Shown: piece by piece, positions 1-64,000 of the stretch
How the letters are laid out: the number at the start of each line of letters is the position of its first letter
How positions within the stretch are numbered: the first letter of the stretch is position 1
Source: an uncultured Gammaproteobacteria bacterium
Lineage (GTDB): Bacteria > Patescibacteriota > Patescibacteriia > VMEV01 > CAYQCH01
Direction: 5' to 3'
NCBI GenBank assembly: GCA_964503955.1
Contig: CAZDCG010000003.1
Coordinates: 65,522-129,521 of the forward strand
DNA length: 64,000 bases
Made by a program: the position numbers and the translations under genes
Notes under the pieces: model-generated
Seen by the model: the letters and a program-made list of their open reading frames with translations, nothing else
What the model was told of the DNA's origin: nothing
Databases searched by the model: none

Positions 1-179
1 GGCCAGGTTATGAGAAGGAGCAGGGGGAATAAGAAACATTATCCACAATTGTTATATTAGCTTGACAGGGTATATGCATAAAATTATCAATGTTTCAAGG
101 TGTTTCGCGGGTTTTTTCGTGTTGTCGTCAACCAGTTCTGACAATTTGCTGAAGTTTGCGAAAAAATGAAACCAAGCCC

Positions 180-208
180 TTGACAAATATTTTCAAAACA
201 AGTAAGTT
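180..208 (+). promoter_or_regulatory. candidate sigma70-like promoter (-35 TTGACA 180-185, 17 bp spacer, -10 TAAGTT 203-208) upstream of GC-rich lipoprotein gene
   Basis: hexamers read directly; weak -10. Confidence 0.3.
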
Positions 209-327
209 TTCCTGTTTCCTCGCTTCGTTATCCACAGTACAATGTGAGTAGGACGAGGCGGGGAATAACCCCGTTCTTGATTGTACTTTCCAATAGTCAG
301 ACCGGCGCCCCGCCGGAGGAGATCATC

Positions 328-2373
328 ATGATGAAGCATAGCCGTTTCCCGGCGGCCCGCGGGGTCGTCGGTTCCTGTCTTGCCATCCTGCTCTGTTCGC
401 TTGCCGCCATTGGCTGCAAGGGCGGAAGCAGCGGCGGCGGAGGCGGTGGCGGCGGCGTCACTCCTCCTCCCGGCGGCGGCGCCAACAACACGGCCCCCGC
501 CTTCACGAGCTCGACGGCTTCGCCGTCCACGCTCAAGAGCAACGAGACGCTGAACCTGCACGCCAGCGCCACCGACGGCGACGGCGACACGCTCTCCTAC
601 GCGTGGTCGCAGACGGCCGGGCCGAGCTTCGGCTCGATCCCGGCCGGTGCCAACGTCAGCCTGACCGCGCCGGCCGTGGCCAGCTCGCAGACGGCTTCGT
701 TCAAGATCGTCGTCAGCGACGGCAAGGGCGGCATCATCGAGCAGACCCACAACGTCACGGTCAACCCGGCCGGCGGCGGTGGGCCTCCTCCTCCGCCGCC
801 TCCGCCTCCGGGGCTCTCGCTCAACGGCATCAGCATCATTCAGATGCCCGAGCTTCAGCAGAGCTCGATCACTCGTCCGACCAATACGTCGGGAAAGATG
901 ATCCGTCTGCACGGCGACTTCTCGTCGTACCATCGCGATCAGTACGCTCTGCGTTACGACAATGGCGGTACGGCGGCGGTCACTTCGCTGCGCCAGGTTC
1001 TCCAGGGCAAGGCCATCGCCTGGGCTGAAGCACCCCGTCTGAGCATGACCGGAATCTACACGCTCTATCTGGACGTGTATGACACGACGACCCAGACCCT
1101 GATCCGCACGGCGGAGGCCCCTCCCGGGGGGCGGCCGGTGATCTCGTACAGCGATCCGGGGACCACCTACGTCGTGTTCAACGGCGAGGACGGCACGATC
1201 AACAACAACGGTCGTGTCTACAGCTTCGAGGTGGCCAATGACGGCACGCCGAGCAATAACCGCTTCATCGCGAGCGGCAACGGGCACGTCAACCGGCCTC
1301 GGTTCACCGCGGCTGGTTCGCAGCATGTCTTCGCCCCCGGCAATGCCGGGTTCGACGGCCTGCTGTTCAAGCTCGATGCCACCAAGACGAGCGGTCAGCT
1401 GTCGCCGTTTGACATCTCTGCTGGCATCCAGCGTGTCGTGATGGACTGCGCGACCTCGACGGTGGGTAATGCCGTGCTCCTGACGCAGACGCCTGGAGAT
1501 GTGTTCGTGGTTGTCGAGGTCGCCAATGACCTCTCCGCCATGGCGATCACCCCGCTGAACAATGCGGGAGTGGGGGCGCTGCTGGCGGGCACGACCATCG
1601 CCGGGTTCGACGTGATCCACTACCAGGAGCACAACGAGGTGGCAAGCGACTACGCGGTCATCGCGACTGCGAGCGGCAGCGACAATGCTGTCTACCTCGT
1701 TCGCCTGAAGGATCAGACGTACCGCCGTGTCGACCTCGGGAGCTTCGTACCCCAGGCCATGAGCGTCATCCTGGATCAGTCGAGCGGGCTGTGGCTGATC
1801 TCGGTTGCTGGGGTGACCTCTGGCACAGGAGCAGCTACTCTCACGGGGCATCAGTTCATGACGATCAAGCTCGACCCTCTCATTCTGATGCCTAGCCCGG
1901 TTGGACCGACGGCTCTGTCTTCGATCACGGCAAACGTGAAATCCTTCCACGTGTTCTGGGATGCTGCCAACAAGCGTCATGTCGGGTGGGTGATCAGTAA
2001 CGGCCTGAATGTGTACACCTGCTACGACCTGACGAACGGAGGGGCTCAGGTCGTCACGTCGGTTTCGAGTCCGTCGAGTACTGGCCCCACGGAGTCGTTG
2101 CGAGCTCGTGGTATGGACGGGTTCGTTGTCTGCTACAGCGGAGCAGCCTTCGGGGCGCTCTTCACGAGCTGGGACGGCAACACCACGGTCAACATCCCGA
2201 CCACCGACGCCCCCGACGCGGTTGCTGTGGGGGATCAGGTGATCGCAGTCGAAGATCGTCACTCCACTGGTCATCTGGTCAAGGTCTATCATGGTCCGAC
2301 CAATGCAACGGTCGACCACATGCCTCCCTTCAGCGCTTCGAGCAATGGAGGGTTGGGAACCGCGCTGCAGTAA
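328..2373 (+). CDS. GC-rich secreted lipoprotein with Gly/Pro-rich linkers and cadherin-like/Ig-like repeat (TDGDGDTLSYAW)
   Basis: GGAGGA 315-320 then ATG 328. Signal peptide with lipobox LAAIGC. Poly-G and poly-P linkers. About 66% GC against a 50% background. The antisense 742-aa ORF is a high-GC artefact. Confidence 0.6.
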   Translation: MMKHSRFPAARGVVGSCLAILLCSLAAIGCKGGSSGGGGGGGGVTPPPGGGANNTAPAFTSSTASPSTLKSNETLNLHASATDGDGDTLSYAWSQTAGPSFGSIPAGANVSLTAPAVASSQTASFKIVVSDGKGGIIEQTHNVTVNPAGGGGPPPPPPPPPGLSLNGISIIQMPELQQSSITRPTNTSGKMIRLHGDFSSYHRDQYALRYDNGGTAAVTSLRQVLQGKAIAWAEAPRLSMTGIYTLYLDVYDTTTQTLIRTAEAPPGGRPVISYSDPGTTYVVFNGEDGTINNNGRVYSFEVANDGTPSNNRFIASGNGHVNRPRFTAAGSQHVFAPGNAGFDGLLFKLDATKTSGQLSPFDISAGIQRVVMDCATSTVGNAVLLTQTPGDVFVVVEVANDLSAMAITPLNNAGVGALLAGTTIAGFDVIHYQEHNEVASDYAVIATASGSDNAVYLVRLKDQTYRRVDLGSFVPQAMSVILDQSSGLWLISVAGVTSGTGAATLTGHQFMTIKLDPLILMPSPVGPTALSSITANVKSFHVFWDAANKRHVGWVISNGLNVYTCYDLTNGGAQVVTSVSSPSSTGPTESLRARGMDGFVVCYSGAAFGALFTSWDGNTTVNIPTTDAPDAVAVGDQVIAVEDRHSTGHLVKVYHGPTNATVDHMPPFSASSNGGLGTALQ

Positions 2374-2410
2374 TGCGGCTCGGATAGAAGAACTCCCGTA
2401 AACGGGAAAC

Positions 2411-2452
2411 GCGCCTCGCAAGGTTTCAAACCATGCGAGGCGCTGTTCTTTA
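2411..2452 (+). terminator. rho-independent terminator, 10-bp perfect stem GCGCCTCGCA/TGCGAGGCGC followed by T-run
   Basis: inverted repeat 2411-2420 / 2435-2444 then tgttcttt. Confidence 0.7.
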
Positions 2453-2464
2453 TAGCGGGCTTTA

Positions 2465-2473
2465 TGGTATAAT
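2465..2473 (+). promoter_or_regulatory. extended -10 element TGgTATAAT for large surface protein gene
   Basis: TG 2465-2466, TATAAT 2468-2473, 28 nt before ATG 2502. Confidence 0.4.
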
Positions 2474-2501
2474 TTACTCTCAATCCGTGTGTGTGAGGAT
2501 T

Positions 2502-5500
2502 ATGCCAACAAAAAGACATCATATTTATAATTTCCATATTGGTTTTTGGGGAGCGGTTTTTGTTTCTCTTTCGATTTTATTTCATTCGGCAATTTTGTTG
2601 ATTGCTGGTGCAGCTGTCAGTACGGCTCAAACTCAGCCTCAGGCTATCGCCATTGAAAGTCCTGCTTCAGGGCAAAGTTTCTTAGTTGGAGATCAATTGA
2701 TTTTGAGAGCGCGGACGATAGTTCCTGTTCCTGGGGTTTCTTTTTCAATTACAAACTCAACAGGAGAATTTGTGCTGCCTTTGACTCCTGCTACGGGTGA
2801 CGCGAATTTCACATTATGGCAAATCCCCGATTGGGCTGCTACCCAAAGTGGTAACTTCACAATTACTGCAGTAATTCCTTCTACTCAACAATCAACCTCC
2901 CTCAATGTTTCAATTCAGGAATCGTTGGCTATTACAATGAGAAATCCGAATCATGGACAGGTATTAACGCAACCTACAATTTTCACTGCAATCGTAACAG
3001 GTATAGCTGACAGAGTAGAGTTTGATTTGGGGAATGGATTACCGACGATAGATGCTACTCAGAATCCAAATGCTGCTGGTGAATGGTCCGCTAATGTGGA
3101 TCCTTCAACTTTAATAGACGGTAATCATACTGTAGTCGCAAGAGCTTATTCTTCTTTGAGTACAGATGGCGTGCCGAGCACTCCTGTAAGCTTTACCGTG
3201 CAGACAGAGCAACCAATTCAAGGCACAATCTCAATCAATACACCATCTCAGAATCAGGAGATTTCAGGCTCATTTACCTTGCGAGCAACCACCAATCTCG
3301 ATGGATCAGAGGTCCAATTCACCATTACCCCCGGCAAGACAAATCCATCTGATCCACTTAACGCGGTGCAGGCGGGGACCGATTTAAAAAATTGGATTCT
3401 TACTATCGACACCACTCAATACCCCAACGGAACGTATACCGTAGTAGCATCAGGGAATGTTGGTGGTACAACCCAGCTCAGTGATGTTGTCTCATTCACG
3501 ATCAATAATCAAGCGCAAACAACACAACCACTCGCTATTTCAACAACTTCTTTGCCAAACGGCACGGTCGCGGTTCCTTATAATGCGACATTGACCGCAA
3601 CCGGAGGGACTCCGCCTTATACGTGGGGAATTGCATCAGGCAATCTGCCGCTTGGTTTGAGACTCAGCAATGCCGGTGTCATTAGCGGTATTCCGCTCGC
3701 GCCAGGTGCCTCAACAGTGGAATTCAGAGCTCAAGACAGTGCAGCGCCGGCCGCATCGGCCGCCATTACAAAAACCCTTGTTTTGACCATTAACCTTGCA
3801 CCGACAAATCCAGTCATCCCCGTTTGCGGCAATGGAACAAAAGAGGGAACAGAACAATGCGATGACGGTAATCTTGCCAATGGAGACGGCTGTTCTTCCC
3901 TCTGTACAACGGAACAGACAACAACTCCGCCGGCAATTACCACGCCTCCTGCTGGCGACACGACAACTCCGCCAGCCACGAATCAGCCTCAAGTGACTCC
4001 TGTTCTCTCATTTCTTGAACCTGCCGCGAATACCACATTAACCGGCACCAATAACCTTGTTCGTGTCAGCTCTAATGTGCCGGTAGAAAAGCCAACTATT
4101 TTATTTGTAAATAGCAGCGGGCAGAATATCCTTCCGGCAAATCAAAATATCTTTGCTCCTTTGGGCAATGCGAGCGGCACGATATGGCACACCATTATTG
4201 ATGCTTCTAAACTGGCAGACGGCACATACAGCTTGCGCGCGACGGCAAAAGTTATAGGCGGGGAAACGATTGGAGCGGCCCCGGTTTCCTTGAAAGTGGA
4301 TAATCCTGATGAAGAGACATTTCAGGGAGGATCTATTGTCCGCCCCGCTGAAGGTTCTCAATTCAGCGGAATCGTGCCTTTACAGGCTGAAGTGAATGGG
4401 GAAATTGAATCAGTGACATTTACCATTGATACGCAATTTGACGGCAGCAAACCTCCGATCACCGCGCGCTTTAACGCCTCAAAGAATCTGTGGGAAGCAA
4501 GCTGGGATTCAAGCGGAGTGCGGCCGGGCACGGTAATCATTCGTACGGAGATTCGTACATCGCAAAATAAGGTGCACCAGCTTGCACGCCGTACCTTCAC
4601 ATTGATTGCGGCTACGACTCCCGTTGCGCAGAATACACAAACAGCAGAACCTCGGATTGAAGAGGTGATTGAGCCGGCTGTCTTAAACAATGTGCAGCCC
4701 GATGGCACGATCAGCCCGCTTCCTGTCGAATGTCAGATTGCAGGAGTGAGAGAAGAAAAAGCTTGTAATGATTATCTGCGCAGCCGGGCGATTCGCTTAT
4801 TGAATGAACAGGAACAGCAAAAAGTGCGTGAGGATCTCAATCTCTTTGTCACTCGCCATATCGAAGTAGGAGATGGCAAGGCGGTACGAAAAGACCAGGA
4901 GGGAACAAGCTCTCAGACAATTGTTGAAGATCCGCTTGCTGAAATCCTGCCGATTCGAAAAGAAGAAACAAGAGGTGAAAGATTCCTGGTCGCGCCTTCA
5001 ACAACGCCTCCTGCCAATGTTGCGCGTTTTGTGGAACAAACCGTTCCGGCTGTTTTGATCTCTGATCGTGACGGCGACGGGCTCTCAGATGACGCGGAAG
5101 CCCGCTACGGAACGGATCCGTCAAATCCGGATACGGACGGTGACGGCTACCTCGACGGGGAGGAAGTACGCAATGGTTTCAGCCCTACCGGTCCGGGGCT
5201 CTTGTCGACCGTTGTTGCTCCGGCCGATTTAGCCATCTTGAATCGCCGCCCGCTCGATCAGCCGAAATTTGCCGGACGCACTGAAGAAGTGATCAAAGTC
5301 GAAGAAGTGCAGTCGGTGCAGGAAGGAGAGCAAAATGTCTTGCGCATGCGAGGAAAGGCGGAACCAAGCGCCTTTGTCACCTTGTTCGTGTACAGTTCGC
5401 TGCCGATTGTGGTTACAGTGCAGGCGGACGCGTCTGGAAACTGGCAATATGACCTCACGCATCCGCTGGTAGACGGCAAACATGACGTTTACGCGACCGT

Positions 5501-5723
5501 TACTAATGAAACAGGAGCGATCGCTAAAAAATCGAGAGCGCTTAGCTTCTTTGTGCAGTCCGCACAGGCTGTTTCTGAGGAAGAATTCCTCGCGGCAGGA
5601 CCGGTTCTGCGTGACAGCTCGTCTACCTTTGTTCTGTACTATGTGCTTGCCGGCGTATTGATCATCATGCTTGGAGGATTGATGGTCTTCTACTATATCC
5701 GCTCGCAAAAGTCGCTGATTTAA
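2502..5723 (+). CDS. large cell-surface protein: signal peptide, Ig-like repeats, Myxococcus-type cysteine-rich repeat (CGNGTKEGTEQCDDGNLANGDGCSSLC), TSP3-like Ca-binding repeats (DRDGDGLSDD, DTDGDGYLDG), C-terminal TM anchor
   Basis: GAGGA RBS before ATG 2502. Motifs read from translation. C-terminal hydrophobic helix VLAGVLIIMLGGLMVFYYI. Confidence 0.7.
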   Translation: MPTKRHHIYNFHIGFWGAVFVSLSILFHSAILLIAGAAVSTAQTQPQAIAIESPASGQSFLVGDQLILRARTIVPVPGVSFSITNSTGEFVLPLTPATGDANFTLWQIPDWAATQSGNFTITAVIPSTQQSTSLNVSIQESLAITMRNPNHGQVLTQPTIFTAIVTGIADRVEFDLGNGLPTIDATQNPNAAGEWSANVDPSTLIDGNHTVVARAYSSLSTDGVPSTPVSFTVQTEQPIQGTISINTPSQNQEISGSFTLRATTNLDGSEVQFTITPGKTNPSDPLNAVQAGTDLKNWILTIDTTQYPNGTYTVVASGNVGGTTQLSDVVSFTINNQAQTTQPLAISTTSLPNGTVAVPYNATLTATGGTPPYTWGIASGNLPLGLRLSNAGVISGIPLAPGASTVEFRAQDSAAPAASAAITKTLVLTINLAPTNPVIPVCGNGTKEGTEQCDDGNLANGDGCSSLCTTEQTTTPPAITTPPAGDTTTPPATNQPQVTPVLSFLEPAANTTLTGTNNLVRVSSNVPVEKPTILFVNSSGQNILPANQNIFAPLGNASGTIWHTIIDASKLADGTYSLRATAKVIGGETIGAAPVSLKVDNPDEETFQGGSIVRPAEGSQFSGIVPLQAEVNGEIESVTFTIDTQFDGSKPPITARFNASKNLWEASWDSSGVRPGTVIIRTEIRTSQNKVHQLARRTFTLIAATTPVAQNTQTAEPRIEEVIEPAVLNNVQPDGTISPLPVECQIAGVREEKACNDYLRSRAIRLLNEQEQQKVREDLNLFVTRHIEVGDGKAVRKDQEGTSSQTIVEDPLAEILPIRKEETRGERFLVAPSTTPPANVARFVEQTVPAVLISDRDGDGLSDDAEARYGTDPSNPDTDGDGYLDGEEVRNGFSPTGPGLLSTVVAPADLAILNRRPLDQPKFAGRTEEVIKVEEVQSVQEGEQNVLRMRGKAEPSAFVTLFVYSSLPIVVTVQADASGNWQYDLTHPLVDGKHDVYATVTNETGAIAKKSRALSFFVQSAQAVSEEEFLAAGPVLRDSSSTFVLYYVLAGVLIIMLGGLMVFYYIRSQKSLI

Positions 5724-5732
5724 TTCGCATCC

Positions 5733-7238
5733 ATGCAGTTTAAGGAGAATATCCTGGCATTGAAAAAATACTGGCAGATCATTTACGCGTCTCTGCTGAT
5801 TGTTCTTATTCCGCTCACCATCATCGTCAATACGGTCTGGGTGACGGGAGAATTCAAGAGCAATATCGACGTGCAATTGCAGCGCCAGGCGCTTTCCATG
5901 GGAGAGGTATTCAACGGCGCTTTGCAGGACGCGCTTGACCATCCTGAAGAATTGCAGGACGAACTTGAGCGCGTGGCCGCGCTAAATCCCGATATCGTGC
6001 TTGCCGACATTCTCGTGCCGGAAGGGGATCAGTTCAAAGTGGTGGCAAGTTTGACTGAAGAGAGCATTGGAAAAACATCCGGCGAGCTTGTATACGTGAT
6101 TTCCTGGCATCAGAAGCAGGCCATTGCTAATCTGACCAACGCCGCATATCTTACGCGGGATAATCCGCTTGCGACCAGAAAATTTGAAGACCTGCAGGAA
6201 CGCTTCTGGTCCGTTTCCATCCCGCTTGTGGACTTGGAAGGCAATAAACGCGCGTTGCTGAGCCTGAATATGTCGCTGGCTATTGTGGATGAACTCGTTA
6301 GCCGGACATTGATCCGCTCTTACATCATCCTGACCTTTGCGGTCATCGTGATCGTCTTGCTGCTCATGGCGAATACCCGCTTATTCCAATACGCGGCTTT
6401 GGCCAAGAAGTTGAAAGAAGTGGAAAAACTCAAAGACGAATTTATTTCCATGGCTTCGCATGAACTGCGCACGCCGATCACAAGCCTTCGCGGATATCTT
6501 TCCATGTTGAAAGAGGGAGCGCTGGGCGAACTCAGCGATCTTGCCAAAGCGCGCGTCAATATGATGATGGGATCAGCTGACCGTCTCAATGAGCTCGTGG
6601 AGGATTTGTTGAACGTTTCGCGCATCGAACAGGGCAGGCTGACCATGAATTACGAAGTTGTCCAGGTTGAACCTGTGATCGAAGAAGTTATGAACGAACT
6701 GCAGGTGCAAGCTGACGAGAAAAAGCTTGCCTTTGCGTACAATCGTCCTGCATCGCCTTTGCCTGCGCTTCTGGTCGATGCGAATAGATTGAAGCAGGTG
6801 CTCGTCAACATAATCGGCAACGCGATCAAGTACACGCCAAAGGGCTCCGTTACGGTAACGAGTACATTCCGGGAAGAAGATAATCTGGTTGAGATCAAAT
6901 GCGCTGATACCGGACTTGGAATGACGCAGAAGCAGCGTGAACGCCTCTTTACAAAATTCTATCGCGTCAAAACTCAGGAGACAGAGCAGATCAAAGGAAC
7001 GGGACTTGGGTTATGGATTACCAAACAAATTGTTGAAATCATGGGCGGTGAAATTCTCGTTGACAGTATTAAAGATGTTGGAACGCAGATGTCGGTTAAC
7101 CTCCCTGTGCGCTCTGAAAAACAGATAAAAGAAACGTTGAAAAAACAAACTTCCATCGTGAAAAAAGAAGCCGTGAAGCTGAGCGAAAGCCAGAAATTGC
7201 CTGAACCGGACCCCGATGATGAGGAAGAGATGGCTTGA
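5733..7238 (+). CDS. sensor histidine kinase (two TM segments, HisKA H-box SHELRTP, HATPase G-box GTGLGLWI)
   Basis: conserved H-box and G1/G2 boxes in translation. Confidence 0.85.
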   Translation: MQFKENILALKKYWQIIYASLLIVLIPLTIIVNTVWVTGEFKSNIDVQLQRQALSMGEVFNGALQDALDHPEELQDELERVAALNPDIVLADILVPEGDQFKVVASLTEESIGKTSGELVYVISWHQKQAIANLTNAAYLTRDNPLATRKFEDLQERFWSVSIPLVDLEGNKRALLSLNMSLAIVDELVSRTLIRSYIILTFAVIVIVLLLMANTRLFQYAALAKKLKEVEKLKDEFISMASHELRTPITSLRGYLSMLKEGALGELSDLAKARVNMMMGSADRLNELVEDLLNVSRIEQGRLTMNYEVVQVEPVIEEVMNELQVQADEKKLAFAYNRPASPLPALLVDANRLKQVLVNIIGNAIKYTPKGSVTVTSTFREEDNLVEIKCADTGLGMTQKQRERLFTKFYRVKTQETEQIKGTGLGLWITKQIVEIMGGEILVDSIKDVGTQMSVNLPVRSEKQIKETLKKQTSIVKKEAVKLSESQKLPEPDPDDEEEMA

Positions 7239-7422
7239 TTTTCGATCGAAAATATGGTATGATCGTTTTCAGAGGCCGAATTGGCGCCTCTTTTTCTTTA
7301 CATTCAAAGAAGTTCCCGATCTTTGGGAAAAATGCGTATTCTGGCTCATAGGTCTGCCAAGACCTTGTGCCGGCATCGTATGTTTCTGAGAGGGGGTTAA
7401 GCGGAAACCTCGGCCCTTAATT

Positions 7423-7440
7423 GTGCCCGTAGCTCAGCTT
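7423..7440 (+). repeat. truncated 5' tRNA fragment (GTGCCCGTAGCTCAGCTT) resembling acceptor/D-arm of the adjacent tRNA-Arg
   Basis: 16/18 identity to 7480-7497. Confidence 0.5.
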
Positions 7441-7479
7441 CCGCCGGCGCTGCCAAACGAAAATAGCTGATTTCTTCGC

Positions 7480-7553
7480 GTACCCGTAGCTCAGCTGGAT
7501 AGAGCAACAGCCTTCTAAGCTGTAGGTCGAAGGTTCAAATCCTTCCGGGTACG
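7480..7553 (+). tRNA. tRNA-Arg(TCT)
   Basis: manual cloverleaf. Acceptor GTACCCG/CGGGTAC. Anticodon loop CTTCTAA. T-loop TTCAAAT. Confidence 0.9.
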
Positions 7554-7589
7554 CGAAGGGATTAACATCAACGTTCGGTGCGGGGCGGG

Positions 7590-7661
7590 GAGCAACAGCC
7601 TTCTAAGCTGTAGGTCGAAGGTTCGCCTGCCTGCCGGCAGGCAGGAATCCTTCCGGGTACG
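7590..7661 (+). repeat. partial duplicate of tRNA-Arg (D-stem 3' strand to discriminator) with a 21-nt perfect palindrome (GCCTGCCTGCCGGCAGGCAGG, 7625-7645) inserted in the T-loop; a third short copy at 7703-7716
   Basis: sequence identity to 7502-7553 apart from the insertion; lacks 5' acceptor strand. Confidence 0.7.
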
Positions 7662-7804
7662 CGAAGGGATTAGCGACAACCGTTTTAGGAGAGCGCGGCG
7701 GGGAGCAACAGCCTTCCTTGTTCATTGACGGCGAATCTCCTTTTCCATAACATAGATGCACGCTAGCTGGTTGGCGATTCCAATCACGACAAGATCAATA
7801 ACGG

Positions 7805-7880
7805 GGTGCCCATGGTGAAACGGTTATCACGGAAGCTTGTGGCGCTTCAATTACGGGTTCGATTCCCGTTGGGCACCCCA
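7805..7880 (+). tRNA. tRNA-His(GTG) with encoded G-1 and CCA
   Basis: acceptor GTGCCCA/TGGGCAC. D-stem GTGA/TCAC. Anticodon loop TTGTGGC. G at -1 and discriminator C. Confidence 0.9.
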
Positions 7881-7898
7881 TTGTTGATCTTCATACAT

Positions 7899-7950
7899 TC
7901 GATTCCCGCCTGCCCGCCGAAGCGTGAGCGGAGGAGGGTTGAGCACCCCA
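7899..7950 (+). repeat. partial duplicate of tRNA-His 3' end (TCGATTCCCG...GAGCACCCCATTG) split by a 32-nt insertion
   Basis: matches 7859-7883 on both sides of insert 7909-7940. Confidence 0.6.
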
Positions 7951-8062
7951 TTGAACATCTCTAGTTTCTGTTAGCAAAGACTCCCTTGACGGGGAGTTTT
8001 CTGTTGGCTGGACGATTAAGCTATTGCGGGGTACAGTGCCAAATAGGAAAAGGAGGTGGATC

Positions 8063-8761
8063 GTGAGATTGTTCATTTTCATACTATTACTCTGTTTTCT
8101 GCCTATTGCCGCGCTTCTGGCCCAGGACATTCAGGGGAGCGTTTCCCCTGACACCCCGCGCCTGACGGGATCGCAGGAGGATCCGTCCCCCGCCTACAGG
8201 GTTGTCCGCCGTCCACGCGAAGATTGGCGCATGTCCGAATATATCCTGTTTGTCATCGACATTTCAGGATCAATGGACTCCGCCAACCGCTTTGAGAAGG
8301 CGCTGCAGATCGCTCATGACCTCATGGAGGTCAGCACCGACCTCTACTATATCGGCGTGATCGTTTTCAACGATAATCACGAGCGATGGGAAGGCATTCC
8401 GGACGAGGAGAATCGCGTGCCTCCGGGCTGGGCAGCCATGCCCAATGGCGATAACTCCAAGGCGGCGAGGGAATGGGTGCGCTCTAGAGGCACAAGCAGG
8501 AGCACGAACCCGGCAACCGCCTTTCACGCCGCTCTGGCGGAACCGCAGCCCGAGCTCACGGTGGTGTTGATCACGGACGGGGAGTTCAACTACGGCATCA
8601 ACGCGAGGGATCTCTTCGCCGAGGGGCAGGCAAACCGCGTCCGAAACGAACAACCCGAAGCCGGTTTCATCATCTTCGGCGTCGGGGAGAAGTCGGCGCA
8701 AGAACAAAAACTGCTCGACCTCGCCGAGCACGCAACAGGGGGATTTTATGTGCAGGATTAA
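8063..8761 (+). CDS. secreted von Willebrand factor A (vWA) domain protein with MIDAS motif DISGSMDS; GC-rich
   Basis: GGAGG 8052-8056, GTG start 8063. Signal peptide. DxSxS motif. About 60% GC. Confidence 0.7.
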   Translation: MRLFIFILLLCFLPIAALLAQDIQGSVSPDTPRLTGSQEDPSPAYRVVRRPREDWRMSEYILFVIDISGSMDSANRFEKALQIAHDLMEVSTDLYYIGVIVFNDNHERWEGIPDEENRVPPGWAAMPNGDNSKAAREWVRSRGTSRSTNPATAFHAALAEPQPELTVVLITDGEFNYGINARDLFAEGQANRVRNEQPEAGFIIFGVGEKSAQEQKLLDLAEHATGGFYVQD

Positions 8762-8849
8762 CGGAACGGAGGCCGTTGATCCGCTTACGGGGAAGTTGCT
8801 GGAAAACCGCGCTTCCCCGTTCGATTTTCTTGATTTCTCTTCCCATTTA

Positions 8850-8898
8850 CCAGAAGCGTCGTATTGCAATACGACGCTTCTGGTTGAATTTTTTCTTC
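8850..8898 (+). terminator. terminator: 17-bp perfect palindrome CCAGAAGCGTCGTATTG/CAATACGACGCTTCTGG then TTGAATTTTTTCTTC
   Basis: read directly. Confidence 0.7.
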
Positions 8899-9059
8899 AA
8901 ACAGATGGGATTCCTAAAACCCAAACATAAAAAATGCCCGACAATGGCAATAATTGTGGGCAGATCTGAATACAGTATAGCAGATTTTACGGTGGATGCT
9001 AGATCAAGATTTAGAAATCAGATACTGGAGCAAAAAATCGCACATCGTACGATTTTTTG

Positions 9060-9145
9060 TGGTACCCGGGGCGGGACTCGAACCCGCACGTCCTTGCGGA
9101 CACAAGATTTTAAGTCTTGAGCGTCTACCATTCCGCCACCCGGGC
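9060..9145 (-). tRNA. tRNA-Leu(TAA), type II with long variable arm, CCA encoded
   Basis: reverse complement folds: anticodon loop CTTAAAA, variable arm GTGTCCGCAAGGACGT, T-loop TTCGAGT. Confidence 0.9.
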
Positions 9146-9165
9146 ATGCATAGAAAAAACCTGAG

Positions 9166-9237
9166 AGCGGGAGACGGGGATCGAACCCGCGATCTTCTCC
9201 TTGGCAAGGAGACGCGATACCACTTCGCCACTCCCGC
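9166..9237 (-). tRNA. tRNA-Gly(GCC)
   Basis: reverse complement: GCGGGAG acceptor, anticodon loop TTGCCAA, T-loop TTCGATC. A further 7 nt of flanking complementarity (CCTGAGA/TCTCAGG) lies outside the acceptor stem. Confidence 0.85.
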
Positions 9238-9373
9238 TCTCAGGCTTCTTAGAATAAAACGATCGGAAGGGCAGGGCTTCCGAAGTGAGTATACAGTAGC
9301 AAATATGCCGGAAAAAATAAAGAGGGGGATTCTTCTCTAAACAACCTTCCATTCTATGCTACACTAACTTCCC

Positions 9374-10609
9374 ATGACCCAAAAACAAGCCCTCAAAATG
9401 ATGAAATCCGGGGAGAATATCTTTCTCACCGGCGCGGCGGGTTCAGGCAAAACCTATGTCCTGAACGAATTTATTCTTGGCGCGAAAAAACGCGAGCTTG
9501 AGGTGGCTGTGACCGCGTCCACCGGCATTGCCGCGACGCATATGCAGGGGATGACCATTCATTCCTGGTCCGGGATCGGCATCAAACAGGCCTTGCCGGA
9601 AACAGAATTGAAGCGCATGCAGAATAACCCGGCTCTCGTGCAGCGATACAAACGGACCGATGTGCTGATCATCGATGAAGTGTCCATGATTTCTGCCGAG
9701 CTGCTGGATCTTATCGACAAAGCCGCCAGATACCTGCGGGAAAATGACTGGCCGTTTGGCGGAATGCAGGTGATTCTCTGCGGCGACTTCTTTCAGCTGC
9801 CTCCTGTCTCTCGGGAAAGACAAGCGCGCTTTGCTTTTGACGCGCAATCCTGGCAGCAAGCCGGTTTGCACATTTGCTATCTTGAAAAAAATTACCGCCA
9901 ATCCGATACCACGCTTGAGGCGATCCTTTCCGCCATGCGCCGCAATACGGTCAGCCAGCATATGATTGACCGGCTGCTTGAATGCCAGGAAACGTCCGTC
10001 GATGATCTCTACCGTCCGACAAAACTCTTCACGCATAATGTTGATGTGGATAAAATGAATCTGATGCATCTTGAAGATTTGGAAACAGAAGAACGGAGCT
10101 ATGCCATGACATCAAAAGGAGAGAAATCCTGGGTACAGTCAATCAAGAAAGGGTGTCTGGCGCCTGAGGAGCTGCGCGTGAGAATCGGGGCGGTCGTGAT
10201 GTTTGTAAAGAATAATTTCGCGCAAGGATATGTGAATGGAACCATCGGAGAGGTGGTTGATTTCGGCGACGATAACTTTCCCATTGTGCAGCTCGCAACA
10301 GGCAAGGAAGTCACTGTTTATCCTGAGTCATGGGCTTTGCAGGACGGTGAAACGATCCTCGGTGAGATTGCGCAAGTGCCTCTTCGTTTGGCATGGGCGA
10401 TGACGGTTCATAAGAGCCAGGGAATGAGTCTTGACGCGGCAGAAATCGATTTGCGCAAATGCTTTTTGCCGGGCATGGGATATGTTGCTCTTTCGCGCGT
10501 ACGGTCTTTAGACGGACTCGCACTGAGAGGGATGAACAAAATGGCCTTTGCCGTGAATGAACGCGTCCTCGCATTTGACAGACAGATCAGCCAAGACGCG
10601 AATCTCTAA
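9374..10609 (+). CDS. Pif1/RecD-family 5'-3' DNA helicase (Walker A GAAGSGKT, C-terminal VHKSQGMSLD)
   Basis: motifs in translation. Confidence 0.8.
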   Translation: MTQKQALKMMKSGENIFLTGAAGSGKTYVLNEFILGAKKRELEVAVTASTGIAATHMQGMTIHSWSGIGIKQALPETELKRMQNNPALVQRYKRTDVLIIDEVSMISAELLDLIDKAARYLRENDWPFGGMQVILCGDFFQLPPVSRERQARFAFDAQSWQQAGLHICYLEKNYRQSDTTLEAILSAMRRNTVSQHMIDRLLECQETSVDDLYRPTKLFTHNVDVDKMNLMHLEDLETEERSYAMTSKGEKSWVQSIKKGCLAPEELRVRIGAVVMFVKNNFAQGYVNGTIGEVVDFGDDNFPIVQLATGKEVTVYPESWALQDGETILGEIAQVPLRLAWAMTVHKSQGMSLDAAEIDLRKCFLPGMGYVALSRVRSLDGLALRGMNKMAFAVNERVLAFDRQISQDANL

Positions 10610-10612
10610 GCA

Positions 10613-10648
10613 AAAGAAAAACCCCGCTTCCATGCGGGGCTTGAATCT
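10613..10648. terminator. bidirectional terminator hairpin CCCCGC-ttccat-GCGGGG between convergent helicase genes
   Basis: A-run upstream and T-rich downstream. Confidence 0.6.
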
Positions 10649-11958
10649 TAGAAGTGTACGCGTCGTTTTCGTTTCGGCTGGGATGCGTTTCGGCTTTCTT
10701 GTTTTTTACGCGATACCTGTTTCTCACGCCGTTCAAAACGGCTCGACTGATTGCGGCGTCTTGGGCCGCGATGATGGTGCCTGGTTTGCGCCGGTCCGGC
10801 GAAATCAGAAAGGTCGCTATGATCGCGCTCTTTCAGTTCAGGGAGGGGAGTGATCGGCAGGCGAATTTTGATAAGACGTTCAATCGCTTCCACGTCGCGG
10901 CGCTGTTCAGGCGCGACAAACGAGATTGCTTTTCCTCGCCGGCCTCCGCGCCCCGTGCGTCCGATGCGATGCACATAGTCTTCCGAGTTATCCGGCAAGT
11001 CGTAGTTGATGACAAGTTCGATTCCGGTCACGTCAATCCCGCGCGCTGCGATATCGGTTGCTACAAGGATGCGGTATTTGCCTTTTTTAAATCCCTCAAG
11101 CGCTTCTCGCCGCTGGTTCAGTGAACGGTTTGAATGCAGTTCCGCGGCAGTATGTCCGTTATTGCGGATGATGCGCGCGATTTTTTTCGCACCGTGTTTG
11201 GTGCGGCTGAATACCAGAACGGTTCCTTTGTATTCACCAAGCAAGTTGATAAGCAGGTCAACTTTTTTCTGCTTAGGAACCACAAATAATTCCTGATCCA
11301 CGGTTTTTGCCGTGCTTCCGGCAGGCGCTACCTCCACGCGCAGCGGCTGCTGCATATAGGTGCGAGCGAGATTGCCGATTTTTGCAGGCATGGTGGCTGA
11401 AAAAAGCATGGTCTGGCGTTCTTTTGGAATGACAGCCAAAATCTTTCTGATCTGCGGTTCAAATCCCATATCAAGCATGCGGTCGGCTTCATCAAGCACA
11501 AGCACGCCTACATTTGAGAGGGAAATTTTTTTCTGCATCAAGTGGTCATTCAAGCGGCCCGGTGTGGCAATGATGACATGCGGCTTGGCCTTAATGGCGC
11601 GGATCTGTCTGTCCATAGAGGCGCCGCCAATAAGTACAGCGGTACGCAAGCCAAGCGTTTTGGCCAGTTTAGCCAGCTCTTCTTCCACCTGCAAAGCAAG
11701 TTCGCGCGTAGGGAGCAGCACAAGACCGATGCGTTTGGTTGCGGCAATACGCTGCAGCATGGGAATGGAAAACGCGAGCGTTTTGCCGGTTCCGGTTTGC
11801 GCGATACCGATCAAATCTTCTCCGGTAACGGCAATCGGGATGGCCTTTTGCTGAATAGGAGTTGGCTGTGAGAACGAAAGTTGTTCAAGCCGGCTCAGGA
11901 GACTTGGCGCAATGCCAAGTCCAAAAAAAGACGGCTTTTCTGATGTAACAGTTTTCAT
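10648..11958 (-). CDS. DEAD-box ATP-dependent RNA helicase with basic C-terminal tail
   Basis: GTGKT, PTRELA, DEAD, SAT, HRIGRTGR motifs. Confidence 0.9.
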   Translation of the reverse strand: MKTVTSEKPSFFGLGIAPSLLSRLEQLSFSQPTPIQQKAIPIAVTGEDLIGIAQTGTGKTLAFSIPMLQRIAATKRIGLVLLPTRELALQVEEELAKLAKTLGLRTAVLIGGASMDRQIRAIKAKPHVIIATPGRLNDHLMQKKISLSNVGVLVLDEADRMLDMGFEPQIRKILAVIPKERQTMLFSATMPAKIGNLARTYMQQPLRVEVAPAGSTAKTVDQELFVVPKQKKVDLLINLLGEYKGTVLVFSRTKHGAKKIARIIRNNGHTAAELHSNRSLNQRREALEGFKKGKYRILVATDIAARGIDVTGIELVINYDLPDNSEDYVHRIGRTGRGGRRGKAISFVAPEQRRDVEAIERLIKIRLPITPLPELKERDHSDLSDFAGPAQTRHHHRGPRRRNQSSRFERREKQVSRKKQESRNASQPKRKRRVHF

Positions 11959-12193
11959 AAAATGACCTCATTCCTTATGCCAAATAATCCATCGACAGAG
12001 GCCTGAGAGCGGGAAAAAAATAATTGAGTTCCAATCATACCATGAAATATATTTGTTGTCAACCAAGGGCCGGTTACGGGGACAACTCTCAACCTGAAGC
12101 CGCAATGCATAACATCCGAAACGCAAAGACCCCGCCGGCGAACAATTGATGTTCATGGCGGGGTCTGCAAGTCATGCCGGTACAATAGCCCTC

Positions 12194-12637
12194 CTAGGCC
12201 GGCTTCTTCTTGATGAGACGCACCACGGTATTCCCGCGGCTCGTGGCTGCGAGCACCACTCTGCCGTCACGCACCAGCGCGTCGACATACTTCTTGAGCA
12301 CCTTCACGTCAATTGCCAGATCCCGGCTGAGCCGTTCCACGGTGCGGCTCCCGTGCATCTCCAGATGCAGCATGAGCTCCTGGGTATTGAGCCCCTGGAG
12401 ATCCACGGCCTTGTGCCCCTTCTTGGAGACGAGCTTCTCCTCCAGCTGCTGATCCGCGAGCGTCTGGAGAATCTGCTGCACATACGGATGTTCACCCGTA
12501 TGGTCTGGGCAGTAAGGCTTGCCTTCTCGGGTGGTCTGAGCACAGCCCTCCTTCTCGCAGAAGCGCGACCCGTGGCGTCCGGCGCTGCTACTGGCGAATC
12601 GATCCAGGATACGGACATTGTGCGGTTTCTGTGGCAT
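12194..12637 (-). CDS. GC-rich hypothetical protein with Cys/His zinc-ribbon-like segment (CEKEGC...CPDH) and C-terminal winged-helix-like region
   Basis: AAGGAGGAA RBS then ATG at 12637 (MPQKPH). The ORF-track start at 12730 lacks an RBS. Confidence 0.5.
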   Translation of the reverse strand: MPQKPHNVRILDRFASSSAGRHGSRFCEKEGCAQTTREGKPYCPDHTGEHPYVQQILQTLADQQLEEKLVSKKGHKAVDLQGLNTQELMLHLEMHGSRTVERLSRDLAIDVKVLKKYVDALVRDGRVVLAATSRGNTVVRLIKKKPA

Positions 12638-12751
12638 GCGATTCCTCCTTCTAGCATCATGTAAACCACATTTTGCCATTGTCGTCAAAGCTGTTGACGC
12701 AAGCATAAAATAACTGGACGGAGAGGACATCCATGCTATGATAGTTTCAAT

Positions 12752-13948
12752 ATGATGTCGATATTGCGAATCATTTTCACTTTGAGCTTCTTTTCTCTCG
12801 CATTTCTTCCGTCCGCGGCATTTGCGCAGGAATCACAATTTGAATCTCTTGAGGTAAACGGAGAAGAAGTACTGTCGATCACCCCCGCGGAAATCCGCAG
12901 CGAGTATTTCCGAGGGAAAGTTCTTCGTGTTCTTGAAGACGGTATGATCGAAATCGGCACGTTTCGACAGCCATATCAGAAAGTGGAAGTAGAAATTGTC
13001 AGCGGGCCGGATAAGGGGACAACCTTTGAGCATGAATACCAGATTACCGAATCAAATCAAGAGCAGCAGAAGCTCGAAGCAGGGGACATTGTCGTCGTGG
13101 CCAAAGTCATCGGCCAGCAGACGAGTTATTATGTGGCTGAGCCGTACCGCCTTCCGTCGGTTTTGATGTTTGTGTTCCTTTTCTTCCTGTTGGCGGTCGC
13201 GTTTGGAGGCAAGAAGGGGATTTCAGCTATTGTCGGCTTGGCATTTAGTTTGCTTATCATCGTAAAATTCATTGTTCCCGGCATTGCCGCTGGCAGAGAC
13301 CCGCTGCTGGTCAGCCTTGTCGGATCATTTTTGATTCTGCTGTTTGCGCTCTATCTCGCGCATGGATTTCACAAACGGACAACGATTGCGCTTGGCGGAA
13401 CATTCATCACGCTGGTACTTGCCGCGATTATCTCCTATGTGACGGTTTCTGTTAGCAAGCTTTTCGGACTTGGCTCGGAAGAAGCGCTCTCGCTTTTGCA
13501 GGGACAGTATAAATCCATCAATCTGCAGGGATTGTTGCTTGGAGGTATCATCATCGGTGCGCTTGGCGTGCTTGACGATGTTACCACGGCGCAATCAGCG
13601 ACGGTTCAGGAAATCCATCGGGCAAATCCAAAGCTCGATGCGCGCGAATTGTATCGGCGAGGCATTTCGGTTGGGAAGGAACATATCGCTTCGCTGGTCA
13701 ATACGCTGGCGCTGGCCTATGTCGGCGCCTCATTACCGCTCATGCTGATTTTTACCAAAGTTGATCTCCCGCTCTGGGTGAGTATGAACAGCGAATTCCT
13801 GGTAGAAGAAATTGTCCGCACACTGATTGGCAGCGCCTCGCTTATTCTCGCCGTGCCTATTACCACGTATCTGGCGGCCAAAGCCTTTGAACATGATCCT
13901 ATTGTAGAGGGCGATCATGACGGGCATGTGCATGCGCATATCCACTAG
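12752..13948 (+). CDS. YibE/F-family membrane protein with signal peptide and His-rich C-terminus (GDHDGHVHAHIH)
   Basis: multi-TM YibE/F-like core; His-rich tail. Confidence 0.6.
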   Translation: MMSILRIIFTLSFFSLAFLPSAAFAQESQFESLEVNGEEVLSITPAEIRSEYFRGKVLRVLEDGMIEIGTFRQPYQKVEVEIVSGPDKGTTFEHEYQITESNQEQQKLEAGDIVVVAKVIGQQTSYYVAEPYRLPSVLMFVFLFFLLAVAFGGKKGISAIVGLAFSLLIIVKFIVPGIAAGRDPLLVSLVGSFLILLFALYLAHGFHKRTTIALGGTFITLVLAAIISYVTVSVSKLFGLGSEEALSLLQGQYKSINLQGLLLGGIIIGALGVLDDVTTAQSATVQEIHRANPKLDARELYRRGISVGKEHIASLVNTLALAYVGASLPLMLIFTKVDLPLWVSMNSEFLVEEIVRTLIGSASLILAVPITTYLAAKAFEHDPIVEGDHDGHVHAHIH

Positions 13949-13951
13949 TGT

Positions 13952-14362
13952 ATGCATGATTCATTCAATGAAATCCTTCATGCGGCCGAGCTGAAGGCGA
14001 CTCCGGCCAGACTTGAGCTGATGCGCATCCTGCAACAGAGCGGGGAGCCCTTAAGCGCGTCTGAGATTATCGAACGATTCAAGGCAAGGGGGGTGGATCA
14101 GGCAACCGTCTATCGAAACCTCAGCGCTTTGTCGGCAGCCGGGGTGATTCGCCAAATTGATTTGCGCCATTCGCACGCGCATTATGAACTCGCAAGCGAT
14201 GATCATCATCATCTTGTCTGCCGCCGCTGCGGAACGGTTGAAGATTTTCATGGCTGCGATGCGCGTTCATTGATCACAAAAGCGCTCAGACAAAGCAGCC
14301 GCTTTGAACAGGTAGACGATCATGCAATCGAGTTGTACGGTATTTGCAAAAAGTGTCTTTGA
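13952..14362 (+). CDS. Fur-family metalloregulator (likely Zur-like)
   Basis: wHTH N-term, HHHLVCRRCG...CKKC metal sites. Confidence 0.8.
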   Translation: MHDSFNEILHAAELKATPARLELMRILQQSGEPLSASEIIERFKARGVDQATVYRNLSALSAAGVIRQIDLRHSHAHYELASDDHHHLVCRRCGTVEDFHGCDARSLITKALRQSSRFEQVDDHAIELYGICKKCL

Positions 14363-14602
14363 TTCAAACTCGCCAGACTAACGAGATTAGCCAGACGGAG
14401 TTATCTCTGAATACTGACATGCTGACACGCTGAACGCTTGAGCTGAGTGCTCTCTTTAAGGCCGCAGAACTCAGCCTCAGCATCAGCGCTCAGCAATCAG
14501 CGTTTAGCTTTCGAACTTGTTTTACCCGTCGCCGTATAGCTAAGATTCGTTTTCGTCTAGCCAATCTGGTGAAAATAGGTCATTGGGTGATTACAACGTC
14601 GG

Positions 14603-14631
14603 TTGACAATCCCCTTATTTTTCTGTAATTT
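14603..14631 (+). promoter_or_regulatory. sigma70-like promoter for infB (-35 TTGACA 14603-14608, 17 bp, -10 TAATTT 14626-14631); about 120-nt leader
   Basis: hexamers read directly. Confidence 0.45.
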
Positions 14632-14760
14632 TTAGACACCACAGGCTTAAGAAGAGAGGCCTTGTTTTTGTATCATCATTATTGAACCAATCGCCGCAAG
14701 TATTCAGATCCCAGGGCTCAAATCTCATGAACGCTGAAATCTGAACGCTGCGCCTGAACT

Positions 14761-16764
14761 ATGAGAGATATCAACGTAACCGAACTGGCTCGCCGCCTGA
14801 AAATCCCCACTAAAGACCTTCTCGAACGTTTGCCCGAGATGGGGTTTAGCATTGGAAAGCGCGCCATCAAAATTAACGGAAAAATGGCGCAGGAAATTAT
14901 TGAGAAATGGGATATTCTCAATAAGCTCTATGAAGGAAAACAGGCCAAAGAAAAAGAACAGGCAAAATCTCAGCGAGGGCCTGCAATGGCGATCAAAAAA
15001 TCGATCAGCATTCCTGCATTTATTACGGTGCGGGAATTCTCCGAGCGGGCGGATCTGCCGGTTCCGCAGGTGATACAGGTGCTGATGAAGAACGGTATTT
15101 TCGCTTCGCTGAATGAACGCATCGATTTTGATACCGCGCAGGTTATTGGCGATGATCTTGGCATTGAAGTGCTTGCCGATCAAGCAGATGAGGCTGAATC
15201 GTCCGGCGCGAAAGGTGAACAGGTGGAGCGCGTGCTTGAAAGCGAGAATAAGAAGGACATGAAAAACCGAGCTCCGGTGGTGGTGATCATGGGACATGTC
15301 GATCATGGAAAAACCAAGCTGCTCGATACCATCCGCCAGACCAATGTTGTGGCCGGCGAAGCTGGTGGAATCACCCAGCATATCGGTGCGTATCAGGTTG
15401 AAAAGAAAGAGAAGAAGATCACCTTCATCGATACTCCCGGGCATGAAGCCTTCACCGCGATGCGTTCGCGCGGCGCGCGTATTGCCGATATCGCGATTCT
15501 GATTGTCGCGGCTGATGACAGCGTGAAGCCTCAAACGATTGAAGCCTTGCGCATCATTCAGCAGGCGGAATTGCCAATGATTGTGGCCATCAACAAGATC
15601 GACAAGCCGGATGCCAATATCGACCGCGTGAAATCCGACCTCGCGCAGCATAACTTGACTCCTGAAGAATGGGGAGGCTCCACCATGGTCGCGCAGGTTT
15701 CCGCCATGACAGGCCAGGGCATTGACGATTTGCTTGAAATGATTTTGTTCGTGGCAGAAGACAAGCAGGAAGACATCAAGGCAAATCCAAAAGGCCAGGT
15801 GGTGGGAACAGTTATTGAGTCGCATGTTGACCGCGGAGAGGGACCCGTCGCGACCATTCTGGTACAAAACGGATCGCTTGAACCGGGCGGGTATATCGGT
15901 ATTGAGGGAACGCTCTATGGCCGTGTTCGCGCAATGAAAGACTGGAATGGCAAGAATTTGAAAAAGGCGGTTCCTTCAACCCCGGTAAAAATTCTCGGAT
16001 TTAAAGTAGCGCCAAAAGTCGGAGATATTGTTCTTGTAACGGAAGATCAGCGCGAGCTGAAGAAGAAGATCGCGTATCAGGATTTGGTTAAAGACCGGAC
16101 AGTCGCTGCGGCCAAAACAATTGTCACTGACGAAGAGGAAGACGCAGAAAAGAAGAAATTCAATTTGGTGGTCAAGGCCGACACGCTTGGGTCGCTTGAA
16201 GCTATTGTGGAGTCGCTTGAAAAAATCCATCATCCCGAAATCAGCTTGAAGGTCGCTCAAAAAGGACTTGGCAATATCACGGAAACCGACGTGGCCGCAG
16301 CGGAATCGTCAGGAGCATGGATTCTGGCTTTTCACGTGAAGCCCACAACCAACGCACAGTCATTGGCTCGTGACAAACAAGTAGCCATCCGTGAATACAA
16401 GGTGATCTACGATCTGATCAACGACGTGAAGAAAGAGCTGCAGGCTCTGCTTGGCGAAGAACGCATCGAAACGGAAATCGGCCGCGTGGAAGTACTGGCT
16501 ATTTTCCGTGAAGATCAGGGATTGACGGTAGCCGGGGGCAAGGTGCTGAAAGGCAAGGTCGCCATCAATGGCAAGGTAAAGGTATTGCGGTCCGATATTG
16601 AAATCGGAGAAGGGGATATTACAAGCCTTCAGATCGGCCGCGAATCCGTAACGGACGTAGAAGCGGGCAATGAATGCGGATTTGGTTTCAAAGGCAAGGT
16701 AGGCCTTGAAAAAGGGGACATCTTGCAAATTTTCCATGTTGAGGTCAAGAAAAAACTTCTATGA
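14761..16764 (+). CDS. infB: translation initiation factor IF-2 (short N-terminal form)
   Basis: G-domain [20 protein letters not shown]. Confidence 0.95.
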
Positions 16765-17105
16765 GCCAGCGTACCGAACAAGTTGCTTCCGTAATCAAAC
16801 AGAGGCTTGGAGAGCTTATCTCCCGCGAAGTCGAGCTGCCATTAGATCATTTGGCCACGATCACAAGGGTTGAGGTTACGCCTGATCTGAAAGAAGCGAA
16901 TGTCTTTATCAGCGTCTTGCCATTTGATTCATCAGAAGAAATTCTTGGCCTGCTCAACGAACAAAGAGGCCGGCTGCAGAAAATGCTGCATGAAGATATG
17001 ACCATGAAATTTTCTCCAAAACTGAATTTGCTGCAGGATACCCAGCCGGAACAGGCATCCGAAATTGAGCGGCTTATCGACGAAGAACTATCGATGTTTG
17101 GGTAG
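16761..17105 (+). CDS. rbfA: ribosome-binding factor A
   Basis: ATGA overlap with infB; RbfA-like sequence. Confidence 0.85.
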   Translation: MSQRTEQVASVIKQRLGELISREVELPLDHLATITRVEVTPDLKEANVFISVLPFDSSEEILGLLNEQRGRLQKMLHEDMTMKFSPKLNLLQDTQPEQASEIERLIDEELSMFG

Positions 17106-17118
17106 GATAGCTTTAGGC

Positions 17119-17147
17119 TTGACATCCCCGCATCCGCACGTTACTAT
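17119..17147 (+). promoter_or_regulatory. sigma70-like promoter (-35 TTGACA 17119-17124, 17 bp, -10 TACTAT 17142-17147) for the DHH gene
   Basis: hexamers read directly. Confidence 0.45.
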
Positions 17148-17169
17148 AACCTGCTTATCGCAGGTTTTT

Positions 17170-18138
17170 ATGTCTTTGACCCAGCTTGAATTCGAAGCGG
17201 CTTTTCAGCTGCTGCAAAGCGCGCAGCGTGTTTTGCTCGTGTCGCATCAAAAGCCGGATGGGGATACGGCAGGGTCCGCTTTGGCGCTCATGCATTGGAT
17301 CCGCTCGCTTGGCAAAGAGGCTGAGCTTTTTTGCTTGCATCCTGTCCCTGATCAATATCATTATTTGCCAGGAGCGCATGAAGTCGTGACGGAACCAACG
17401 ATTTTCACGCGCGAGTGGGATTTGTTGATCACCTGTGATTCTGGCGATCTGGCCTATGCGGGGGTTGCGGAATTCATGCAGCAGCTTCCAAAAAAGCCGG
17501 CCATTATCAATTTTGACCATCATGTCAGCAATACATTCTTTGGCGACGTGAATCTGGTTGATGTGCAGGCTTCGTCTACAGCCGAAGTTGTGTATGCCTT
17601 CTTTCGCCGCAACAATATTGAAATTTCAAAAGAAGTAGCCACCTGCCTGATGACCGGGGTTTTCACGGACACGGGTGGGTTCAGCAATGCTGCTACCAAT
17701 GACCGTGCTTTGCAGATCGCGTCGGAGTTCGTGAAACGCGGGGCATCGGTCCGCCAGGTGCATGACGCAGTTATCGCCAATAAGCATTTGGCCGTTTTCA
17801 AGCTTTGGGGCAAGGTATTGAACCGGCTAAAACAAACCGGACGTGGAATTGCTTATACCTATGTTTTGCAAAAAGATCTGCTGGAGCATGGCCTTGATGA
17901 CGAAGCGGTTGAAGGATTGTCGAATTATCTGAGCAATCTTAGAGATGTGAAAGCAGTCATGGTGCTGATCGAGCGCGAGCACGGAAAAGTGAAAGTCAGC
18001 ATGCGCACTTATCGAAATGATGTGGACTTGGCACGCCTTGCCACGGCATTGGGAGGCGGGGGGCATAAAAAAGCGGCCGGGTTCACATTTGCCGGCCGGC
18101 TTTTAGAGCTTGATGGCGGTATCAAAGTCGCGGCATAA
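17170..18138 (+). CDS. nrnA: DHH/DHHA1 phosphoesterase, NrnA-like oligoribonuclease/pAp phosphatase
   Basis: DHH motif FDHHVSN, GGGH DHHA1 motif. Start taken at internal ATG 17170 to avoid overlap with rbfA. Confidence 0.75.
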   Translation: MSLTQLEFEAAFQLLQSAQRVLLVSHQKPDGDTAGSALALMHWIRSLGKEAELFCLHPVPDQYHYLPGAHEVVTEPTIFTREWDLLITCDSGDLAYAGVAEFMQQLPKKPAIINFDHHVSNTFFGDVNLVDVQASSTAEVVYAFFRRNNIEISKEVATCLMTGVFTDTGGFSNAATNDRALQIASEFVKRGASVRQVHDAVIANKHLAVFKLWGKVLNRLKQTGRGIAYTYVLQKDLLEHGLDDEAVEGLSNYLSNLRDVKAVMVLIEREHGKVKVSMRTYRNDVDLARLATALGGGGHKKAAGFTFAGRLLELDGGIKVAA

Positions 18139-18197
18139 AGCTAAAAAGCTGAAAAACTGAGAATCTGAAAATGAATAAAGAGCCGGTTTTCAGTTTT

Positions 18198-18452
18198 TTA
18201 GTTTTTCAGATTTTCCGTTTTGCCGCCAAAAATCTCGTTCAACAGCGATCTCGCCAACCGGTCTCGCTCTTCCTGGTCGGTTTTTTTATCGTGAATAATA
18301 ATTCTTACGGATGCGCCTTTTTCCGCGCCGTTTGGCAAGAGGTGTTTTGGCCAGCGCAGCTCCTGCCCGTCGTTCAATGCCAAAACCGCTTCGTTTTCAA
18401 GAAGCTCTTTAATCTTCGCGCTCTGCGCATGTGGATGGTTTAGTTCGGCCAT
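18198..18452 (-). CDS. small hypothetical protein (84 aa)
   Basis: ORF bounded by hairpin terminator at 18140-18200. Confidence 0.5.
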   Translation of the reverse strand: MAELNHPHAQSAKIKELLENEAVLALNDGQELRWPKHLLPNGAEKGASVRIIIHDKKTDQEERDRLARSLLNEIFGGKTENLKN

Positions 18453-18553
18453 AAAAGATCACTTACTATATGACGAAGCGGCTGCCATGTCAAGCAGGCA
18501 GGAAAAAGAAAAACCCCGGGACGGGGCTTTTTGCATGAGAGCGGGAAGAGGGA

Positions 18554-19036
18554 TTAAGCTGATTTTACGGTAATCTTTCGCGAAGGAGTCGCTTTTGGCA
18601 TGCGGATGGTTAAAATACCGTCTTTAAGAATCGCCTCGATTCGATCAGAAACAACGTCTACAGGCAGGACAATGGAACGGCTGAACTGGCCCCAGTGGCA
18701 TTCCTGGTAAAGGAGATTTTTACTATGCACTTCTGAGCTTCGCTTGCGCTCTCCCTTGATCGTTAAAACATCGTCGTGAATGGAGATATCCAGGTCTTCC
18801 GGTCGCACGCCCGCAATTGGAGCTTCAATAATCAAATCAGCCGGAGTTTGATAGATATCCAAAGCAAGCTGGCCATGTTCGCGTTCCTGAGAAAGCAAAG
18901 CCAGCTGGGAATGATGTTCATCAAGATCATGGTCAACCGGAAGAGATGGCTTGATCTCGTCCTTCATCCGCTTCGCGATCTCTTTCCAGGATGCCTGATT
19001 GTCGACAAGGAAATAATTGGAGTCTGAAATTTGCAT
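18554..19036 (-). CDS. Hsp20/alpha-crystallin family small heat-shock protein
   Basis: alpha-crystallin domain, GILTIRMPK. Confidence 0.85.
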   Translation of the reverse strand: MQISDSNYFLVDNQASWKEIAKRMKDEIKPSLPVDHDLDEHHSQLALLSQEREHGQLALDIYQTPADLIIEAPIAGVRPEDLDISIHDDVLTIKGERKRSSEVHSKNLLYQECHWGQFSRSIVLPVDVVSDRIEAILKDGILTIRMPKATPSRKITVKSA

Positions 19037-19114
19037 AGAACCTCTGCCAATAGTTTACCATATTTGCAGACGGGGGATCCATAAACGAAAAAGCCCCGTT
19101 TAGGGGCGGCTTTT

Positions 19115-19639
19115 TCAGGCTCTTTGCGGAGCGTACTGCTTTCCAAGATGCATATCTTCTTTGGCGAGCACCATAATCCATTGCGGATGCCTGCCGGTTC
19201 CGTCAATCCAGCGTTTATGAAATTCATCGAGCGTAAAGGAAAAGTTTTTCCCATTCCAAGGATCGTTGAGCGTGATCATTTCGTCTTTCAACCCGGAAAC
19301 AACCGCATAGTGTCCGATTTCTTCATCCGGTTCGATGTAATTCACGATGACCGGTAATCCTTTGCCGAGAAAATGTTTGAGTTCATCAAAGCTGGATTCA
19401 TTATTCACGTAACAATGAAATCCGGCTTTGGTGGCCGCCTCGATCATTCCCTGATTCGAGGTTCCGACAAAGGGTTTTGATTCAGCGATTTGAGCGATTT
19501 CTTCCTGCTCCTTGAAAATCGAAAAATAGGCAAAGACCATTTGCAGGCTTGCCGGTCCGCAGTAGTAATCATTTTTCTGCCAGCGAAGAGGAATTTTAAG
19601 ATGCATAGGCGTGTGAAAATCGTTTGGGTAGTAAACCAT
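19115..19639 (-). CDS. stand-alone papain-like C39-type peptidase domain protein (YYCGPASLQMV)
   Basis: Cys motif and downstream His consistent with C39_2. Confidence 0.65.
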   Translation of the reverse strand: MVYYPNDFHTPMHLKIPLRWQKNDYYCGPASLQMVFAYFSIFKEQEEIAQIAESKPFVGTSNQGMIEAATKAGFHCYVNNESSFDELKHFLGKGLPVIVNYIEPDEEIGHYAVVSGLKDEMITLNDPWNGKNFSFTLDEFHKRWIDGTGRHPQWIMVLAKEDMHLGKQYAPQRA

Positions 19640-19809
19640 GGTGGAGCAATCAAATCAAGAGAAATCTGAATGGAAACGAAGGAGGGTGGACTTTCATGGT
19701 ATTTTATGTTATATTGCGATGCTACCCGTACGGGTGGAATCGGGGTTTTCCCGATGCGTGAAGTCTTCACACGCAAGACATGAAGGCATGTTCAAATCGG
19801 AGGTGCCGT

Positions 19810-20172
19810 ATGGCGCTTCAGTCCGCTCTGGTTCATGCAACCTACAAGATCATCGGCGGGCCGAGCAAGATGGAACTTATGCTCGGGCTCTTCGACTCCA
19901 CGAGGGCTTTCTCAAGACCCGTCTCCTTCACAGTCGAGACGGAGCCCATGGCCGGACCCATGCTCGCCGGCAGCAAGGGAGATGAGAACTTCCTGCAGCG
20001 CAACATGCAGATCTCCATCACATCGGTAGGAAAGGAGGACGGCTCCGGTGAGAGCTGGAACGTCGAGGGTATGGTCAAGCCTCTGGATCACACCAAAGGC
20101 GACTACGCTCGCGTGCGGATCTACTTCTCGACCCATCGGCGCAACGGCATCTTGAGTTTCATGCATTCCTAA
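19810..20172 (+). CDS. GC-rich orphan protein (120 aa), unknown function
   Basis: GGAGGTG RBS then ATG 19810; about 62% GC; strong terminator follows. Confidence 0.55.
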   Translation: MALQSALVHATYKIIGGPSKMELMLGLFDSTRAFSRPVSFTVETEPMAGPMLAGSKGDENFLQRNMQISITSVGKEDGSGESWNVEGMVKPLDHTKGDYARVRIYFSTHRRNGILSFMHS

Positions 20173-20193
20173 GCACCGCACCCGTGTAAGCGG

Positions 20194-20238
20194 CAGAAGC
20201 GCACCCGCGCCATGCTGCTTCCGGGTGCGCTTCTGTTT
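20194..20238 (+). terminator. terminator: 14-bp perfect stem CAGAAGCGCACCCG/CGGGTGCGCTTCTG, 14-nt loop, TTT
   Basis: read directly. Confidence 0.8.
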
Positions 20239-20340
20239 AGAAAGAAAAAGAGAAGAGACAAGTTGATTGACAAAACCATCTCATTTTTCTATGATTATGT
20301 CGCGCCTCATCAGCAGGCCGTTTTCTTTTATGCCAATTTT

Positions 20341-20415
20341 GGCCCCATCGTCTAACGGTTAGGACGCCAGGTTTTCATCCTGGAAATCGGGGTTCGATTC
20401 CCCGTGGGGTCACCA
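20341..20415 (+). tRNA. tRNA-Glu(TTC), CCA encoded
   Basis: GGCCCCATCGTCTAACGGTTAGGACG...; anticodon loop TTTTCAT. Confidence 0.9.
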
Positions 20416-20470
20416 TCAAAAAGCCGTAGAAAGTTTATTCAATTCTGGATGAGCTCTCTACGGCTTTTTG
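20397..20470 (+). repeat. direct repeat copy A: tRNA-Glu 3' end (ATTCCCCGTGGGGTCACCATCAAAAAG) plus hairpin AGCCGTAGA...TCTACGGCT TTTTG
   Basis: shares an ATTCCCC...TCACCA(C/T)(A/C)AAAAA core with copies B and C. Confidence 0.8.
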
Positions 20471-20552
20471 AGATCCAGATCAAGATCTGGATATCTGGAT
20501 TCAAGATCCGAAGGCAGGGAAGCCCTATGGAAGGCCCGCCAGGGCGAGTGAG

Positions 20553-20602
20553 ATTCCCCGTGGTGTCACCACAAAAAGCACCAGTATTTCTGGTGCCTTT
20601 TG
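20553..20602 (+). repeat. direct repeat copy B: ATTCCCCGTGGTGTCACCACAAAAAG plus hairpin GCACCAG-tattt-CTGGTGC CTTTTG
   Basis: 24/27 identity to tRNA-Glu 3' end; different hairpin sequence. Confidence 0.8.
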
Positions 20603-20654
20603 TATGGACCAAAGGAGAGACTAAAACCAAGTGTGCTATAATTGCCCAAGTTAA

Positions 20655-21494
20655 TTGAATTCAATGCCTTCAAAAAGCTCCATTGGTAAATCTGATAAGT
20701 TATTTGCGTTTCCGAAAGATAAGTCGGCACTGGTTAAAATCCAGCGCTCCTTAGAGGAGTACGGAAAAGAACACTGTGATACAGAATCCTTACCCATTGA
20801 CTTGAGTAAGGCTTACGATTTTTTGAAAGACAATGATGGCAAAAACAGGTTGTGGGCGGCATTGATTGATTTTTTGCTTGCATATCTCCATCTCTTCAGG
20901 TCCTTTATGCGTTTCTCAATCAACTGGTCTGATGAGGTGGTTGGTGGCCAAGATACCATACAAGATAGACTTGATCTTCACTATGATCTTTCAAGTTTCA
21001 CTATTAGATATCGAGCTGTGTGGGATAAGTTTATGGGAGTGTACTTGCTCTTGTATGCTCCAAATAAGTACAAAGATTTTTGGAAGGCAAACTCAAAACG
21101 AAAATACTTCTTAAACTTTTTACGAGCTGATCTCGAGAAGCATGAGCTGGCCACTTACATGGAAAAGGTTTTTAATAAGTTCGAGAAAGAATTTAGAACT
21201 GGCGAGATTCATGGCTCAGGAAAGCTTAGATTGTGGAGCTTCCTCCCACCCAAAGAGATAGTTTCGAAAGGTAGTGATGATATGAAAGAGAATATGGTTT
21301 TTCATCTTGTAATGTATTACAACACCCTACTTCAATCTATCCATGTTTTAGGACATTGCTTATCAGGGGAAGATGATTGTTCATGCTATGGGCAAAAAAA
21401 GTCAGTCAAAGTGAAAGCCATATCAAAGAAAAAGCTTCAAACTGCAGAGATTAGTGAAGACGACATTGTTCGAGTAAAAAATTTCTTTGATTGA
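20655..21494 (+). CDS. low-GC (about 37%) orphan protein with an Rx4H motif (RTGEIHGSG); possible HEPN-like nuclease/abortive-infection-type protein
   Basis: compositional outlier bracketed by repeat copies B and C. Confidence 0.5.
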   Translation: MNSMPSKSSIGKSDKLFAFPKDKSALVKIQRSLEEYGKEHCDTESLPIDLSKAYDFLKDNDGKNRLWAALIDFLLAYLHLFRSFMRFSINWSDEVVGGQDTIQDRLDLHYDLSSFTIRYRAVWDKFMGVYLLLYAPNKYKDFWKANSKRKYFLNFLRADLEKHELATYMEKVFNKFEKEFRTGEIHGSGKLRLWSFLPPKEIVSKGSDDMKENMVFHLVMYYNTLLQSIHVLGHCLSGEDDCSCYGQKKSVKVKAISKKKLQTAEISEDDIVRVKNFFD

Positions 21495-21526
21495 GTGAAA
21501 CTACCTGAAATCAGATTTTAATTCTT

Positions 21527-21570
21527 ATTCCCCAAGCTCACCACAAAAACCGCTCAGTGAGCGGTTTTTG
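21527..21570 (+). repeat. direct repeat copy C: ATTCCCCAAGCTCACCACAAAAA plus hairpin CCGCTCA-g-TGAGCGG TTTTTG
   Basis: same core as A/B, again with a distinct hairpin. Confidence 0.75.
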
Positions 21571-21819
21571 TAATCTAGCGTCTAAATCTATATCTGTTAC
21601 CAGATCTAAACGAAGTCATAATCTTCTCTGTGTTATAGAGAGAGATCCAGGCCTAGCAGGTAGATAGAGCTCTTGGTATCGCTTCGCGAGCTATATAATA
21701 TGCGGGCCAGTATGGCCTAAAACGATTTATCAAAAATGGATACGTCTGTTCATTCTGCTGCGAAGAAAATCCATGTATCCTTATTCGAAAGTGAGTAGGT
21801 TTTGCGCTTTCGTCTCCCC

Positions 21820-21852
21820 ATAAAAAAACCGCCCTTGCGGGCGGCTTTTTAT
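21820..21852. terminator. bidirectional terminator AAAAAAA-CCGCCC-ttgc-GGGCGG-CTTTTTA
   Basis: read directly; ends the minus-strand DUF4349-like gene. Confidence 0.8.
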
Positions 21853-21861
21853 CGGCCAAGC

Positions 21862-22866
21862 TTATTTCTCCCAAAAGCTCCTGATAAATCTCCAGCCGTA
21901 TTTTGCCACAAAGAGGAGAATCAATCCGTAGAGCATGTACTGGACAAGCATGAGGAGCAGCGCGATCAAACCAATGCTGAGTCCCTGCAGAATTTCATTC
22001 ACGCTTGAGACAAAATCACGCACCGCCTGCTTCCAGGAATCCTTGATATTCTCGATGTCAACGTATTTATTCTCAAGAACCTGTACGGTGAAGAACGTAT
22101 ACTGCAGGCGGTCAAGCTGCTGCGTTTTCATGCGTTCGATACGGTCAAGCTGCTCATTGATCGCGATGCGTTCCTGCGTAAGCTGTTCGATAATGCGGAT
22201 TTTGCTTTCGATAATTTTGGCCAGCGTTTCAACGTCATTATTATCGGTAGCAAGCCCCGTGATCTGGTCGTAGGCAGCAATGGCATTTTCCAGCGTTTCA
22301 TCAATAGAAGCTTTCTTGCGTTCGAGAATGTCGATTTCGCTTGTGAAGTCATCGACTTGCTGCTTGATCGTATAAACATTTTCCGAGAGATCTTTTGGAT
22401 CAAGGCTGTTAAGCAGGACAAGGATATCATCAGCCTGAGCGTTTTCAACCTTGAAGGTGAAGTGGCAGCCGCGTTCATACTCATACGCGTTCTCAAAAAT
22501 CACATCGGAGCGGGTTTTCAGGCCGCTGATTTTTGCGCAAACCGTTTCTTTGTCGCGGGTTTCAATGGTGGCATTGTATGATTTGACTTCAAACTCTTCC
22601 GCGTCATTGCCAACCGGGGAAGTCGGTACGGGCGCGATGCCTGGCTGTGAAACCTGGTACGTGTCTCTTGCTGCAAAGCTCGAGGCGCTGCCGTCAAACC
22701 CGCCCATGCCCATAGGGACAATGGAGTTTCGCTTGATGGCAAGTTCGCCAAAAGGTTTGCCAAATAAGGTTGAAATAAATGCCAGCAGCAGAATACCGAG
22801 GAGAACGGCGATCCCTGCTTTGAGCGCGGTCATCGGTTTGAGACCGAGCTTTTTAAAGATATCCAT
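21862..22866 (-). CDS. membrane-anchored coiled-coil protein (N-terminal TM, long coiled coil, C-terminal TM); DUF4349-like architecture
   Basis: hydrophobic segments at both ends; heptad-rich middle. Confidence 0.55.
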   Translation of the reverse strand: MDIFKKLGLKPMTALKAGIAVLLGILLLAFISTLFGKPFGELAIKRNSIVPMGMGGFDGSASSFAARDTYQVSQPGIAPVPTSPVGNDAEEFEVKSYNATIETRDKETVCAKISGLKTRSDVIFENAYEYERGCHFTFKVENAQADDILVLLNSLDPKDLSENVYTIKQQVDDFTSEIDILERKKASIDETLENAIAAYDQITGLATDNNDVETLAKIIESKIRIIEQLTQERIAINEQLDRIERMKTQQLDRLQYTFFTVQVLENKYVDIENIKDSWKQAVRDFVSSVNEILQGLSIGLIALLLMLVQYMLYGLILLFVAKYGWRFIRSFWEK

Positions 22867-22947
22867 AAAAATGGGGATTAGATTGCCTGCATTATAGCAT
22901 GCATAGCTTTAGTCTATGCTAAACTGTTCAAAAAGAATGATCGCATC

Positions 22948-25035
22948 ATGCTGAGTCGTCTGTTTGTCCGTACGATAATCACTTTCTCTTTTACGCTTCT
23001 CTTACAGACGCTCTTTTTCATTTTGTACTATCAAGCATTGGGACTCGCGTTCAGCTTCAATGCGTTTATTTACATTTTGTTCGGATCGCTTATCTGTATC
23101 GGGGCGATGCTGCTGTTCAAGCGCTCAGCCGCTGCTATCGGATTAACGCTGTTTGTGGCGCTGTTGACGATCTACGCCTTGATCAACTTCGCTTTTTTCC
23201 GCGTCTTTCATACCTTCTGGCGCGCACAGCTAGACCGGGTGGCGGCATTGAATCGTTCAATGCTTGAGCTGCTCAGTGATTTTGTCTATCTGATCCCGGC
23301 CTGGCTTTGGGGCATGAGCTTTGCGGTGGTAGCGGGATCAGGCGTTGCCTTCTTTCTCTTTGCCAGCTTTTTACGGAAAAATTTGCATTGGCAGTCCTCG
23401 AAGATCAGACTCGGCGCGCCTGTCGCAGGGATCGCGCTTATCGCTTTTGCTTCCATATCGATGTATTTCTTTACTTCGCATCTTGTCCACCAACTCTCAA
23501 AACAGTCCTACGATCGCGAACGGATCTTAAGCGAACTAAGCCTCTACGGGTTTCTCCTGCAAAGCGGATTTTCGCAACCTTCTTCGGTATCAGCGGCGCA
23601 GGTTTCTGAAGCGCAACCGCAGCAGGAGGAAACGCTCGTCCACGACGAGCCAAGCGATTTTGCGATTTTGCGCGAGCGTATCGCGGGTTTATCACAAGCA
23701 AAACCAAGAGCGGCCGCCTTGCCGCAGATGCGCGGAACATTCCCGCATATCGTCATTTACCAAATGGAATCCGTCGCTTCCTGGGCGGCGGATATGCCGG
23801 GTGTCATGCCTTTTTTCACGCAGCTCAAACAGCATGGGATCACGGCCGATCGATTCTTTTCCAATAGCTGCATGACCATCAATGCGGAATTTTCCACGCT
23901 ATGCAGTTTTCTGCCTGAATCTTACGGCCCCATGAGTGATCTTTATGCAAGCAATACCTATGCTTGTTTGCCAGAAATTCTCAGCAGTCAGTATCGATAC
24001 TCTTCCACCATATATCATGCCAATGACCCGGAATTTTGGAACCGCACGCAGCTGGCGCCGGCATGGGGATTTAATGAGCTCAAATTTTCTCCTGATTATC
24101 AATACCGTCAGAATGACGCTTCGATTCTGCAGGATATTGTTGAAGATATCAAAGCCGCTGACGCACCAACCTTGCACTATCTTGTCGGCTTTACCTCGCA
24201 TGCTCCGCATAATAAAGAGTTCCGCCAGGCACATAATGCGCAGGGCGGGCTTCAAATGCATCCTTTTCACGGGGATATTGATCCCTCAGTTAATGGCGTG
24301 GAGATTGATGAGCAGACAATCAGAGAGTATCTTGGCAATCTGCGCACCATTGATCAGGGTATTGAGCTCTTCTTTCAGCGGTTAAGCAAAGAAGGATTAC
24401 TTGAGGACACCATTGTTATTATTTTTGGGGATCATCGCTACTACAATTTCAAAACGGAGAATAAGGTAAACGATTTTTTGCGATACAATGAGCTGCCATT
24501 CGTGATGGTAGTGCCAAAAGCCTATGGCGGAACCAATCCTTCCATCGCAAGCCAGATGGATATCGCGCCGACCATTTTACATTTGCTTGAAGGCTCCATG
24601 GTGCATTTGCCTGAGCAGTTTATCGGACATAGCCTGCTTGATCCGGCCCATCCGCAAAATGCCCTCAGCAAATGTCTGGGGGAAGTTTCTTATATCGATG
24701 AGCAACAAATCATCAAAGGAGACGCATCTTTGCAGATATACAATCAGCTTCTTGGTATTTCCAATGCGCAGGCGCAAGAACAAATCCGCTTGATTACGCA
24801 GACCACCGACGACCTTATCAGGCAAAACCGCTTGCAAGGGCAGGAGGGTCAAGCAGATTTCGTGCCTGAGCTAGTCTTTACGCAGGAAACGGATACGGAC
24901 CAGGACGGCCTCTCTGATTTGCGGGAGAAGACAATCGCTACGAACAGGCTCAATAAGGATACGGACGGCGATGGGTTTCTTGACGGCGTTGAAGTAGCCA
25001 ATGGCTATGATCCGCTCGGTCCGGGACGGCGCTGA
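22948..25035 (+). CDS. LtaS/sulfatase-family phosphoglycerol-transferase-like membrane enzyme (5 TM N-terminus, extracellular sulfatase domain) with C-terminal TSP3-like Ca-binding repeats
   Basis: GDHRYYN and sulfatase-like segments. Tail DTDQDGLSDL...DTDGDGFLDG matches the tail of 2502..5723. Confidence 0.7.
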   Translation: MLSRLFVRTIITFSFTLLLQTLFFILYYQALGLAFSFNAFIYILFGSLICIGAMLLFKRSAAAIGLTLFVALLTIYALINFAFFRVFHTFWRAQLDRVAALNRSMLELLSDFVYLIPAWLWGMSFAVVAGSGVAFFLFASFLRKNLHWQSSKIRLGAPVAGIALIAFASISMYFFTSHLVHQLSKQSYDRERILSELSLYGFLLQSGFSQPSSVSAAQVSEAQPQQEETLVHDEPSDFAILRERIAGLSQAKPRAAALPQMRGTFPHIVIYQMESVASWAADMPGVMPFFTQLKQHGITADRFFSNSCMTINAEFSTLCSFLPESYGPMSDLYASNTYACLPEILSSQYRYSSTIYHANDPEFWNRTQLAPAWGFNELKFSPDYQYRQNDASILQDIVEDIKAADAPTLHYLVGFTSHAPHNKEFRQAHNAQGGLQMHPFHGDIDPSVNGVEIDEQTIREYLGNLRTIDQGIELFFQRLSKEGLLEDTIVIIFGDHRYYNFKTENKVNDFLRYNELPFVMVVPKAYGGTNPSIASQMDIAPTILHLLEGSMVHLPEQFIGHSLLDPAHPQNALSKCLGEVSYIDEQQIIKGDASLQIYNQLLGISNAQAQEQIRLITQTTDDLIRQNRLQGQEGQADFVPELVFTQETDTDQDGLSDLREKTIATNRLNKDTDGDGFLDGVEVANGYDPLGPGRR

Positions 25036-25080
25036 GCGGCTTTGATGTCTGCTATACTGTAAACAACTTTATAGATTTCT

Positions 25081-25563
25081 ATGTTCAAGCATGTACAGGC
25101 GGCGTGCGCGACATGCGCGCCATGGGGGTTTACCTTTTTAAGATTGATGGTTGGCGCCATTCTCATCAATCATGGGTTTCCAAAACTCTTTGGAGAAACA
25201 GCGCAGATGCTGGCATTCTTTGAATCAACGATCTTGCCATTTCCCGCGTTCATGCTTTGGCTTGCGGGCGTGCTGGAATTCTTTGGCGGTATCGCGCTTC
25301 TTCTTGGCGCGGCAACGAGGTTTATATCCACGATGCTCGTGCTGGAATTTCTCGTCATTGTTCTCTTCGTGAAACTCCGCGTCGGATTCTCCGCCATGGA
25401 ATTTGACCTGCTGCTGCTTGCTTCTCTATACGCGCTTGCATCTGTTGGTGCGGGGAAGTGGAGCATCGACTGGCTTATTGCGAGACGAAAAAATCCTGAA
25501 GGAAAGGACGCTCAGAGCCAGCAGGCATCCAAACACGCAAGCCAGACACATTCATCCAAGTAA
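25081..25563 (+). CDS. DoxX-family membrane protein
   Basis: FLRLMVGAILINHGFPKLFG; 4 TM. Confidence 0.65.
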   Translation: MFKHVQAACATCAPWGFTFLRLMVGAILINHGFPKLFGETAQMLAFFESTILPFPAFMLWLAGVLEFFGGIALLLGAATRFISTMLVLEFLVIVLFVKLRVGFSAMEFDLLLLASLYALASVGAGKWSIDWLIARRKNPEGKDAQSQQASKHASQTHSSK

Positions 25564-25577
25564 CTATTGCGCGGTTT

Positions 25578-26930
25578 ATGAAACTCACTTTTTTTGCCGG
25601 AGCAAAGACCGTGACAGGAGCTAACTATTTGCTTGAAATCGGTTCCAAAAAAGTCTTGATAGACTGCGGGATGCTGCAGGGTGTTGATTTTGTTGAAACG
25701 TTCAACTATCAGCCATTTCCATATGATCCCGCATCGATTGACTATGTCTTTTTAACGCATGCGCATATCGACCATGTGGGCCGCGTGCCAAAGCTTGTCA
25801 GAGAAGGGTTTAAAGGAAAAATTATCGCGACCGCGCCAACCGTGGAGCTGGCCAAGCTCGCTTTGCGCGACAGCGTGCACATTATCGAACAGGAATCGCG
25901 CGAGCTTGAAAAAGATCCGTATTACACCATGGATGACGTGCAGAAAACGGACAAATTCTGGGTCAAACATAATTATCATGAGGTGATTGACCTTGGCGAG
26001 GGACTATCCGTTCAGCTGCTCAGCGCGGGCCATGTGCTAGGTTCAACCATGTACCGGTTCGTCAACGAACAGACTTCCGTCACATTTACGGGCGATCTTG
26101 GCAATGATCCTTCACCCTTGATCGGTCCGGCGGAAGATATCAGCGAAACCGATTACCTGGTCATGGAAGCTGTGTACGGAGACCGCGACCATGATCCGGC
26201 CAAAATTGGATCCAAGCTGCTGAAAGAAATTATTGAGGAAACCATTGGCCGCGGAGGCACCTTGCTGATCCCGTCATTTGCTTTGGAGCGAACCCAGGTG
26301 TTGTTGTACTACCTGAACAATATGATTGAACAGGGGAAAATCCCACAAGTACCCGTATTTGTCGACAGCCCGCTGGCCATCAAAATGACTAATGTGTTCA
26401 GTAAGCAGATTCAGTATTTCCGCAAAGAGCTGGTTACGCAGGTCAACGGGGGAGACAAGATCTTTGAATTTCCAGGCCTGCGTTTTACGGAAACGGTAGA
26501 GGAATCAAAGGCGATCAATAATCACAAAGGGCCAAAAATCATTATCGCCGGAAACGGCATGAGCACGGCCGGACGTATTCTGCATCATGAAAAGTTTAAT
26601 CTCAGCGATCCAAAGAATACCGTGCTGATTGTCGGCTACCAGGTAAAAAATTCGCTTGGGCGTCAATTGCTTGATGGCAAAAAGAAGGTGCGAATTCACC
26701 GCAAAGAAGTGGAGGTGCGAGCGGATGTCCATCAAATCACAGCGTTTAGCGCGCATGCGGATAAGCGCCAACTCATCGATTTTGTGACTCAAAAAGTACA
26801 TAACAAGCCAAAGCGCATCTTCATCGTTCAGGGTGAAGAAAACGCGGCGGAGCATTTAGCTTTCGAGCTTGATCAGCGGGGGTATAATGCGTATGTACCC
26901 AACTATAAAGAGATATTTGAATTGAGTTAA
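25578..26930 (+). CDS. MBL-fold beta-CASP ribonuclease (RNase J/CPSF-like)
   Basis: HAHIDHVG, beta-CASP motifs, AFSAHADKRQL. Confidence 0.8.
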   Translation: MKLTFFAGAKTVTGANYLLEIGSKKVLIDCGMLQGVDFVETFNYQPFPYDPASIDYVFLTHAHIDHVGRVPKLVREGFKGKIIATAPTVELAKLALRDSVHIIEQESRELEKDPYYTMDDVQKTDKFWVKHNYHEVIDLGEGLSVQLLSAGHVLGSTMYRFVNEQTSVTFTGDLGNDPSPLIGPAEDISETDYLVMEAVYGDRDHDPAKIGSKLLKEIIEETIGRGGTLLIPSFALERTQVLLYYLNNMIEQGKIPQVPVFVDSPLAIKMTNVFSKQIQYFRKELVTQVNGGDKIFEFPGLRFTETVEESKAINNHKGPKIIIAGNGMSTAGRILHHEKFNLSDPKNTVLIVGYQVKNSLGRQLLDGKKKVRIHRKEVEVRADVHQITAFSAHADKRQLIDFVTQKVHNKPKRIFIVQGEENAAEHLAFELDQRGYNAYVPNYKEIFELS

Positions 26931-27037
26931 CGGGATTAAAAACATGTAATACGTTAACCCATGAACCCATTCACTCGTTAACGGTTGCGAAAGCATCATT
27001 CATTGCCTCATAGCGGCAAATCTGCTAAGCATAGTGC

Positions 27038-28078
27038 ATGCGTATTCTTGGTATTGAAACATCCTGCGATGAAACGGCCGCGGCCGTACTCGACGTTGAC
27101 GACAAACGCATCAGCGTTCTTTCTAATATCATCAGCTCGCAAATGGGTATTCATAAAGCCTTTGGAGGTGTCGTTCCTGAGGTCGCCGCGCGTCAGCACG
27201 CAAGCCATATCCATACCATCGTGCAAAAAGCACTTGAATCGACCCCGTCCGGCGATGGATCCGATATCGATCTTGTCGCCGTAACGCAAGGGCCGGGATT
27301 AAAAACTTCGTTGCTTGTTGGAACAAATGCGGCGCAGACCTTGGCCGCGGCATGGACTATTCCGGTCATCGGCGTGAATCATCTTGAGGGACATGTGCTT
27401 TCTCCCTTTATTGATCATGCCGAGTATCCGCCGCAGAAAGATTTTTTCCCCGTCATTGTGCTTACCGTTTCAGGCGGACATACGCAAATTATTCTCATGC
27501 GCGGCATCGGCCAGTACGAAGTGCTTGGCTCAACCATTGATGATGCTGCGGGAGAAGCATTTGATAAAGTTTCCAAGATGCTGGGGCTTGGATATCCCGG
27601 CGGGCCGGTTATTGATCGTTTAGCCAAAGAAGGAAATCCTAACGCCTTTGATTTTCCTCGTCCAATGGAACACACGGATAATTACGATTTCAGTTTCAGC
27701 GGATTAAAAACCGCCGTGAAGTATGCCATCCGCGATCTGGCAGGGGACCGTGAATTAACAGATCAGGAAAAGCATGACATTGCTGCTTCTTTTCAGCGGG
27801 CTGTTGTGTCTGTTCTTGTCAAAAAAACGATCAAAGCGGCCAAAACGTATTCAGCCAGGACGGTTTTTCTTGCCGGCGGCGTGGGAGCCAACTCCGAGCT
27901 GCGCGAGATGCTGGAATCAGCCGTGAAGCATGATCTTTCAGACGCAAAGTGTCTGCTCATCGACCGGCGTTATTCAGGCGACAATGCCGCGATGATCGCT
28001 TTGGCGGGGTATTTTACGTTTTTGAGGAATAAAACGAACCTACCTGAGATCAAGGTAGATCCAAAGTTGAGATTTTGA
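27038..28078 (+). CDS. tsaD: tRNA N6-adenosine threonylcarbamoyltransferase TsaD (Kae1/Gcp)
   Basis: MRILGIETSCDETAAAV, SGGH. Confidence 0.9.
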   Translation: MRILGIETSCDETAAAVLDVDDKRISVLSNIISSQMGIHKAFGGVVPEVAARQHASHIHTIVQKALESTPSGDGSDIDLVAVTQGPGLKTSLLVGTNAAQTLAAAWTIPVIGVNHLEGHVLSPFIDHAEYPPQKDFFPVIVLTVSGGHTQIILMRGIGQYEVLGSTIDDAAGEAFDKVSKMLGLGYPGGPVIDRLAKEGNPNAFDFPRPMEHTDNYDFSFSGLKTAVKYAIRDLAGDRELTDQEKHDIAASFQRAVVSVLVKKTIKAAKTYSARTVFLAGGVGANSELREMLESAVKHDLSDAKCLLIDRRYSGDNAAMIALAGYFTFLRNKTNLPEIKVDPKLRF

Positions 28079-28205
28079 GGAGACTTTACAGATTCACAGA
28101 GTGGGCAGACTCACAGACATCAAAAAGCATGTCGGTAACCAAAAACTCACAGACGAAATTATTTCGTGTCTGTGCGTCTGATAAGTCTGTGATATCTGTG
28201 CGTCT
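28079..28205. repeat. intergenic inverted-repeat element built of CACAGAC/GTCTGTG units (GACTTTACAGATTCACAGAG...GTCTGTGCGTCTG), between convergent tsaD and the PilB-like gene
   Basis: related copies at 47895-47935 and 51672-51682. Confidence 0.6.
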
Positions 28206-29942
28206 TTACTCAAGCGATTTCGCCACTCTAAACACTTCCGACACTTTGGTCAGCCCGTCGGCGGCTTTTAAAATACCATCGCCAACCATGGAAACCATGC
28301 CCTGGCTCACGGCAGTTTCCTGAATCGCGTATTCAGAAACTTTGTCTGAAGAAATAAGCGCCTCTAGTTCCTTGCTCATGGCCATGATTTCGTAGATACC
28401 GATACGGCCTTTAAATCCAAGTCCATTGCAGGCCTCGCAGCCGCCGCCTTTTTTCCATTCGATCTCAGCCGCTTTTTTGCCCGCATGCCCTCCTTTTTCT
28501 TTATCCGGTATTTGCGCAAGGATCTTATCAAGTTCGGCCAGCATCTCTTGATCAAGTTCGTCTTTGGCCACGCATTCTGAACAGATACGGCGCACGAGGC
28601 GCTGGCCGATAATCGCGTTCAAGGCAGGGGAGAGCAAAAAGGGTTTTACTCCCATGGAGAGAAAACGCGGAATCGCGCCGGCCGCGCTGTTGGTGTGCAA
28701 AGTTGAAATAACCAAATGTCCGGTCAGTGAGGCATTGATGGCCGTATCAGCCGTTTCAAAGTCGCGGATTTCACCCACCATGATCACATCAGGGTCTTGC
28801 CGCAGAATCGAGCGGAGACCGCCTGCAAAATCATAGCCGCGTTTTTTATCGACCTGGCTTTGATTGATGCCGGGCAATTTATATTCAACCGGATCTTCAA
28901 GCGTGATGATTTTTGTTCCCTCCGTATTTAAGGTAAGCAGAATAGAGTACAATGTTGTTGTTTTACCTGAACCAGTCGGACCGGTCGTGATAATCATGCC
29001 ATTAGGCTTGGTGATTTCTTCTTTAAGACGTTCATACGCGCCGCCCCGCAAACCAAGGTCGTCAAATTCCAACCCCGCAGAAGATGCTTTCAGCAAGCGC
29101 ATCACAATGCTTTCTCCAAAGGTGGTCGGCAAAATAGAAACACGCACGTCGATTTTGTCTTTGGTCAAAAAGATGGTGAAACGGCCGTCCTGCGGTTCGC
29201 CTGATACGTTTAATTTCAGTTTGGAAAGCAGCTTTAGGCGGCTTGAGATGCGGGGAAAGACGGTTTTTGAAAGGGAAGCGGCATCATGCAGCACGCCGTC
29301 AATGCGGTAGCGGATTTTTACGTCGTATTCTTCGCTTTCAACGTGAATATCAGATGCGCGCACCTGCAAGCCAAGCGCGATGACGGCCGTGACAATATCG
29401 GACGTGTTCACGCCTTCGATGATCTTTTGCAAATCAGTGAGGGTAACGACTTCCTGAGAGAAGCGTTTAACATCGTCTTCAGAAATCTCCACACCCGAAA
29501 CGACTTTGCGCAGCTTGGGAAGATTCTCGTACTGTTTATGCGCCAATGAAAAACTTCGCTCCGAGATCAGGTATAACTTCACCGGGCGATGCTCGCGCTC
29601 TTCAAGCGTTTTTTTCAGCTCAAGGATTTGCGGGGTGCCTGGTCGAACCGCTCCAAGCCGGATTTCCTGCGCGCTCTGAAAAAAAGGAACAGCCAATAAT
29701 TCTTTGGACTGTTTCTGGTCCATGAGCTTGAGTGTTTCCGGACCGATCGGGAACTGTTCCAGGTTGATATACGGCAGGCCAAGCATAGATGCCTGGACTT
29801 TGGACATCCGCTCTTTCTGCTCAATCTGCATTTGCTCCATTTTTTGAGCAAAAGCCTGTTCCGCGCTTTTTGTCTGTGCCGGACTTGCTGGTTTTTGTGA
29901 TCCAGGCTTTGCGCCTGAGAGGAGGGAGGAAATATTGTCCAT
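28206..29942 (-). CDS. GspE/PilB-family type II/IV secretion (type IV pilus assembly) ATPase
   Basis: Walker A GPTGSGKTTT, Asp box, His box, C-terminal CxxC...CEAC. Confidence 0.85.
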   Translation of the reverse strand: MDNISSLLSGAKPGSQKPASPAQTKSAEQAFAQKMEQMQIEQKERMSKVQASMLGLPYINLEQFPIGPETLKLMDQKQSKELLAVPFFQSAQEIRLGAVRPGTPQILELKKTLEEREHRPVKLYLISERSFSLAHKQYENLPKLRKVVSGVEISEDDVKRFSQEVVTLTDLQKIIEGVNTSDIVTAVIALGLQVRASDIHVESEEYDVKIRYRIDGVLHDAASLSKTVFPRISSRLKLLSKLKLNVSGEPQDGRFTIFLTKDKIDVRVSILPTTFGESIVMRLLKASSAGLEFDDLGLRGGAYERLKEEITKPNGMIITTGPTGSGKTTTLYSILLTLNTEGTKIITLEDPVEYKLPGINQSQVDKKRGYDFAGGLRSILRQDPDVIMVGEIRDFETADTAINASLTGHLVISTLHTNSAAGAIPRFLSMGVKPFLLSPALNAIIGQRLVRRICSECVAKDELDQEMLAELDKILAQIPDKEKGGHAGKKAAEIEWKKGGGCEACNGLGFKGRIGIYEIMAMSKELEALISSDKVSEYAIQETAVSQGMVSMVGDGILKAADGLTKVSEVFRVAKSLE

Positions 29943-30167
29943 AACCGATCCTGTTTTTTCTTCATGATACTGGGTTTTCAGCTGAAAGGAAAGGATTTCC
30001 TCGTTCGTTTTACAAAGGAGCTGCGTCCGCTGATGCGCAAATAGCGGAACTCCGCCAAATCTTGCGAAAAGGGGCTTTTTCTTTTATAGTGAACCCACTT
30101 TGACGAAAGGTTTTTCTTCATTCCTGAGTATAAGTTGAGTCGTCTTTAGACTCATTTTTTTCACGCT

Positions 30168-31988
30168 ATGAACAGAGTTAGTAAAAATATCATCATTGCC
30201 GTGCTCGCGATTTTGATCATGTCTCTTGGATTCTATTTCATTCAGTTTGATCCGACCGAACCGGAACGTATCGGCGTGCAGACATTTATCTCCCAGGTCA
30301 AAGAGGGAAATGTGCAGAAAGTCGTGGTGGAGGGGTCTCAGGTAACAGTCACATTGCGCGACGAAAATGCGCGCCCGCAGGTGTTTCAAAAAGAGCCGCA
30401 GGATTCGCTTTCTGATCTCTTTGCGAATTACGGCGTGACTCCTGAGCAGATCGCGACGATTGACGACAGCTTTGTTGAGAAATCAACCAATGAATCGTTT
30501 TTCGTATCCGCCTTGCTGCCTATTCTGTTGCCGGTACTTTTGCTTGGCTTTATTTTCTGGATCATTTTCCGCCAGATGCAGGGAGCAAGCAACCGCACCA
30601 TGTCCTTTGGCCAGAGCAGCGCACGCGAAGTAGATACGACCCGCAAGGACCGTATTACCTTTAAAGATGTTGCCGGCGCGCGCGAAGCAAAAGAAGAGCT
30701 CATGGAAGTGGTGGAATTTCTAAAGCATCCAAAAAAGTTTCACGCGCTTGGAGCGAAAATTCCCAAAGGCGTTCTGCTCATGGGCGCGCCGGGAACAGGG
30801 AAAACCCTTTTGGCCAAAGCCGTTGCCGGACAGGCGGGCGTGCCGTTCTTTTCCGCGTCCGGTTCAGAATTCGTGGAAATGTTCGTTGGTGTTGGCGCGT
30901 CCCGCGTGCGCGATCTCTTTAAGAAAGCGAAAAAGAATGCTCCATGCATTATCTTTGTTGATGAAATCGATGCCGTAGGCCGCCAGCGCGGTTCAGGGCT
31001 TGGCGGTTCTCATGATGAACGCGAACAGACGCTCAACCAGATTCTCGTGGAAATGGACGGCTTTGATACAGATACCAGCGTGATTGTGATTGCCGCTACC
31101 AACCGCCCTGATGTGCTCGACCCCGCGCTCTTGCGCCCTGGCCGCTTTGATCGTCAGGTGGTACTTGATAAGCCCGATGTCAAAGAACGAAAAGAAATTC
31201 TTGAAGTACATGCCAAAAACAAACCCATGGGCAGTGATGTGGATCTGGAAGAAGTGGCCAAGCGAACGCCTGGATTTGCCGGCGCGGATCTCTCCAATAT
31301 CATCAATGAAGCGGCGATTCTTGCGGCCCGCCACGATAAAAAACAGATCGGCCAGGCGGAATTGCTGGAAAGCATTGAAAAGGTTTCCCTTGGCCCTGAG
31401 CGCAAGAGCCACCTGATGTCGCCAGAAGAAAAGAAACTCACCGCGTATCATGAAGGAGGGCATGCGATTGTGGCGCATATGCTTGAACATGCCGATCCGG
31501 TCCATAAAGTCTCCATCATTTCACGAGGACGGGCGGCCGGCTATACCATGACCATTCCGGTAGACGACAAGAAAATGCGCCGCAAGTCCATGTTCTTAGA
31601 CGAGCTCGCCGTCATGCTTGGCGGCCATGCGGCGGAAAAGGAAATCTATGGAGAAGTCACCACCGGTCCGCACAGCGATATCAAGCGAGCGACTTCGTTG
31701 GCCCGCGATATGATCATGCAATACGGCATGGCCGACGCATTGCCTCCGCGCACCTATGGAGAACGCGGCGAGATGATTTTCCTTGGCCGGGAACTGCATG
31801 AACAGCGCGATTATTCAGAAAAGATCGCCGAGGCTATTGACGAAGAAGTCGGCAAATTTATCAATACCGCGCTTGACCGCGCGACCCAGCTTGTCCGCCA
31901 GCATCGCCCCAAGCTCGACAAGATTGTTGAGGTCCTCCTGGAAAAAGAAACCATTGAAAAAGATGAATTCGCCGCATTGATGGCATAA
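30168..31988 (+). CDS. ftsH: ATP-dependent zinc metalloprotease FtsH
   Basis: AAA+ [17 protein letters not shown] zinc site. Confidence 0.95.
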
Positions 31989-32095
31989 GAGACAACCTAA
32001 TTCTACAATCATTAAATCATCAGATCGGTTGGTCTGGTGATTTTTTGATTTTCCTATTCTCATGCTCCGGTGATCTTGTGATATAATACATTCGT

Positions 32096-33103
32096 ATGAA
32101 AAAACAAAAAGACTTGTTTAAACCTATTTTACTTGACGCGCTTCTTTTAACCTGGCGGCGAAAAACCTGGTGGATTTTTGGTTTCCTCGCTTTGTTTCTG
32201 AGCGGCACCATGGGTTACCAAATCGTGTTCCAGGGAATCCGCAGCCTTGTCCAGCCTGAGCAATGGTGGGTACGCTGGGAAACCTGGGCGCAAGGCCTTT
32301 CTCCTTTTGAACTCATTTCTGCGCAAGGGAAATTGCTACTGGCCGATCCAAAAGGCTGGTTCGCCATGCTTTTTGTCTGGGGCATTATCTTTCTTGTGCT
32401 CCTGCTATTGCTGGCTGTCTGCTCGTATGCGGCCATCGCGCTTATTTCCGTGGTAAAAATCCGTCAGATCGAACAGAGCGAGGATCATTTATTCCTTGCC
32501 CTGCGCGAAGCCTTTTTGCATGTAAAACCCGTGGTGGGAGCGGTTCTTCTCGTGCAGTTTCTCGCCAATTTGTTGATTATCCTGTTCAGCATTCCGGTGA
32601 TCTGGATCGGCGTTGACGATTTGAATCTGGTGCAATCCGGCATGCTGCTTTTCTTTTTGGCGCTCTTCTTCTTCAGCGCATTTGTGCTTTCAAGCATGGC
32701 CATCTATACCATCCAGCATATTGTGTACCAGGATCTTTCTCTTTCCGACGCGATTGTGGCTTCCTGGAAACTCTTCTGGCGGCATTGGTTGCTGACGCTT
32801 GAAATGTTTCTTATCCAGCTCTTTATCGGGGTTCTCGCATTAGCGGGTGTCTTCCTTTTGATTTCACTCATTACGGTTCCTGTCACCATTGTCGGATTCA
32901 TTCTGGTTTCAAACCAGCTGTTTGATATTACAACCTATCTGCCGCAAACGGTGTTCTATCTGATCATGCTTCTATCCGTGATTATGGGGGCGGTTTATAC
33001 GGTATTTTATCTCTATAGCTGGACCATGCTGTTCAGCCGCTTTGACGAAGTCCGTCCGCATTCTCGCTTCGCACAATTTATTGAAATACATTTGCTGAGC
33101 TAA
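32096..33103 (+). CDS. polytopic membrane protein, unknown function
   Basis: 7 or more hydrophobic segments. Confidence 0.6.
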   Translation: MKKQKDLFKPILLDALLLTWRRKTWWIFGFLALFLSGTMGYQIVFQGIRSLVQPEQWWVRWETWAQGLSPFELISAQGKLLLADPKGWFAMLFVWGIIFLVLLLLLAVCSYAAIALISVVKIRQIEQSEDHLFLALREAFLHVKPVVGAVLLVQFLANLLIILFSIPVIWIGVDDLNLVQSGMLLFFLALFFFSAFVLSSMAIYTIQHIVYQDLSLSDAIVASWKLFWRHWLLTLEMFLIQLFIGVLALAGVFLLISLITVPVTIVGFILVSNQLFDITTYLPQTVFYLIMLLSVIMGAVYTVFYLYSWTMLFSRFDEVRPHSRFAQFIEIHLLS

Positions 33104-33253
33104 AAAAATAGCTTGACAATGCGTTAAGGACATTTTAAGGTTCCTGGCCGGCTTACGATGAGCCGGCCGTTTCATCCAGACGTCCTGGATGAGTTCGCTT
33201 GCCAGACCGGTACGCACTGCTCCTGGCAAGCATGTTTTTAGAAGGGAACCGAC

Positions 33254-34012
33254 ATGGATCGCTACCCCGACCAGGAACTGGCCCGCGTCGCCAAGTTCAT
33301 GGGCATCCTGCGTAAAGCAGGTCTGCCTGATCAGTTCTACCAGCGTGTGATCGACGATGACGCGTATCGCACGTGGCTGGTAACTGAGACCACTGCTCGC
33401 ATGCACCTGGTGGTCGAGGAAACCGAGGAACAGATCGAAGCCCGCAAGCTCCTGAAGCGGTTCTACCTCGGCCTGCCCGAGATTGAGCGCCACTTCGGTC
33501 GGCTCTCGCCATCGCAGAAGTCCTTCCTCGAGCTCATGCCGTTCTCGCCGGCGAGCCTTCGGGCTTCCCATGGCCAGCACGTGCTCTTCGCCGACACTGG
33601 CTTGAGCATTGCTGAACTGAGTGAGAAGTTCGCTCCGATCTTCTCTAAGGCGGAGCAGCAGCATGGGCATCAGGATTTTTGGCGCAAAAAGTCCGAATCA
33701 TACTGGAGACTGGTCACACGCGGAGTGCGTGTTCAGTGTGGAACCTGGGAGGAGCAGGTGGGGAAGCTTAGGGCAAACGAGCGCTGCGTTACCGCGCGTG
33801 AGCTCTGCTACCTGCAAATCCTTCATCTCTGTGTCACCGGTGGGTGGCTGTACGATGGCGCACCCATTCGCACGGCCTCCCAGTTGCCTAACGGACAGAG
33901 GGTGGTGCTTTCCTTCAACACCCGTCGGCCCCTCCGCGTCACAGCCGCCGACTACTACAAGGATGATGACATCGTACCGAGAATGGTAGCGGCTAGCTCG
34001 CTCTTCGAGTAG
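33254..34012 (+). CDS. GC-rich orphan protein (252 aa), unknown function
   Basis: about 59% GC; weak AAGGGA RBS. The antisense 232-aa ORF has no RBS and is judged an artefact. Confidence 0.45.
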   Translation: MDRYPDQELARVAKFMGILRKAGLPDQFYQRVIDDDAYRTWLVTETTARMHLVVEETEEQIEARKLLKRFYLGLPEIERHFGRLSPSQKSFLELMPFSPASLRASHGQHVLFADTGLSIAELSEKFAPIFSKAEQQHGHQDFWRKKSESYWRLVTRGVRVQCGTWEEQVGKLRANERCVTARELCYLQILHLCVTGGWLYDGAPIRTASQLPNGQRVVLSFNTRRPLRVTAADYYKDDDIVPRMVAASSLFE

Positions 34013-34077
34013 AAGCCGTTTCATCGGCCCTCCGTCAACGCAGTTTCTCTGTGGACGGGGGGCCGCTTCGTTTATGA

Positions 34078-34110
34078 ACAAAAAACCGCCCCGGAGGGCG
34101 GTTTTGTTGT
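34078..34110. terminator. bidirectional terminator CCGCCC-cgga-GGGCGG flanked by A-run and T-run
   Basis: read directly. Confidence 0.75.
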
Positions 34111-34116
34111 CGCGTA

Positions 34117-35316
34117 TTACGCGGCCTGCTTTTCTTCAACTTTTTCCGCTTTGGCAGGAGCGTTTTTCTGTTTCAGGCTGAGGCCCAAGCGATGCTGTTC
34201 TGATTCGATAGAGATGATCTTAAATTCCATCTCATCGCCAGGTTTGGCAATGGTTGTTGGATCTTCAACCGGTTTGTCGGAAAGCTCTGAAACGTGAGCG
34301 AGACCGTGGATCTCTTCATCCAGTTCCACAAAGAGTCCGAATGGATTAACCTTGAGCACTTTGCCTTTGACGATGTCGCCGACTTTGTAGCGCTCAGCGG
34401 CCTTCTTCCAAGGATCTTCCTGCAGTTTCTTGATAGAGAGGGAGATCTTTGATCCGTCTACCGCGATGATTTCCGCTTTGACTTTGTCGCCGATTTTCAC
34501 GAGATCATGCGGATTCTCGATGCGCTGCCAAGCAAGCTCAGAAATGTGCACAAGTCCTTCAAGCCCCTCGTCGAATTCCACGAAAGCGCCGAAATCAACA
34601 ACGCCGGTAACGGTTCCTTCAACAACGGTTCCAACCTTGTATTTCTCAAGAAGGTCCTTCTGGCGTTCTTCCCAGGCAGCTTTTTCAGAAACGATGAGTT
34701 TCTCATCTTCTTCTGAAACGTCAATCACTTTTACTTCAAGCGATTTATTAACGAGCTGATTGAGTTTTTCAAGGATCTTGTTCTTGTCGCCGCCTTCAAC
34801 GCGCGGGTAGTGCTCGGTTGTCAGCTGTGAAACAGGGAGGAAGCCGACTACATGTCCGACACGGGCCATCAGACCGCCTTTGTTCGCGCTGATGATTTTG
34901 GCCGCGATAATCTTGCCGCTCTTCATCAAGCCTTCAAGATTGTCCCAGGCTTTCTGATGTCCGGCATGGCGGAATGACAATTCCACTTCGCCGTTTTCGT
35001 TTTCAAGTTCAACCACGGTCGCTTCAACGCTGTCGCCCGGCTTGATGTCGGAGTATTCTCCGCTTTCGTCTTCAAGTTCCGGACCGCGCACGACACCGGT
35101 TGCAACACCGCCCAAATCGAGGCGGACAAGGTTTTTTGCTGTGCTGATAACGGTTCCCTGAACAAGCTCGCCCGGTTTTGGAATCAGGGACTGCTGTTCT
35201 TCCATCAGCTTCTGCATGGCATCCAGCTGCTCGGTGTCTTCAAGCTGCTGGCCGATTTTTGATGATACTGGCATAAGAATCGGGAATTTAGGCATAAAAA
35301 AAGAGGATATGCCCAA
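34117..35316 (-). CDS. rpsA: 30S ribosomal protein S1 (four S1 domains, short form)
   Basis: repeated S1 motifs G..V.G.V..V..FGAFV. Confidence 0.9.
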   Translation of the reverse strand: MGISSFFMPKFPILMPVSSKIGQQLEDTEQLDAMQKLMEEQQSLIPKPGELVQGTVISTAKNLVRLDLGGVATGVVRGPELEDESGEYSDIKPGDSVEATVVELENENGEVELSFRHAGHQKAWDNLEGLMKSGKIIAAKIISANKGGLMARVGHVVGFLPVSQLTTEHYPRVEGGDKNKILEKLNQLVNKSLEVKVIDVSEEDEKLIVSEKAAWEERQKDLLEKYKVGTVVEGTVTGVVDFGAFVEFDEGLEGLVHISELAWQRIENPHDLVKIGDKVKAEIIAVDGSKISLSIKKLQEDPWKKAAERYKVGDIVKGKVLKVNPFGLFVELDEEIHGLAHVSELSDKPVEDPTTIAKPGDEMEFKIISIESEQHRLGLSLKQKNAPAKAEKVEEKQAA

Positions 35317-35575
35317 AAACCCTCGTGTGAGTTAACCCCTCGAATCGAGGAGTCCTCTTGCAAAAACACGTTGTTTCTCGTGTTTTAAGAGGTTGGTTTA
35401 TGAAGTGCGAGCAGTATATCCTAAAAGCCGGTTTTTGCCAAGTCTGCCCAGGATATTCGGGGCTTTTTCCGCTTGTTGGCGGTGGTTTTGTATGGTAAAA
35501 TTCTTCATATACTAATGAGGATCCCGCGAGGAAAAAATAAGCTCATTCAGGCTTATTTTTCCTTGTCCAACCGCT

Positions 35576-36187
35576 ATGCATATTACCTGGCATGGAATGA
35601 ATTGCATCCGCATTCAAGGAAAAGACGTGACCATTGTTCTTGATCCGTACGCAGAAGGCGACGGTCCAAAGCTGCCGCGCTGGCAGGCGGACATCGTCAC
35701 GGTTTCGTCTCCTGAGTCTGATGACACAAAGGGCGGGGCCGGGGCATTTATCATCAATACGCCCGGCGAATTCGAAGTAAAGGGAGCATTTGTGTACGGC
35801 GTTGAATGGAAACGCGAAAAGAAAGAAGACAAGAGCGTGCTGTATCGCATCAACTTGGAAGATATTTCCATCGCGCATGTCGGAGGTCTTGACCAGGTGC
35901 TTTCCAATCAAACGCTTGAACTGCTTGAGGGGGCGGATATTCTCTGCCTGCCGGTTGGAGACAAAGATCTTCTCAGCGTAAAAGATGCTGTTGAGGTCGT
36001 CGCTCGCATTGAGCCCCGCATCGTGATCCCTATGTCCTATGCGGCCAAGGGATTCAGGCAGCTTGCTCCGGTGCAGGATTTCTTCAAAGAATTGGGTGTC
36101 ACGCCGCAAATCCAGGATAAGCTGAAAATCACGAGAAAAGATCTCCCGGAAGAAGACCGCCATGTTTACCAATTAGAACTTGCCTAG
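35576..36187 (+). CDS. small MBL-fold metal-dependent hydrolase
   Basis: beta-lactamase-like fold signature. Confidence 0.6.
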   Translation: MHITWHGMNCIRIQGKDVTIVLDPYAEGDGPKLPRWQADIVTVSSPESDDTKGGAGAFIINTPGEFEVKGAFVYGVEWKREKKEDKSVLYRINLEDISIAHVGGLDQVLSNQTLELLEGADILCLPVGDKDLLSVKDAVEVVARIEPRIVIPMSYAAKGFRQLAPVQDFFKELGVTPQIQDKLKITRKDLPEEDRHVYQLELA

Positions 36188-36199
36188 CACTCCGAATCT

Positions 36200-38692
36200 A
36201 TGCCAAAGAAAAAAAGCGAAGAAAAGAACGCCGTGCCCATGGTCGGCAAGGTCGAACCACAGCCGCTGGTGGATGAACTGAAAACATCGTATCTGGATTA
36301 TGCCATGTCGGTGATCGTCCAGCGCGCGCTGCCCGACGTCCGCGACGGGCAAAAGCCGGTGCATCGCCGCATTTTATACGCGATGTGGAAAATCGGTTTG
36401 CGTTCCGGAAGTAAATTCAGAAAGTCCGCAACCGTGGTCGGTGAAGTGCTTGGTAAATACCATCCGCATGGCGATCAGGCCGTTTATATGACTTTGGTAC
36501 GCATGGCACAGGATTTTGCTATGCGCTATGAGCTTGTGCGAGGGCAGGGAAACTTCGGCTCTATCGACGGCGACAATCCAGCCGCTATGCGTTATACGGA
36601 GGTGAAAATGGCCGCCATTGCCGAAGAGCTTCTCTTTGATATTGAAAAAAACACGGTTGATTTTGCTCCAAACTACGACGGTTCGCATCAGGAACCAAAA
36701 GTTCTGCCGGCAAAACTTCCGGCTTTGCTGCTGAATGGAAGCGTTGGGATCGCCGTTGGTATGGCGACCAATATTCCTCCGCATAATCTTCGCGAGCTTT
36801 GCAGCGCCATTCAGCATTTGATCGATCATCCCGATGCCTCGGTCGATGATCTCATGGCTCATATCAAAGGTCCGGATTTCCCGACCGGCGGCATTATCTA
36901 TGACATCAATGAAATCCGCCGCGCTTATGCGGAAGGGAAGGGCGCGATTGTCATGCGCGCGCGGGCCGAAATTGTGGAATCAAAGGGCGGACATGCGATT
37001 GTGGTGACCGAAATTCCGTATCAGGTGAATAAAGCTTCGGTGCTTGAAAAAATCGCGAGCCTCGTCAAAGACAAAAAGCTTGAAGGCATCAAAGATTTGC
37101 GCGACGAATCCGACAAAGACGGCATCCGCATGGTGATTGAACTCAAGCGCGATGCATATCCAAAGAAGATTCTCAACAGTCTCTTCAAGTATACGCAGCT
37201 GCAGGATACATTCCATTACAACTGTCTCGCGCTTGTCGACGGCATTCAGCCGCGCATGCTCACGCTCAAGATGGTGCTTGAAGAATATATCAAGCACCGT
37301 GAAACCGTCGTGACGCGCCGCGCGCAGTATGACTTGGCCAAAGCCGAAGACCGTGCGCATATTTTGGAAGGGTTGGTCCGCGCGCTTGAAGACATCGACA
37401 AAATCATCAATACCATCAAGAAATCCAAAGACAAAGAACAGGCCAAGGTAAATTTGATGAAGCAATTCAAATTCAGCGAACGTCAGACCATCGCGATTCT
37501 TGAAATGCGGCTGTCGCAACTTGCGAATTTGGAACGCCTTGAAGTGGAAAAGGAATTGAAGGAAAAGCAAAAGCTCATCAAAGAATTGAAAGACTTGCTC
37601 AAGAGCCGCAAGAAGATTTTAGGCGTGATCCATACCGAAGTCAGCGAAATTGCCGAAAAATACGGAGACGACCGCAAGACGGAAGTGGTTGCCAATGCCG
37701 TGGACAAAATTTCAACAACCGATCTGATTCCAAACGAATCAACGGTGATTATGTTCACCAAAGAGGGATACATCAAACGCCTTCCGCCGGATACCTTCAA
37801 GGTGCAGCGCCGCGGCGGCAAAGGGGTGATCGGTTTGACAACCAAGGAACAGGATTTTGTCGACCTGCTATTTACTACCATGACCCATTCGGATCTGCTG
37901 TTTTTCACAAGCCGCGGCCGCGTCTTCAAGCTAAAGGCTTACGAAGTACCGCAGGCTTCCAGAACAGCGAAAGGCCAGGCCATCGTCAACTTCCTGCAGC
38001 TTGCTCCAAGCGAAGAAGTCAAGGCGATTCTGCCGGTTGCTGACCTGCTCAAGTTCAAGAATTTGGTCATGACAACGCAGCAGGGCGTGATCAAGAAAAC
38101 GGCCATCGAACAGTTTACCAATATTCGCAGCAATGGTTTGATCGCGATCAAGCTGAAAGGGGACGATGTCCTGCGCTGGATTGAACCTTCCACCGGCAAA
38201 GACGAGATTCTTATTGTCACAGCCAAAGGCCAGGCAATCCGATTCAAGGAAAAAGATGTCCGCGAAATGGGGCGAACGGCATCCGGCGTTCGGGCGATCA
38301 AGCTGAAATCAGGAGACCGTGTGGTAGGAATGGACGTGATCGGCTCAATGCAGAAGGCTTATGTGCTTGTTGTCATGCAGAATGGATTTGGAAAACGCAC
38401 TCAATTGGGCCAGTACCGTTTGCAGAGCCGAGCCGGATCAGGCATCAAAACAGCTAAAATTACACCTAAAACAGGAGAAATCGTCTTTGCCAAGGTTTTG
38501 GATGAAGCCGAAGAAGAGGATCTCATGATTATCTCCAAGAAAGGCCAGGTTATCCGCCTGCCCATGAAAGGGGTAAACACGGTGGGCCGAGCAACGCAGG
38601 GAGTCCGCCTCATGCGCTTTAAGGAGCAAGGCGACCAGGTGGCTTCGACCACGGTTCTTGTGGGCGCGGAAGAGATCGACGAAGCCGAATAA
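36200..38692 (+). CDS. gyrA: DNA gyrase subunit A
   Basis: AAMRYTEVKMA, YHPHGD, C-terminal beta-pinwheel repeats. Confidence 0.9.
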   Translation: MPKKKSEEKNAVPMVGKVEPQPLVDELKTSYLDYAMSVIVQRALPDVRDGQKPVHRRILYAMWKIGLRSGSKFRKSATVVGEVLGKYHPHGDQAVYMTLVRMAQDFAMRYELVRGQGNFGSIDGDNPAAMRYTEVKMAAIAEELLFDIEKNTVDFAPNYDGSHQEPKVLPAKLPALLLNGSVGIAVGMATNIPPHNLRELCSAIQHLIDHPDASVDDLMAHIKGPDFPTGGIIYDINEIRRAYAEGKGAIVMRARAEIVESKGGHAIVVTEIPYQVNKASVLEKIASLVKDKKLEGIKDLRDESDKDGIRMVIELKRDAYPKKILNSLFKYTQLQDTFHYNCLALVDGIQPRMLTLKMVLEEYIKHRETVVTRRAQYDLAKAEDRAHILEGLVRALEDIDKIINTIKKSKDKEQAKVNLMKQFKFSERQTIAILEMRLSQLANLERLEVEKELKEKQKLIKELKDLLKSRKKILGVIHTEVSEIAEKYGDDRKTEVVANAVDKISTTDLIPNESTVIMFTKEGYIKRLPPDTFKVQRRGGKGVIGLTTKEQDFVDLLFTTMTHSDLLFFTSRGRVFKLKAYEVPQASRTAKGQAIVNFLQLAPSEEVKAILPVADLLKFKNLVMTTQQGVIKKTAIEQFTNIRSNGLIAIKLKGDDVLRWIEPSTGKDEILIVTAKGQAIRFKEKDVREMGRTASGVRAIKLKSGDRVVGMDVIGSMQKAYVLVVMQNGFGKRTQLGQYRLQSRAGSGIKTAKITPKTGEIVFAKVLDEAEEEDLMIISKKGQVIRLPMKGVNTVGRATQGVRLMRFKEQGDQVASTTVLVGAEEIDEAE

Positions 38693-38814
38693 CTTGCGTA
38701 ATTAGCGAATTCCTGATATAACTAGAAAGTAAAAGGACTGGTTGATCATTTGACAACCAGCCCTGAATGCGTCAGTCTAAGGGAACTTTTCGCTCACTTA
38801 TAAAATCCTTAACT

Positions 38815-38991
38815 ATGGCAAATCCAGTAAAACGCACCAGCAGAACGAAGAAAGGCATGCGCCGTTCTCATCACGCGCTCAAGCCGCAGCAAATCATGCA
38901 CTGCAAGAAATGCGGAAATTCAGTTCTTCCTCATCATGCTTGCCAGATGTGCGGTACCTACAAAGGAAAGCAAGTCATTGCCGTTGAGTAA
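38815..38991 (+). CDS. rpmF: 50S ribosomal protein L32
   Basis: MANPVKRTSRTKKGMRRSHH plus CxxC...CxxC; internal ATG chosen over ORF-track start. Confidence 0.85.
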   Translation: MANPVKRTSRTKKGMRRSHHALKPQQIMHCKKCGNSVLPHHACQMCGTYKGKQVIAVE

Positions 38992-39016
38992 ACTGGCCCT
39001 TTAAGCTGTCGCGATT

Positions 39017-39463
39017 ATGTCCAATCGCCATTTGGCAAGAACCATTGCCATGCAGACATTGTACGAATGGGATTTCCATTCGGCAGACAAAAAAACCGCT
39101 CTTGCATATCTCAGCATGAATAAACAGGAATTCGCTCCTGCTTTTGATGATCATGGCTTCATGGAAAATCTCGTTCAGTCGGTCATCGAGAAACAACCGG
39201 AAGTTGATACGTACATTACAAAGTATGCTCCGGAATGGCCTCTGGATCAGATCACCATGGTTGACCGCAATATCCTGCGCGTCGGTGTGTACGAGCTCGT
39301 CTTTTCTCCGGATGTTCCTTCAAAAGTCGCCATCAATGAAGCCATCGAATTAGCAAAAACATTCGGAGGACAGGCTTCCGGCAAATTCGTGAATGGCGTG
39401 CTTGGGGCGATCTACAAGGATCTTTCAGAGAGCGGGGAACTGAAAGAGCAGAAACAAGGCTAA
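39017..39463 (+). CDS. nusB: transcription antitermination factor NusB
   Basis: NusB fold signature. Confidence 0.85.
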   Translation: MSNRHLARTIAMQTLYEWDFHSADKKTALAYLSMNKQEFAPAFDDHGFMENLVQSVIEKQPEVDTYITKYAPEWPLDQITMVDRNILRVGVYELVFSPDVPSKVAINEAIELAKTFGGQASGKFVNGVLGAIYKDLSESGELKEQKQG

Positions 39464-39543
39464 CCCATACCTTATACTTAATGGTAGAGTATTGTCGCGA
39501 AATGTTCAGCAGAACCGTTGGCGACAGTTGTCTATCTGGGACC

Positions 39544-40242
39544 ATGAATACCGAGAAAGACTTTCATGAGCTTGCCAAACAGCTCAATCTCAAGTTTTCA
39601 AATATTGATCTTTTAAAGCAGGCGCTCGTGCATCGCTCCTATCTGAACGAGCATCGTGATTTTCCGCTCGACCACAATGAACGGCTGGAATTTCTGGGAG
39701 ACGCGGTGCTGGAGCTTGTCGTCACCGAATACCTGTACCTGAACTATCCAAATCCGGAAGGGGAGCTGACAAACTGGCGCGCGAGTCTGGTTAACTCAAA
39801 TATGCTTTCAGAGCTGGCGCGCGAAGCAAGGCTTGAAGACTATCTCTTTTTAAGCAAAGGAGAATCCAAAGACAAAGGAAAGGCGCGTCAGTATATTCTT
39901 GCCAATGCGTTTGAAGCCGTGATTGGAGCCATTTACCTGGATCAGGGTTGGGAAGCCTCAAAGGTTTTTATCACCGATAATCTGCTTTCCCGCCTTGAAT
40001 ACATTCTTGAACACAAATTGTATTTGGATCCAAAGTCGAAATTTCAGGAAATGGCGCAGGAGCGGCTTGGCATTACGCCATCCTATCAGGTAATCAATGA
40101 AACCGGTCCTGACCATGAAAAGGAATTTGAAGTAGCCGCCTTGCTTAAAGACCAGGTGATCGCGACCGGAAAAGGGACAAGCAAGCAGGAAGCCCAGGTT
40201 CACGCGGCAGCCGCTGCGTTAAAAGCAAAAGGCTGGGATTAA
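39544..40242 (+). CDS. rnc: ribonuclease III
   Basis: ERLEFLGDAVL catalytic signature plus dsRBD. Confidence 0.9.
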   Translation: MNTEKDFHELAKQLNLKFSNIDLLKQALVHRSYLNEHRDFPLDHNERLEFLGDAVLELVVTEYLYLNYPNPEGELTNWRASLVNSNMLSELAREARLEDYLFLSKGESKDKGKARQYILANAFEAVIGAIYLDQGWEASKVFITDNLLSRLEYILEHKLYLDPKSKFQEMAQERLGITPSYQVINETGPDHEKEFEVAALLKDQVIATGKGTSKQEAQVHAAAAALKAKGWD

Positions 40243-40261
40243 TCCCGCAGGGAAAACAAAC

Positions 40262-41311
40262 ATGAAAAAATCCATCGATGAACTGCTCCTAGCAGCAGCA
40301 AAGCTCGAAGCGTCCGATTTGCACCTTACGGTAGGGCATCCGCCGATTGTTCGTATCGACGGAGAATTGCGCGTGCTCAAGGGCACTGATGAGATCACGG
40401 AGCGCCAAACGCAGGAATACGTGACAGAGCTGCTCATCAAGCCGCAACAGGAACGATTTTATCTTGACAAAGAGCTCGACACTTCCTATCAAACGGAAGA
40501 CGGCACGCGCTATCGTGTCAACTTTCATTGGACGCTAGGAACCATTGCGCTTGCGATCCGCGTCTTGAAACGCGATATTCCCTCCATGGAAGAAATCACC
40601 ATGCCCCCGGTTTCCTATGACCTTTTGCAATCAAGAGCCGGGTTCATTCTGATTACAGGGCCAACCGGTTCAGGGAAAACGACCACCATGGCTTCCATGA
40701 TCGAGCGCATCAATCAGGATCGCGGGCATCATATCGTCACGCTGGAGGATCCGATTGAGTATATTTTCACCTCCAAGAAGAGCGTGGTAAAACAGCGTGA
40801 ATTCGGTGCAGACTTTCTGTCATTTCCTCAAGGGTTAAAACGCGTCTTGCGCCAGGATCCAAATGTCATCATGGTAGGAGAAATGCGCGACCTTGAAACA
40901 ATTGGATTGGCAATCACTCTGGCGGAAACCGGCCATCTCGTTTTTGGAACATTACATACGTACAGCGGCCCGCAAACCATTGACCGTATTGTTGACAGCT
41001 TTCCTCCGTATCAGCAAAACCAGATTCGTTTGCAGCTTTCCATTACGCTTAAAGCCGTCATTTCCCAGCAATTGATCCCTCGTATTGACGGCGGCCGAGT
41101 CGCTGCCAGGGAGGTATTGATCAATACAAATGCAGTCAGCAACCTGATCAGGGAAAATAAAATCGCCCAATTGTATACGGTGATTGAAACCGGTGCCAAA
41201 TACGGAATGATTCCGATGTCACGCGCGGTCAAGCAGTTGGCGGATAATGGTATCATCTCTGAAGAACGCGCGGCAATGGCAGACGATAAGCCGCGTGTTT
41301 ACAGTAAATAG
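40262..41311 (+). CDS. pilT: twitching-motility ATPase PilT (type IV pilus retraction)
   Basis: GPTGSGKTTT Walker A, PilT-size 349 aa. Confidence 0.85.
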   Translation: MKKSIDELLLAAAKLEASDLHLTVGHPPIVRIDGELRVLKGTDEITERQTQEYVTELLIKPQQERFYLDKELDTSYQTEDGTRYRVNFHWTLGTIALAIRVLKRDIPSMEEITMPPVSYDLLQSRAGFILITGPTGSGKTTTMASMIERINQDRGHHIVTLEDPIEYIFTSKKSVVKQREFGADFLSFPQGLKRVLRQDPNVIMVGEMRDLETIGLAITLAETGHLVFGTLHTYSGPQTIDRIVDSFPPYQQNQIRLQLSITLKAVISQQLIPRIDGGRVAAREVLINTNAVSNLIRENKIAQLYTVIETGAKYGMIPMSRAVKQLADNGIISEERAAMADDKPRVYSK

Positions 41312-41629
41312 TCTGGGCATCCCGCCTGGTTGATTTTCGTTGATGTTTTTGCTATAGTTTCCACGAACAAGGGAACGCTTGCCTTGTTTTTTGTTCCTTT
41401 TCTTCGCTCACAATAAATGAAAGCAGAGATTTAAACCTGCAACGAAGAAAGACCACTGTTTATCAGATTGGATATTCAGCATAGTGCAAGACTGCCTGCC
41501 GCAGGCAGGGAAGCATGAGTAGCGCAAGGTAGGAAGTAACAAATGAAAGCAGAGATTTAGCACAGTGCGAGGAAATGCGAGTAGCGCAGCGAAGTGTACA
41601 TAGATGTACATGCAGCGAGCAACGGAGCG

Positions 41630-41658
41630 CTGACAAAGCAATGTGCTGAAGATATGCT
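41630..41658 (+). promoter_or_regulatory. promoter for tRNA operon (-35 CTGACA, 17 bp, -10 TATGCT)
   Basis: -10 ends 9 nt before tRNA-Lys. Confidence 0.45.
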
Positions 41659-41666
41659 TTCATCGA

Positions 41667-41742
41667 GGGTCCGTAGCTCAGCTGGTAGAGCAGTTGCCTC
41701 TTAAGCAAACGGTCCTGGGTTCGAATCCCAGCGGGCCCACCA
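41667..41742 (+). tRNA. tRNA-Lys(CTT)
   Basis: anticodon loop CTCTTAA; CCA encoded. Confidence 0.85.
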
Positions 41743-41749
41743 TTTCTAC

Positions 41750-41826
41750 GCACTCGTAGCTCAACTGGATAGAGCACCTGGCTTCGGACCAGGGGGTTGG
41801 GGGTTCGAATCCCTCCGAGTGCACCA
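41750..41826 (+). tRNA. tRNA-Arg(TCG)
   Basis: anticodon loop CTTCGGA (G37 unusual); CCA encoded. Confidence 0.75.
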
Positions 41827-41906
41827 TATAAATCTGCTTCGCAGATCGCATTATGCGGCCTAACGATGACGGCGGGCATCTGCGTGAGGCGATGGGTATT
41901 ATGCGC

Positions 41907-41983
41907 GGGCGCGTAGCTCAGCTGGTTAGAGTGCTACATTGACATTGTAGAGGTCAGAGGTTCGAGTCCTCTCGCGCCCACCA
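41907..41983 (+). tRNA. tRNA-Val(GAC)
   Basis: anticodon loop TTGACAT; CCA encoded. Confidence 0.9.
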
Positions 41984-42024
41984 TGATTTAATCAGGGTGA
42001 ACAAACCGATCCTGCACAACCATG

Positions 42025-42045
42025 ACCCCGCAAGGGGTTTTTCTA
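42025..42045 (+). terminator. short terminator ACCCC-gcaa-GGGGT TTTTT after tRNA operon
   Basis: read directly. Confidence 0.4.
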
Positions 42046-42089
42046 TTACGCTTGAATATTCGTTGCCTCTGAAATAACATGAGAACACT

Positions 42090-42590
42090 ATGAAACAACT
42101 CATTTCATTCGTGCTCGCAACAAGTCTGCTCCTTACCGGATGTATTTCAAAACTGGAAGAACCTGTTGCTTTCACGCAGGAAAATTCCGTGCAAGCCAAT
42201 CCCGAGGGGAGAAATTTTCACGTGAGAATTCCTTCCGGCACCAAGTTGGTTTTGACGGAAGAGAATGAGGCAGCCAAGCTTTATCGCGTGTCAGACGCGT
42301 CGTCGGGGATGACCTATGCGTTTGTCGAGGAGACACCGATGTCGGTGGAGCAGGCAATCTCCTTGCTTGGAAATCTTGATGAGGTGACATTGCTGGACAA
42401 GCAGGCCGTTGAACTCAACGGCTATGACGGACAAAAAGTGTATGCCGAGCTGGACCACAAAAGAGGCCAACGCGTGCCGTATTACTTTCTTCATGCGGGA
42501 AATCGAACCTATGTCTTCAGCCTGGCTGGAGGGCAGCCCTGGGAATATTTCGATGCATTCGCGCAAAGCCTTGTTTTATCGAACGAGTGA
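42090..42590 (+). CDS. lipoprotein (lipobox LLTGC), unknown function
   Basis: signal peptide plus Cys. Confidence 0.65.
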   Translation: MKQLISFVLATSLLLTGCISKLEEPVAFTQENSVQANPEGRNFHVRIPSGTKLVLTEENEAAKLYRVSDASSGMTYAFVEETPMSVEQAISLLGNLDEVTLLDKQAVELNGYDGQKVYAELDHKRGQRVPYYFLHAGNRTYVFSLAGGQPWEYFDAFAQSLVLSNE

Positions 42591-43433
42591 ACCGAGGACA
42601 GGGATATAGTGCTTGAGCTTTAGGGAAAGACTCAATTTTGGCTGCGAGAAAAGATTGTATTCTCTTTGCCGGATCGATTGTACGAGGTGGTGCTGCGTTT
42701 CAATAAGCGATGCAAAGGCGTGATGAAGCGAAGACGGCAAGTGCTTAATTTGTTTTGCGGCGGCCTGGGCTTCTTCTTCAATAAGCGCGAGATAGCGTTC
42801 CACAAGCTGCTGAAAACCTTCCGTGATGATCTGCACTTCAAAATCATGCTTGCTATAACCTATTTTTTTCATTTCTGAACGAGGCAATACGCATACAGTT
42901 CGTCGATAATCCTGCCCTGCATAGGTTAAAAGCAAAAGCAGCTCTCCATTTTTCATAAGGGTTTTGATCGCTCTGCGGCCATGCGCGTGTTTTACGTTCA
43001 GCAGGGGAGCAAGCAAATCCGTATAGGCCTGCGCAACGGCATGAACATGGCGCCGCAACTGAAGCGCATTGTCAAAATGAGGCTTTTTCTGCTGCGCGAT
43101 CCGCAATTGTGCGATTTTTGTGACGCGTTTGGGTGGTAAATGGAAAATTTTGCAGGTATGAACCACCGCGTGCATATAGGCATTTGAACAATGATCGGTT
43201 TTCATTGCTTCTTCAAATATTGTTTTCCAGGAGCGCATGGCCGCAGCCTGCTCCTTTTTTGTCACGCCGTGTTTTGGGTTATGCAGCATCTCAAGAAGAA
43301 TCCGGTCATAGGCAAAAATTCCATGCAGATGCGGTTGGATCTCCTTGGGCAGCAGATGAAGGGTATGATGCAATTTGGTGCCGTAGTGCCGGTTCAGCTG
43401 GCGGCATTCTTCAAAGCTTTGTGTTAAAGACAT
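42576..43433 (-). CDS. squalene/phytoene-synthase-fold protein lacking the Asp-rich catalytic motifs (possible pseudoenzyme)
   Basis: CRQLNRHYGTKLHHTLHLLPKEIQPHLHGIFAYDR resembles the CrtB/HpnD N-terminal signature. Start set at ATG 43433 (MSLTQ) because the longer ORF would run through xerC. Confidence 0.4.
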   Translation of the reverse strand: MSLTQSFEECRQLNRHYGTKLHHTLHLLPKEIQPHLHGIFAYDRILLEMLHNPKHGVTKKEQAAAMRSWKTIFEEAMKTDHCSNAYMHAVVHTCKIFHLPPKRVTKIAQLRIAQQKKPHFDNALQLRRHVHAVAQAYTDLLAPLLNVKHAHGRRAIKTLMKNGELLLLLTYAGQDYRRTVCVLPRSEMKKIGYSKHDFEVQIITEGFQQLVERYLALIEEEAQAAAKQIKHLPSSLHHAFASLIETQHHLVQSIRQREYNLFSQPKLSLSLKLKHYIPVLGSLVR

Positions 43434-43434
43434 G

Positions 43435-44406
43435 TCAGTTGTTTTTCGTTTTTTTTCTGGAACGATCGTGAAAGGCCTTATGCACGTCACGCAATTGCTG
43501 GTTGGTGATATGCGTATAGATCTGCGTGGTGGTAATGCTTGAATGGCCAAGCATAGATTGTACGGATCGGATATCCGCTCCATTGAGCAGCAAGTCAGTG
43601 GCAAACGAGTGGCGGATCGTATGCGGGGTGACATGCTTGGTGATGCCTGCTTCGCGGGCATATTTCTCAACCATGCGCTGGACGCTGCGCGGGGTGAGCG
43701 GCATATATTCGGCCGACCGCTTGCTCGCGCGGTCATGGCGTACAAAGAGAAACAGGGCATCATCATTCCTTGCGTCAAAATATTCTTTCAGTGCGTAACG
43801 CGCCGCGTGCGAGAGAAAGGCTACGCGCAGCTTCCGTCCTTTTCCACGAACGGTGAACTCATCTTTTTTGAGATTCACTGAATCGCGCTTCAGGCTGACA
43901 AGCTCCGAGACGCGCAAGCCGGCGCTGAACAAAAGTTCCAAAATAGCTTTGTCCCGGAGTTTGAGGATTTTGGCCTGCTTCGATTTCAGCGGAGCTTCAA
44001 GAAACGCCTGCAAGTCGCTGCCGTCAAGAAAGTCCACCTGCCGTTCAGGGATTTTGCCAAGCTCAATTTTTTCGGGAGCCATGGTTTTTACGTCGCGCTT
44101 GGCAAGATATTTCAACCAGGAACGGAGCGCGACCAAATGGTAATTCTTCGTATTCGATTTTAATCCATCGCCTTGTTGATTTGTTTGTTCGTTCAGCCAG
44201 AGGCGATACCGTTTCACCAGATTTTGATCGATGTCCTTTGGATGTTTGGCACCCTTCGCTTTTGCAAAACCGACAAATCTGCGCAAATAGAAATCGTAGT
44301 TCTGAATGGTTTGCGGGCTCCGCTCTTTCTCAAGTTCCATGTATTCCAAGAAGTCGGTAACGGCGCGATCGAGCGGGGAAGAAGTTGTTTTTGTTTGCGT
44401 CGACAT
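43435..44406 (-). CDS. xerC: tyrosine recombinase XerC/XerD family
   Basis: R..HxxR..Y catalytic signature HTIRHSFAT...LGHSSITTTQIYTH. Confidence 0.9.
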   Translation of the reverse strand: MSTQTKTTSSPLDRAVTDFLEYMELEKERSPQTIQNYDFYLRRFVGFAKAKGAKHPKDIDQNLVKRYRLWLNEQTNQQGDGLKSNTKNYHLVALRSWLKYLAKRDVKTMAPEKIELGKIPERQVDFLDGSDLQAFLEAPLKSKQAKILKLRDKAILELLFSAGLRVSELVSLKRDSVNLKKDEFTVRGKGRKLRVAFLSHAARYALKEYFDARNDDALFLFVRHDRASKRSAEYMPLTPRSVQRMVEKYAREAGITKHVTPHTIRHSFATDLLLNGADIRSVQSMLGHSSITTTQIYTHITNQQLRDVHKAFHDRSRKKTKNN

Positions 44407-44509
44407 ATGGAAACATTATACGACGCATCAGCGCGCGGAAGCAATCGGGATAACAGTTGATTTGAACAGTTCACCATGCTAACGTGGCCTCCAGCCTGGA
44501 GGCAAGACC

Positions 44510-44692
44510 ATGCAGGATCCGACGAATCCGGTTTCTTTCGGTCGTTATCTGTCCAAGGGCGATGCCACTTCGACGGTCGTGGGCATCGTCATCCTGGTCA
44601 TCGCGTTGGTGGCCGTTGCGATCTATAAGGGGAGTCAGCCTGTTTCGAATCCGAACCAGGAGCCCCCCGCGGCGACGACCAGTCCTCGGTAG
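44510..44692 (+). CDS. small GC-rich single-TM protein (60 aa), speculative
   Basis: ATG after hairpin; TM VVGIVILVIALVAVAIY. Confidence 0.3.
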   Translation: MQDPTNPVSFGRYLSKGDATSTVVGIVILVIALVAVAIYKGSQPVSNPNQEPPAATTSPR

Positions 44693-44752
44693 AGACCGCG
44701 ATGCCGCCGCTGTACAGGCGGCCGGCTCGTCAAACTGAAAAGGGGAAAGAAA

Positions 44753-45355
44753 ATGGATACGGATATCAGGGATGCCTATCTACTCTGGCAGCATACCGGC
44801 ACGCCTGGTGATGAGGCCGAATGGCTGCTTGAGTGTCTGCGTGCCGGACGCATTTGCAAACTTCGCTTGCAGGCGGCGGCCGAGCTTGGGCATCAGGCTT
44901 CGCGCATAGTGCTCAACCTCACGGATGACGGCAGCGAGAACGCTGAATGGCCGCGCGCGCTTGCCATGGTGGGGAGGGAAGCCTGTGTGATGGCTGGCGC
45001 GGTCGTCACGCGGGAGATCGCGCAATCGGTCTTTGGGGAGGACATACCTGAGCTCGTCGGCGAAATCGTCCGCCTCTCGTCTGAGTGGCTTGAAGCGGAC
45101 AATGGACGAGACGAGCTTGAGCAGCAGGCCAGGCGATTGGCCCGGCACTGTTTTGACACCAGGCTTGAAGGGGATGAATACCTGGTCTTTGAGGCGGCAA
45201 GCATCCTGGGCTTGTTCATGTATGCTCCGCTCGAGCAGCCGGTAGACAGCCTTCTCAGCCTGATCCGTGAGCAGCGCATTCCTGTTTTTTCGACGATCCG
45301 CACCGCGGTGTCCCGGGAGCTTGTCTCATGGCTTGTGCATCGCCATGCTGAATAA
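44753..45355 (+). CDS. GC-rich orphan protein (200 aa), unknown function
   Basis: about 62% GC. Confidence 0.5.
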   Translation: MDTDIRDAYLLWQHTGTPGDEAEWLLECLRAGRICKLRLQAAAELGHQASRIVLNLTDDGSENAEWPRALAMVGREACVMAGAVVTREIAQSVFGEDIPELVGEIVRLSSEWLEADNGRDELEQQARRLARHCFDTRLEGDEYLVFEAASILGLFMYAPLEQPVDSLLSLIREQRIPVFSTIRTAVSRELVSWLVHRHAE

Positions 45356-45449
45356 GGCCGGTCCTTTCCCTTCGCGGGGAGGGGGCCGGTTCTTCTTTTT
45401 ACGATGAGAAGGAAGGGGAAACGTACCACCCCAAAGAGTCCCTTTGCTG

Positions 45450-45560
45450 CTTATCTAGTCTCTGATATCTAGTTTCTAGAGATCTAGAAACCAGATGCTA
45501 GATCAGATAGGAGGAGATAAACAGATTAGGCTTCGTGCTAGATATGCTGATCCAGATCTG
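45450..45560. repeat. cluster of six or more CTAGAT/ATCTAG units plus near-palindrome GTTTCTAGAGATCTAGAAAC and GATCCAGATCTG: iteron/operator-like array
   Basis: read directly. Confidence 0.5.
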
Positions 45561-45960
45561 TCTGAGAATCTGGTATGTTTGGCAACGCCCGCCTGCCTGC
45601 GACTCTCGCCCGCTAACGCCTGATGCGTAGCTATGGCGAGCTGGGAGGGCAAGCGATGGCGGGCAGGTCTGATACGTCTGGCACCAACCACCCTTGCTCT
45701 CATCCTCGTTCCTCAAATATCAAGACCCCCGCTGGCGATGCGCCTGCCTTGCTTTGCAAGAAGAAACCTTCTGCGCGGGGGTGACGAAGGGGAGGCTGTT
45801 CGGGATGATGTGTTGCACTTACGTGTTGAACCCGTTGGCGGGGACTTTACAAACTTTGTGCTTTATAGTACATTACCGCCACTAAACAATAACTTTCCCT
45901 GTGGTTTGCGCCGCGTAGAATTCATAGAAATTCGGGCGTTTACTGCGGAGAACAGCCACT

Positions 45961-46290
45961 ATGCTTGACCCAAAAGTCAAACAGAAGCTCATTAAAAAGT
46001 TCCGCACCCATGAATCAGATACGGGTTCAACCCAGATTCAGGTTGCGATTCTGACAGAAGAAATCAAACTTCTGACCGAGCATCTTAAAGACCACAAAAA
46101 GGATTTTTCTTCCCGACGCGGTCTGATCAAAAAAGTAAACGAGCGACGCAAGCTGTTGAATTATTTACGACGTACGGCTTACGATGAATACGTGGACCTT
46201 TCAAAGAAATTGAAGCTCAAGTACGCTGCTCCAAAAATCGACGCAGCGGCTGAAGAAGCCGACGCGGCAGCTGCTGCAGCACAGGCATAA
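45961..46290 (+). CDS. rpsO: 30S ribosomal protein S15 with about 19-aa Ala-rich C-terminal extension
   Basis: DTGSTQIQVAILT, RRGL, KLLNYL. Confidence 0.9.
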   Translation: MLDPKVKQKLIKKFRTHESDTGSTQIQVAILTEEIKLLTEHLKDHKKDFSSRRGLIKKVNERRKLLNYLRRTAYDEYVDLSKKLKLKYAAPKIDAAAEEADAAAAAAQA

Positions 46291-46297
46291 ATCTTGC

Positions 46298-46326
46298 CCC
46301 CCTCCTCTCCGGAGGGGGATTTTGTT
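46298..46326 (+). terminator. terminator CCCCCTCC-tctcc-GGAGGGGG ATTTTGTT
   Basis: read directly. Confidence 0.8.
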
Positions 46327-46473
46327 ACTATAGAGTTGTGGGTCACAAATGATGAGCGAGTGTTATGCGGAAGGTCGTTGTATTACGTCCTAACCCGCAA
46401 CGCAAAACTCATGATCCAACTTTTTAAAAACTAATTTTTTTCTCCTCTCATTTTGTTTGAAGAGGATAGCAAT

Positions 46474-47067
46474 ATGTTTAAGCATGTAGAACAGCGCGTA
46501 GGTGTTTTTATCGATACGGCCAATATGTATCACTCGGCCAAAAACCTCTACAACGCGAACGTGAACTTTGGGGAAGTACTCAACGAGGTCGTAGCCGGAC
46601 GCAAATTAATCCGAGCGATTGCCTACGTGATCAAATCATCATCAGATGAAGAGTCCACTTTTTTTGACGCGCTTGATAAGCAAGGCTTTGAAGTGAAGCA
46701 AAAAGAGTTGCAGGTCTTTGCCAGCGGCATGAAAAAAGCCGACTGGGATGTCGGGCTTGCGGTCGACACGATCAAAATGGCTGACCGGCTTGATTCCGTA
46801 ATCATTGTTTCCGGCGACGGAGACTACACTCCATTAGTAATCTATCTTCAGGAGAATAAGGGGTGTCTCGTTGAAGTTGCGGCTTTTGGAGAAACCACTT
46901 CAAGCAAATTGCGCGAAGTCGCGGATGATTTCCTGAACCTGAGCGACAAGCTTGATCAATTTCTTATCCGCAAAGGGAAGCGCCCGATGCAGCGGAATAT
47001 GGGAAGCACGGCACCGGCACCGCGCGCGGGTATGCTTGGCAAGCGTAAACGAAAAATTACGTTTTAA
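46474..47067 (+). CDS. NYN-domain (LabA/DUF88-like PIN-fold) protein
   Basis: VFIDTANMY...VSGDGDY. Confidence 0.7.
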   Translation: MFKHVEQRVGVFIDTANMYHSAKNLYNANVNFGEVLNEVVAGRKLIRAIAYVIKSSSDEESTFFDALDKQGFEVKQKELQVFASGMKKADWDVGLAVDTIKMADRLDSVIIVSGDGDYTPLVIYLQENKGCLVEVAAFGETTSSKLREVADDFLNLSDKLDQFLIRKGKRPMQRNMGSTAPAPRAGMLGKRKRKITF

Positions 47068-47069
47068 GC

Positions 47070-47894
47070 ATGCAGAGGCAACAGCTCAATCAGGGAATCG
47101 CCGCATTGGCCCTGGCCGCAATGTTGCTGGCCGGAGGGTTTTACGCGGACAAGGTATATGAACCTCCTGAGGAACCGCCCACCGTTGTGCTTACCCAGAA
47201 CGGGCCGGTCATTTTAGAAAAGGAAGCGCAGCCGGGGGATTTGCTTACGGCTCCGGATCTGAAAACGATCTATTATCTTAACGAGCAACGTGAGCGAATT
47301 GTTTTTCCCGATCCGCAAACATTTGAATCCTGGTATCCCGATTACAGCGGAGTAAAGCATATTGCCCGCGACTATTTGGAATCTTTTCCGCTTTCCGGCC
47401 GGAACGCGACCATTCGACCTGGTACCTGGCTTGTGACTATTCCTTCTTCAAGCCAGGTCTGGATGATCGGCCAGCCAAATCACTTGCATTGGCTCAGCGG
47501 AGGAGAACAGCAGGCGGTCGCATTGTTTGGAGAGCACTGGCTTGAACGTTTAGTTGATTTGCCTGAATACTATTTTGCCAATTACGTCGACGCCCAGCCT
47601 ATAGATTCAACGGATACCTATCCCGTCGGCTTGCTGATTCACGTAAAGAGCAATAATCAGTACTATCTCGTGACCTCAAACGGGCAGCGCCTCGTCACGG
47701 AAGAAGGGATGCAAGCAAATCATTTGCAGAAACGTTTCGCCATTGAACGCGAAGAACCGGTCAGTTTCGCGCAATTCGGTCCGCCTCTTGATGCCTACGA
47801 GCCTCGCTGGGGATCGCCGGATGTGTTTGAGCAGCAGGCTGATCAGGGTCCGGATGATATTGACGTGGGGGATGCGGAGGTGGGACTGCAGTAG
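47070..47894 (+). CDS. membrane-anchored or secreted hypothetical protein
   Basis: N-terminal hydrophobic segment. Confidence 0.55.
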   Translation: MQRQQLNQGIAALALAAMLLAGGFYADKVYEPPEEPPTVVLTQNGPVILEKEAQPGDLLTAPDLKTIYYLNEQRERIVFPDPQTFESWYPDYSGVKHIARDYLESFPLSGRNATIRPGTWLVTIPSSSQVWMIGQPNHLHWLSGGEQQAVALFGEHWLERLVDLPEYYFANYVDAQPIDSTDTYPVGLLIHVKSNNQYYLVTSNGQRLVTEEGMQANHLQKRFAIEREEPVSFAQFGPPLDAYEPRWGSPDVFEQQADQGPDDIDVGDAEVGLQ

Positions 47895-48080
47895 ACTTAC
47901 AGACGCACAGACGTTTAAGACGCACAGACAAAGGCTGTCTAGGTGTCTTTTCATTCTCCTTGAAAAATCATGGAAAACATGGTATCTTCGCCTCAGGAAT
48001 AATCAGTAAATTAATCATGGCATTTGACCGGGAAACAGGTAGACTGTGATCATTTCTCATAGTCTAAAGTCTCTCGGGCA

Positions 48081-50342
48081 ATGCCCGAAACTATGTTTGT
48101 ACAACCAAACAATGCGTGGATTCAACCGCGCGAGTTTTCTTTGCAGTGGGGAGGACGCGAGCTCAAAATCAAAACAGGCACCGTGGCCCAGCAGGCGAAC
48201 GGGTCCGCGCTTGTGCAGTACGGCGACACCGTCGTGCTTGTCACCGCGACCATGGCGCCTGAACAGCGCGGAGATATCGACTACTTCCCGTTGATGGTGG
48301 ATTACGAAGAGCGTTTGTACGCCGCCGGTATCATCAAGGGTTCTCGATTCATCAAACGAGAAACCAAGCCTTCAGACGAAGCGGTACTGACCGCGCGTTT
48401 GATCGACCGTTCTATTCGTCCGCTATTTGACGATGCGACCCGCTTGGATGTTCAGGTCGTCGTAACCGTTCTTTCCGTTGATGGCGAGAACGACGCGGAT
48501 CTTCCCGCGCTTATCGGTTCGGTGGCGGCCCTTATCACATCTGATATCCCATGGAGCGGACCGATTGCCGGTTCTCGCGTGGGGCGCGTGGATGGGGCAT
48601 GGGTGCTGAATCCCACCTACGAACAGCTCGCGCAGAGTGAAATCGATTTGTTTGTTTCAGGCGACGGAGAAACCACCATCATGCTTGAAGCCGGGGCCAA
48701 TGAAATTCCTGAAGCCGTCGTGCATGAGGGAATCCGTTTCGGTTTGAAGGAAATGAAACCGGTCATTGAGCTGCTTAAGCAGATTCAATCTGAAATGGGG
48801 CGTGAAAAACGCAATATCACCGTTGAATTGTCTGAAGAAGAACGCGCTGCAAAAGCGGAGGTTCAGCAATTGCGCGAACAGGTGAGCCAGGCGATTGCTC
48901 AGGAGCTTGAACAGTATTTCACTCCAGGCAAAAATCCTACCAAACAGCTGCGCAAACAGTCGCTTTCTGAGCTGAAGGCGAAAATGGACGGCATGCTTAA
49001 GGAGCAGCAGGTTGGCAAAGACAAGCGAAAGGAAGTGCTCAAAGTCTTCAAAGAACTTGTTGAAGAACATATCGGTGAAATGATTCTCAAAACCGGACGC
49101 CGTGTTGACGGCCGGGTGGTCACTGAAGTGCGTCCGCTGGACGTGACGGTGGGCGTATTGCCTCGCACGCATGGCAGCGGCCTGTTCACACGCGGAGAAA
49201 CCCAGGTTCTTACCATCGCGACCTTGGCTGGTCCTGGTGCTGAACAGATTCTTGAAGGAATCGATGAAAAGGGAACCAAGCGCTACATGCACCACTACAA
49301 TTTTCCTGGTTTTTCCGTGGGAGAAGTCAAACCGCTCCGAGGCCCTTCCCGCCGCGATATCGGCCACGGGGCATTGGCGGAAAAAGCGCTTTTGCCGGTT
49401 CTTCCAAAGAAGGAAGATTTCCCGTATACCATTCGTCTCGTGAGTGAAGTTCTTGGTTCAAACGGATCAAGTTCCATGGCTTCAGCTTGCGGTTCTTCGC
49501 TTGCTTTGATGGATGCGGGTGTGCCAATCAAGGCGCCTGTTGCCGGCGTAGCCATGGGATTGATCTCAAATGATAAGGGAGAATGGGTGGTTTTGACCGA
49601 TTTGCAGGATCTTGAAGATGCCAAAGGCGGAATGGATTTCAAGATCACGGGTACAGAAAACGGCATTACCGCCATTCAGCTCGATACGAAAACAACGGGC
49701 CTGAGCGATGAAATTGTTGCGCAGACCTTGTCGCAGGCTCGAGACGGCCGCATGGTGATTCTGACTTCCATGAAATCCGTGATTGCCGCTCCTCGCGCCG
49801 AAATGTCCAAATACGCTCCTCGGGTAGAGAAGATGATGATCAATCCGGATAAGATCCGCGATGTCATTGGTCCTGGCGGAAAGATGATCAATAAGATTAT
49901 TGAAGAAACCGGCGTGGAAATCGACATCGAGCAGGATGGAAGCGTCTTTATCTCTTCCGCGAATGCCGAAGGCATGGCAAAGGCAATGCAGTGGATTACC
50001 AATCTGACCAAAGAAGTGCAGGCCGGAGAGGTCTATACGGGCAAAGTGACCCGTCTGATGGACTTTGGCGCATTCGTTGAAATCCTGCCTGGACAAGAAG
50101 GACTCGTTCATATCTCTGAAATTGCTCATGAACGAACAAATGCGGTTTCTGATGCGTTGAAAGTCGGCCAGGAAGTGCAGGTAAAGGTGAAAGAGATCGA
50201 TGATCTGGGCCGTATCAACCTATCGATGAAGGCGCTTATCGAACGTCCTGCGCATCTGGCGCAAGACGAAGCGCGCCCACCTCGCTCAAATGATAAAGGA
50301 GATCGAGGAAATCGTCGCTTCATGCGTGGAAAACGAAGCTAG
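48081..50342 (+). CDS. pnp: polynucleotide phosphorylase
   Basis: two RNase PH domains, KH, S1. Confidence 0.9.
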   Translation: MPETMFVQPNNAWIQPREFSLQWGGRELKIKTGTVAQQANGSALVQYGDTVVLVTATMAPEQRGDIDYFPLMVDYEERLYAAGIIKGSRFIKRETKPSDEAVLTARLIDRSIRPLFDDATRLDVQVVVTVLSVDGENDADLPALIGSVAALITSDIPWSGPIAGSRVGRVDGAWVLNPTYEQLAQSEIDLFVSGDGETTIMLEAGANEIPEAVVHEGIRFGLKEMKPVIELLKQIQSEMGREKRNITVELSEEERAAKAEVQQLREQVSQAIAQELEQYFTPGKNPTKQLRKQSLSELKAKMDGMLKEQQVGKDKRKEVLKVFKELVEEHIGEMILKTGRRVDGRVVTEVRPLDVTVGVLPRTHGSGLFTRGETQVLTIATLAGPGAEQILEGIDEKGTKRYMHHYNFPGFSVGEVKPLRGPSRRDIGHGALAEKALLPVLPKKEDFPYTIRLVSEVLGSNGSSSMASACGSSLALMDAGVPIKAPVAGVAMGLISNDKGEWVVLTDLQDLEDAKGGMDFKITGTENGITAIQLDTKTTGLSDEIVAQTLSQARDGRMVILTSMKSVIAAPRAEMSKYAPRVEKMMINPDKIRDVIGPGGKMINKIIEETGVEIDIEQDGSVFISSANAEGMAKAMQWITNLTKEVQAGEVYTGKVTRLMDFGAFVEILPGQEGLVHISEIAHERTNAVSDALKVGQEVQVKVKEIDDLGRINLSMKALIERPAHLAQDEARPPRSNDKGDRGNRRFMRGKRS

Positions 50343-50345
50343 TCT

Positions 50346-51671
50346 ATGAAAAAATTGCTTGGGGGTTTATTGATAGCAGCTGTCTTTGCTGTGTCAGCAC
50401 CGATGGTGCCGCCGGCCAACGCGCAATTGCTGCCCAATTTTGTCGTCGGGGCTGTTGCGGAAGTCTCCGCGTACAAAGATGTTCCGTTCGTGAAAGAGAA
50501 TCGTCTGAAACAGGGGTCCGGAGTTTTTGTGGATCACCGTGGCTGCTTATATACGAATTCACATGTTGCTTTGGATCTGACGATTGATGAACCGGTTCCG
50601 CATATCGTGGTTAAGGTCACCAAAGACCGTTCCCGCCCGCCTGAATTTGCATTTGAGGGGGAAGTGATCTATGTAGATCAGGGGCTTGATCTTGCCTATG
50701 TCTGTCCCAAAGAGGAAACGGATCTGTTCACCCATTTCTTCTTGCGTCGGGATTCAGCCCAGTATGAGCAGGTTCCTTTCGGCAAGGAAGTCTGGGTCAT
50801 GGGATATCCGGGAGCAGGAGAAGGGACCATTACGATTTCTCCCGGCCATGTTGTCGGTTTTATTGAGCAGCCGGATACCACTCAATGGGTCGGTGTTCCT
50901 GACCTTGATCCAAGCCGCTTAAGCCTGTACAAGGCTGACGCGCTTGCCGGTCCCGGGATTTCTGGCGGCTTGCTGGTGGATGAAGATCTGAATCTAATGG
51001 GCATCCCTTTTGCGGGATCGCTTGTGCCTGGAGCGTTTATCTTCGTCTTATCAGAAAAAGTATACATGCAGTTTGAGCGCCAGATCCGCCAGCACCTGCA
51101 TGAAGAAGGCATGGTTCCTTCCGACTGCGTTTATGACGAACAGACGAAGTATTACTATCGCGCGGGAGAAGCCTATTACGATGATCTATGCGAATATTCC
51201 TTTGACGCGGATATGGAAACCGAGGTTCGCAACGCATACATGGCTTTTTGCAAGGAAACAATCCCGCAAAGCAGGCTCGTGCCGGCAATCGCGCGCAGCA
51301 AGGAACTTGGTTCATTGGCAAAGTGGTCAGCCAGTCTGTCAGAAATGTGCCCGCTGGGTGAAGAACAGGATGCGCATATGCCCGACACCCAGGTCAGTTT
51401 GCAGCCGGGCACCTTTGCGTATGGAAAGGCACGCCTTTCATTGCAGCAGGAGCAGGCTATGGCAAAAGAGCTGAAAAATATCATTGATGAACGATTTCCC
51501 GGCGTTGAGATTGATGCCAAACACTGGCCAACCATCGTGAACGCATATGTCTACGGCGGCTATCCGCCAAAAGCCATTATCCGCGCTGTTGAACTGGGCG
51601 GATATACCGTTCATCCAACCATTCCATTTGAGCAATGGCAGAAGAGCAGGGATTATTTGGAGCGGATATAG
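50346..51671 (+). CDS. secreted trypsin-like (S1 family) serine protease with C-terminal extension
   Basis: signal peptide; His TNSHV, Ser GISGG. Confidence 0.65.
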   Translation: MKKLLGGLLIAAVFAVSAPMVPPANAQLLPNFVVGAVAEVSAYKDVPFVKENRLKQGSGVFVDHRGCLYTNSHVALDLTIDEPVPHIVVKVTKDRSRPPEFAFEGEVIYVDQGLDLAYVCPKEETDLFTHFFLRRDSAQYEQVPFGKEVWVMGYPGAGEGTITISPGHVVGFIEQPDTTQWVGVPDLDPSRLSLYKADALAGPGISGGLLVDEDLNLMGIPFAGSLVPGAFIFVLSEKVYMQFERQIRQHLHEEGMVPSDCVYDEQTKYYYRAGEAYYDDLCEYSFDADMETEVRNAYMAFCKETIPQSRLVPAIARSKELGSLAKWSASLSEMCPLGEEQDAHMPDTQVSLQPGTFAYGKARLSLQQEQAMAKELKNIIDERFPGVEIDAKHWPTIVNAYVYGGYPPKAIIRAVELGGYTVHPTIPFEQWQKSRDYLERI

Positions 51672-51718
51672 CACAGACGAGTGATCCTGCAGATAACAAA
51701 ATAGCCATCTTTTCACGA

Positions 51719-51744
51719 GAAGCCTCCTTATGGAGGCTTCTTTG
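51719..51744 (+). terminator. terminator GAAGCCTCC-ttat-GGAGGCTTC TTTG
   Basis: read directly. Confidence 0.75.
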
Positions 51745-51859
51745 CTGATCCTGTGGATAAACCACCCCTTGCAATCTCCCTCAAACCAAGTACAATGTAA
51801 TTGTAAGCGCCGTCGCAAATATTGAGACGGCGCTATTTTTGTTCTATTATCAACTCACT

Positions 51860-52234
51860 ATGAATGTAAATTCAGTCACATTGATCGGACACCTTACGCA
51901 GGATCCGGTTTCAAAAGCCTACGGAGATAACCAGGCTTTAACGAAGTTCAATCTGGCCACCAATGGCCGGACAAGAGGCAAGCAACATGACGCGGCGGAG
52001 TTCCATACAGTTATCACTTTTGGCAAGCTGGCGGAAATCTGCAAGGAATATCTCAGGAAAGGCAGACTGGTCTATGTCAACGGACGTTTAAAAACATCTC
52101 GCTGGAAGGATGACAAAGAGGTCCTTCACACCAAAACCGAAATCATCGCCAATGAGATGCTGCTCCTTGATAAGAAACATGCTTTGGCAAGCGCTGCTTC
52201 CGAGGAGGCGGTTGCCGCTGAGGCGCACAGCTGA
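51860..52234 (+). CDS. ssb: single-stranded DNA-binding protein
   Basis: OB-fold MNVNSVTLIGHLTQDP; start at internal ATG. Confidence 0.8.
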   Translation: MNVNSVTLIGHLTQDPVSKAYGDNQALTKFNLATNGRTRGKQHDAAEFHTVITFGKLAEICKEYLRKGRLVYVNGRLKTSRWKDDKEVLHTKTEIIANEMLLLDKKHALASAASEEAVAAEAHS

Positions 52235-52482
52235 TCGACTGCGCAGCTGCATTCTTTGAGGAGCGACGGCGTGCGACTCAAAGAAGGAGATCAGCCTTGG
52301 AGAAATTTCCGCGTTGATTATTGTGTCCATAGGAGCCATAATCCAAAAAACGATCATGGCGGACCAGGTCGACGGTAAATTTCTCCATCCCTCTCGCGGT
52401 TATGCTTGATAACGGGGTGTGGGCAGAAACCGTTTATCATTATCCTTCATGACCGCGGGAGAGATGCGTTAACTTTCATCAT

Positions 52483-53256
52483 ATGCATAAACATGTTCTG
52501 ATCACGATGTTCTTTTTTGGGGCTGTACTAACGTTAAGCGGTTGCCAGTTAATCCGCCAGAGCTCTGAGGCAGACGAGCTGGTTCAGTCTGAACAGCAGG
52601 CAAGCCATCCTGAATTGTCTGGCGAGATGCTGCTTGATGGCCAGCACTATCAGTTGGTTCTTACAAAACAGCCGGCTGGAGCAAGCTTCTTTCTATCAGG
52701 CAGAGAACTCTGCTTTGAACAAAATCCAACCCAGAGCGAATTGGCAGAGTTAGAGTTCATTGTTCTGAAAAAACAATCAGGTGGTACCCGCGAAGTAAAC
52801 GGAACGCTGCTTTCTGGCGCATTTGCCGAGAAAGGCTGTCTGCTCTTTGAGAAGATTGTTTCTTCACAACAGATCATCTTTTCCCTGAGAACGGGAGATG
52901 GTCTTGCGAGCACAAAAGAGTATTTCAGCCTGGCCGGGACACAATCGGAATCGTTGTACCTGGTACGCAGCTGGGAAACCATGGATGACGAAGGCGTTGT
53001 TGAGTATACGGCCTGGGTTGTCGCAAACAGATACTTTCTACAGGCAAAGGCAGGAAAAGACGGCGGATCGGTTTTCAGGGGAGCAAATCCAAGCATTTCA
53101 TCCGGCCATTTTATGCTTGAGCCGGAGGGGGAGGTCGTTTTGCAAACAAATCAGCCGCTTGAGTTTAACGCACTTGATGAACGCAATATCAACGGATATA
53201 AAAACGGTTTGACCTTTAAGCATGCCGGACAGGATATCACGCTAGGGTGGGAGTAG
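52483..53256 (+). CDS. lipoprotein (LTLSGCQ), unknown function
   Basis: lipobox. Confidence 0.6.
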   Translation: MHKHVLITMFFFGAVLTLSGCQLIRQSSEADELVQSEQQASHPELSGEMLLDGQHYQLVLTKQPAGASFFLSGRELCFEQNPTQSELAELEFIVLKKQSGGTREVNGTLLSGAFAEKGCLLFEKIVSSQQIIFSLRTGDGLASTKEYFSLAGTQSESLYLVRSWETMDDEGVVEYTAWVVANRYFLQAKAGKDGGSVFRGANPSISSGHFMLEPEGEVVLQTNQPLEFNALDERNINGYKNGLTFKHAGQDITLGWE

Positions 53257-53353
53257 GTTTCTGCTCTCCGAACCGGCCTGCCCCGGCTCGGAGTACGCCT
53301 GTACTCTCATCGGAGAAATCTGATGCGTCCTTTTAACATCGAGGAGATGCATC

Positions 53354-55687
53354 ATGCCGCGAGCCATCTTGGCTTTGCTCCTGCTTGGATCCTTGCCAGG
53401 CACCTGCCTGGCCCAGGCCGAGCGATGCGCGTTTTATGCGCAGAACCCTTCCCTCATTCAGGTGGGGCAAGGGCAAGTCATCGAGCGCGAGGTGGAAATC
53501 GTCTACACCAATACGGGGACATCCACCTGGCAGAGGACGGGAGGTGTTTCTAATCTCTCGTACATCGAGCTGCGCGCGGTCAATCAGCAAGGAGCCGTCA
53601 TCGACGGCCCGCTCTACCATCCTACCTGGATCAACCGCCAGCGCGTGGGGTCGTATCTCAGCATTCAGGGCGGGGTTGCTCCTTCGCAGCGCGCCAGATT
53701 CGTGTTCAAGGTTCTCGTGGATGGTTCAATACTCGCGCCCGGATCGCATGATTTCTACTTCCGCCCATATCATGCGAGCGGAGGATATATCAGCGACTGG
53801 GGCGGCTGCCATATCACCGTGACGGTGACACAGGGCGGGGCTACGCAGCCTCAGGTTCCTGCCGCGACCATCCTCTCCATCACGCCCAATCCGGCCGCAA
53901 GCGGTCAAGCGGTTTCGATCTCCGGTTCAGCAACGAATCAGCCGATCGAGTATCGATGGGAAAGCCAGGGGCAACTCCTGTCTGATCAAGCGTCCTTTTC
54001 GCGCGTATTCGCTTCCGGCGTGCATCAGATTGGTTTTCGCGCCAGAAACGCGCAAGGCTGGGGTACTTGGCAATACGCCACGCTCACGGTCAACAGCCCG
54101 TCGCCAACTTCCCAGCAATCCTACATCGACCAGGTGCTCGTGCCTCAGGTCGAGTACGCGGGGCCGGGGACGGTCGGACAGCCGGTCAACCTGGTTACGT
54201 CCGCCGCCGAGGTGCGCAAGTACCATGAGCTGCAGCTGGCTGGTCACGGGGTTCCGTCTTCAACAGGGCACGAATGGTTCGTGCGCCAGAACGGCCAGAT
54301 CAAGCCGGTTGCTACTCAGGCTGCTGCTATCGTGAACACGGCTGACTTCTTTGACGGACAGCAGGAGCTGCTCTACCGGACGCGCGGCGCGAACGGAGTC
54401 TGGAGCAGCTACGCGGTCCTGCCGATCAATGTCAGTCCCTGGCCGAAGCTGATCCCGCCGGTGCATGGTTCCTGGGCGCGAAGCGGCAACGATTACGGGG
54501 AGGGGGATCATACTCGGTCCGGCTCATACGACCATCTCCACGCGCAGGATTACAACCAGGCGAATGGAGAACCGGCCAATGCGGATTTCGGGCGTGAAAT
54601 CATCGCGCCGCTTTCCGGCAAGGTGACTGCTCTTGGCGCATCGGCCAACGGAGGCCGGTATGTGACCATTGAGTCATCCGACTCCGGTGTTCTGTACCGC
54701 GCATCGTTTTACCATCTCATGACGATAGCCGTCGAACAGAATGAGGTGGTTGCGCAGGGGCAGCCTATCGGTCTTTGCGGTAATACGGGACAGGCTTCCA
54801 CCGGATCGCATCTGCATTATGTGCTGCATCGCCAGCAAGGCGGGGCATGGGTTTCGGTTGCGCCCGAGCCGGTCTGGGTGGAACCCGCCCGGCTTGAGCA
54901 AAGCATCCCGCATGACTGGCAGCGCGATATTCGCGCAAACAGCCGAGTCTTGCCAAGCAGCTTGCTGATCCTTCAGGAGCAGGTCAGCGGTGGGGTGACG
55001 GATATGCACGGCTGGGGGCATGTGATGAAATACGCGCCAACGGTTTCCGGCCAGCCCACGGCGAGCCAGATCCTGCAGTGCGTTATCCCCGTTGCCGGGC
55101 GATGGAAGCTCTTTGCGCATAACCCAAGCGGTTTTACCAATAGCAATGCTGGATCGCCCGCTCACAATACGAGCGGAAAGGCAGTATTTGAGGTGACCAG
55201 ATCCTCGCAGCCAGGTCCTGCTACGCATGAAGTAGACCAGCACAATGGGGAAAAGGGAGCGCTGGTGTTCATCTGCGAAATCGATGCGCAGCAAGGAGAA
55301 ACCCTGATGATCCGGCAGCACAATGCAACCGGGGAACAGGGTAAGGAAGTTGCTTTTGACGAGCTCATCCTCAAGCTCGTGCATGCTTCTGGAGCAGGAG
55401 GAGGAGGTTCTGGAGGCGGATCCTCAAGCGGGGGATCTTCTTCCGGCGGGGGTTCAGGTGGAACATCTCCCTCAAACCCGCCTTCTCCACCGCCACCGCC
55501 CCCACCTTCATCTTCTTCGTCTTCTCCATCTCAAGGAGGTGCCGCAACGACTCCATCAGCAGGCGGGGGAGGCGGCGGTGGTGGCGGATGCAGCATGAGC
55601 AGCTCGGGCGGTCCGTCGTCTGCCTCGCTCTCGCTGCTCATCTGCAGCCTGTTTCTCGTTTTCGTCTTCAGGAGAGTCATCTCCTAA
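53354..55687 (+). CDS. GC-rich secreted M23/LytM-family metallopeptidase with long N-terminal domains and Gly/Ser/Pro-rich tail ending in a hydrophobic helix plus RR
   Basis: GGAG RBS; HxxxD and HLHYVLH M23 motifs; C-terminal GGGGGGGGGCSMSSSGG...LFLVFVFRRVIS. Confidence 0.75.
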   Translation: MPRAILALLLLGSLPGTCLAQAERCAFYAQNPSLIQVGQGQVIEREVEIVYTNTGTSTWQRTGGVSNLSYIELRAVNQQGAVIDGPLYHPTWINRQRVGSYLSIQGGVAPSQRARFVFKVLVDGSILAPGSHDFYFRPYHASGGYISDWGGCHITVTVTQGGATQPQVPAATILSITPNPAASGQAVSISGSATNQPIEYRWESQGQLLSDQASFSRVFASGVHQIGFRARNAQGWGTWQYATLTVNSPSPTSQQSYIDQVLVPQVEYAGPGTVGQPVNLVTSAAEVRKYHELQLAGHGVPSSTGHEWFVRQNGQIKPVATQAAAIVNTADFFDGQQELLYRTRGANGVWSSYAVLPINVSPWPKLIPPVHGSWARSGNDYGEGDHTRSGSYDHLHAQDYNQANGEPANADFGREIIAPLSGKVTALGASANGGRYVTIESSDSGVLYRASFYHLMTIAVEQNEVVAQGQPIGLCGNTGQASTGSHLHYVLHRQQGGAWVSVAPEPVWVEPARLEQSIPHDWQRDIRANSRVLPSSLLILQEQVSGGVTDMHGWGHVMKYAPTVSGQPTASQILQCVIPVAGRWKLFAHNPSGFTNSNAGSPAHNTSGKAVFEVTRSSQPGPATHEVDQHNGEKGALVFICEIDAQQGETLMIRQHNATGEQGKEVAFDELILKLVHASGAGGGGSGGGSSSGGSSSGGGSGGTSPSNPPSPPPPPPPSSSSSSPSQGGAATTPSAGGGGGGGGGCSMSSSGGPSSASLSLLICSLFLVFVFRRVIS

Positions 55688-55981
55688 AGACAGGGAGGGT
55701 AAGTCTTCTGAACTTGCCCTCCTTTTCACATTCTGCGGATATAGATCGAGCTGCTCCTCTTCAGACGGATGGATGGGCAAGCAGGTACCTGATACCTCAA
55801 GCGTTACAGCTGGATTCGAGATTCATCCGCGCCGTTAGTGCTCCAGCGTAGTGGAAAAAGCTTTCTTCTCAACGAATATAGTTAAATGCCTCTAAATCGT
55901 TGATTTTTTCGATATTCATTGCCAGCCCGGTTTCAAGGAGGTATAGTGATTCTGCGCCGTCGTTAATATCGAGGTGGCTTT

Positions 55982-56869
55982 ATGAATATCCTGGCAATAA
56001 TTCCCACAAGCAAACAGGAGGCCGTTGAATGGGTCGAGCAATTACCTGAGTTGAAGCTGTTTACTCAGGTGAAAGCCATGACCATTCCCTGGCATCAAAC
56101 AGGCATTGGCACGACACAGGACTGGATTGAGCTTGTCCGGGCTGTTGCTGCGCATGCGGATGCAGATGGTTTTATTGTCTGGGCTCCTGATCAATCATTG
56201 CTTGAAACGGCGGGGCTCTTGCAATTATCATTGCGGACTCCAGGGAAGCCGGTTATTGTTTTTTCCGCGCCCGCTCCGGAAAAATTGAACGGGAAAAAAT
56301 TTGAAAAACTCGGATTAAAAGCCACGCTCGTGCGCGCGGCATTTCTTGCGCAGTCGGATCTTGGCGAGGTGGTTATTTTAAACGGCGAACAAGTTTTGCG
56401 TCCGTCTCAGTGCGCTGCTTTGCTTGAGCATGGGATACGTCTTCATGAAGAACAGCCGCTGGCGTCTGTCAGCTTCAAGTTGGAATTTCATCAAGCGTAT
56501 GTAAAACGAAGTCAAACTCCGATGATTGCCGACCTTCCAGCAACCTTGGTTGAAGAAGCCAGGCCGATTGAATGGTCGCCAGCGCTTCCATTCAAGGGAC
56601 AGGAAACACCGGCTATTCCGCTTATTCGTTTTCAGCCAAGCCATTGGCATGTGCAGCCGCTTCAAACGCTTCGCAGGGAATTGCTTGAAAAACGAAAGGC
56701 AATCGTTTGGCATACGGACCAGCCCTTTGCCCCCGGTGAGCTGGATGCTCGGGAGCGGGTTTTAGACAACCGGGCGAACTGGTGGGCGGCATTGACTTGG
56801 CAGTATGCCTATTCGTTGAATCCGGAAAACCCATTAGCGGTTCTGGATGCATTGAATCAACAAGTATGA
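55982..56869 (+). CDS. asparaginase-fold protein with catalytic threonines replaced (TGGTIAG becomes IPTSKQE, HGTDT becomes WAPDQ): probable non-catalytic asparaginase-like domain protein
   Basis: collinear similarity to type II asparaginase N-domain (DGFIVWAPDQSLLETAGLLQLSLRTPGKPVIVFSAP). Confidence 0.5.
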   Translation: MNILAIIPTSKQEAVEWVEQLPELKLFTQVKAMTIPWHQTGIGTTQDWIELVRAVAAHADADGFIVWAPDQSLLETAGLLQLSLRTPGKPVIVFSAPAPEKLNGKKFEKLGLKATLVRAAFLAQSDLGEVVILNGEQVLRPSQCAALLEHGIRLHEEQPLASVSFKLEFHQAYVKRSQTPMIADLPATLVEEARPIEWSPALPFKGQETPAIPLIRFQPSHWHVQPLQTLRRELLEKRKAIVWHTDQPFAPGELDARERVLDNRANWWAALTWQYAYSLNPENPLAVLDALNQQV

Positions 56870-57378
56870 ACATCTCTCTTTTAGAAACAGCCTGGATTCA
56901 TGATGAAAATGGTACCGGACTTGAAGGAATGCTCAAGTCGCTTGGGGCGCGCGTGCATGATGCCCGGGAAATGGAAGCCGGCATGGAGCGGATTGATGCC
57001 CTTGTCATCGGTTCGGCAGCAGACGCAAAGGCAAAATATTTAGTCGCCTTGGCAAGCTCGCAGAAGAAACCTGTTTTATGGATCGTGCGTGACAAACGAG
57101 AAGAGCAAGGAATAAAAAAAACGTTTTCAACAGTTTCAGATCTCGTTGTGGTTCGGTTTGATCCACAAACCCTCAGCGAAGCGTGTAAACGATTTTTCGC
57201 GCAGCATGCTACTATTGAGGAGAAGCCGACGATAAAGTTTACCTTGCGCATTACCCCCGCAATGGATAAATACCTGCAGTGGAAAAGCAAGCAAACCGGT
57301 TTATCCAAAGCCGATTTCTTGCGTGAAACAATCCAGTCGCAGATTATCGATCAGGATCAAGCCTATACAAACGAGTAA
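56866..57378 (+). CDS. protein with C-terminal ribbon-helix-helix (CopG/MetJ-like) domain
   Basis: ATGA overlap with upstream gene; KFTLRITPAMDKYLQWKSKQTGLSKADFLRETI. Confidence 0.5.
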   Translation: MNISLLETAWIHDENGTGLEGMLKSLGARVHDAREMEAGMERIDALVIGSAADAKAKYLVALASSQKKPVLWIVRDKREEQGIKKTFSTVSDLVVVRFDPQTLSEACKRFFAQHATIEEKPTIKFTLRITPAMDKYLQWKSKQTGLSKADFLRETIQSQIIDQDQAYTNE

Positions 57379-57380
57379 TT

Positions 57381-58118
57381 ATGGCCGTGGAGGCGCCGGA
57401 AAGAATCAAAAGCAATTTAGACGACGCTCGCAATCGAGCGGCGCGGCCTTCGCCGTCAAATCAGCAGGCGGACCGGCCGGGCAATCTGTCGCCTTCTCTT
57501 GAAGGAGGACTCGGAACGCCATTGCCGTCTTTTCCTGCGGCCTCATCACAAAATCCGCAAACACAGCCGCAAGATGCTCAGCAGGAGGGCGCGCAGAGGA
57601 TGAGGGCAACTCTGGAAGGTGTCCGCAATCAGGCTCGGGCAAAACAAAACGGAGAAACCAAAGAAGAACAGAAGAAAACAAAAACTTCGCAGGCTGCATC
57701 GATTGATCTGAAGGATTTTTTCCGCCGTTCGATTGGGTTTGCTTTGCTGGGTTTGGCTTACGACCTGCTCATGGCCGCCCTGGATTTTCTTTTGGGACTG
57801 GGCTCTATTGTCAGCATTCCCGGTAATTTTGTCATGTGGGGAATTTACTGGTTCCGAGTCTGGAGATTTATGCCTAAATCCCTGAGAGGAAACGGGATGC
57901 TCGAATTCAGTAAAGCGCGTAAACATTTTGCGTTGAACATGATTATTGAAACCATTCCAATCGTTGGCCAAATCTGGCTGGGATGGTTTGGCATCGGGCT
58001 AGATGCTTATATCATGGTTTCGCGCGAGAAAAAGAAGCAGGATCTTGCGCAAGGCGGAGCTAATGGGGAGAAAAAAGCAGGCAACGGCAAAGGGCAGCCG
58101 CAAGCCGCTAAATCATGA
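57381..58118 (+). CDS. membrane protein with Pro/Gln-rich N-terminus, unknown function
   Basis: start 3 nt after upstream stop; 3-4 TM. Confidence 0.55.
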   Translation: MAVEAPERIKSNLDDARNRAARPSPSNQQADRPGNLSPSLEGGLGTPLPSFPAASSQNPQTQPQDAQQEGAQRMRATLEGVRNQARAKQNGETKEEQKKTKTSQAASIDLKDFFRRSIGFALLGLAYDLLMAALDFLLGLGSIVSIPGNFVMWGIYWFRVWRFMPKSLRGNGMLEFSKARKHFALNMIIETIPIVGQIWLGWFGIGLDAYIMVSREKKKQDLAQGGANGEKKAGNGKGQPQAAKS

Positions 58119-58620
58119 GCAGGCGGATAAAGACCTCGGCGTTGATTTTGACATCCTCAAGCGCACGATGCGCTTTTGAATAGTCGATGCCAAACTCGCC
58201 GGCCAGCGTTCCTAAACGATGCGACCCCAGATGGGGCATTTTTTGTCTGGAGAGATCCAGTGTGTCAATCAGCGAGTTTTCAACGGGAGCAAGACCGAGC
58301 TGGAGCAGGTGGCGGTTAAGAAATTTCATGTCAAAATCGCGAATATTATGGCCCACAAGCGTGGTGTCGGAAATAAACTCAATGAATTCCGGAATCACCT
58401 GATTAAGCGGCTGCCCATGTTTGGCGATAAATTGGTCGGTGAGCCCATGAATTTTGATCGTTTCCGGATGAGAGGGGATGCCTGTGTGGATAAATCGCTG
58501 GAACTCGGCAAGATGATTACCTTGTTTGTCGATGCGCAGAGCGGCAATTTCAATAATCGCGTCACCTAAATGCGGGTAAAGACCTGTTGTTTCGGTATCA
58601 AAGACAATAAATTGTTCCAT
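58108..58620 (-). CDS. DEDDh 3'-5' exonuclease (DnaQ/epsilon-like)
   Basis: Exo I FDTETTG, Exo II, Exo III H...D. Internal ATG 58620 chosen because the ORF-track start overlaps the divergent promoter. Confidence 0.75.
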   Translation of the reverse strand: MEQFIVFDTETTGLYPHLGDAIIEIAALRIDKQGNHLAEFQRFIHTGIPSHPETIKIHGLTDQFIAKHGQPLNQVIPEFIEFISDTTLVGHNIRDFDMKFLNRHLLQLGLAPVENSLIDTLDLSRQKMPHLGSHRLGTLAGEFGIDYSKAHRALEDVKINAEVFIRLLMI

Positions 58621-58698
58621 ACGTAAGTTGGTATTGGTTGAACTATTATGAACCACATCATGCGCGCAGACAAGCTCTTGGTTCAGCTTAGGAAAACA

Positions 58699-58707
58699 TG
58701 GTATAAT
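58699..58707 (+). promoter_or_regulatory. extended -10 TGgTATAAT for the T4SS-like operon
   Basis: read directly; the ORF-track TTG start lies inside it. Confidence 0.45.
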
Positions 58708-58736
58708 TGCACTCGAAAAGGACATTTTTTCCGTGC

Positions 58737-61394
58737 ATGAATAAAAAGAAAAAAATAGGTTTTTTGCTTTTGTTAGCTGCGTTGTTTGTCACGGGCAGTC
58801 TTTTTGCTCATGTTGAACCTGCACATGCAATCATTCCTACCCTGGAAGATGCTGCAAAAGCTTCTGTAGCGCCTTTTCTGGTACTCATAGCCAGTATTCT
58901 TTACTTTATATTGCGCGCCGTCACATGGCTTGGCTCCTTTGCGGTGGATGCGTTGCGCATCGTAACTTCGTACAACCAGTTTAACATTGAAGAGGTACAG
59001 ATTGGATGGAGGATCGTGCGCGATATCATCAATAGTTTCTATATTGTAGTTCTGATTGCGATCGCGATATCCACGATTATCCGCTTCCAAAAATTCGATT
59101 TTCGTCAGACGCTTCCAAGACTTCTGATTTCGGCAGTTTTAGTGAATTTCAGCTTTTCCATTTGCCTCTTGGCGATCAATTTCACTAGCTCGGTAATGTT
59201 CACCTTTGTTCGTGGTATTGACCAGTCGTGGCCTGGTTTGCTTATTGGATTGCGCGCTCCTCAGATTACGGCATTGGGGGCAGGCACGCTTGGACCCTTG
59301 AGTGTTGAAGGTTTGGAAAACGCAGCGAGAGAACCATTAGGATACTTAAATGCCATTGTCGCGGTGCTGTTCGGGATTGTTATTATGGGCATCGCAATCT
59401 TTGCGATGCTTACATATCTTCTCATTCTCGTCGTTCGCATTGTGGTGCTATGGCTTCTCATCATTCTCTCTCCATTGGCCTTCTTTTTATGGGGGACGCC
59501 AGGGAGAGCGCAAAATTATTGGGGGGATTGGCTGGGTGAATTCATCAAGGCACTTATTACAGGGCCGGTACTTATGTTCTTTTTATATCTTAACATTATG
59601 TTTTTTGTTGAGAATGCAGCCGATCCTGCTCCCTACGGTTTTAATATCGCAGCTAGCCAGCTTTCAAGCCAGGGCACTGTAACCGCAATAGGGAGCGTGG
59701 GAGCGCTCTTCCCGTTCATAGTAGGTATCACATTGATGTTCGCCGGTCTTGAAATTGCCAATAGTCTCGGCGCCCGCGGAACGGCTTTTGCTCAGAATGC
59801 CTCTAAGAAACTATTGAGCGCGCCGCTGAAATATGCGGGGCGGAAGCTTCAAGAATACGATTCCAAACGATATAAGGATGATAAGTTCAGTGTACAGTCT
59901 GTCATGCAAGGACTTGCGACTCTCAGTGGAGCAAGCGATGCAAAAATCAAAGCGAATATCGCAGAAGGGCAGCGCAAACGGCAGGAGCTCGCTGGGAAGC
60001 TCCCTGCGGGTGTTGGGCAGTATGTTAAGGGGCTTACCGGCGGAAGTGTTGACCTTACAAAAGATGTAAATGCTTTATTTGGTGAAGATAGTCTTTTAAA
60101 GCGAACGGGAAAAAGCATTGTTGGTATAGGGGATAAAAATTGGAAAAATCTGGATGCTTTGACGGATGAACGGAGCAAGCTGCAAAGCAGACAGCTCTCA
60201 AGAAAATTATTGGCAAATGCGGAGCCCGGGGATTTAGTTAAAACCAGGGCCGATCTTGAAAACGAAATCGGTCAAAGGAATGGTTCAATCCAATTACATC
60301 AAAATCAGCTCTCGGAAATTCGTCGTTTAGAGGAGCTTAATGACAAATATTACAATCAGCGGATCCCGCTTAGCGATCAGGAGAAAATGGAATATAAGCA
60401 GCTTGAATCCAGTCTGGATGTAAATGGAGCAGAGAAAGAAGACATGCAGCGCCTTGCTGCCGAAGCTGCGGAACACGAACAAACTATTGAAGAACTCGAA
60501 GCCAAAAATAGAGAACAAAATGAATTGGCTACCACACTTAAAGCGGCAGGTATTTCAGACGAACAAACTGCGGGGCAATTCAAACAGGAAGTTGATTCGG
60601 CTTATATCTCGGATGATGCTCGTGAGAAGGAACTCCAAAAGGTTATCAGAGGTCGCCGCCAGCAGCTGCAGGCTATTAGATCAACCCAACGGCATAATGA
60701 TCGCAAAGCGGAAAAAGAATATCGCGATGTCGCTTATGAAACCAATGAGCGATATCCTGAAGAGTATATCTTTGCGCAGGCTCTTAGTAATGCCACGAAT
60801 AAAAATCAAATTGAATTTGGAGCTGATCTTGTCAAGGCGGCGGACCAAGGCATGTTTGATAACATTGTGCTCAAAATCATGAAAGAGCAGATGGATATCG
60901 ACAATCCGGTGCTGGATGAACAAGGTATGAAAACATTTGTAGATAAATATATGGTTGAAAAAGTAGGAATGAGAAAACAGCAGGCGCTCGATGTCATTAC
61001 ACGTGTCAGTGGCAGAAATCAGGCCGATTTTCACCCAACGCAATCGTTCTTTACCAAAATGGACGATTCGGGAGATTATCGCTTGTCTTCCAAAACTGAA
61101 CGCAGTGAAATGATTCAAAAAACAATTGAGAAAAAGCTCAAAGCCGTTCTCACAAAAGGCGGAGCAGATGGTATTACCATTCGTGATAAGACTGGCAAGA
61201 AAGTGATCCACCCTGCTGTTCGCAAGGCGTTTAAAGAGCAATCAGGAACGCTTAAACAAGTTTTACAGGATCAGCGTTTCTACACGGATCTCGAACGAGA
61301 AGTGGCTGTCATGTTGCGCCAGGAGGCTAATGCCTCTGGTATACCGGACAGTGAGATCAAAGGCTTCGTGGATTCATTGACCTCAACTTCTTAA
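58737..61394 (+). CDS. polytopic membrane protein with large coiled-coil C-terminal domain; PrgH/TcpH/VirB6-like conjugation/T4SS channel component
   Basis: signal peptide, 6 or more TM, long charged C-terminus; operon with PrgI-like gene. Confidence 0.5.
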   Translation: MNKKKKIGFLLLLAALFVTGSLFAHVEPAHAIIPTLEDAAKASVAPFLVLIASILYFILRAVTWLGSFAVDALRIVTSYNQFNIEEVQIGWRIVRDIINSFYIVVLIAIAISTIIRFQKFDFRQTLPRLLISAVLVNFSFSICLLAINFTSSVMFTFVRGIDQSWPGLLIGLRAPQITALGAGTLGPLSVEGLENAAREPLGYLNAIVAVLFGIVIMGIAIFAMLTYLLILVVRIVVLWLLIILSPLAFFLWGTPGRAQNYWGDWLGEFIKALITGPVLMFFLYLNIMFFVENAADPAPYGFNIAASQLSSQGTVTAIGSVGALFPFIVGITLMFAGLEIANSLGARGTAFAQNASKKLLSAPLKYAGRKLQEYDSKRYKDDKFSVQSVMQGLATLSGASDAKIKANIAEGQRKRQELAGKLPAGVGQYVKGLTGGSVDLTKDVNALFGEDSLLKRTGKSIVGIGDKNWKNLDALTDERSKLQSRQLSRKLLANAEPGDLVKTRADLENEIGQRNGSIQLHQNQLSEIRRLEELNDKYYNQRIPLSDQEKMEYKQLESSLDVNGAEKEDMQRLAAEAAEHEQTIEELEAKNREQNELATTLKAAGISDEQTAGQFKQEVDSAYISDDAREKELQKVIRGRRQQLQAIRSTQRHNDRKAEKEYRDVAYETNERYPEEYIFAQALSNATNKNQIEFGADLVKAADQGMFDNIVLKIMKEQMDIDNPVLDEQGMKTFVDKYMVEKVGMRKQQALDVITRVSGRNQADFHPTQSFFTKMDDSGDYRLSSKTERSEMIQKTIEKKLKAVLTKGGADGITIRDKTGKKVIHPAVRKAFKEQSGTLKQVLQDQRFYTDLEREVAVMLRQEANASGIPDSEIKGFVDSLTSTS

Positions 61395-61395
61395 T

Positions 61396-62679
61396 ATGGC
61401 CGAACAAAGTCTCAAACAAAGAATTCAAAATGCTTTGACGGGGTTCAAGCCTCACGAGGCTTTTGAGCTTGTTCGAGAAGTTGAAGCATTGATCGCGCAA
61501 ACAGATCCTGGCAATCTCAGGCTTGCTGAGAATCTTGAGAATGTAAGAGCACAGTTGATTATGGTTGCGATGCGCTATTACAAGGAAAAAGATCTGGAGC
61601 GTGTCTTTGAAAACAGGGTCGCCGGTATCCTGAACTTGCCAGAGGATGTCGATCTCGTCGAATTGTTCAAAAACCGGCTTGCTTCAGAAAGCCTTTTAGA
61701 CGATAAAAATAGCTTAAAAAAAACCATCAAGGGTGCTATTGAACGGAGCGTTCAACGTCTTGGTTCATCAGACATCAGTCTAGGAACGGAGATCGTTAAG
61801 CCAACTGTGCAGAATTGGGTAAAAGTCTATACATCAGAAGTGGGCAGCAACAGAGCTGGAGCAGTCGAAATTGCGAGATTCTTCTCCAAAAATCCTGATG
61901 TTCAAAAACTGTCATCCTTAGATGCATCACGGCTTCGCAGATTGCTTCGCTTCTACGAATATTTGAAAATCGATGCGGATGAAATTGAGGGGTATGATCA
62001 GGTGTACCTTCTCGATGACCCGAACATTGGATTGGTTGCGCTTGATGATACCGGGGCCACACCTATTTTTACGGAAACAGTCTTGCGAGAATTGGAAAAT
62101 CAGGCTCGCAACGGTGAATTGTCTGCCGTAGACTTATCACAATTGCAGGTTCAATTTCCAGAACGATTCGATCGATATAAACCGAAGCGGCTTCCTGGTG
62201 ACGAGTTTACAGATGATACTTTGCAACAGCTCACGGAAACATACTTTCAAACAATGAAAGAACGTTACACAAATAGCAGTACGATCAAGGCAAAAAGCAA
62301 ATATAGTCCATTGCTTTCCAGCTTAGCCGTCACCCAGATGAATCCTGCGATTGAACATATTATTGAGCTTTTATCAAAGCATCTCTCAGATCGTTCATCG
62401 CTTTCAACCTTGTTGAATAACCCAGAGGTAAAGATCGCAGTTCTGAAGAGATTAGGGGCGAAAGACCAACAACTCATCAACCAGCAGCCGTTTCATCCCG
62501 TTGCATTGCAGGAATTTTTGCGAGCCCTCTTTGAAGGTGAATTAGGCTTAACGGAAGAAGAGAGTCTCTGGCGTTCTTACTTATTGCTCTCAAGGTTGCC
62601 GCTTACCCTCAAAGACTTCAAAACCATCGTTTCCTACGATGTTGCACAAAACCAGCTTGTCTGGCGGCATCAAACCTGA
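61396..62679 (+). CDS. hypothetical protein (427 aa) in T4SS-like operon
   Basis: tight coupling, 1 nt after upstream stop. Confidence 0.5.
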   Translation: MAEQSLKQRIQNALTGFKPHEAFELVREVEALIAQTDPGNLRLAENLENVRAQLIMVAMRYYKEKDLERVFENRVAGILNLPEDVDLVELFKNRLASESLLDDKNSLKKTIKGAIERSVQRLGSSDISLGTEIVKPTVQNWVKVYTSEVGSNRAGAVEIARFFSKNPDVQKLSSLDASRLRRLLRFYEYLKIDADEIEGYDQVYLLDDPNIGLVALDDTGATPIFTETVLRELENQARNGELSAVDLSQLQVQFPERFDRYKPKRLPGDEFTDDTLQQLTETYFQTMKERYTNSSTIKAKSKYSPLLSSLAVTQMNPAIEHIIELLSKHLSDRSSLSTLLNNPEVKIAVLKRLGAKDQQLINQQPFHPVALQEFLRALFEGELGLTEEESLWRSYLLLSRLPLTLKDFKTIVSYDVAQNQLVWRHQT

Positions 62680-62698
62680 GTTTGTTACAATCAACTAT

Positions 62699-63730
62699 AT
62701 GGATCACGGACCAAAACACCAGCATTCATCAGATGACATTATCATCAGGGATCAGGACGGCACTTACAAAATCCTGAAGGATGGGAAATTCGTGCCGCTT
62801 GATGAAGCTGCCGCGCAACATGTTGCCGACGAACAACCGGATGGTCCCAAGCGTGGCGTTGAGGAAAAGAAAAAGCCTCTGCCGGATTTTGCCAGAATGA
62901 ACAAAGAACGCATGCAACAGAAAGCGGCAAATGAGCAGCCAGTCCAAAAACCGGAACCTAAAGCTGCGTCTGAACAGCAAAAAGCAGAAGCTATTCTTGC
63001 GCAAAGCAAGGTGACATTCGCCAGCACGCAAATCCGTCAGCGCGTGCTCAATGCGTTGGTGGCGCATATGAAAGGAGTACGCAAACCGTTTGAAACCCGC
63101 CAGCAGCTGGCAAAATCCGTTGCTGAAGGCGGCGCGGGCCTTGAAGCCGCAGAAGTAGAACGCATCATGACCGCAGCCGGAGGCGGCAGGGTGGAGGAGC
63201 GCCCGGAAATGGATATCAGCAGAACCAAGCAGCCGGTTAATGAAGTCATGCCTGCCAAACGGCCGCCTGTCGCTCAGGATATTTTTGCTCCCACGGCGGT
63301 AAAGCCCATGCAGGAAGAGCCGGTTTATCAGATCCCTTCAAAGCCGGCACCTGCTGTTTCAGCACCGGCTGTGGCTCCAAAACCGCGTGTGGCGGACGTG
63401 CAAAAACCTGCCCGGGCCGTGGTAGGGCTTTCCGGCCAGCTTTCCTACAGCCTTGCCGACTGGAGGCGCGTGGCGGTGCAGCCAAAAGACCGGGTAAAAA
63501 AGATTGAAACTCAGCTTGATGTTCTTGAGCAGGAAGGATTGCCCGAGCGGCTTCGGGGTCTGCAGGCTTGGCGCTCAAGCGAAGTGATGCGCATGTATTT
63601 GGAATCAGGCAAAGAAAGTCTTGAACAGGGCACGCCTTTGCAGCAAATGCTTGGCGCCGGAAAGCCGGACGCGCTTTCCTGGGATGAATGGACGGCCATT
63701 GCTGAACTTAATGAGCGATTAAAATACTGA
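62699..63730 (+). CDS. hypothetical Pro/Ala/Gln-rich protein in T4SS-like operon
   Basis: start uncertain; ATG 62699 chosen to avoid overlap. Confidence 0.4.
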   Translation: MDHGPKHQHSSDDIIIRDQDGTYKILKDGKFVPLDEAAAQHVADEQPDGPKRGVEEKKKPLPDFARMNKERMQQKAANEQPVQKPEPKAASEQQKAEAILAQSKVTFASTQIRQRVLNALVAHMKGVRKPFETRQQLAKSVAEGGAGLEAAEVERIMTAAGGGRVEERPEMDISRTKQPVNEVMPAKRPPVAQDIFAPTAVKPMQEEPVYQIPSKPAPAVSAPAVAPKPRVADVQKPARAVVGLSGQLSYSLADWRRVAVQPKDRVKKIETQLDVLEQEGLPERLRGLQAWRSSEVMRMYLESGKESLEQGTPLQQMLGAGKPDALSWDEWTAIAELNERLKY

Positions 63731-63732
63731 TA

Positions 63733-64000
63733 TGCAGTATACCGTTCCGCAATTTATTGATCAGGAGGACAAAATCATCGCCTTCATTACCGTGCGGCAA
63801 TTTTTGATCATGATTGTGGCGGCTATTTTCATGGCAATCTGTTACGCTTTGCTCCGATTCGCGTACTTTGTTGCCGCCTCCGTTGTCATCGCTCTCATCA
63901 CGGGAGTGGTGGCTTTCCTGAAAGTGAACGGACGGCCCTTTCATTTCTTCCTGATCAGCTATATCGAGCGCATGAAGAAGCCGAATGTGCGTGTCTGGAA
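63733..64000 (+). CDS. PrgI/VirB3-like small membrane protein (partial, runs off window)
   Basis: MQYTVPQFIDQEDKIIAFITVRQF matches the PrgI-family N-terminus, followed by a TM helix. Confidence 0.55.

Follow-up and report, generated by a model that had tools for sequence, protein, structure and literature searches.

In the regulator NikR, a ribbon-helix-helix (RHH) domain is fused to a regulatory tetramerisation domain, and the protein recognises two 6-bp half-sites that are separated by a long spacer and is autoregulated. The RHH protein omega binds short repeats in direct or convergent, but not divergent, orientation and these repeats overlap promoters. For the asparaginase fold, a partnered protein is found in GatD, a subunit of the archaeal Glu-tRNA(Gln) amidotransferase GatDE, which keeps its catalytic threonines and has a GatB-like tRNA-binding subunit as partner. 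A large part of bacterial diversity belongs to the Patescibacteria, whose genomes are tiny. To our knowledge, very few recognisable transcription factors have been found in them and their gene regulation is almost unstudied. The stretch of 64,000 nucleotides analysed here (the window) belongs to this phylum and carries an asparaginase-like gene (gene 1), an RHH gene (gene 2) and a membrane-protein gene (gene 3) in a row (Table 1). The pairing of the first two genes and a DNA repeat common to their loci suggest a phylum-wide gene-control module. Pfam, NCBIfam, PADLOC and the searchable literature yielded no description of a pseudo-asparaginase/RHH pair, which agrees with the first-pass annotation of this DNA, where the module was called undescribed.

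The public gene calls agreed exactly with all three ORFs of the triad. Gene 1 matched the Pfam family PF00710 (Asparaginase N-terminal) with 33.3 bits (gathering score 22.5), it also matched asparaginase chains in PDB and the profile of its family matched GatD (1zq1) with an E-value of 6e-8. A Foldseek search with the AF2 model of gene 1 (moderate pLDDT of 63.7, with five input sequences) produced full-length type I/II asparaginases with an E-value of 3e-10 and a TM-score of 0.64, and the top matches were all asparaginases. Gene 1 therefore has the two-domain type I/II asparaginase fold. Profile and fold searches had been named beforehand as the refutation test of its asparaginase-like identity, and they upheld it. 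The gene 1 family was recovered only with an exhaustive phmmer run, and the locus context was obtained via the RHH partner; the word-index protein search gave just five family members. Queries with the single gene 1 protein and with a 7-sequence family alignment produced no match in the GTDB representative genomes, and the 7-sequence alignment produced none in the JGI metagenomes.

The alignment of gene 1 indicates that the catalytic residues are missing. The columns were labelled with an E. coli AnsB reference sequence, which served for this labelling only. HMMER aligned the HGTDT motif to A68-P-D-Q-S72, and in this register T89 was replaced by D (E in the family), D90 by Q and K162 by A (W in the family). 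The TGGTIAG region and the Tyr25 lid loop were mostly deleted and not substituted; the window's clade has a deletion of approximately 15 residues at the Thr12/lid region and no GGT motif. Both threonine motifs had initially been described as replaced, with WAPDQ in the place of HGTDT. The loss of the catalytic residues was confirmed, the first motif proved to be largely deleted, and the register of the second was off by one, the correct counterpart being APDQS. In 57 pair-associated homologues, the Thr12 column held S in 19, T in six and other residues elsewhere, the lid residue Tyr25 was present in none, the T89 column held V, I or L in 41 and T in two, and Lys or Arg occupied the K162 position in 34. 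The columns of the substrate-binding residues S58, Q59 and E283 were unconserved among the homologues. Ser or Thr was found at the nucleophile position in about 45% of the homologues from other lineages, and some homologues retain Ser/Thr12, D90 and K/R162, among them that of L060 with S12, D90 and K162. Residual or altered chemistry may be possible in lineages that retain Ser/Thr12 or K/R162. A domain-based metabolic reconstruction of CPR genomes would count the gene 1 homologues as asparaginases by their Pfam Asparaginase domain, probably wrongly.

For gene 2, the profile matches of the C-terminus were sub-threshold for the NikA-like Pfam family (E-value 7e-4) and below the cut-off for a RelB-like NCBIfam family (E-value 0.011). 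The NikA-like match was obtained for 24 of the 74 members of the RHH protein family and a weak Pfam match to HicB for seven, and one JGI homologue was labelled as HicB family. The high-confidence AF2 model of gene 2 showed helices at residues 131-144 and 148-161 after the invariant strand K124-F-T-L-R128, which was unpaired in the monomer model as an RHH motif would predict. These weak matches and the modelled helix-helix segment support the predicted C-terminal RHH motif given in the first-pass annotation, at a sub-threshold level. That description had omitted a separate flavodoxin/NDT-like domain which fills the N-terminal two thirds of the protein. The catalytic Glu of NDT and DNPH1 proteins (G-x-E-x-G helix) is missing from this domain; the DNPH1 profile alignment places YLIA opposite YELG. 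A receiver (REC) domain was rejected because the sequence lacks the residues that mark such a domain (an acidic pocket after beta1, a phospho-acceptor Asp closing beta3, a Thr/Ser following beta4 and a Lys following beta5). A diverged asparaginase domain was also rejected, with an hhalign probability of 0.8%.

Genes 1 and 2 overlap by ATGA (GTATGAAC), as had been read from the sequence before. In 49 of 57 non-redundant Patescibacteria loci, the RHH gene has the asparaginase-like gene immediately 5' of it, and six further loci of the 57 had one ORF inserted between the two genes (a GIY-YIG gene in L060). The stop/start distances within the pair were mostly -4 to +6 nt. Named carriers included Parcubacteria, Woesebacteria, Buchananbacteria and other Patescibacteria, and the comparison of these loci shows a phylum-wide pairing of the two genes in Patescibacteria (CPR). 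Co-occurrence of the three genes in relatives had been named in advance as a test. The triad was found in the window's clade (L002, L003, L004 and L011) and phylum-wide only the pair was found, so the conserved unit is the two-gene pair and not the triad. The T4SS neighbourhood, like the membrane gene and the exonuclease, is a feature of this clade alone; in L006, L008 and L010 the pair is located elsewhere, and no other metabolic genes were consistently linked to the pair when these three loci were compared. No homologues of the pair were found in IMG/VR viral contigs or PLSDB plasmids and the flanking synteny was conserved in the compared loci L004 and L011, and the module is thus taken as non-mobile.

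Table 1. Coordinates of the annotated features in the window, listed by position.
Feature	Coordinates	Strand	Length	Description
Operator-like site	51807..51833			Perfect palindrome GCGCCGTC-N11-GACGGCGC, 5' of ssb
ssb (single-strand DNA-binding protein)	51860..52234	+		Pfam SSB, E 2e-28
M23 peptidase	53354..55687	+	777 aa	Pfam Peptidase_M23, E 9e-15
Sigma-70-like triad promoter	55919..55947	+		TTGCCA-17-TATAGT, 10/12 consensus matches
Triad operator-like site	55954..55978			Exact half-site GCGCCGTC (55954-55961), 11-nt spacer, degenerate GGTGGC
Asparaginase-fold pseudoenzyme (gene 1)	55982..56869	+	295 aa	N and C domains of type I/II L-asparaginase
Putative transcription factor (gene 2)	56866..57378	+	170 aa	Residues 1-115 flavodoxin-like, NDT/DNPH1-like; 122-165 predicted RHH with KFTLR strand
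Membrane protein (gene 3)	57381..58118	+	245 aa	Q/P/A-rich disordered N-half; 3-4 hydrophobic helices in C-half
DEDDh 3'-5' exonuclease, DnaQ/PolC-exo-like	58108..58620	-		RNase_T, E 5e-31; ORF to 58725
Large polytopic membrane protein, gene one of T4SS-like operon	58737..61394	+		Homologous to L004 939-aa and L002 1120-aa proteins
PrgI-family T4SS gene	63732..63998	+		Truncated by window end; 77% identity to L004 PrgI (PF12666)

The M23 gene is kept 5' of the pair in the window's clade. Its product has a signal peptide, a Gly/Ser/Pro-rich tail and a C-terminal TM anchor, with an identity of 41% to a 796-aa protein of L002 and 48-66% to a 776-aa protein of L004. A terminator-like inverted repeat was located at 55689-55727, between this gene and the triad promoter. 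Gene 3 directly follows the RHH gene as first described, with a gap of 2 nt after the TAA stop and not 3 nt. The genes that occupy its place in L002 and L004 showed weak similarity to it (27-28% across some 100-160 aa). It had no family in Pfam, NCBIfam or PADLOC and was conserved in the window's clade only. The DEDDh exonuclease, previously described as divergently arranged, is a real gene that is convergent with the triad and overlaps gene 3 by 11 nt; it diverges from the T4SS-like operon alone. Translation probably begins at M36, for a product of 170 aa like that of relatives. The 171-aa exonuclease of L004 shares 77% identity with it, and its position and strand are the same in L004 and L011. 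The only PADLOC match in the window was to the exonuclease through its generic DEDDh domain, and a defence system was rejected on this basis. The T4SS-like operon is served by a separate promoter of the extended -10 type (TGGTATAAT), and RHH control of this operon was rejected since the promoter region (58621-58736) contains no GCCGTC site. The adjacency to a T4SS reported earlier was borne out by the PrgI homologue at the window end; in L004, the PrgI gene is followed by TraC-like and VirB4-like genes. An SOS-type regulon was also considered, and no recA or lexA was found within the window.

A paired hexamer motif, GCCGTC-N10-12-GCCGTC/GACGGC, was found at 117 sites in 909 kb compared to 0.6 in shuffles, and 99 of the 105 non-redundant paired sites were outside long ORFs. 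The orientations were >> for 75 sites, >< for 23 and << for 19, with no <> site; this distribution is what a DNA-binding protein would give, and it does not suit an RNA hairpin. Site starts fell 3-12 nt 3' of -10 boxes. In most lineages they were located 5' of the pair's operon, with 42 exact pairs and at least one exact hexamer in 48 of 59 upstream regions. Sites were also present 5' of ssb in six of nine cases, 5' of a small GreA-C-terminal-like gene in 11 of 18, and 5' of 7TM-GAF genes. The hexamer is invariant, as is the KFTLR strand of the RHH. In the window, the triad operon has a single exact hexamer and the degenerate one overlaps the Shine-Dalgarno sequence; two exact hexamers were present at the equivalent position in L002, L004, L008, L010, L011 and many metagenome loci. 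The site 5' of ssb is the only exact paired site of the window outside coding sequence. It lies about 10 nt 3' of a TTGCAA-17-TACAAT promoter and 26 nt 5' of the ssb ATG, which is the likely start (the ORF opens with TTG at 51839). The motif was likewise found 5' of ssb in L002, L003, L004 and L011, and the window SSB was 57-63% identical to those of L002 and L003. A third window site (24964-24987) was discarded, since it is an artefact of coding sequence that stems from the Asp-Gly codons of a TSP3 repeat.

Overall, we hold it slightly better than an even chance that the pair consists of an autoregulated RHH repressor and a non-catalytic pseudo-asparaginase partner, which control a small regulon including ssb. 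Gene 2 would be the transcription factor, with a C-terminal RHH dimer that recognises GCCGTC and a catalytically dead NDT/flavodoxin-like N-domain that may serve for oligomerisation or signal input. Two RHH dimers would occupy two hexamers 10-12 nt apart in a NikR- or omega-like arrangement, for which the hexamer pairs kept at the promoter of the gene itself provide indirect support. Since the sites lie just 3' of the -10 box, binding of the factor should repress, and the factor would autoregulate the pair's operon. The regulon would include ssb in the window, and the GreA-C-terminal-like mini-protein and the 7TM-GAF membrane proteins in other lineages. The gene 1 protein, whose gene is translationally coupled to gene 2, would be a stoichiometric partner acting as oligomeric scaffold, co-repressor or anti-repressor. 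In the window's clade, the module lies inside the ssb/M23/T4SS neighbourhood and has acquired the third gene. The analysis shows the fold and residue loss of gene 1, the gene coupling, the pairing in the phylum and the motif at its positions; from there we infer that the RHH protein binds the motif, that its binding represses and that the two proteins associate in a complex.

The operator at the start of the operon would also be expected if the RHH protein autoregulates an operon in which the asparaginase-like protein is merely co-transcribed cargo with an unrelated structural or altered enzymatic role. The retention of Ser/Thr12, D90 and K/R162 in some homologues points the same way. We regard this explanation as unlikely given the near-obligate adjacency at phylum-scale divergence with such short junctions, the loss of the conserved substrate-binding residues and the lack of consistently linked metabolic genes. 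Somewhat less likely still is a T4SS or conjugation accessory, with the RHH protein as a relaxosome factor of NikA/TraY type that would act on an oriT-like repeat and take part in DNA transfer together with SSB and the exonuclease. NikA-like is the best Pfam match of the RHH, and in the window's clade the module has ssb/M23 on one side and the PrgI/VirB4 operon on the other. However, many metagenome loci as well as L006, L008 and L010 carry the pair at a distance from T4SS genes, the window ORFs that were scanned with Pfam included no relaxase, the motif occupies promoter positions of several genes but not that of the T4SS operon, and plasmid homologues are lacking.

A toxin-antitoxin-like addiction module in HicAB-type order, with the asparaginase-like protein as toxin and the alpha/beta-plus-RHH protein as antitoxin, would be consistent with the gene order, the translational coupling, the C-terminal RHH, the autoregulatory operator and the few HicB labels and matches. 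It is nevertheless very improbable, as the supposed toxin has lost its catalytic residues, the N-domain of the RHH protein is flavodoxin/NDT-like and not of HicB fold, the putative operator is common to ssb and other genes, the pair had no PADLOC match, and conservation is phylum-wide at syntenic chromosomal positions with no pair on plasmids or viral contigs. A factor other than the RHH protein could also bind GCCGTC, or the repeats could act as an RNA-level leader or attenuator, with the target of the RHH protein elsewhere. As RNA, the ssb site forms a hairpin of -19.3 kcal/mol followed by a U-run, and in other lineages a hairpin and T-run separate the first site from the regulated gene; an RNA-level role of the ssb site may be possible in the window's clade. 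Only the 23 inverted sites could pair in this manner, the direct repeats being unable to, and the triad leader showed no significant RNA structure. The RNA-element reading of the motif was rejected, as no Rfam family matched and RNAalifold gave no common structure for the aligned leaders. In addition, the motif tracks the operon of the RHH gene in most lineages, and another regulator or RNA element is considered as improbable as the conjugation accessory.

If the repressor-partner reading is true, a conserved factor with a defined operator and a first regulon (its own operon, ssb, GreA-like and 7TM-GAF genes) would provide a testable entry to regulation in Patescibacteria, and an asparaginase fold as non-catalytic partner would be a rare case. 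A more speculative extension, to which we give only a small chance, is that the two dead enzymes, a pseudo-asparaginase and a pseudo-NDT/DNPH1-RHH protein, form a phylum-specific sensor-regulator complex. This complex would read the nutrient or (deoxy)nucleotide status of these auxotrophic epibionts, which take both from their hosts, and set the expression of ssb, the GreA-like RNA-polymerase-binding mini-protein and the 7TM-GAF sensors. Part of the control would go via a unit in which promoter and operator are followed by a short leader with its terminator and by a further operator, and which may also give rise to a small RNA; a short transcript would be expected between site A and the terminator, as at 10582-10680 of L040.

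Compared with known systems, gene 1 shares the two-domain fold (TM about 0.6) and the scaffold motifs PEL, DW, GFV, KP and NxxNA with type I/II L-asparaginases (PF00710/PF17763; EcAI, EcAII and guinea-pig ASNase1). However, it lacks the T12 motif, the lid, T89, K162, S58, Q59 and E283, and its family is almost always paired with the gene of a DNA-binding (RHH) protein. It may resemble GatD as an asparaginase-fold protein that obligately partners a second protein, but it has lost the catalytic residues, and its partner is the RHH protein. Gene 2 is like NikR in combining an RHH with a non-DNA-binding regulatory domain, and by analogy in its hexamer half-sites, a spacer of at least 10 bp and putative autoregulation. 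Unlike in NikR, the RHH is C-terminal (reversed order), the regulatory domain is NDT/flavodoxin-like and not ACT-like, the spacer is 10-12 nt compared to 16, and direct as well as inverted repeats occur. The direct or convergent, never divergent, orientations of the promoter-overlapping GCCGTC sites may be compared with omega, CopG, Arc and MetJ, but those proteins consist of one small domain, use contiguous repeats and lack a pseudoenzyme partner. Finally, gene 2 has sub-threshold RHH similarity to NikA/TraY and HicB, the latter also with an alpha/beta domain before a C-terminal RHH; it differs from both in the fold of its N-domain, in the absence of a relaxase/oriT context in most lineages and in belonging to a module that is not on mobile elements.

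The genes for the asparaginase-like protein (gene 1), a ribbon-helix-helix (RHH) protein (gene 2, the partner) and a membrane protein (gene 3) form a same-strand triad in which genes 1 and 2 overlap by ATGA, and ORF listing and exact public protein look-up agreed with the first-pass annotation on both points. Gene 3 follows gene 2 closely, its start lying 2 nt past the TAA stop. Gene 1 is preceded by a promoter and a Shine-Dalgarno sequence, and a terminator-like inverted repeat was found between it and the upstream M23 peptidase gene. The reported DEDDh exonuclease gene was present; the gene converges on the triad and diverges only from the next, T4SS-like operon. Its annotated start (205 aa) is probably about 35 codons too far upstream, with M36 as the true start, because the orthologues have 170-171 aa. 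Further 3' the genes encode a large polytopic membrane protein, then two proteins with no annotation, then a PrgI homologue that the window end truncates; in the syntenic relatives L004 and L011 TraC-like and VirB4-like genes come next. The neighbourhood is chromosomal and small-genome-like (tRNAs, GyrA, FtsH, NusB, RNase III, PNPase, IF-2 and TsaD).

Features of the triad, its candidate operators and related loci
Feature	Locus	Position	Strand	Remarks
Sigma-70-like promoter of gene 1	window	55919-55947		TTGCCA-17-TATAGT
Operator-like site of the triad	window	55954-55978		one exact and one degenerate hexamer
Gene 1, asparaginase-like	window	55982-56869	same as genes 2 and 3	295 aa
Gene 2, RHH protein	window	56866-57378	same as gene 1	170 aa
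Gene 3, membrane protein	window	57381-58118	same as gene 2	245 aa
DEDDh exonuclease	window	58108-58725 (annotated extent)	minus	overlaps gene 3 end by 11 nt
Perfect palindrome GCGCCGTC-N11-GACGGCGC	window	51807-51833		just 3' of TTGCAA-17-TACAAT promoter, 5' of ssb
Fixed unit	L040	10540-10850
Fixed unit	L041	10525-10825
Fixed unit	L031	1660-1895
Fixed unit	L025	2990-3285
Fixed unit	L006	10650-10870
Fixed unit	L026, L030, L044, L047, L020
DnaA-box-like nonamer	L020	~10690
DnaA-box-like nonamer	L044	~10640
DnaA-box-like nonamer	L011	~8365
DnaA-box-like nonamer	L029, L074, L079			5' of asparaginase-like gene
GIY-YIG-type small ORF within the pair	L060	9285-9602
GIY-YIG-type small ORF within the pair	L015	1558-1827

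Elsewhere in the window, the 777-aa M23 peptidase (53354-55687) has at its end a long low-complexity tail of Gly/Ser/Pro, then a poly-Gly-Cys segment, a hydrophobic anchor and RR, which resembles a sorting or anchoring signal; the protein may serve the T4SS cluster as a cell-wall hydrolase. In the region 41667-44406, three clustered tRNA genes have a tyrosine recombinase gene nearby (43435-44406, minus strand); because L011 shows the same synteny of recombinase, S15, NYN and PNPase, a resident gene of the XerC/D type is likelier than a mobile-element edge. At the window start (1-2421), the first 2 kb have 61% GC against about 50% elsewhere, and two ORFs, each longer than 700 codons, overlap there on the two strands (193-2421, minus; 244-2373, plus).

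Gene 1 is an asparaginase-fold pseudoenzyme. It scored above the gathering threshold of Pfam PF00710, phmmer against the PDB returned asparaginases only and the family profile matched guinea-pig ASNase1 (E 1e-11) and GatD (E 6e-8). The AF2 model was moderate (pLDDT 63.7; N-domain 75-88) and similar to full-length type I/II asparaginases (Foldseek E 3e-10, TM 0.64). The first-pass annotation was thus right about the fold and the loss of both catalytic motifs, which the residue columns also showed, but not about how they were replaced: HMMER sets A68-P-D-Q-S72 opposite HGTDT, shifted by one from the proposed WAPDQ pairing, so that T89 is D and D90 is Q, and the first motif is not substituted by IPTSKQE but deleted in the window's clade together with the Tyr25 lid. 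A146 stands opposite the catalytic Lys, where the family consensus is Trp. Columns of 57 aligned non-redundant pair-associated homologues were labelled from the E. coli AnsB sequence, which served for labelling only. The T89 column held V/I/L in 41 and Thr in 2 homologues, Tyr25 was found in none and substrate-binding S58, Q59 and E283 were unconserved; D90 was kept in 39, K/R162 in 34 and Ser/Thr12 in 25. The residues conserved in the family are scaffold ones (PEL, DW, GFV, KP, TG, NLINA). Canonical double-displacement chemistry is thus, judged from these alignments, lost family-wide, and to the greatest extent in the clade of the window.

Gene 2 is a predicted two-domain DNA-binding protein. 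Its C-terminal 50 residues gave sub-threshold RHH matches (NikA-like, E 7e-4; RelB-like, 0.011), the K124-F-T-L-R128 strand and K148-A-D150 were invariant across 74 homologues and the AF2 model was good (pLDDT 88.3) with the helix-helix part visible.

The conserved unit is the pair of genes 1 and 2, not the triad. Exhaustive phmmer with gene 1 gave 13 clusters of close relatives (30-37% identity, WAPE-type motif), then as a second tier some 70 clusters of ~320-aa proteins, with HGTDT absent in all six of these that were aligned. The partner family was far easier to find (311 matches), its named members coming from Parcubacteria, Woesebacteria, Buchananbacteria and other Patescibacteria. Neighbourhood look-ups placed the asparaginase-like gene immediately 5' of the RHH gene in 8/8 distinct loci, and searching metagenomes with the aligned partner family yielded 80 loci more. 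Among the 57 non-redundant loci that extend 1 kb or more upstream, the asparaginase-like gene was directly adjacent and upstream in 49, one ORF was inserted in 6 and two divergent RHH homologues had no asparaginase-like gene; GIY-YIG-type insertion explains most loci without an adjacent pair. Junctions were mostly -4 to +6 nt. The order ssb, lipoprotein, M23, pair, membrane protein, exonuclease and T4SS operon recurs in L002, L003 (partly), L004 and L011, so the claimed position of the triad beside T4SS genes holds in these loci but not in L006, L008 and L010, where the pair adjoins unrelated genes. Neither pair protein had a homologue in IMG/VR viral contigs or PLSDB plasmids. Between the window and L004, the exonuclease and PrgI are each 77% identical and the adjoining pair proteins only 33-35%, therefore the pair evolves much faster than its neighbours.

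When upstream regions were compared, GCCGTC/GACGGC hexamers stood out in the interval from the -10 box to the start codon of the asparaginase-like gene, common to lineages with only ~30% protein identity. Exact hexamer pairs 9-16 nt apart numbered 117 in 909 kb versus 0.6 in shuffles, with spacers of 10, 11 or 12 nt, and 99/105 sites of non-redundant loci were outside long ORFs. Of the 117 pairs 42 lay 5' of the asparaginase-like gene, and at least one exact hexamer occurred in 48/59 of its upstream regions. The motif is a conserved, operator-like element. A site was also upstream of ssb in 6/9 cases and of a GreA-C-like gene in 11/18, the latter encoding 76 aa with the GreA/GreB C-terminal domain only (PF01272, E 2e-13). 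The palindrome before the window ssb has counterparts in L002, L003, L004 and L011; the T4SS operon promoter in the window had no hexamer site. This ssb has no recognisable Shine-Dalgarno sequence (51834-51862), and its short leader is nearly all palindrome and U-run (z -4.3 for the RNA fold). A third exact pair in the window (24964-24987) was rejected as a coding artefact: it arises from Asp-Gly codons in the TSP3 calcium-binding repeats (DTDGDGFLDG) that a sulfatase-domain protein carries (22948-25035), a warning for genome-wide scans.

In a subfamily without a site at the pair, the site was 5' of a 7TM-GAF gene heading the same gene string. HisKA_7TM-GAF membrane proteins flank the pair in one subfamily (L060 6788-8197 and 10392-11861; L051 4820-6271; L010 8593-11363); they have no recognisable kinase domain, some of their genes have an upstream hexamer site and they are possible signal-input partners. 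In many lineages a fixed unit lies directly 3' of the RHH gene. It comprises a promoter matching the consensus (TTGACA-17-TAtAAT) and a hexamer pair spaced by 11-12 nt, followed by an A-rich stretch and a hairpin with T-run; a second hexamer pair, spaced by 10 nt, then precedes the GreA-C-like gene or ssb. Hairpin stems differ among loci with complementarity kept. An attenuator is one possible function of the unit, a small RNA of ~90 nt another; Rfam had no match for it, and RNAalifold, run on a crude alignment, was negative. DnaA-box-like nonamers (TTATCCACA or TGTGGATAA, with one-mismatch variants such as TGGGGATAA) adjoin hexamer sites and may instead be extended -10 elements, compare TGnTATAAC in L031 and L041.

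The most economical reading is an RHH repressor with a pseudo-asparaginase partner. The RHH protein, as a dimer of dimers, would occupy the hexamers and repress, giving autoregulation and control of ssb, with the pseudo-asparaginase acting as a stoichiometric non-catalytic scaffold, co-repressor or anti-repressor. It is unlikely that the asparaginase-like protein is just co-transcribed cargo. Rather less probable is a relaxosome accessory, as many pair loci have no T4SS genes and the hexamer sites occupy promoter positions. A HicAB-like toxin-antitoxin pair is very improbable given the vertical, syntenic and non-mobile conservation and the shared regulon. Action of the motif at the RNA level would fit the ssb site, which has a U-run and a predicted folding energy of -19.3 kcal/mol, but is weakened by the orientation of the hexamer pairs (94 direct, 23 convergent, 0 divergent), which an RNA hairpin cannot explain.

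Pfam and NCBIfam have no model specific to either pair family, and the partner is "hypothetical" wherever named, except for one JGI member assigned to the HicB family. The papers examined on the Patescibacteria T4SS and its genomic context do not mention the pair genes, and text searches linking asparaginase to Patescibacteria, CPR or pseudoenzymes yielded nothing relevant. A LexA-based SOS network reportedly exists in Patescibacteria. New here are a putative autoregulated RHH factor, its apparently unprecedented pseudo-asparaginase partner and a newly defined candidate operator, whose pairs take the same direct and convergent orientations that some RHH repressors tolerate.

What the first reader, a model, noticed from the sequence alone, without database searches (positions are those of the whole stretch)
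58699..64000. Gram-positive-type T4SS-like module (PrgH/VirB6-like polytopic protein, two unknowns, PrgI-like) running off the window
The 885-aa product has a signal peptide, 6 or more TM helices and a roughly 500-aa coiled-coil tail. The last ORF begins MQYTVPQFIDQEDKIIAFITVRQF followed by a TM helix, as in PrgI/VirB3-family proteins, which normally precede a VirB4 ATPase. Together with separate PilB and PilT genes, this indicates DNA-uptake or host-interaction machinery.
Basis: partly seen in the sequence, partly recalled or inferred. Interest (0 to 1): 0.55.

Follow-up and report, generated by a model that had tools for sequence, protein, structure and literature searches.

The report
Patescibacteria-type type IV secretion operon

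Summary
Window 58737-64000 carries four tightly packed same-strand genes:
- an 885-aa polytopic membrane protein;
- two soluble unknowns of 427 aa and 343/363 aa;
- a PrgI/VirB3-family gene that runs off the window (Pfam PF12666, 34.3 bits against a cut-off of 27).

Public contigs with identical DNA continue the operon. PrgI is 159 aa. It is followed by a 231-aa TrsD-like protein that resembles the N-terminal part of VirB4, then a 656-aa VirB4 ATPase (NCBIfam CD1110 family, 344 bits against a cut-off of 325), then a bitopic membrane protein.

The gene order is conserved in Uhrbacteria, Komeilibacteria and other Patescibacteria loci. In those loci a ComFC gene follows. No relaxase, coupling protein or integrase is present in the window or in the related loci I examined, and the flanking genes are housekeeping genes.

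This matches the Patescibacteria T4SS described by Wang 2023 and Quinonero-Coronel 2025, so it is a new member of a known kind. Its substrate is unknown. I favour nucleic-acid trafficking over effector export, weakly.

The parts
58699..58707 (+). Extended -10-like promoter motif TGgTATAAT, 29 nt upstream of the first gene of the module
   Evidence: Read directly from the sequence. The consensus scan did not list it because the -35 is weak. Function is not shown.
58737..61394 (+). 885-aa 'extended VirB6'-like polytopic membrane protein. It has a signal-like N-terminus, a transmembrane bundle at about residues 36-343, long helices at 453-666 and a folded alpha/beta C-terminal domain at about 650-885.
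61396..62679 (+). 427-aa soluble protein of unknown function. It belongs to a large uncharacterised family whose members share the N-terminal domain (about residues 20-210).
   Evidence: It has no transmembrane segment and no Pfam, NCBIfam, PHROG or PDB hit. An exhaustive HMMER search found 504 cluster representatives at E<=1e-3, mostly matching residues 20-210. Homologues sit in the same position in L004 and L005 (E 1e-63 to 1e-66). In L007 and L009 they are part of a longer protein.
62699..63730 (+). 343-aa soluble protein (363 aa from the upstream ATG at 62639). It has a small beta N-terminal module, two confidently modelled helical domains (90-160 and 245-343) and disordered proline/alanine-rich linkers. 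It is related to the 427-aa protein's family.
   Evidence: 25 homologues were found, none with a Pfam domain. The AlphaFold model has pLDDT above 90 in the two helical domains. No Foldseek PDB match is better than E 4. hhalign of A3 against A4 gives probability 99%, E 9.5e-18. The C-terminal 65 residues equal the extension that longer relatives of the 427-aa protein have and the 427-aa protein lacks. It is conserved between virB6-like and prgI in L004, L005, L008, L010 and L011.
63732..64000 (+). PrgI/VirB3-family small membrane protein, cut by the window end. It is 159 aa in full on identical contig L001.
   Evidence: Pfam PF12666 PrgI scores 34.3 bits (cut-off 27) on the 89 residues inside the window and 32.0 bits on the full protein. 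It has a transmembrane helix at residues 23-41. Homologues precede the TrsD-like gene and virB4 in five related loci and in a Pontibacillus plasmid.
58108..58725 (-). DnaQ-like DEDDh 3'-5' exonuclease, divergently transcribed from the module. The true start is probably the ATG at 58617. It is a possible associate, linked by synteny only.
   Evidence: PF00929 RNase_T, E 5e-31. The same divergent neighbour of the virB6-like gene occurs in L004 and L005 (E 1e-91 to 1e-93).
53354..55687 (+). 777-aa secreted and membrane-anchored M23 peptidase. It is a candidate cell-wall-remodelling (VirB1-like) partner; this is an inference.
   Evidence: PF01551, E 9e-15. It has a signal peptide and a C-terminal transmembrane segment. 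It is conserved upstream of the module in L004 (E 4e-206). An M23 endopeptidase follows virB4 in the Pontibacillus locus. PMC12102498 reports M23 domains in Patescibacteria VirB1-like proteins.

Best explanation
This is the 5' half of the chromosomal type IV secretion operon typical of Patescibacteria (the candidate phyla radiation). It is a monoderm system related to the Gram-positive MPF-FATA conjugation machinery. I infer a non-conjugative role from the lack of any relaxase, coupling protein or integrase nearby.

Gene content, shown by sequence:
- an extended VirB6-like polytopic protein;
- two lineage-specific soluble proteins;
- PrgI/VirB3;
- a VirB4 ATPase split into a TrsD-like N-terminal protein and a 656-aa ATPase;
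- a bitopic membrane protein with VirB8-like architecture.

Mechanism, inferred from what is established for T4SS (R388, pCF10):
- VirB4 hexamers dock on the membrane through PrgI/VirB3 and the VirB6-like channel protein.
- ATP hydrolysis then drives assembly and the passage of a macromolecule across the single membrane at the contact site with a host cell.
- The long tail of the VirB6-like protein is most likely cytoplasmic, judged by the positive-inside rule (about 70% likely).
- Together with the two soluble proteins, the tail would form a cytoplasmic platform. That platform could stand in for the missing coupling protein.

Substrate and direction are not known for any member of this kind. 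In four related loci the operon runs straight into comFC, and no relaxase, coupling protein or integrase is nearby. I therefore favour nucleic-acid trafficking, most likely uptake as in H. pylori ComB or archaeal Ced. I put that at about 0.35, effector export at about 0.3 and conjugation below 0.1.
For: Identity:
- PrgI scores above the Pfam cut-off.
- VirB4 scores above the NCBIfam CD1110 cut-off, and its best PDB match is 4AG5.
- The 231-aa protein matches positions 92-233 of VirB4 model NF045975 (E 3.6e-11) and the 656-aa protein matches positions 265-893 of the same model, so together they look like a split VirB4. The 231-aa protein also hits TrsD weakly.

Same organism: the window is identical to L001 over 52000-64000. 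L014 overlaps L001 over 2,534 bases with no mismatch.

Conservation: the order VirB6-like, unknown(s), PrgI, TrsD-like, VirB4, bitopic protein, ComFC holds in L005, L008, L010 and L011. L004 keeps the order as far as its contig reaches. The named relatives are Uhrbacteria, Komeilibacteria and Patescibacteria.

Chromosomal and non-conjugative:
- The surrounding genes are IF-2, GyrA, FtsH, TsaD, PNPase, RNase III, S1 and SSB.
- No relaxase, VirD4 or integrase domain appears among the roughly 40 larger ORFs of the window that I scanned.
- None appears among the roughly 1.2-4.4 kb of genes after virB4 in L005, L010 and L011.

Literature:
- PMC12102498 describes this repertoire (VirB4 clade next to MPF-FATA, abundant TrsD, PrgI, VirB6, rare relaxases, coupling protein elsewhere in the genome). 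It also reports comF, recG and radA near the T4SS in class ABY1.
- PMC10633639 shows the system is essential for epibiotic growth of S. epibionticum.
- PMC11665869 raises nucleotide or DNA uptake as a candidate role.
Against: - ComFC linkage is seen only in relatives. The window organism's sequence ends inside the bitopic gene, and an exact-match scan for more sequence found nothing.
- In S. epibionticum the T4SS is essential but comEC is dispensable, so a ComEC-dependent uptake route cannot be the essential function there.
- No VirB2-like pilin array was seen among small intergenic ORFs of the window, unlike the Saccharimonadia loci.
- The VirB8-like assignment of the bitopic protein rests on architecture only. 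It has no Pfam, NCBIfam or meaningful PDB hit.
- The topology of the tail is inferred from charge bias only.
Confidence: 0.85

Rival explanations
1. The machine is the same, but it works outward. It would deliver effector proteins, or assemble a pilus-like conduit, into or onto the host bacterium to extract nutrients, as speculated for Saccharibacteria.
For: Most non-conjugative T4SS export proteins, and some (Ptl, Brucella VirB) lack a coupling protein. Wang 2023 and the 2024 PNAS perspective list effector delivery as a leading idea. A 2026 preprint reports tubular structures at the parasite-host interface that may be T4SS pili. The window also encodes very large Ig-like surface proteins plus PilB and PilT, which fits a host-attached lifestyle.
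Against: No candidate effector, chaperone or VirB2-like pilin array lies in or next to this module. The conserved downstream partner in relatives is ComFC, a DNA-uptake protein, not a secreted protein.
Confidence: 0.3
2. It is the mating-pore module of an integrated conjugative element or plasmid remnant of Gram-positive origin, which exports DNA by conjugation.
For: VirB4, PrgI and the TrsD-like protein are homologous to conjugation proteins of Bacillota and Actinomycetota. VirB4 falls in the CD1110 family. The PrgI-TrsD-VirB4 order is shared with a Pontibacillus plasmid locus. GC content is slightly lower in 60-62 kb (0.44 against about 0.50).
Against: No relaxase, coupling protein, integrase or replication gene was found among the scanned larger ORFs of the 64-kb window or downstream in relatives. 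The housekeeping flanks and the module's position are conserved between distinct genomes. In 2,474 Patescibacteria virB4 loci, relaxases were close to virB4 in only 15 cases. The Pontibacillus plasmid itself is typed non-mobilizable.
Confidence: 0.07
3. It is a decaying or non-functional remnant. On this view the split VirB4 and the split 427/363 gene pair are pseudogene-like fragments.
For: VirB4 is encoded as two ORFs. The 427-aa and 363-aa proteins correspond to one longer protein in L007 and L009.
Against: The split is conserved with intact ORFs across divergent genomes. TrsD-like E values are 1e-74 to 1e-123 and VirB4 E values 1e-169 to 1e-229. TrsD is the most abundant T4SS component in the phylum and is essential in S. 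epibionticum. Walker A and a Walker B-like motif are intact. The family alignments keep many invariant residues.
Confidence: 0.03

Closest known systems
Patescibacteria (CPR) T4SS as described by Wang et al. 2023 (S. epibionticum SEML1_0006-0019) and Quinonero-Coronel et al. 2025 (PMC12102498), in particular the class ABY1 arrangement
   Same: It is chromosomal and of monoderm type. It has VirB6, VirB3/PrgI, TrsD and VirB4, with no relaxase or coupling protein nearby. comF is linked in relatives, as reported for ABY1. The relatives of the 885-aa protein are Uhrbacteria, Komeilibacteria and Parcubacteria-group MAGs.
   Different: No VirB2-like pilin array or lysozyme/peptidase genes lie inside the cluster here, unlike Saccharimonadia. 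Two soluble lineage-specific proteins sit between virB6 and virB3. The VirB6-like protein has a tail of about 500 aa. I did not find these last two features described in the papers I read.
Gram-positive MPF-FATA conjugation systems (pCF10 Prg/Pcf, pGO1 Trs, C. difficile CTn CD1110 type)
   Same: It has a PrgI-family VirB3, a TrsD-like protein and a CD1110-family VirB4 (344 bits against a cut-off of 325). It has no outer-membrane core. The PrgI-TrsD-VirB4 order matches a Pontibacillus plasmid locus.
   Different: No relaxase, coupling protein (PcfC/VirD4), PrgK-type hydrolase or PrgB-type adhesin lies in the cluster. The VirB6-like protein has no sequence similarity to the polytopic protein of the Pontibacillus locus. 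The context is chromosomal and housekeeping.
VirB6/TrbL family, including 'extended VirB6' proteins (PF04610; TrwI of R388, PDB 7o3v/8rt9)
   Different: It has no direct profile hit. It has more hydrophobic segments (about 7 plus a signal-like segment). The C-terminal alpha/beta domain has no recognisable relative.
DNA-uptake T4SS-like machines: H. pylori ComB and crenarchaeal Ced
   Same: The resemblance is functional only: a VirB4-type ATPase, a polytopic membrane protein and a small VirB3-like protein without relaxase or coupling protein. ComFC is linked in relatives. There are weak partial NCBIfam matches of VirB4 to CedB (E 1e-13) and CedD.
   Different: ComB has the diderm components VirB7, VirB9 and VirB10. 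Ced uses CedA/A1/A2. There is no orthology beyond the ATPase superfamily. Import has not been shown for any Patescibacteria T4SS.

Membership tests
PrgI / VirB3 family (Pfam PF12666) | Score above the Pfam gathering threshold | tested here: met
   34.3 bits against 27 on the in-window fragment, and 32.0 bits on the full 159-aa protein.
PrgI / VirB3 family (Pfam PF12666) | Small membrane protein encoded just upstream of virB4 | tested here: met
   It has a transmembrane helix at residues 23-41. The TrsD-like gene and virB4 follow within 1-10 nt on identical contigs L001 and L014.
VirB4 ATPase (NCBIfam NF045971, CD1110 family; MPF-FATA type) | Score above the curated cut-off, with intact Walker motifs | tested here: met
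   344.4 bits against 325, with GAGKS and a VIDEAW motif present. The PDB match is 4AG5, E 2.3e-44. The gene lies just outside the window, on DNA identical to it.
TrsD/TraD family (NCBIfam NF041427) | Score above the curated cut-off | tested here: not met
   21.4 bits against 200 (E 1.8e-4). The better description is a free-standing N-terminal VirB4-like domain: NF045975 positions 92-233, E 3.6e-11. A precomputed Pfam label, PF26593 TraC-like, is attached to it.
VirB6 / TrbL family (Pfam PF04610) | Direct profile match | tested here: not met
   No Pfam or NCBIfam hit at E<=0.1.
VirB6 / TrbL family (Pfam PF04610) | Homology to proteins that carry the domain, over the same region | tested here: met
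   P0024 has TrbL at 102-304 (26.3 bits against 25.9) and aligns to residues 80-351 of the window protein, E 3e-28. P0030 scores 32 bits.
VirB6 / TrbL family (Pfam PF04610) | VirB6 fold | tested here: inconclusive
Patescibacteria-type T4SS (PMC12102498) | virB4 together with VirB3, VirB6 and TrsD genes in one chromosomal cluster of a Patescibacteria genome | tested here: met
   The organism is assigned only through its homologues, which are Uhrbacteria, Komeilibacteria and Parcubacteria-group MAGs. No rRNA gene is in the window.
Patescibacteria-type T4SS (PMC12102498) | VirB4 falls in the Patescibacteria-specific clade that is sister to MPF-FATA | not tested
   No phylogeny was built. The closest plasmid VirB4 proteins are 28-36% identical and come from Bacillota and Actinomycetota.
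Conjugative element (ICE or plasmid) | Relaxase and a VirD4/TcpA-type coupling protein linked to the mating-pore genes | tested here: not met
   None was found among the window's larger ORFs or downstream of virB4 in L005, L010 and L011. The rest of the genome was not available.
Conjugative element (ICE or plasmid) | Integrase or boundary next to a tRNA gene, in a non-housekeeping context | tested here: not met
   The flanks are SSB, PNPase, a protease and an M23 peptidase. The nearest tRNA genes are about 17 kb upstream.
VirB8-like (NTF2-like) component | Bitopic protein with an N-terminal transmembrane segment and an NTF2-like ectodomain | tested here: inconclusive
   The protein after virB4 has an N-terminal transmembrane segment and a conserved C-terminal domain of about 120 aa. 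It has no Pfam, NCBIfam or meaningful PDB hit.
ComB/Ced-type DNA-import system | Demonstrated import, plus the specific ComB2-10 or CedA/B components | not testable with these tools
   Only weak ATPase-level similarity to CedB and CedD, and ComFC linkage in relatives.

The most novel reading that the evidence does not exclude
In this ABY1-like lineage the T4SS may be a nucleic-acid import machine, working like ComB or Ced. On this reading, the cytoplasmic tail of the extended VirB6 protein and the two paralogous soluble proteins (the 427-aa and 343-aa proteins, whose family has at least 504 cluster representatives) would replace the coupling protein. They would act as the substrate-handling platform and pass incoming nucleic acid to the co-transcribed ComFC and perhaps to the adjacent DnaQ-like exonuclease. 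That would explain how organisms without nucleotide synthesis feed on host DNA or RNA.
Probability: 0.25. Interest if true: 0.7.

Novelty: new member of a known kind. Interest (0 to 1): 0.3.

Why it matters
The Patescibacteria T4SS is the first T4SS shown to be essential for its owner's growth, and its substrate is still unknown. This locus adds one more example and does not change that picture.

Three modest additions could guide experiments:
- a clear case of VirB4 encoded as two consecutive genes;
- an extended VirB6 with a confidently folded C-terminal domain of unknown type;
- a large uncharacterised soluble-protein family that sits, as a paralogous pair here, between virB6 and virB3.

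The conserved run-on into comFC in relatives is the best genomic hint available for a nucleic-acid substrate.

Tried and rejected
- Direct Pfam, NCBIfam and PHROG scans of the 885-, 427- and 343-aa proteins gave nothing.
- PDB sequence searches with profiles of all three families gave nothing meaningful.
- Foldseek of the 343-aa model against the PDB gave no match better than E 4.
- The word-based homologue search for the 427-aa protein found only itself. The exhaustive search was needed to find relatives.
- The first attempt to scan genomes with the 29-sequence alignment failed because it had no conserved stretch. It was repeated with 13 closer sequences.
- The window's own genome was not found among the related loci returned by the scan of GTDB species representatives. 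The NCBI 162-kb contig could not be fetched.
- An exact-match scan of JGI metagenomes for sequence beyond the bitopic gene found nothing, so comFC linkage in this organism is unverified.
- BLASTP of the TrsD-like protein against VirB4 from the same operon showed no similarity. The two are consecutive parts of one model, not paralogues of each other.
- A search for VirB2-like small two-transmembrane ORFs in the window's intergenic regions found none.
- The bitopic protein's only PDB sequence hit was DotF at E 0.025, through its transmembrane segment and linker. I judged this not meaningful.
- ICE and plasmid origin was considered and rejected on context.

Full report
**What is in the sequence**

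Window 58737-64000 carries four same-strand ORFs separated by 1, about 19 and 1 nt:
- an 885-aa protein (ATG at 58737; the longest ORF starts at a TTG at 58707);
- a 427-aa protein (61396-62679);
- a 363-aa ORF (62639-63730). The alignment to homologues begins at about residue 19-25, which suggests the true start is the ATG at 62699, giving 343 aa;
- an ORF from 63732 that begins MQYTVPQFIDQEDKIIAFITVRQF and runs off the window.

A TGgTATAAT extended -10-like motif lies at 58699-58707.

The 885-aa protein has a KKKK/hydrophobic/AHA signal-like N-terminus and 6-7 more hydrophobic segments before residue about 340. Its tail is not a uniform coiled coil. The AlphaFold model (mean pLDDT 73) shows four helices of about 40 residues each between 453 and 666. 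A compact alpha/beta domain at about 650-885 (pLDDT above 90) follows.

**Extending past the window**

Two public contigs carry the same DNA. L001 is identical to the window over 52000-64000. L014 overlaps L001 over 2,534 bases without a mismatch. They give the rest of the operon:
- PrgI, 159 aa;
- a 231-aa protein;
- a complete 656-aa VirB4 ATPase with Walker A GAGKS;
- the start of a bitopic membrane protein.

**Family assignments**

- PrgI passes the Pfam gathering score (34.3 bits against 27).
- The 656-aa protein passes the curated cut-off of NCBIfam NF045971, 'VirB4-like conjugal transfer ATPase, CD1110 family' (344.4 bits against 325). Its best solved relative is the Thermoanaerobacter VirB4 4AG5 (E 2e-44).
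- The 231-aa protein matches positions 92-233 of the Mycoplasma ICE VirB4 model NF045975 (E 3.6e-11). The 656-aa protein matches positions 265-893 of the same model. VirB4 is therefore encoded as two consecutive genes. The first is the 'TrsD-like' protein that PMC12102498 reports as the most abundant T4SS component of Patescibacteria. It does not reach the TrsD family cut-off (21 bits against 200).
- The 885-aa protein has no direct Pfam, NCBIfam or PHROG hit. It has 33 homologues, and the few with organism names are Patescibacteria; the more distant ones carry TrbL_3 or TrbL.
  - P0024 has PF04610 TrbL above its cut-off at residues 102-304. It aligns to residues 80-351 of the window protein at 31% identity, E 3e-28.
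  - The top Foldseek PDB hit is R388 TrwI/VirB6, but only at E 0.25.
  - I accept 'VirB6-like' as homology at superfamily level. It is not membership by direct profile.

**The two unknowns**

Both lack transmembrane segments and have no Pfam, NCBIfam, PHROG or PDB relatives.
- The 427-aa protein belongs to a large family: 504 cluster representatives at E<=1e-3, sharing residues about 20-210. None of the 52 members I scanned has a recurring Pfam domain.
- The 343-aa protein has a narrow set of 25 close homologues. It folds into a small beta module plus two confident helical domains joined by disordered linkers. It has no PDB fold match.

The two proteins are related. In L007 and L009 a single longer protein occupies their position and matches both. 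hhalign aligns the last 65 residues of the 343-aa family to the C-terminal extension that longer relatives of the 427-aa protein have and the 427-aa protein itself lacks (probability 99%, E 9.5e-18). They are best described as a split or duplicated pair from one lineage-specific family, sitting between virB6 and virB3.

**Conservation and context**

A genome scan with the 885-aa family found nine loci. These come from Uhrbacteria, Komeilibacteria, 'Patescibacteria group' and several MAGs whose taxon labels (Gammaproteobacteria, Acutalibacteraceae) I suspect are wrong.

The order VirB6-like, unknown(s), PrgI, TrsD-like, VirB4 is kept in L004, L005, L008, L010 and L011. Wherever the contig continues (L005, L008, L010, L011), a bitopic protein of about 190 aa and then a ComF-family protein follow (TIGR00201 comF, E 1e-28). 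This matches the published remark that T4SS loci of class ABY1 commonly include comF, recG and radA.

The window itself is ordinary chromosome: IF-2, GyrA, FtsH, TsaD, PNPase, RNase III, S1 and SSB. PilB lies at 28206-29942 (minus strand) and PilT at 40262-41311. There are eight tRNA genes, the nearest about 17 kb upstream of the module.

No relaxase, VirD4-type coupling protein or integrase domain was found in the window or downstream of virB4 in relatives. No VirB2-like small membrane ORFs were seen in the window's intergenic regions.

The closest plasmid VirB4 proteins (28-36% identity) are from Bacillota and Actinomycetota. A Pontibacillus plasmid locus has the homologous PrgI-TrsD-VirB4 order, preceded by pilin-like genes and a polytopic protein and followed by an M23 endopeptidase. 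'Gram-positive type' is therefore right.

**How it probably works**

Shown: the gene content, its homologies and its conserved order.

Inferred from established T4SS biology (the R388 and pCF10 systems):
- VirB4 hexamers sit on the cytoplasmic face.
- They are anchored by VirB3/PrgI and contact the VirB6 channel protein.
- ATP hydrolysis drives assembly and substrate passage.

Loop-charge statistics across 13 family members put the basic stretch after the last transmembrane segment, and hence the 500-aa tail, in the cytoplasm. This is an inference, at roughly 70% confidence, because the parity of the N-terminal segments is ambiguous. If it is correct, the tail, the two soluble proteins, the TrsD-like protein and VirB4 form an unusually large cytoplasmic assembly in a system that lacks a nearby coupling protein.

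**Function**

The role of the Patescibacteria T4SS is stated to be 'completely unknown' (PMC11665869), although the system is essential in S. epibionticum (PMC10633639).

I weakly favour nucleic-acid trafficking, probably uptake (about 0.35). The reasons are the conserved, apparently co-transcribed comFC in relatives, the divergent DnaQ-like exonuclease conserved in L004 and L005, and the lack of conjugation genes.

Two points count against this. ComEC is dispensable in S. epibionticum while the T4SS is essential. And comFC linkage could not be verified in this organism.

Effector export or a pilus conduit is nearly as likely (about 0.3). Conjugation (below 0.1) and decay (about 0.03) are unlikely.

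**Verdict**

The module is a new member of a known kind, the Patescibacteria T4SS of ABY1-like arrangement. Interest is low to moderate.

The small new points are the split VirB4 shown at model-coordinate level, the paralogous soluble pair between virB6 and virB3, and the folded C-terminal domain of the extended VirB6-like protein.

Noticed in passing
window 53354-55687 (+): A 777-aa M23 peptidase with a signal peptide, a long glycine/serine/proline low-complexity stretch in a 58% GC segment, and a C-terminal transmembrane anchor. It is conserved just upstream of the T4SS module in L004. In a Pontibacillus plasmid an M23 endopeptidase directly follows virB4. It may be the VirB1-like wall-remodelling partner.
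   Followed up: partly
window 58108-58725 (-): A DnaQ-like DEDDh 3'-5' exonuclease, divergently adjacent to the virB6-like gene. The same arrangement occurs in L004 and L005. The true start is probably at 58617, which leaves a divergent promoter region of about 120 nt.
   Followed up: partly
window 56866-57378 and 57381-58118 (+): A 170-aa protein with a weak C-terminal ribbon-helix-helix match (Arc/NikA/RelB-like), and a 245-aa protein with a disordered N-terminus and a hydrophobic C-terminal half. The 170-aa protein is conserved upstream of the module in L005 and the 245-aa protein in L004 and L005. They could be a regulator and a further membrane component.
   Followed up: partly
L001 12818-13513 and L014 1319-3289 (just beyond the window end): VirB4 is encoded as two genes. 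The 231-aa protein covers positions 92-233 and the 656-aa protein covers positions 265-893 of one NCBIfam VirB4 model (NF045975).
   Followed up: yes
window 42576-43778 (-): A 400-aa protein with a squalene/phytoene synthase domain (PF00494, E 3e-16). This is unexpected in a lineage thought to lack most lipid and isoprenoid biosynthesis.
   Followed up: no
window 193-5723: Two very large predicted surface proteins with PKD, Ig-like, cadherin-like and TSP3 domains (709 and 1096 aa). The first lies in a 61% GC stretch that is open on both strands (244-2373 on plus, 193-2421 on minus).
   Followed up: no
window 9374-10609 (+): A 411-aa stand-alone PIF1-like helicase next to tRNA genes and a DEAD-box helicase. 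No relaxase domain is attached.
   Followed up: no
L005 13719-14993; L010 13754-14928; L011 17144-18523: After virB4 in relatives comes a conserved bitopic protein of about 190 aa (an N-terminal transmembrane segment and a conserved FVERFGSYS motif, giving a VirB8-like architecture). A ComF-family phosphoribosyltransferase then follows with little or no gap.
   Followed up: partly
L004, L005, L006 and L008 record titles: MAGs that carry clear Patescibacteria-type T4SS loci are labelled 'uncultured Gammaproteobacteria' or 'Acutalibacteraceae' in their public records. These labels are probably wrong, or reflect mis-binned contigs.
   Followed up: no
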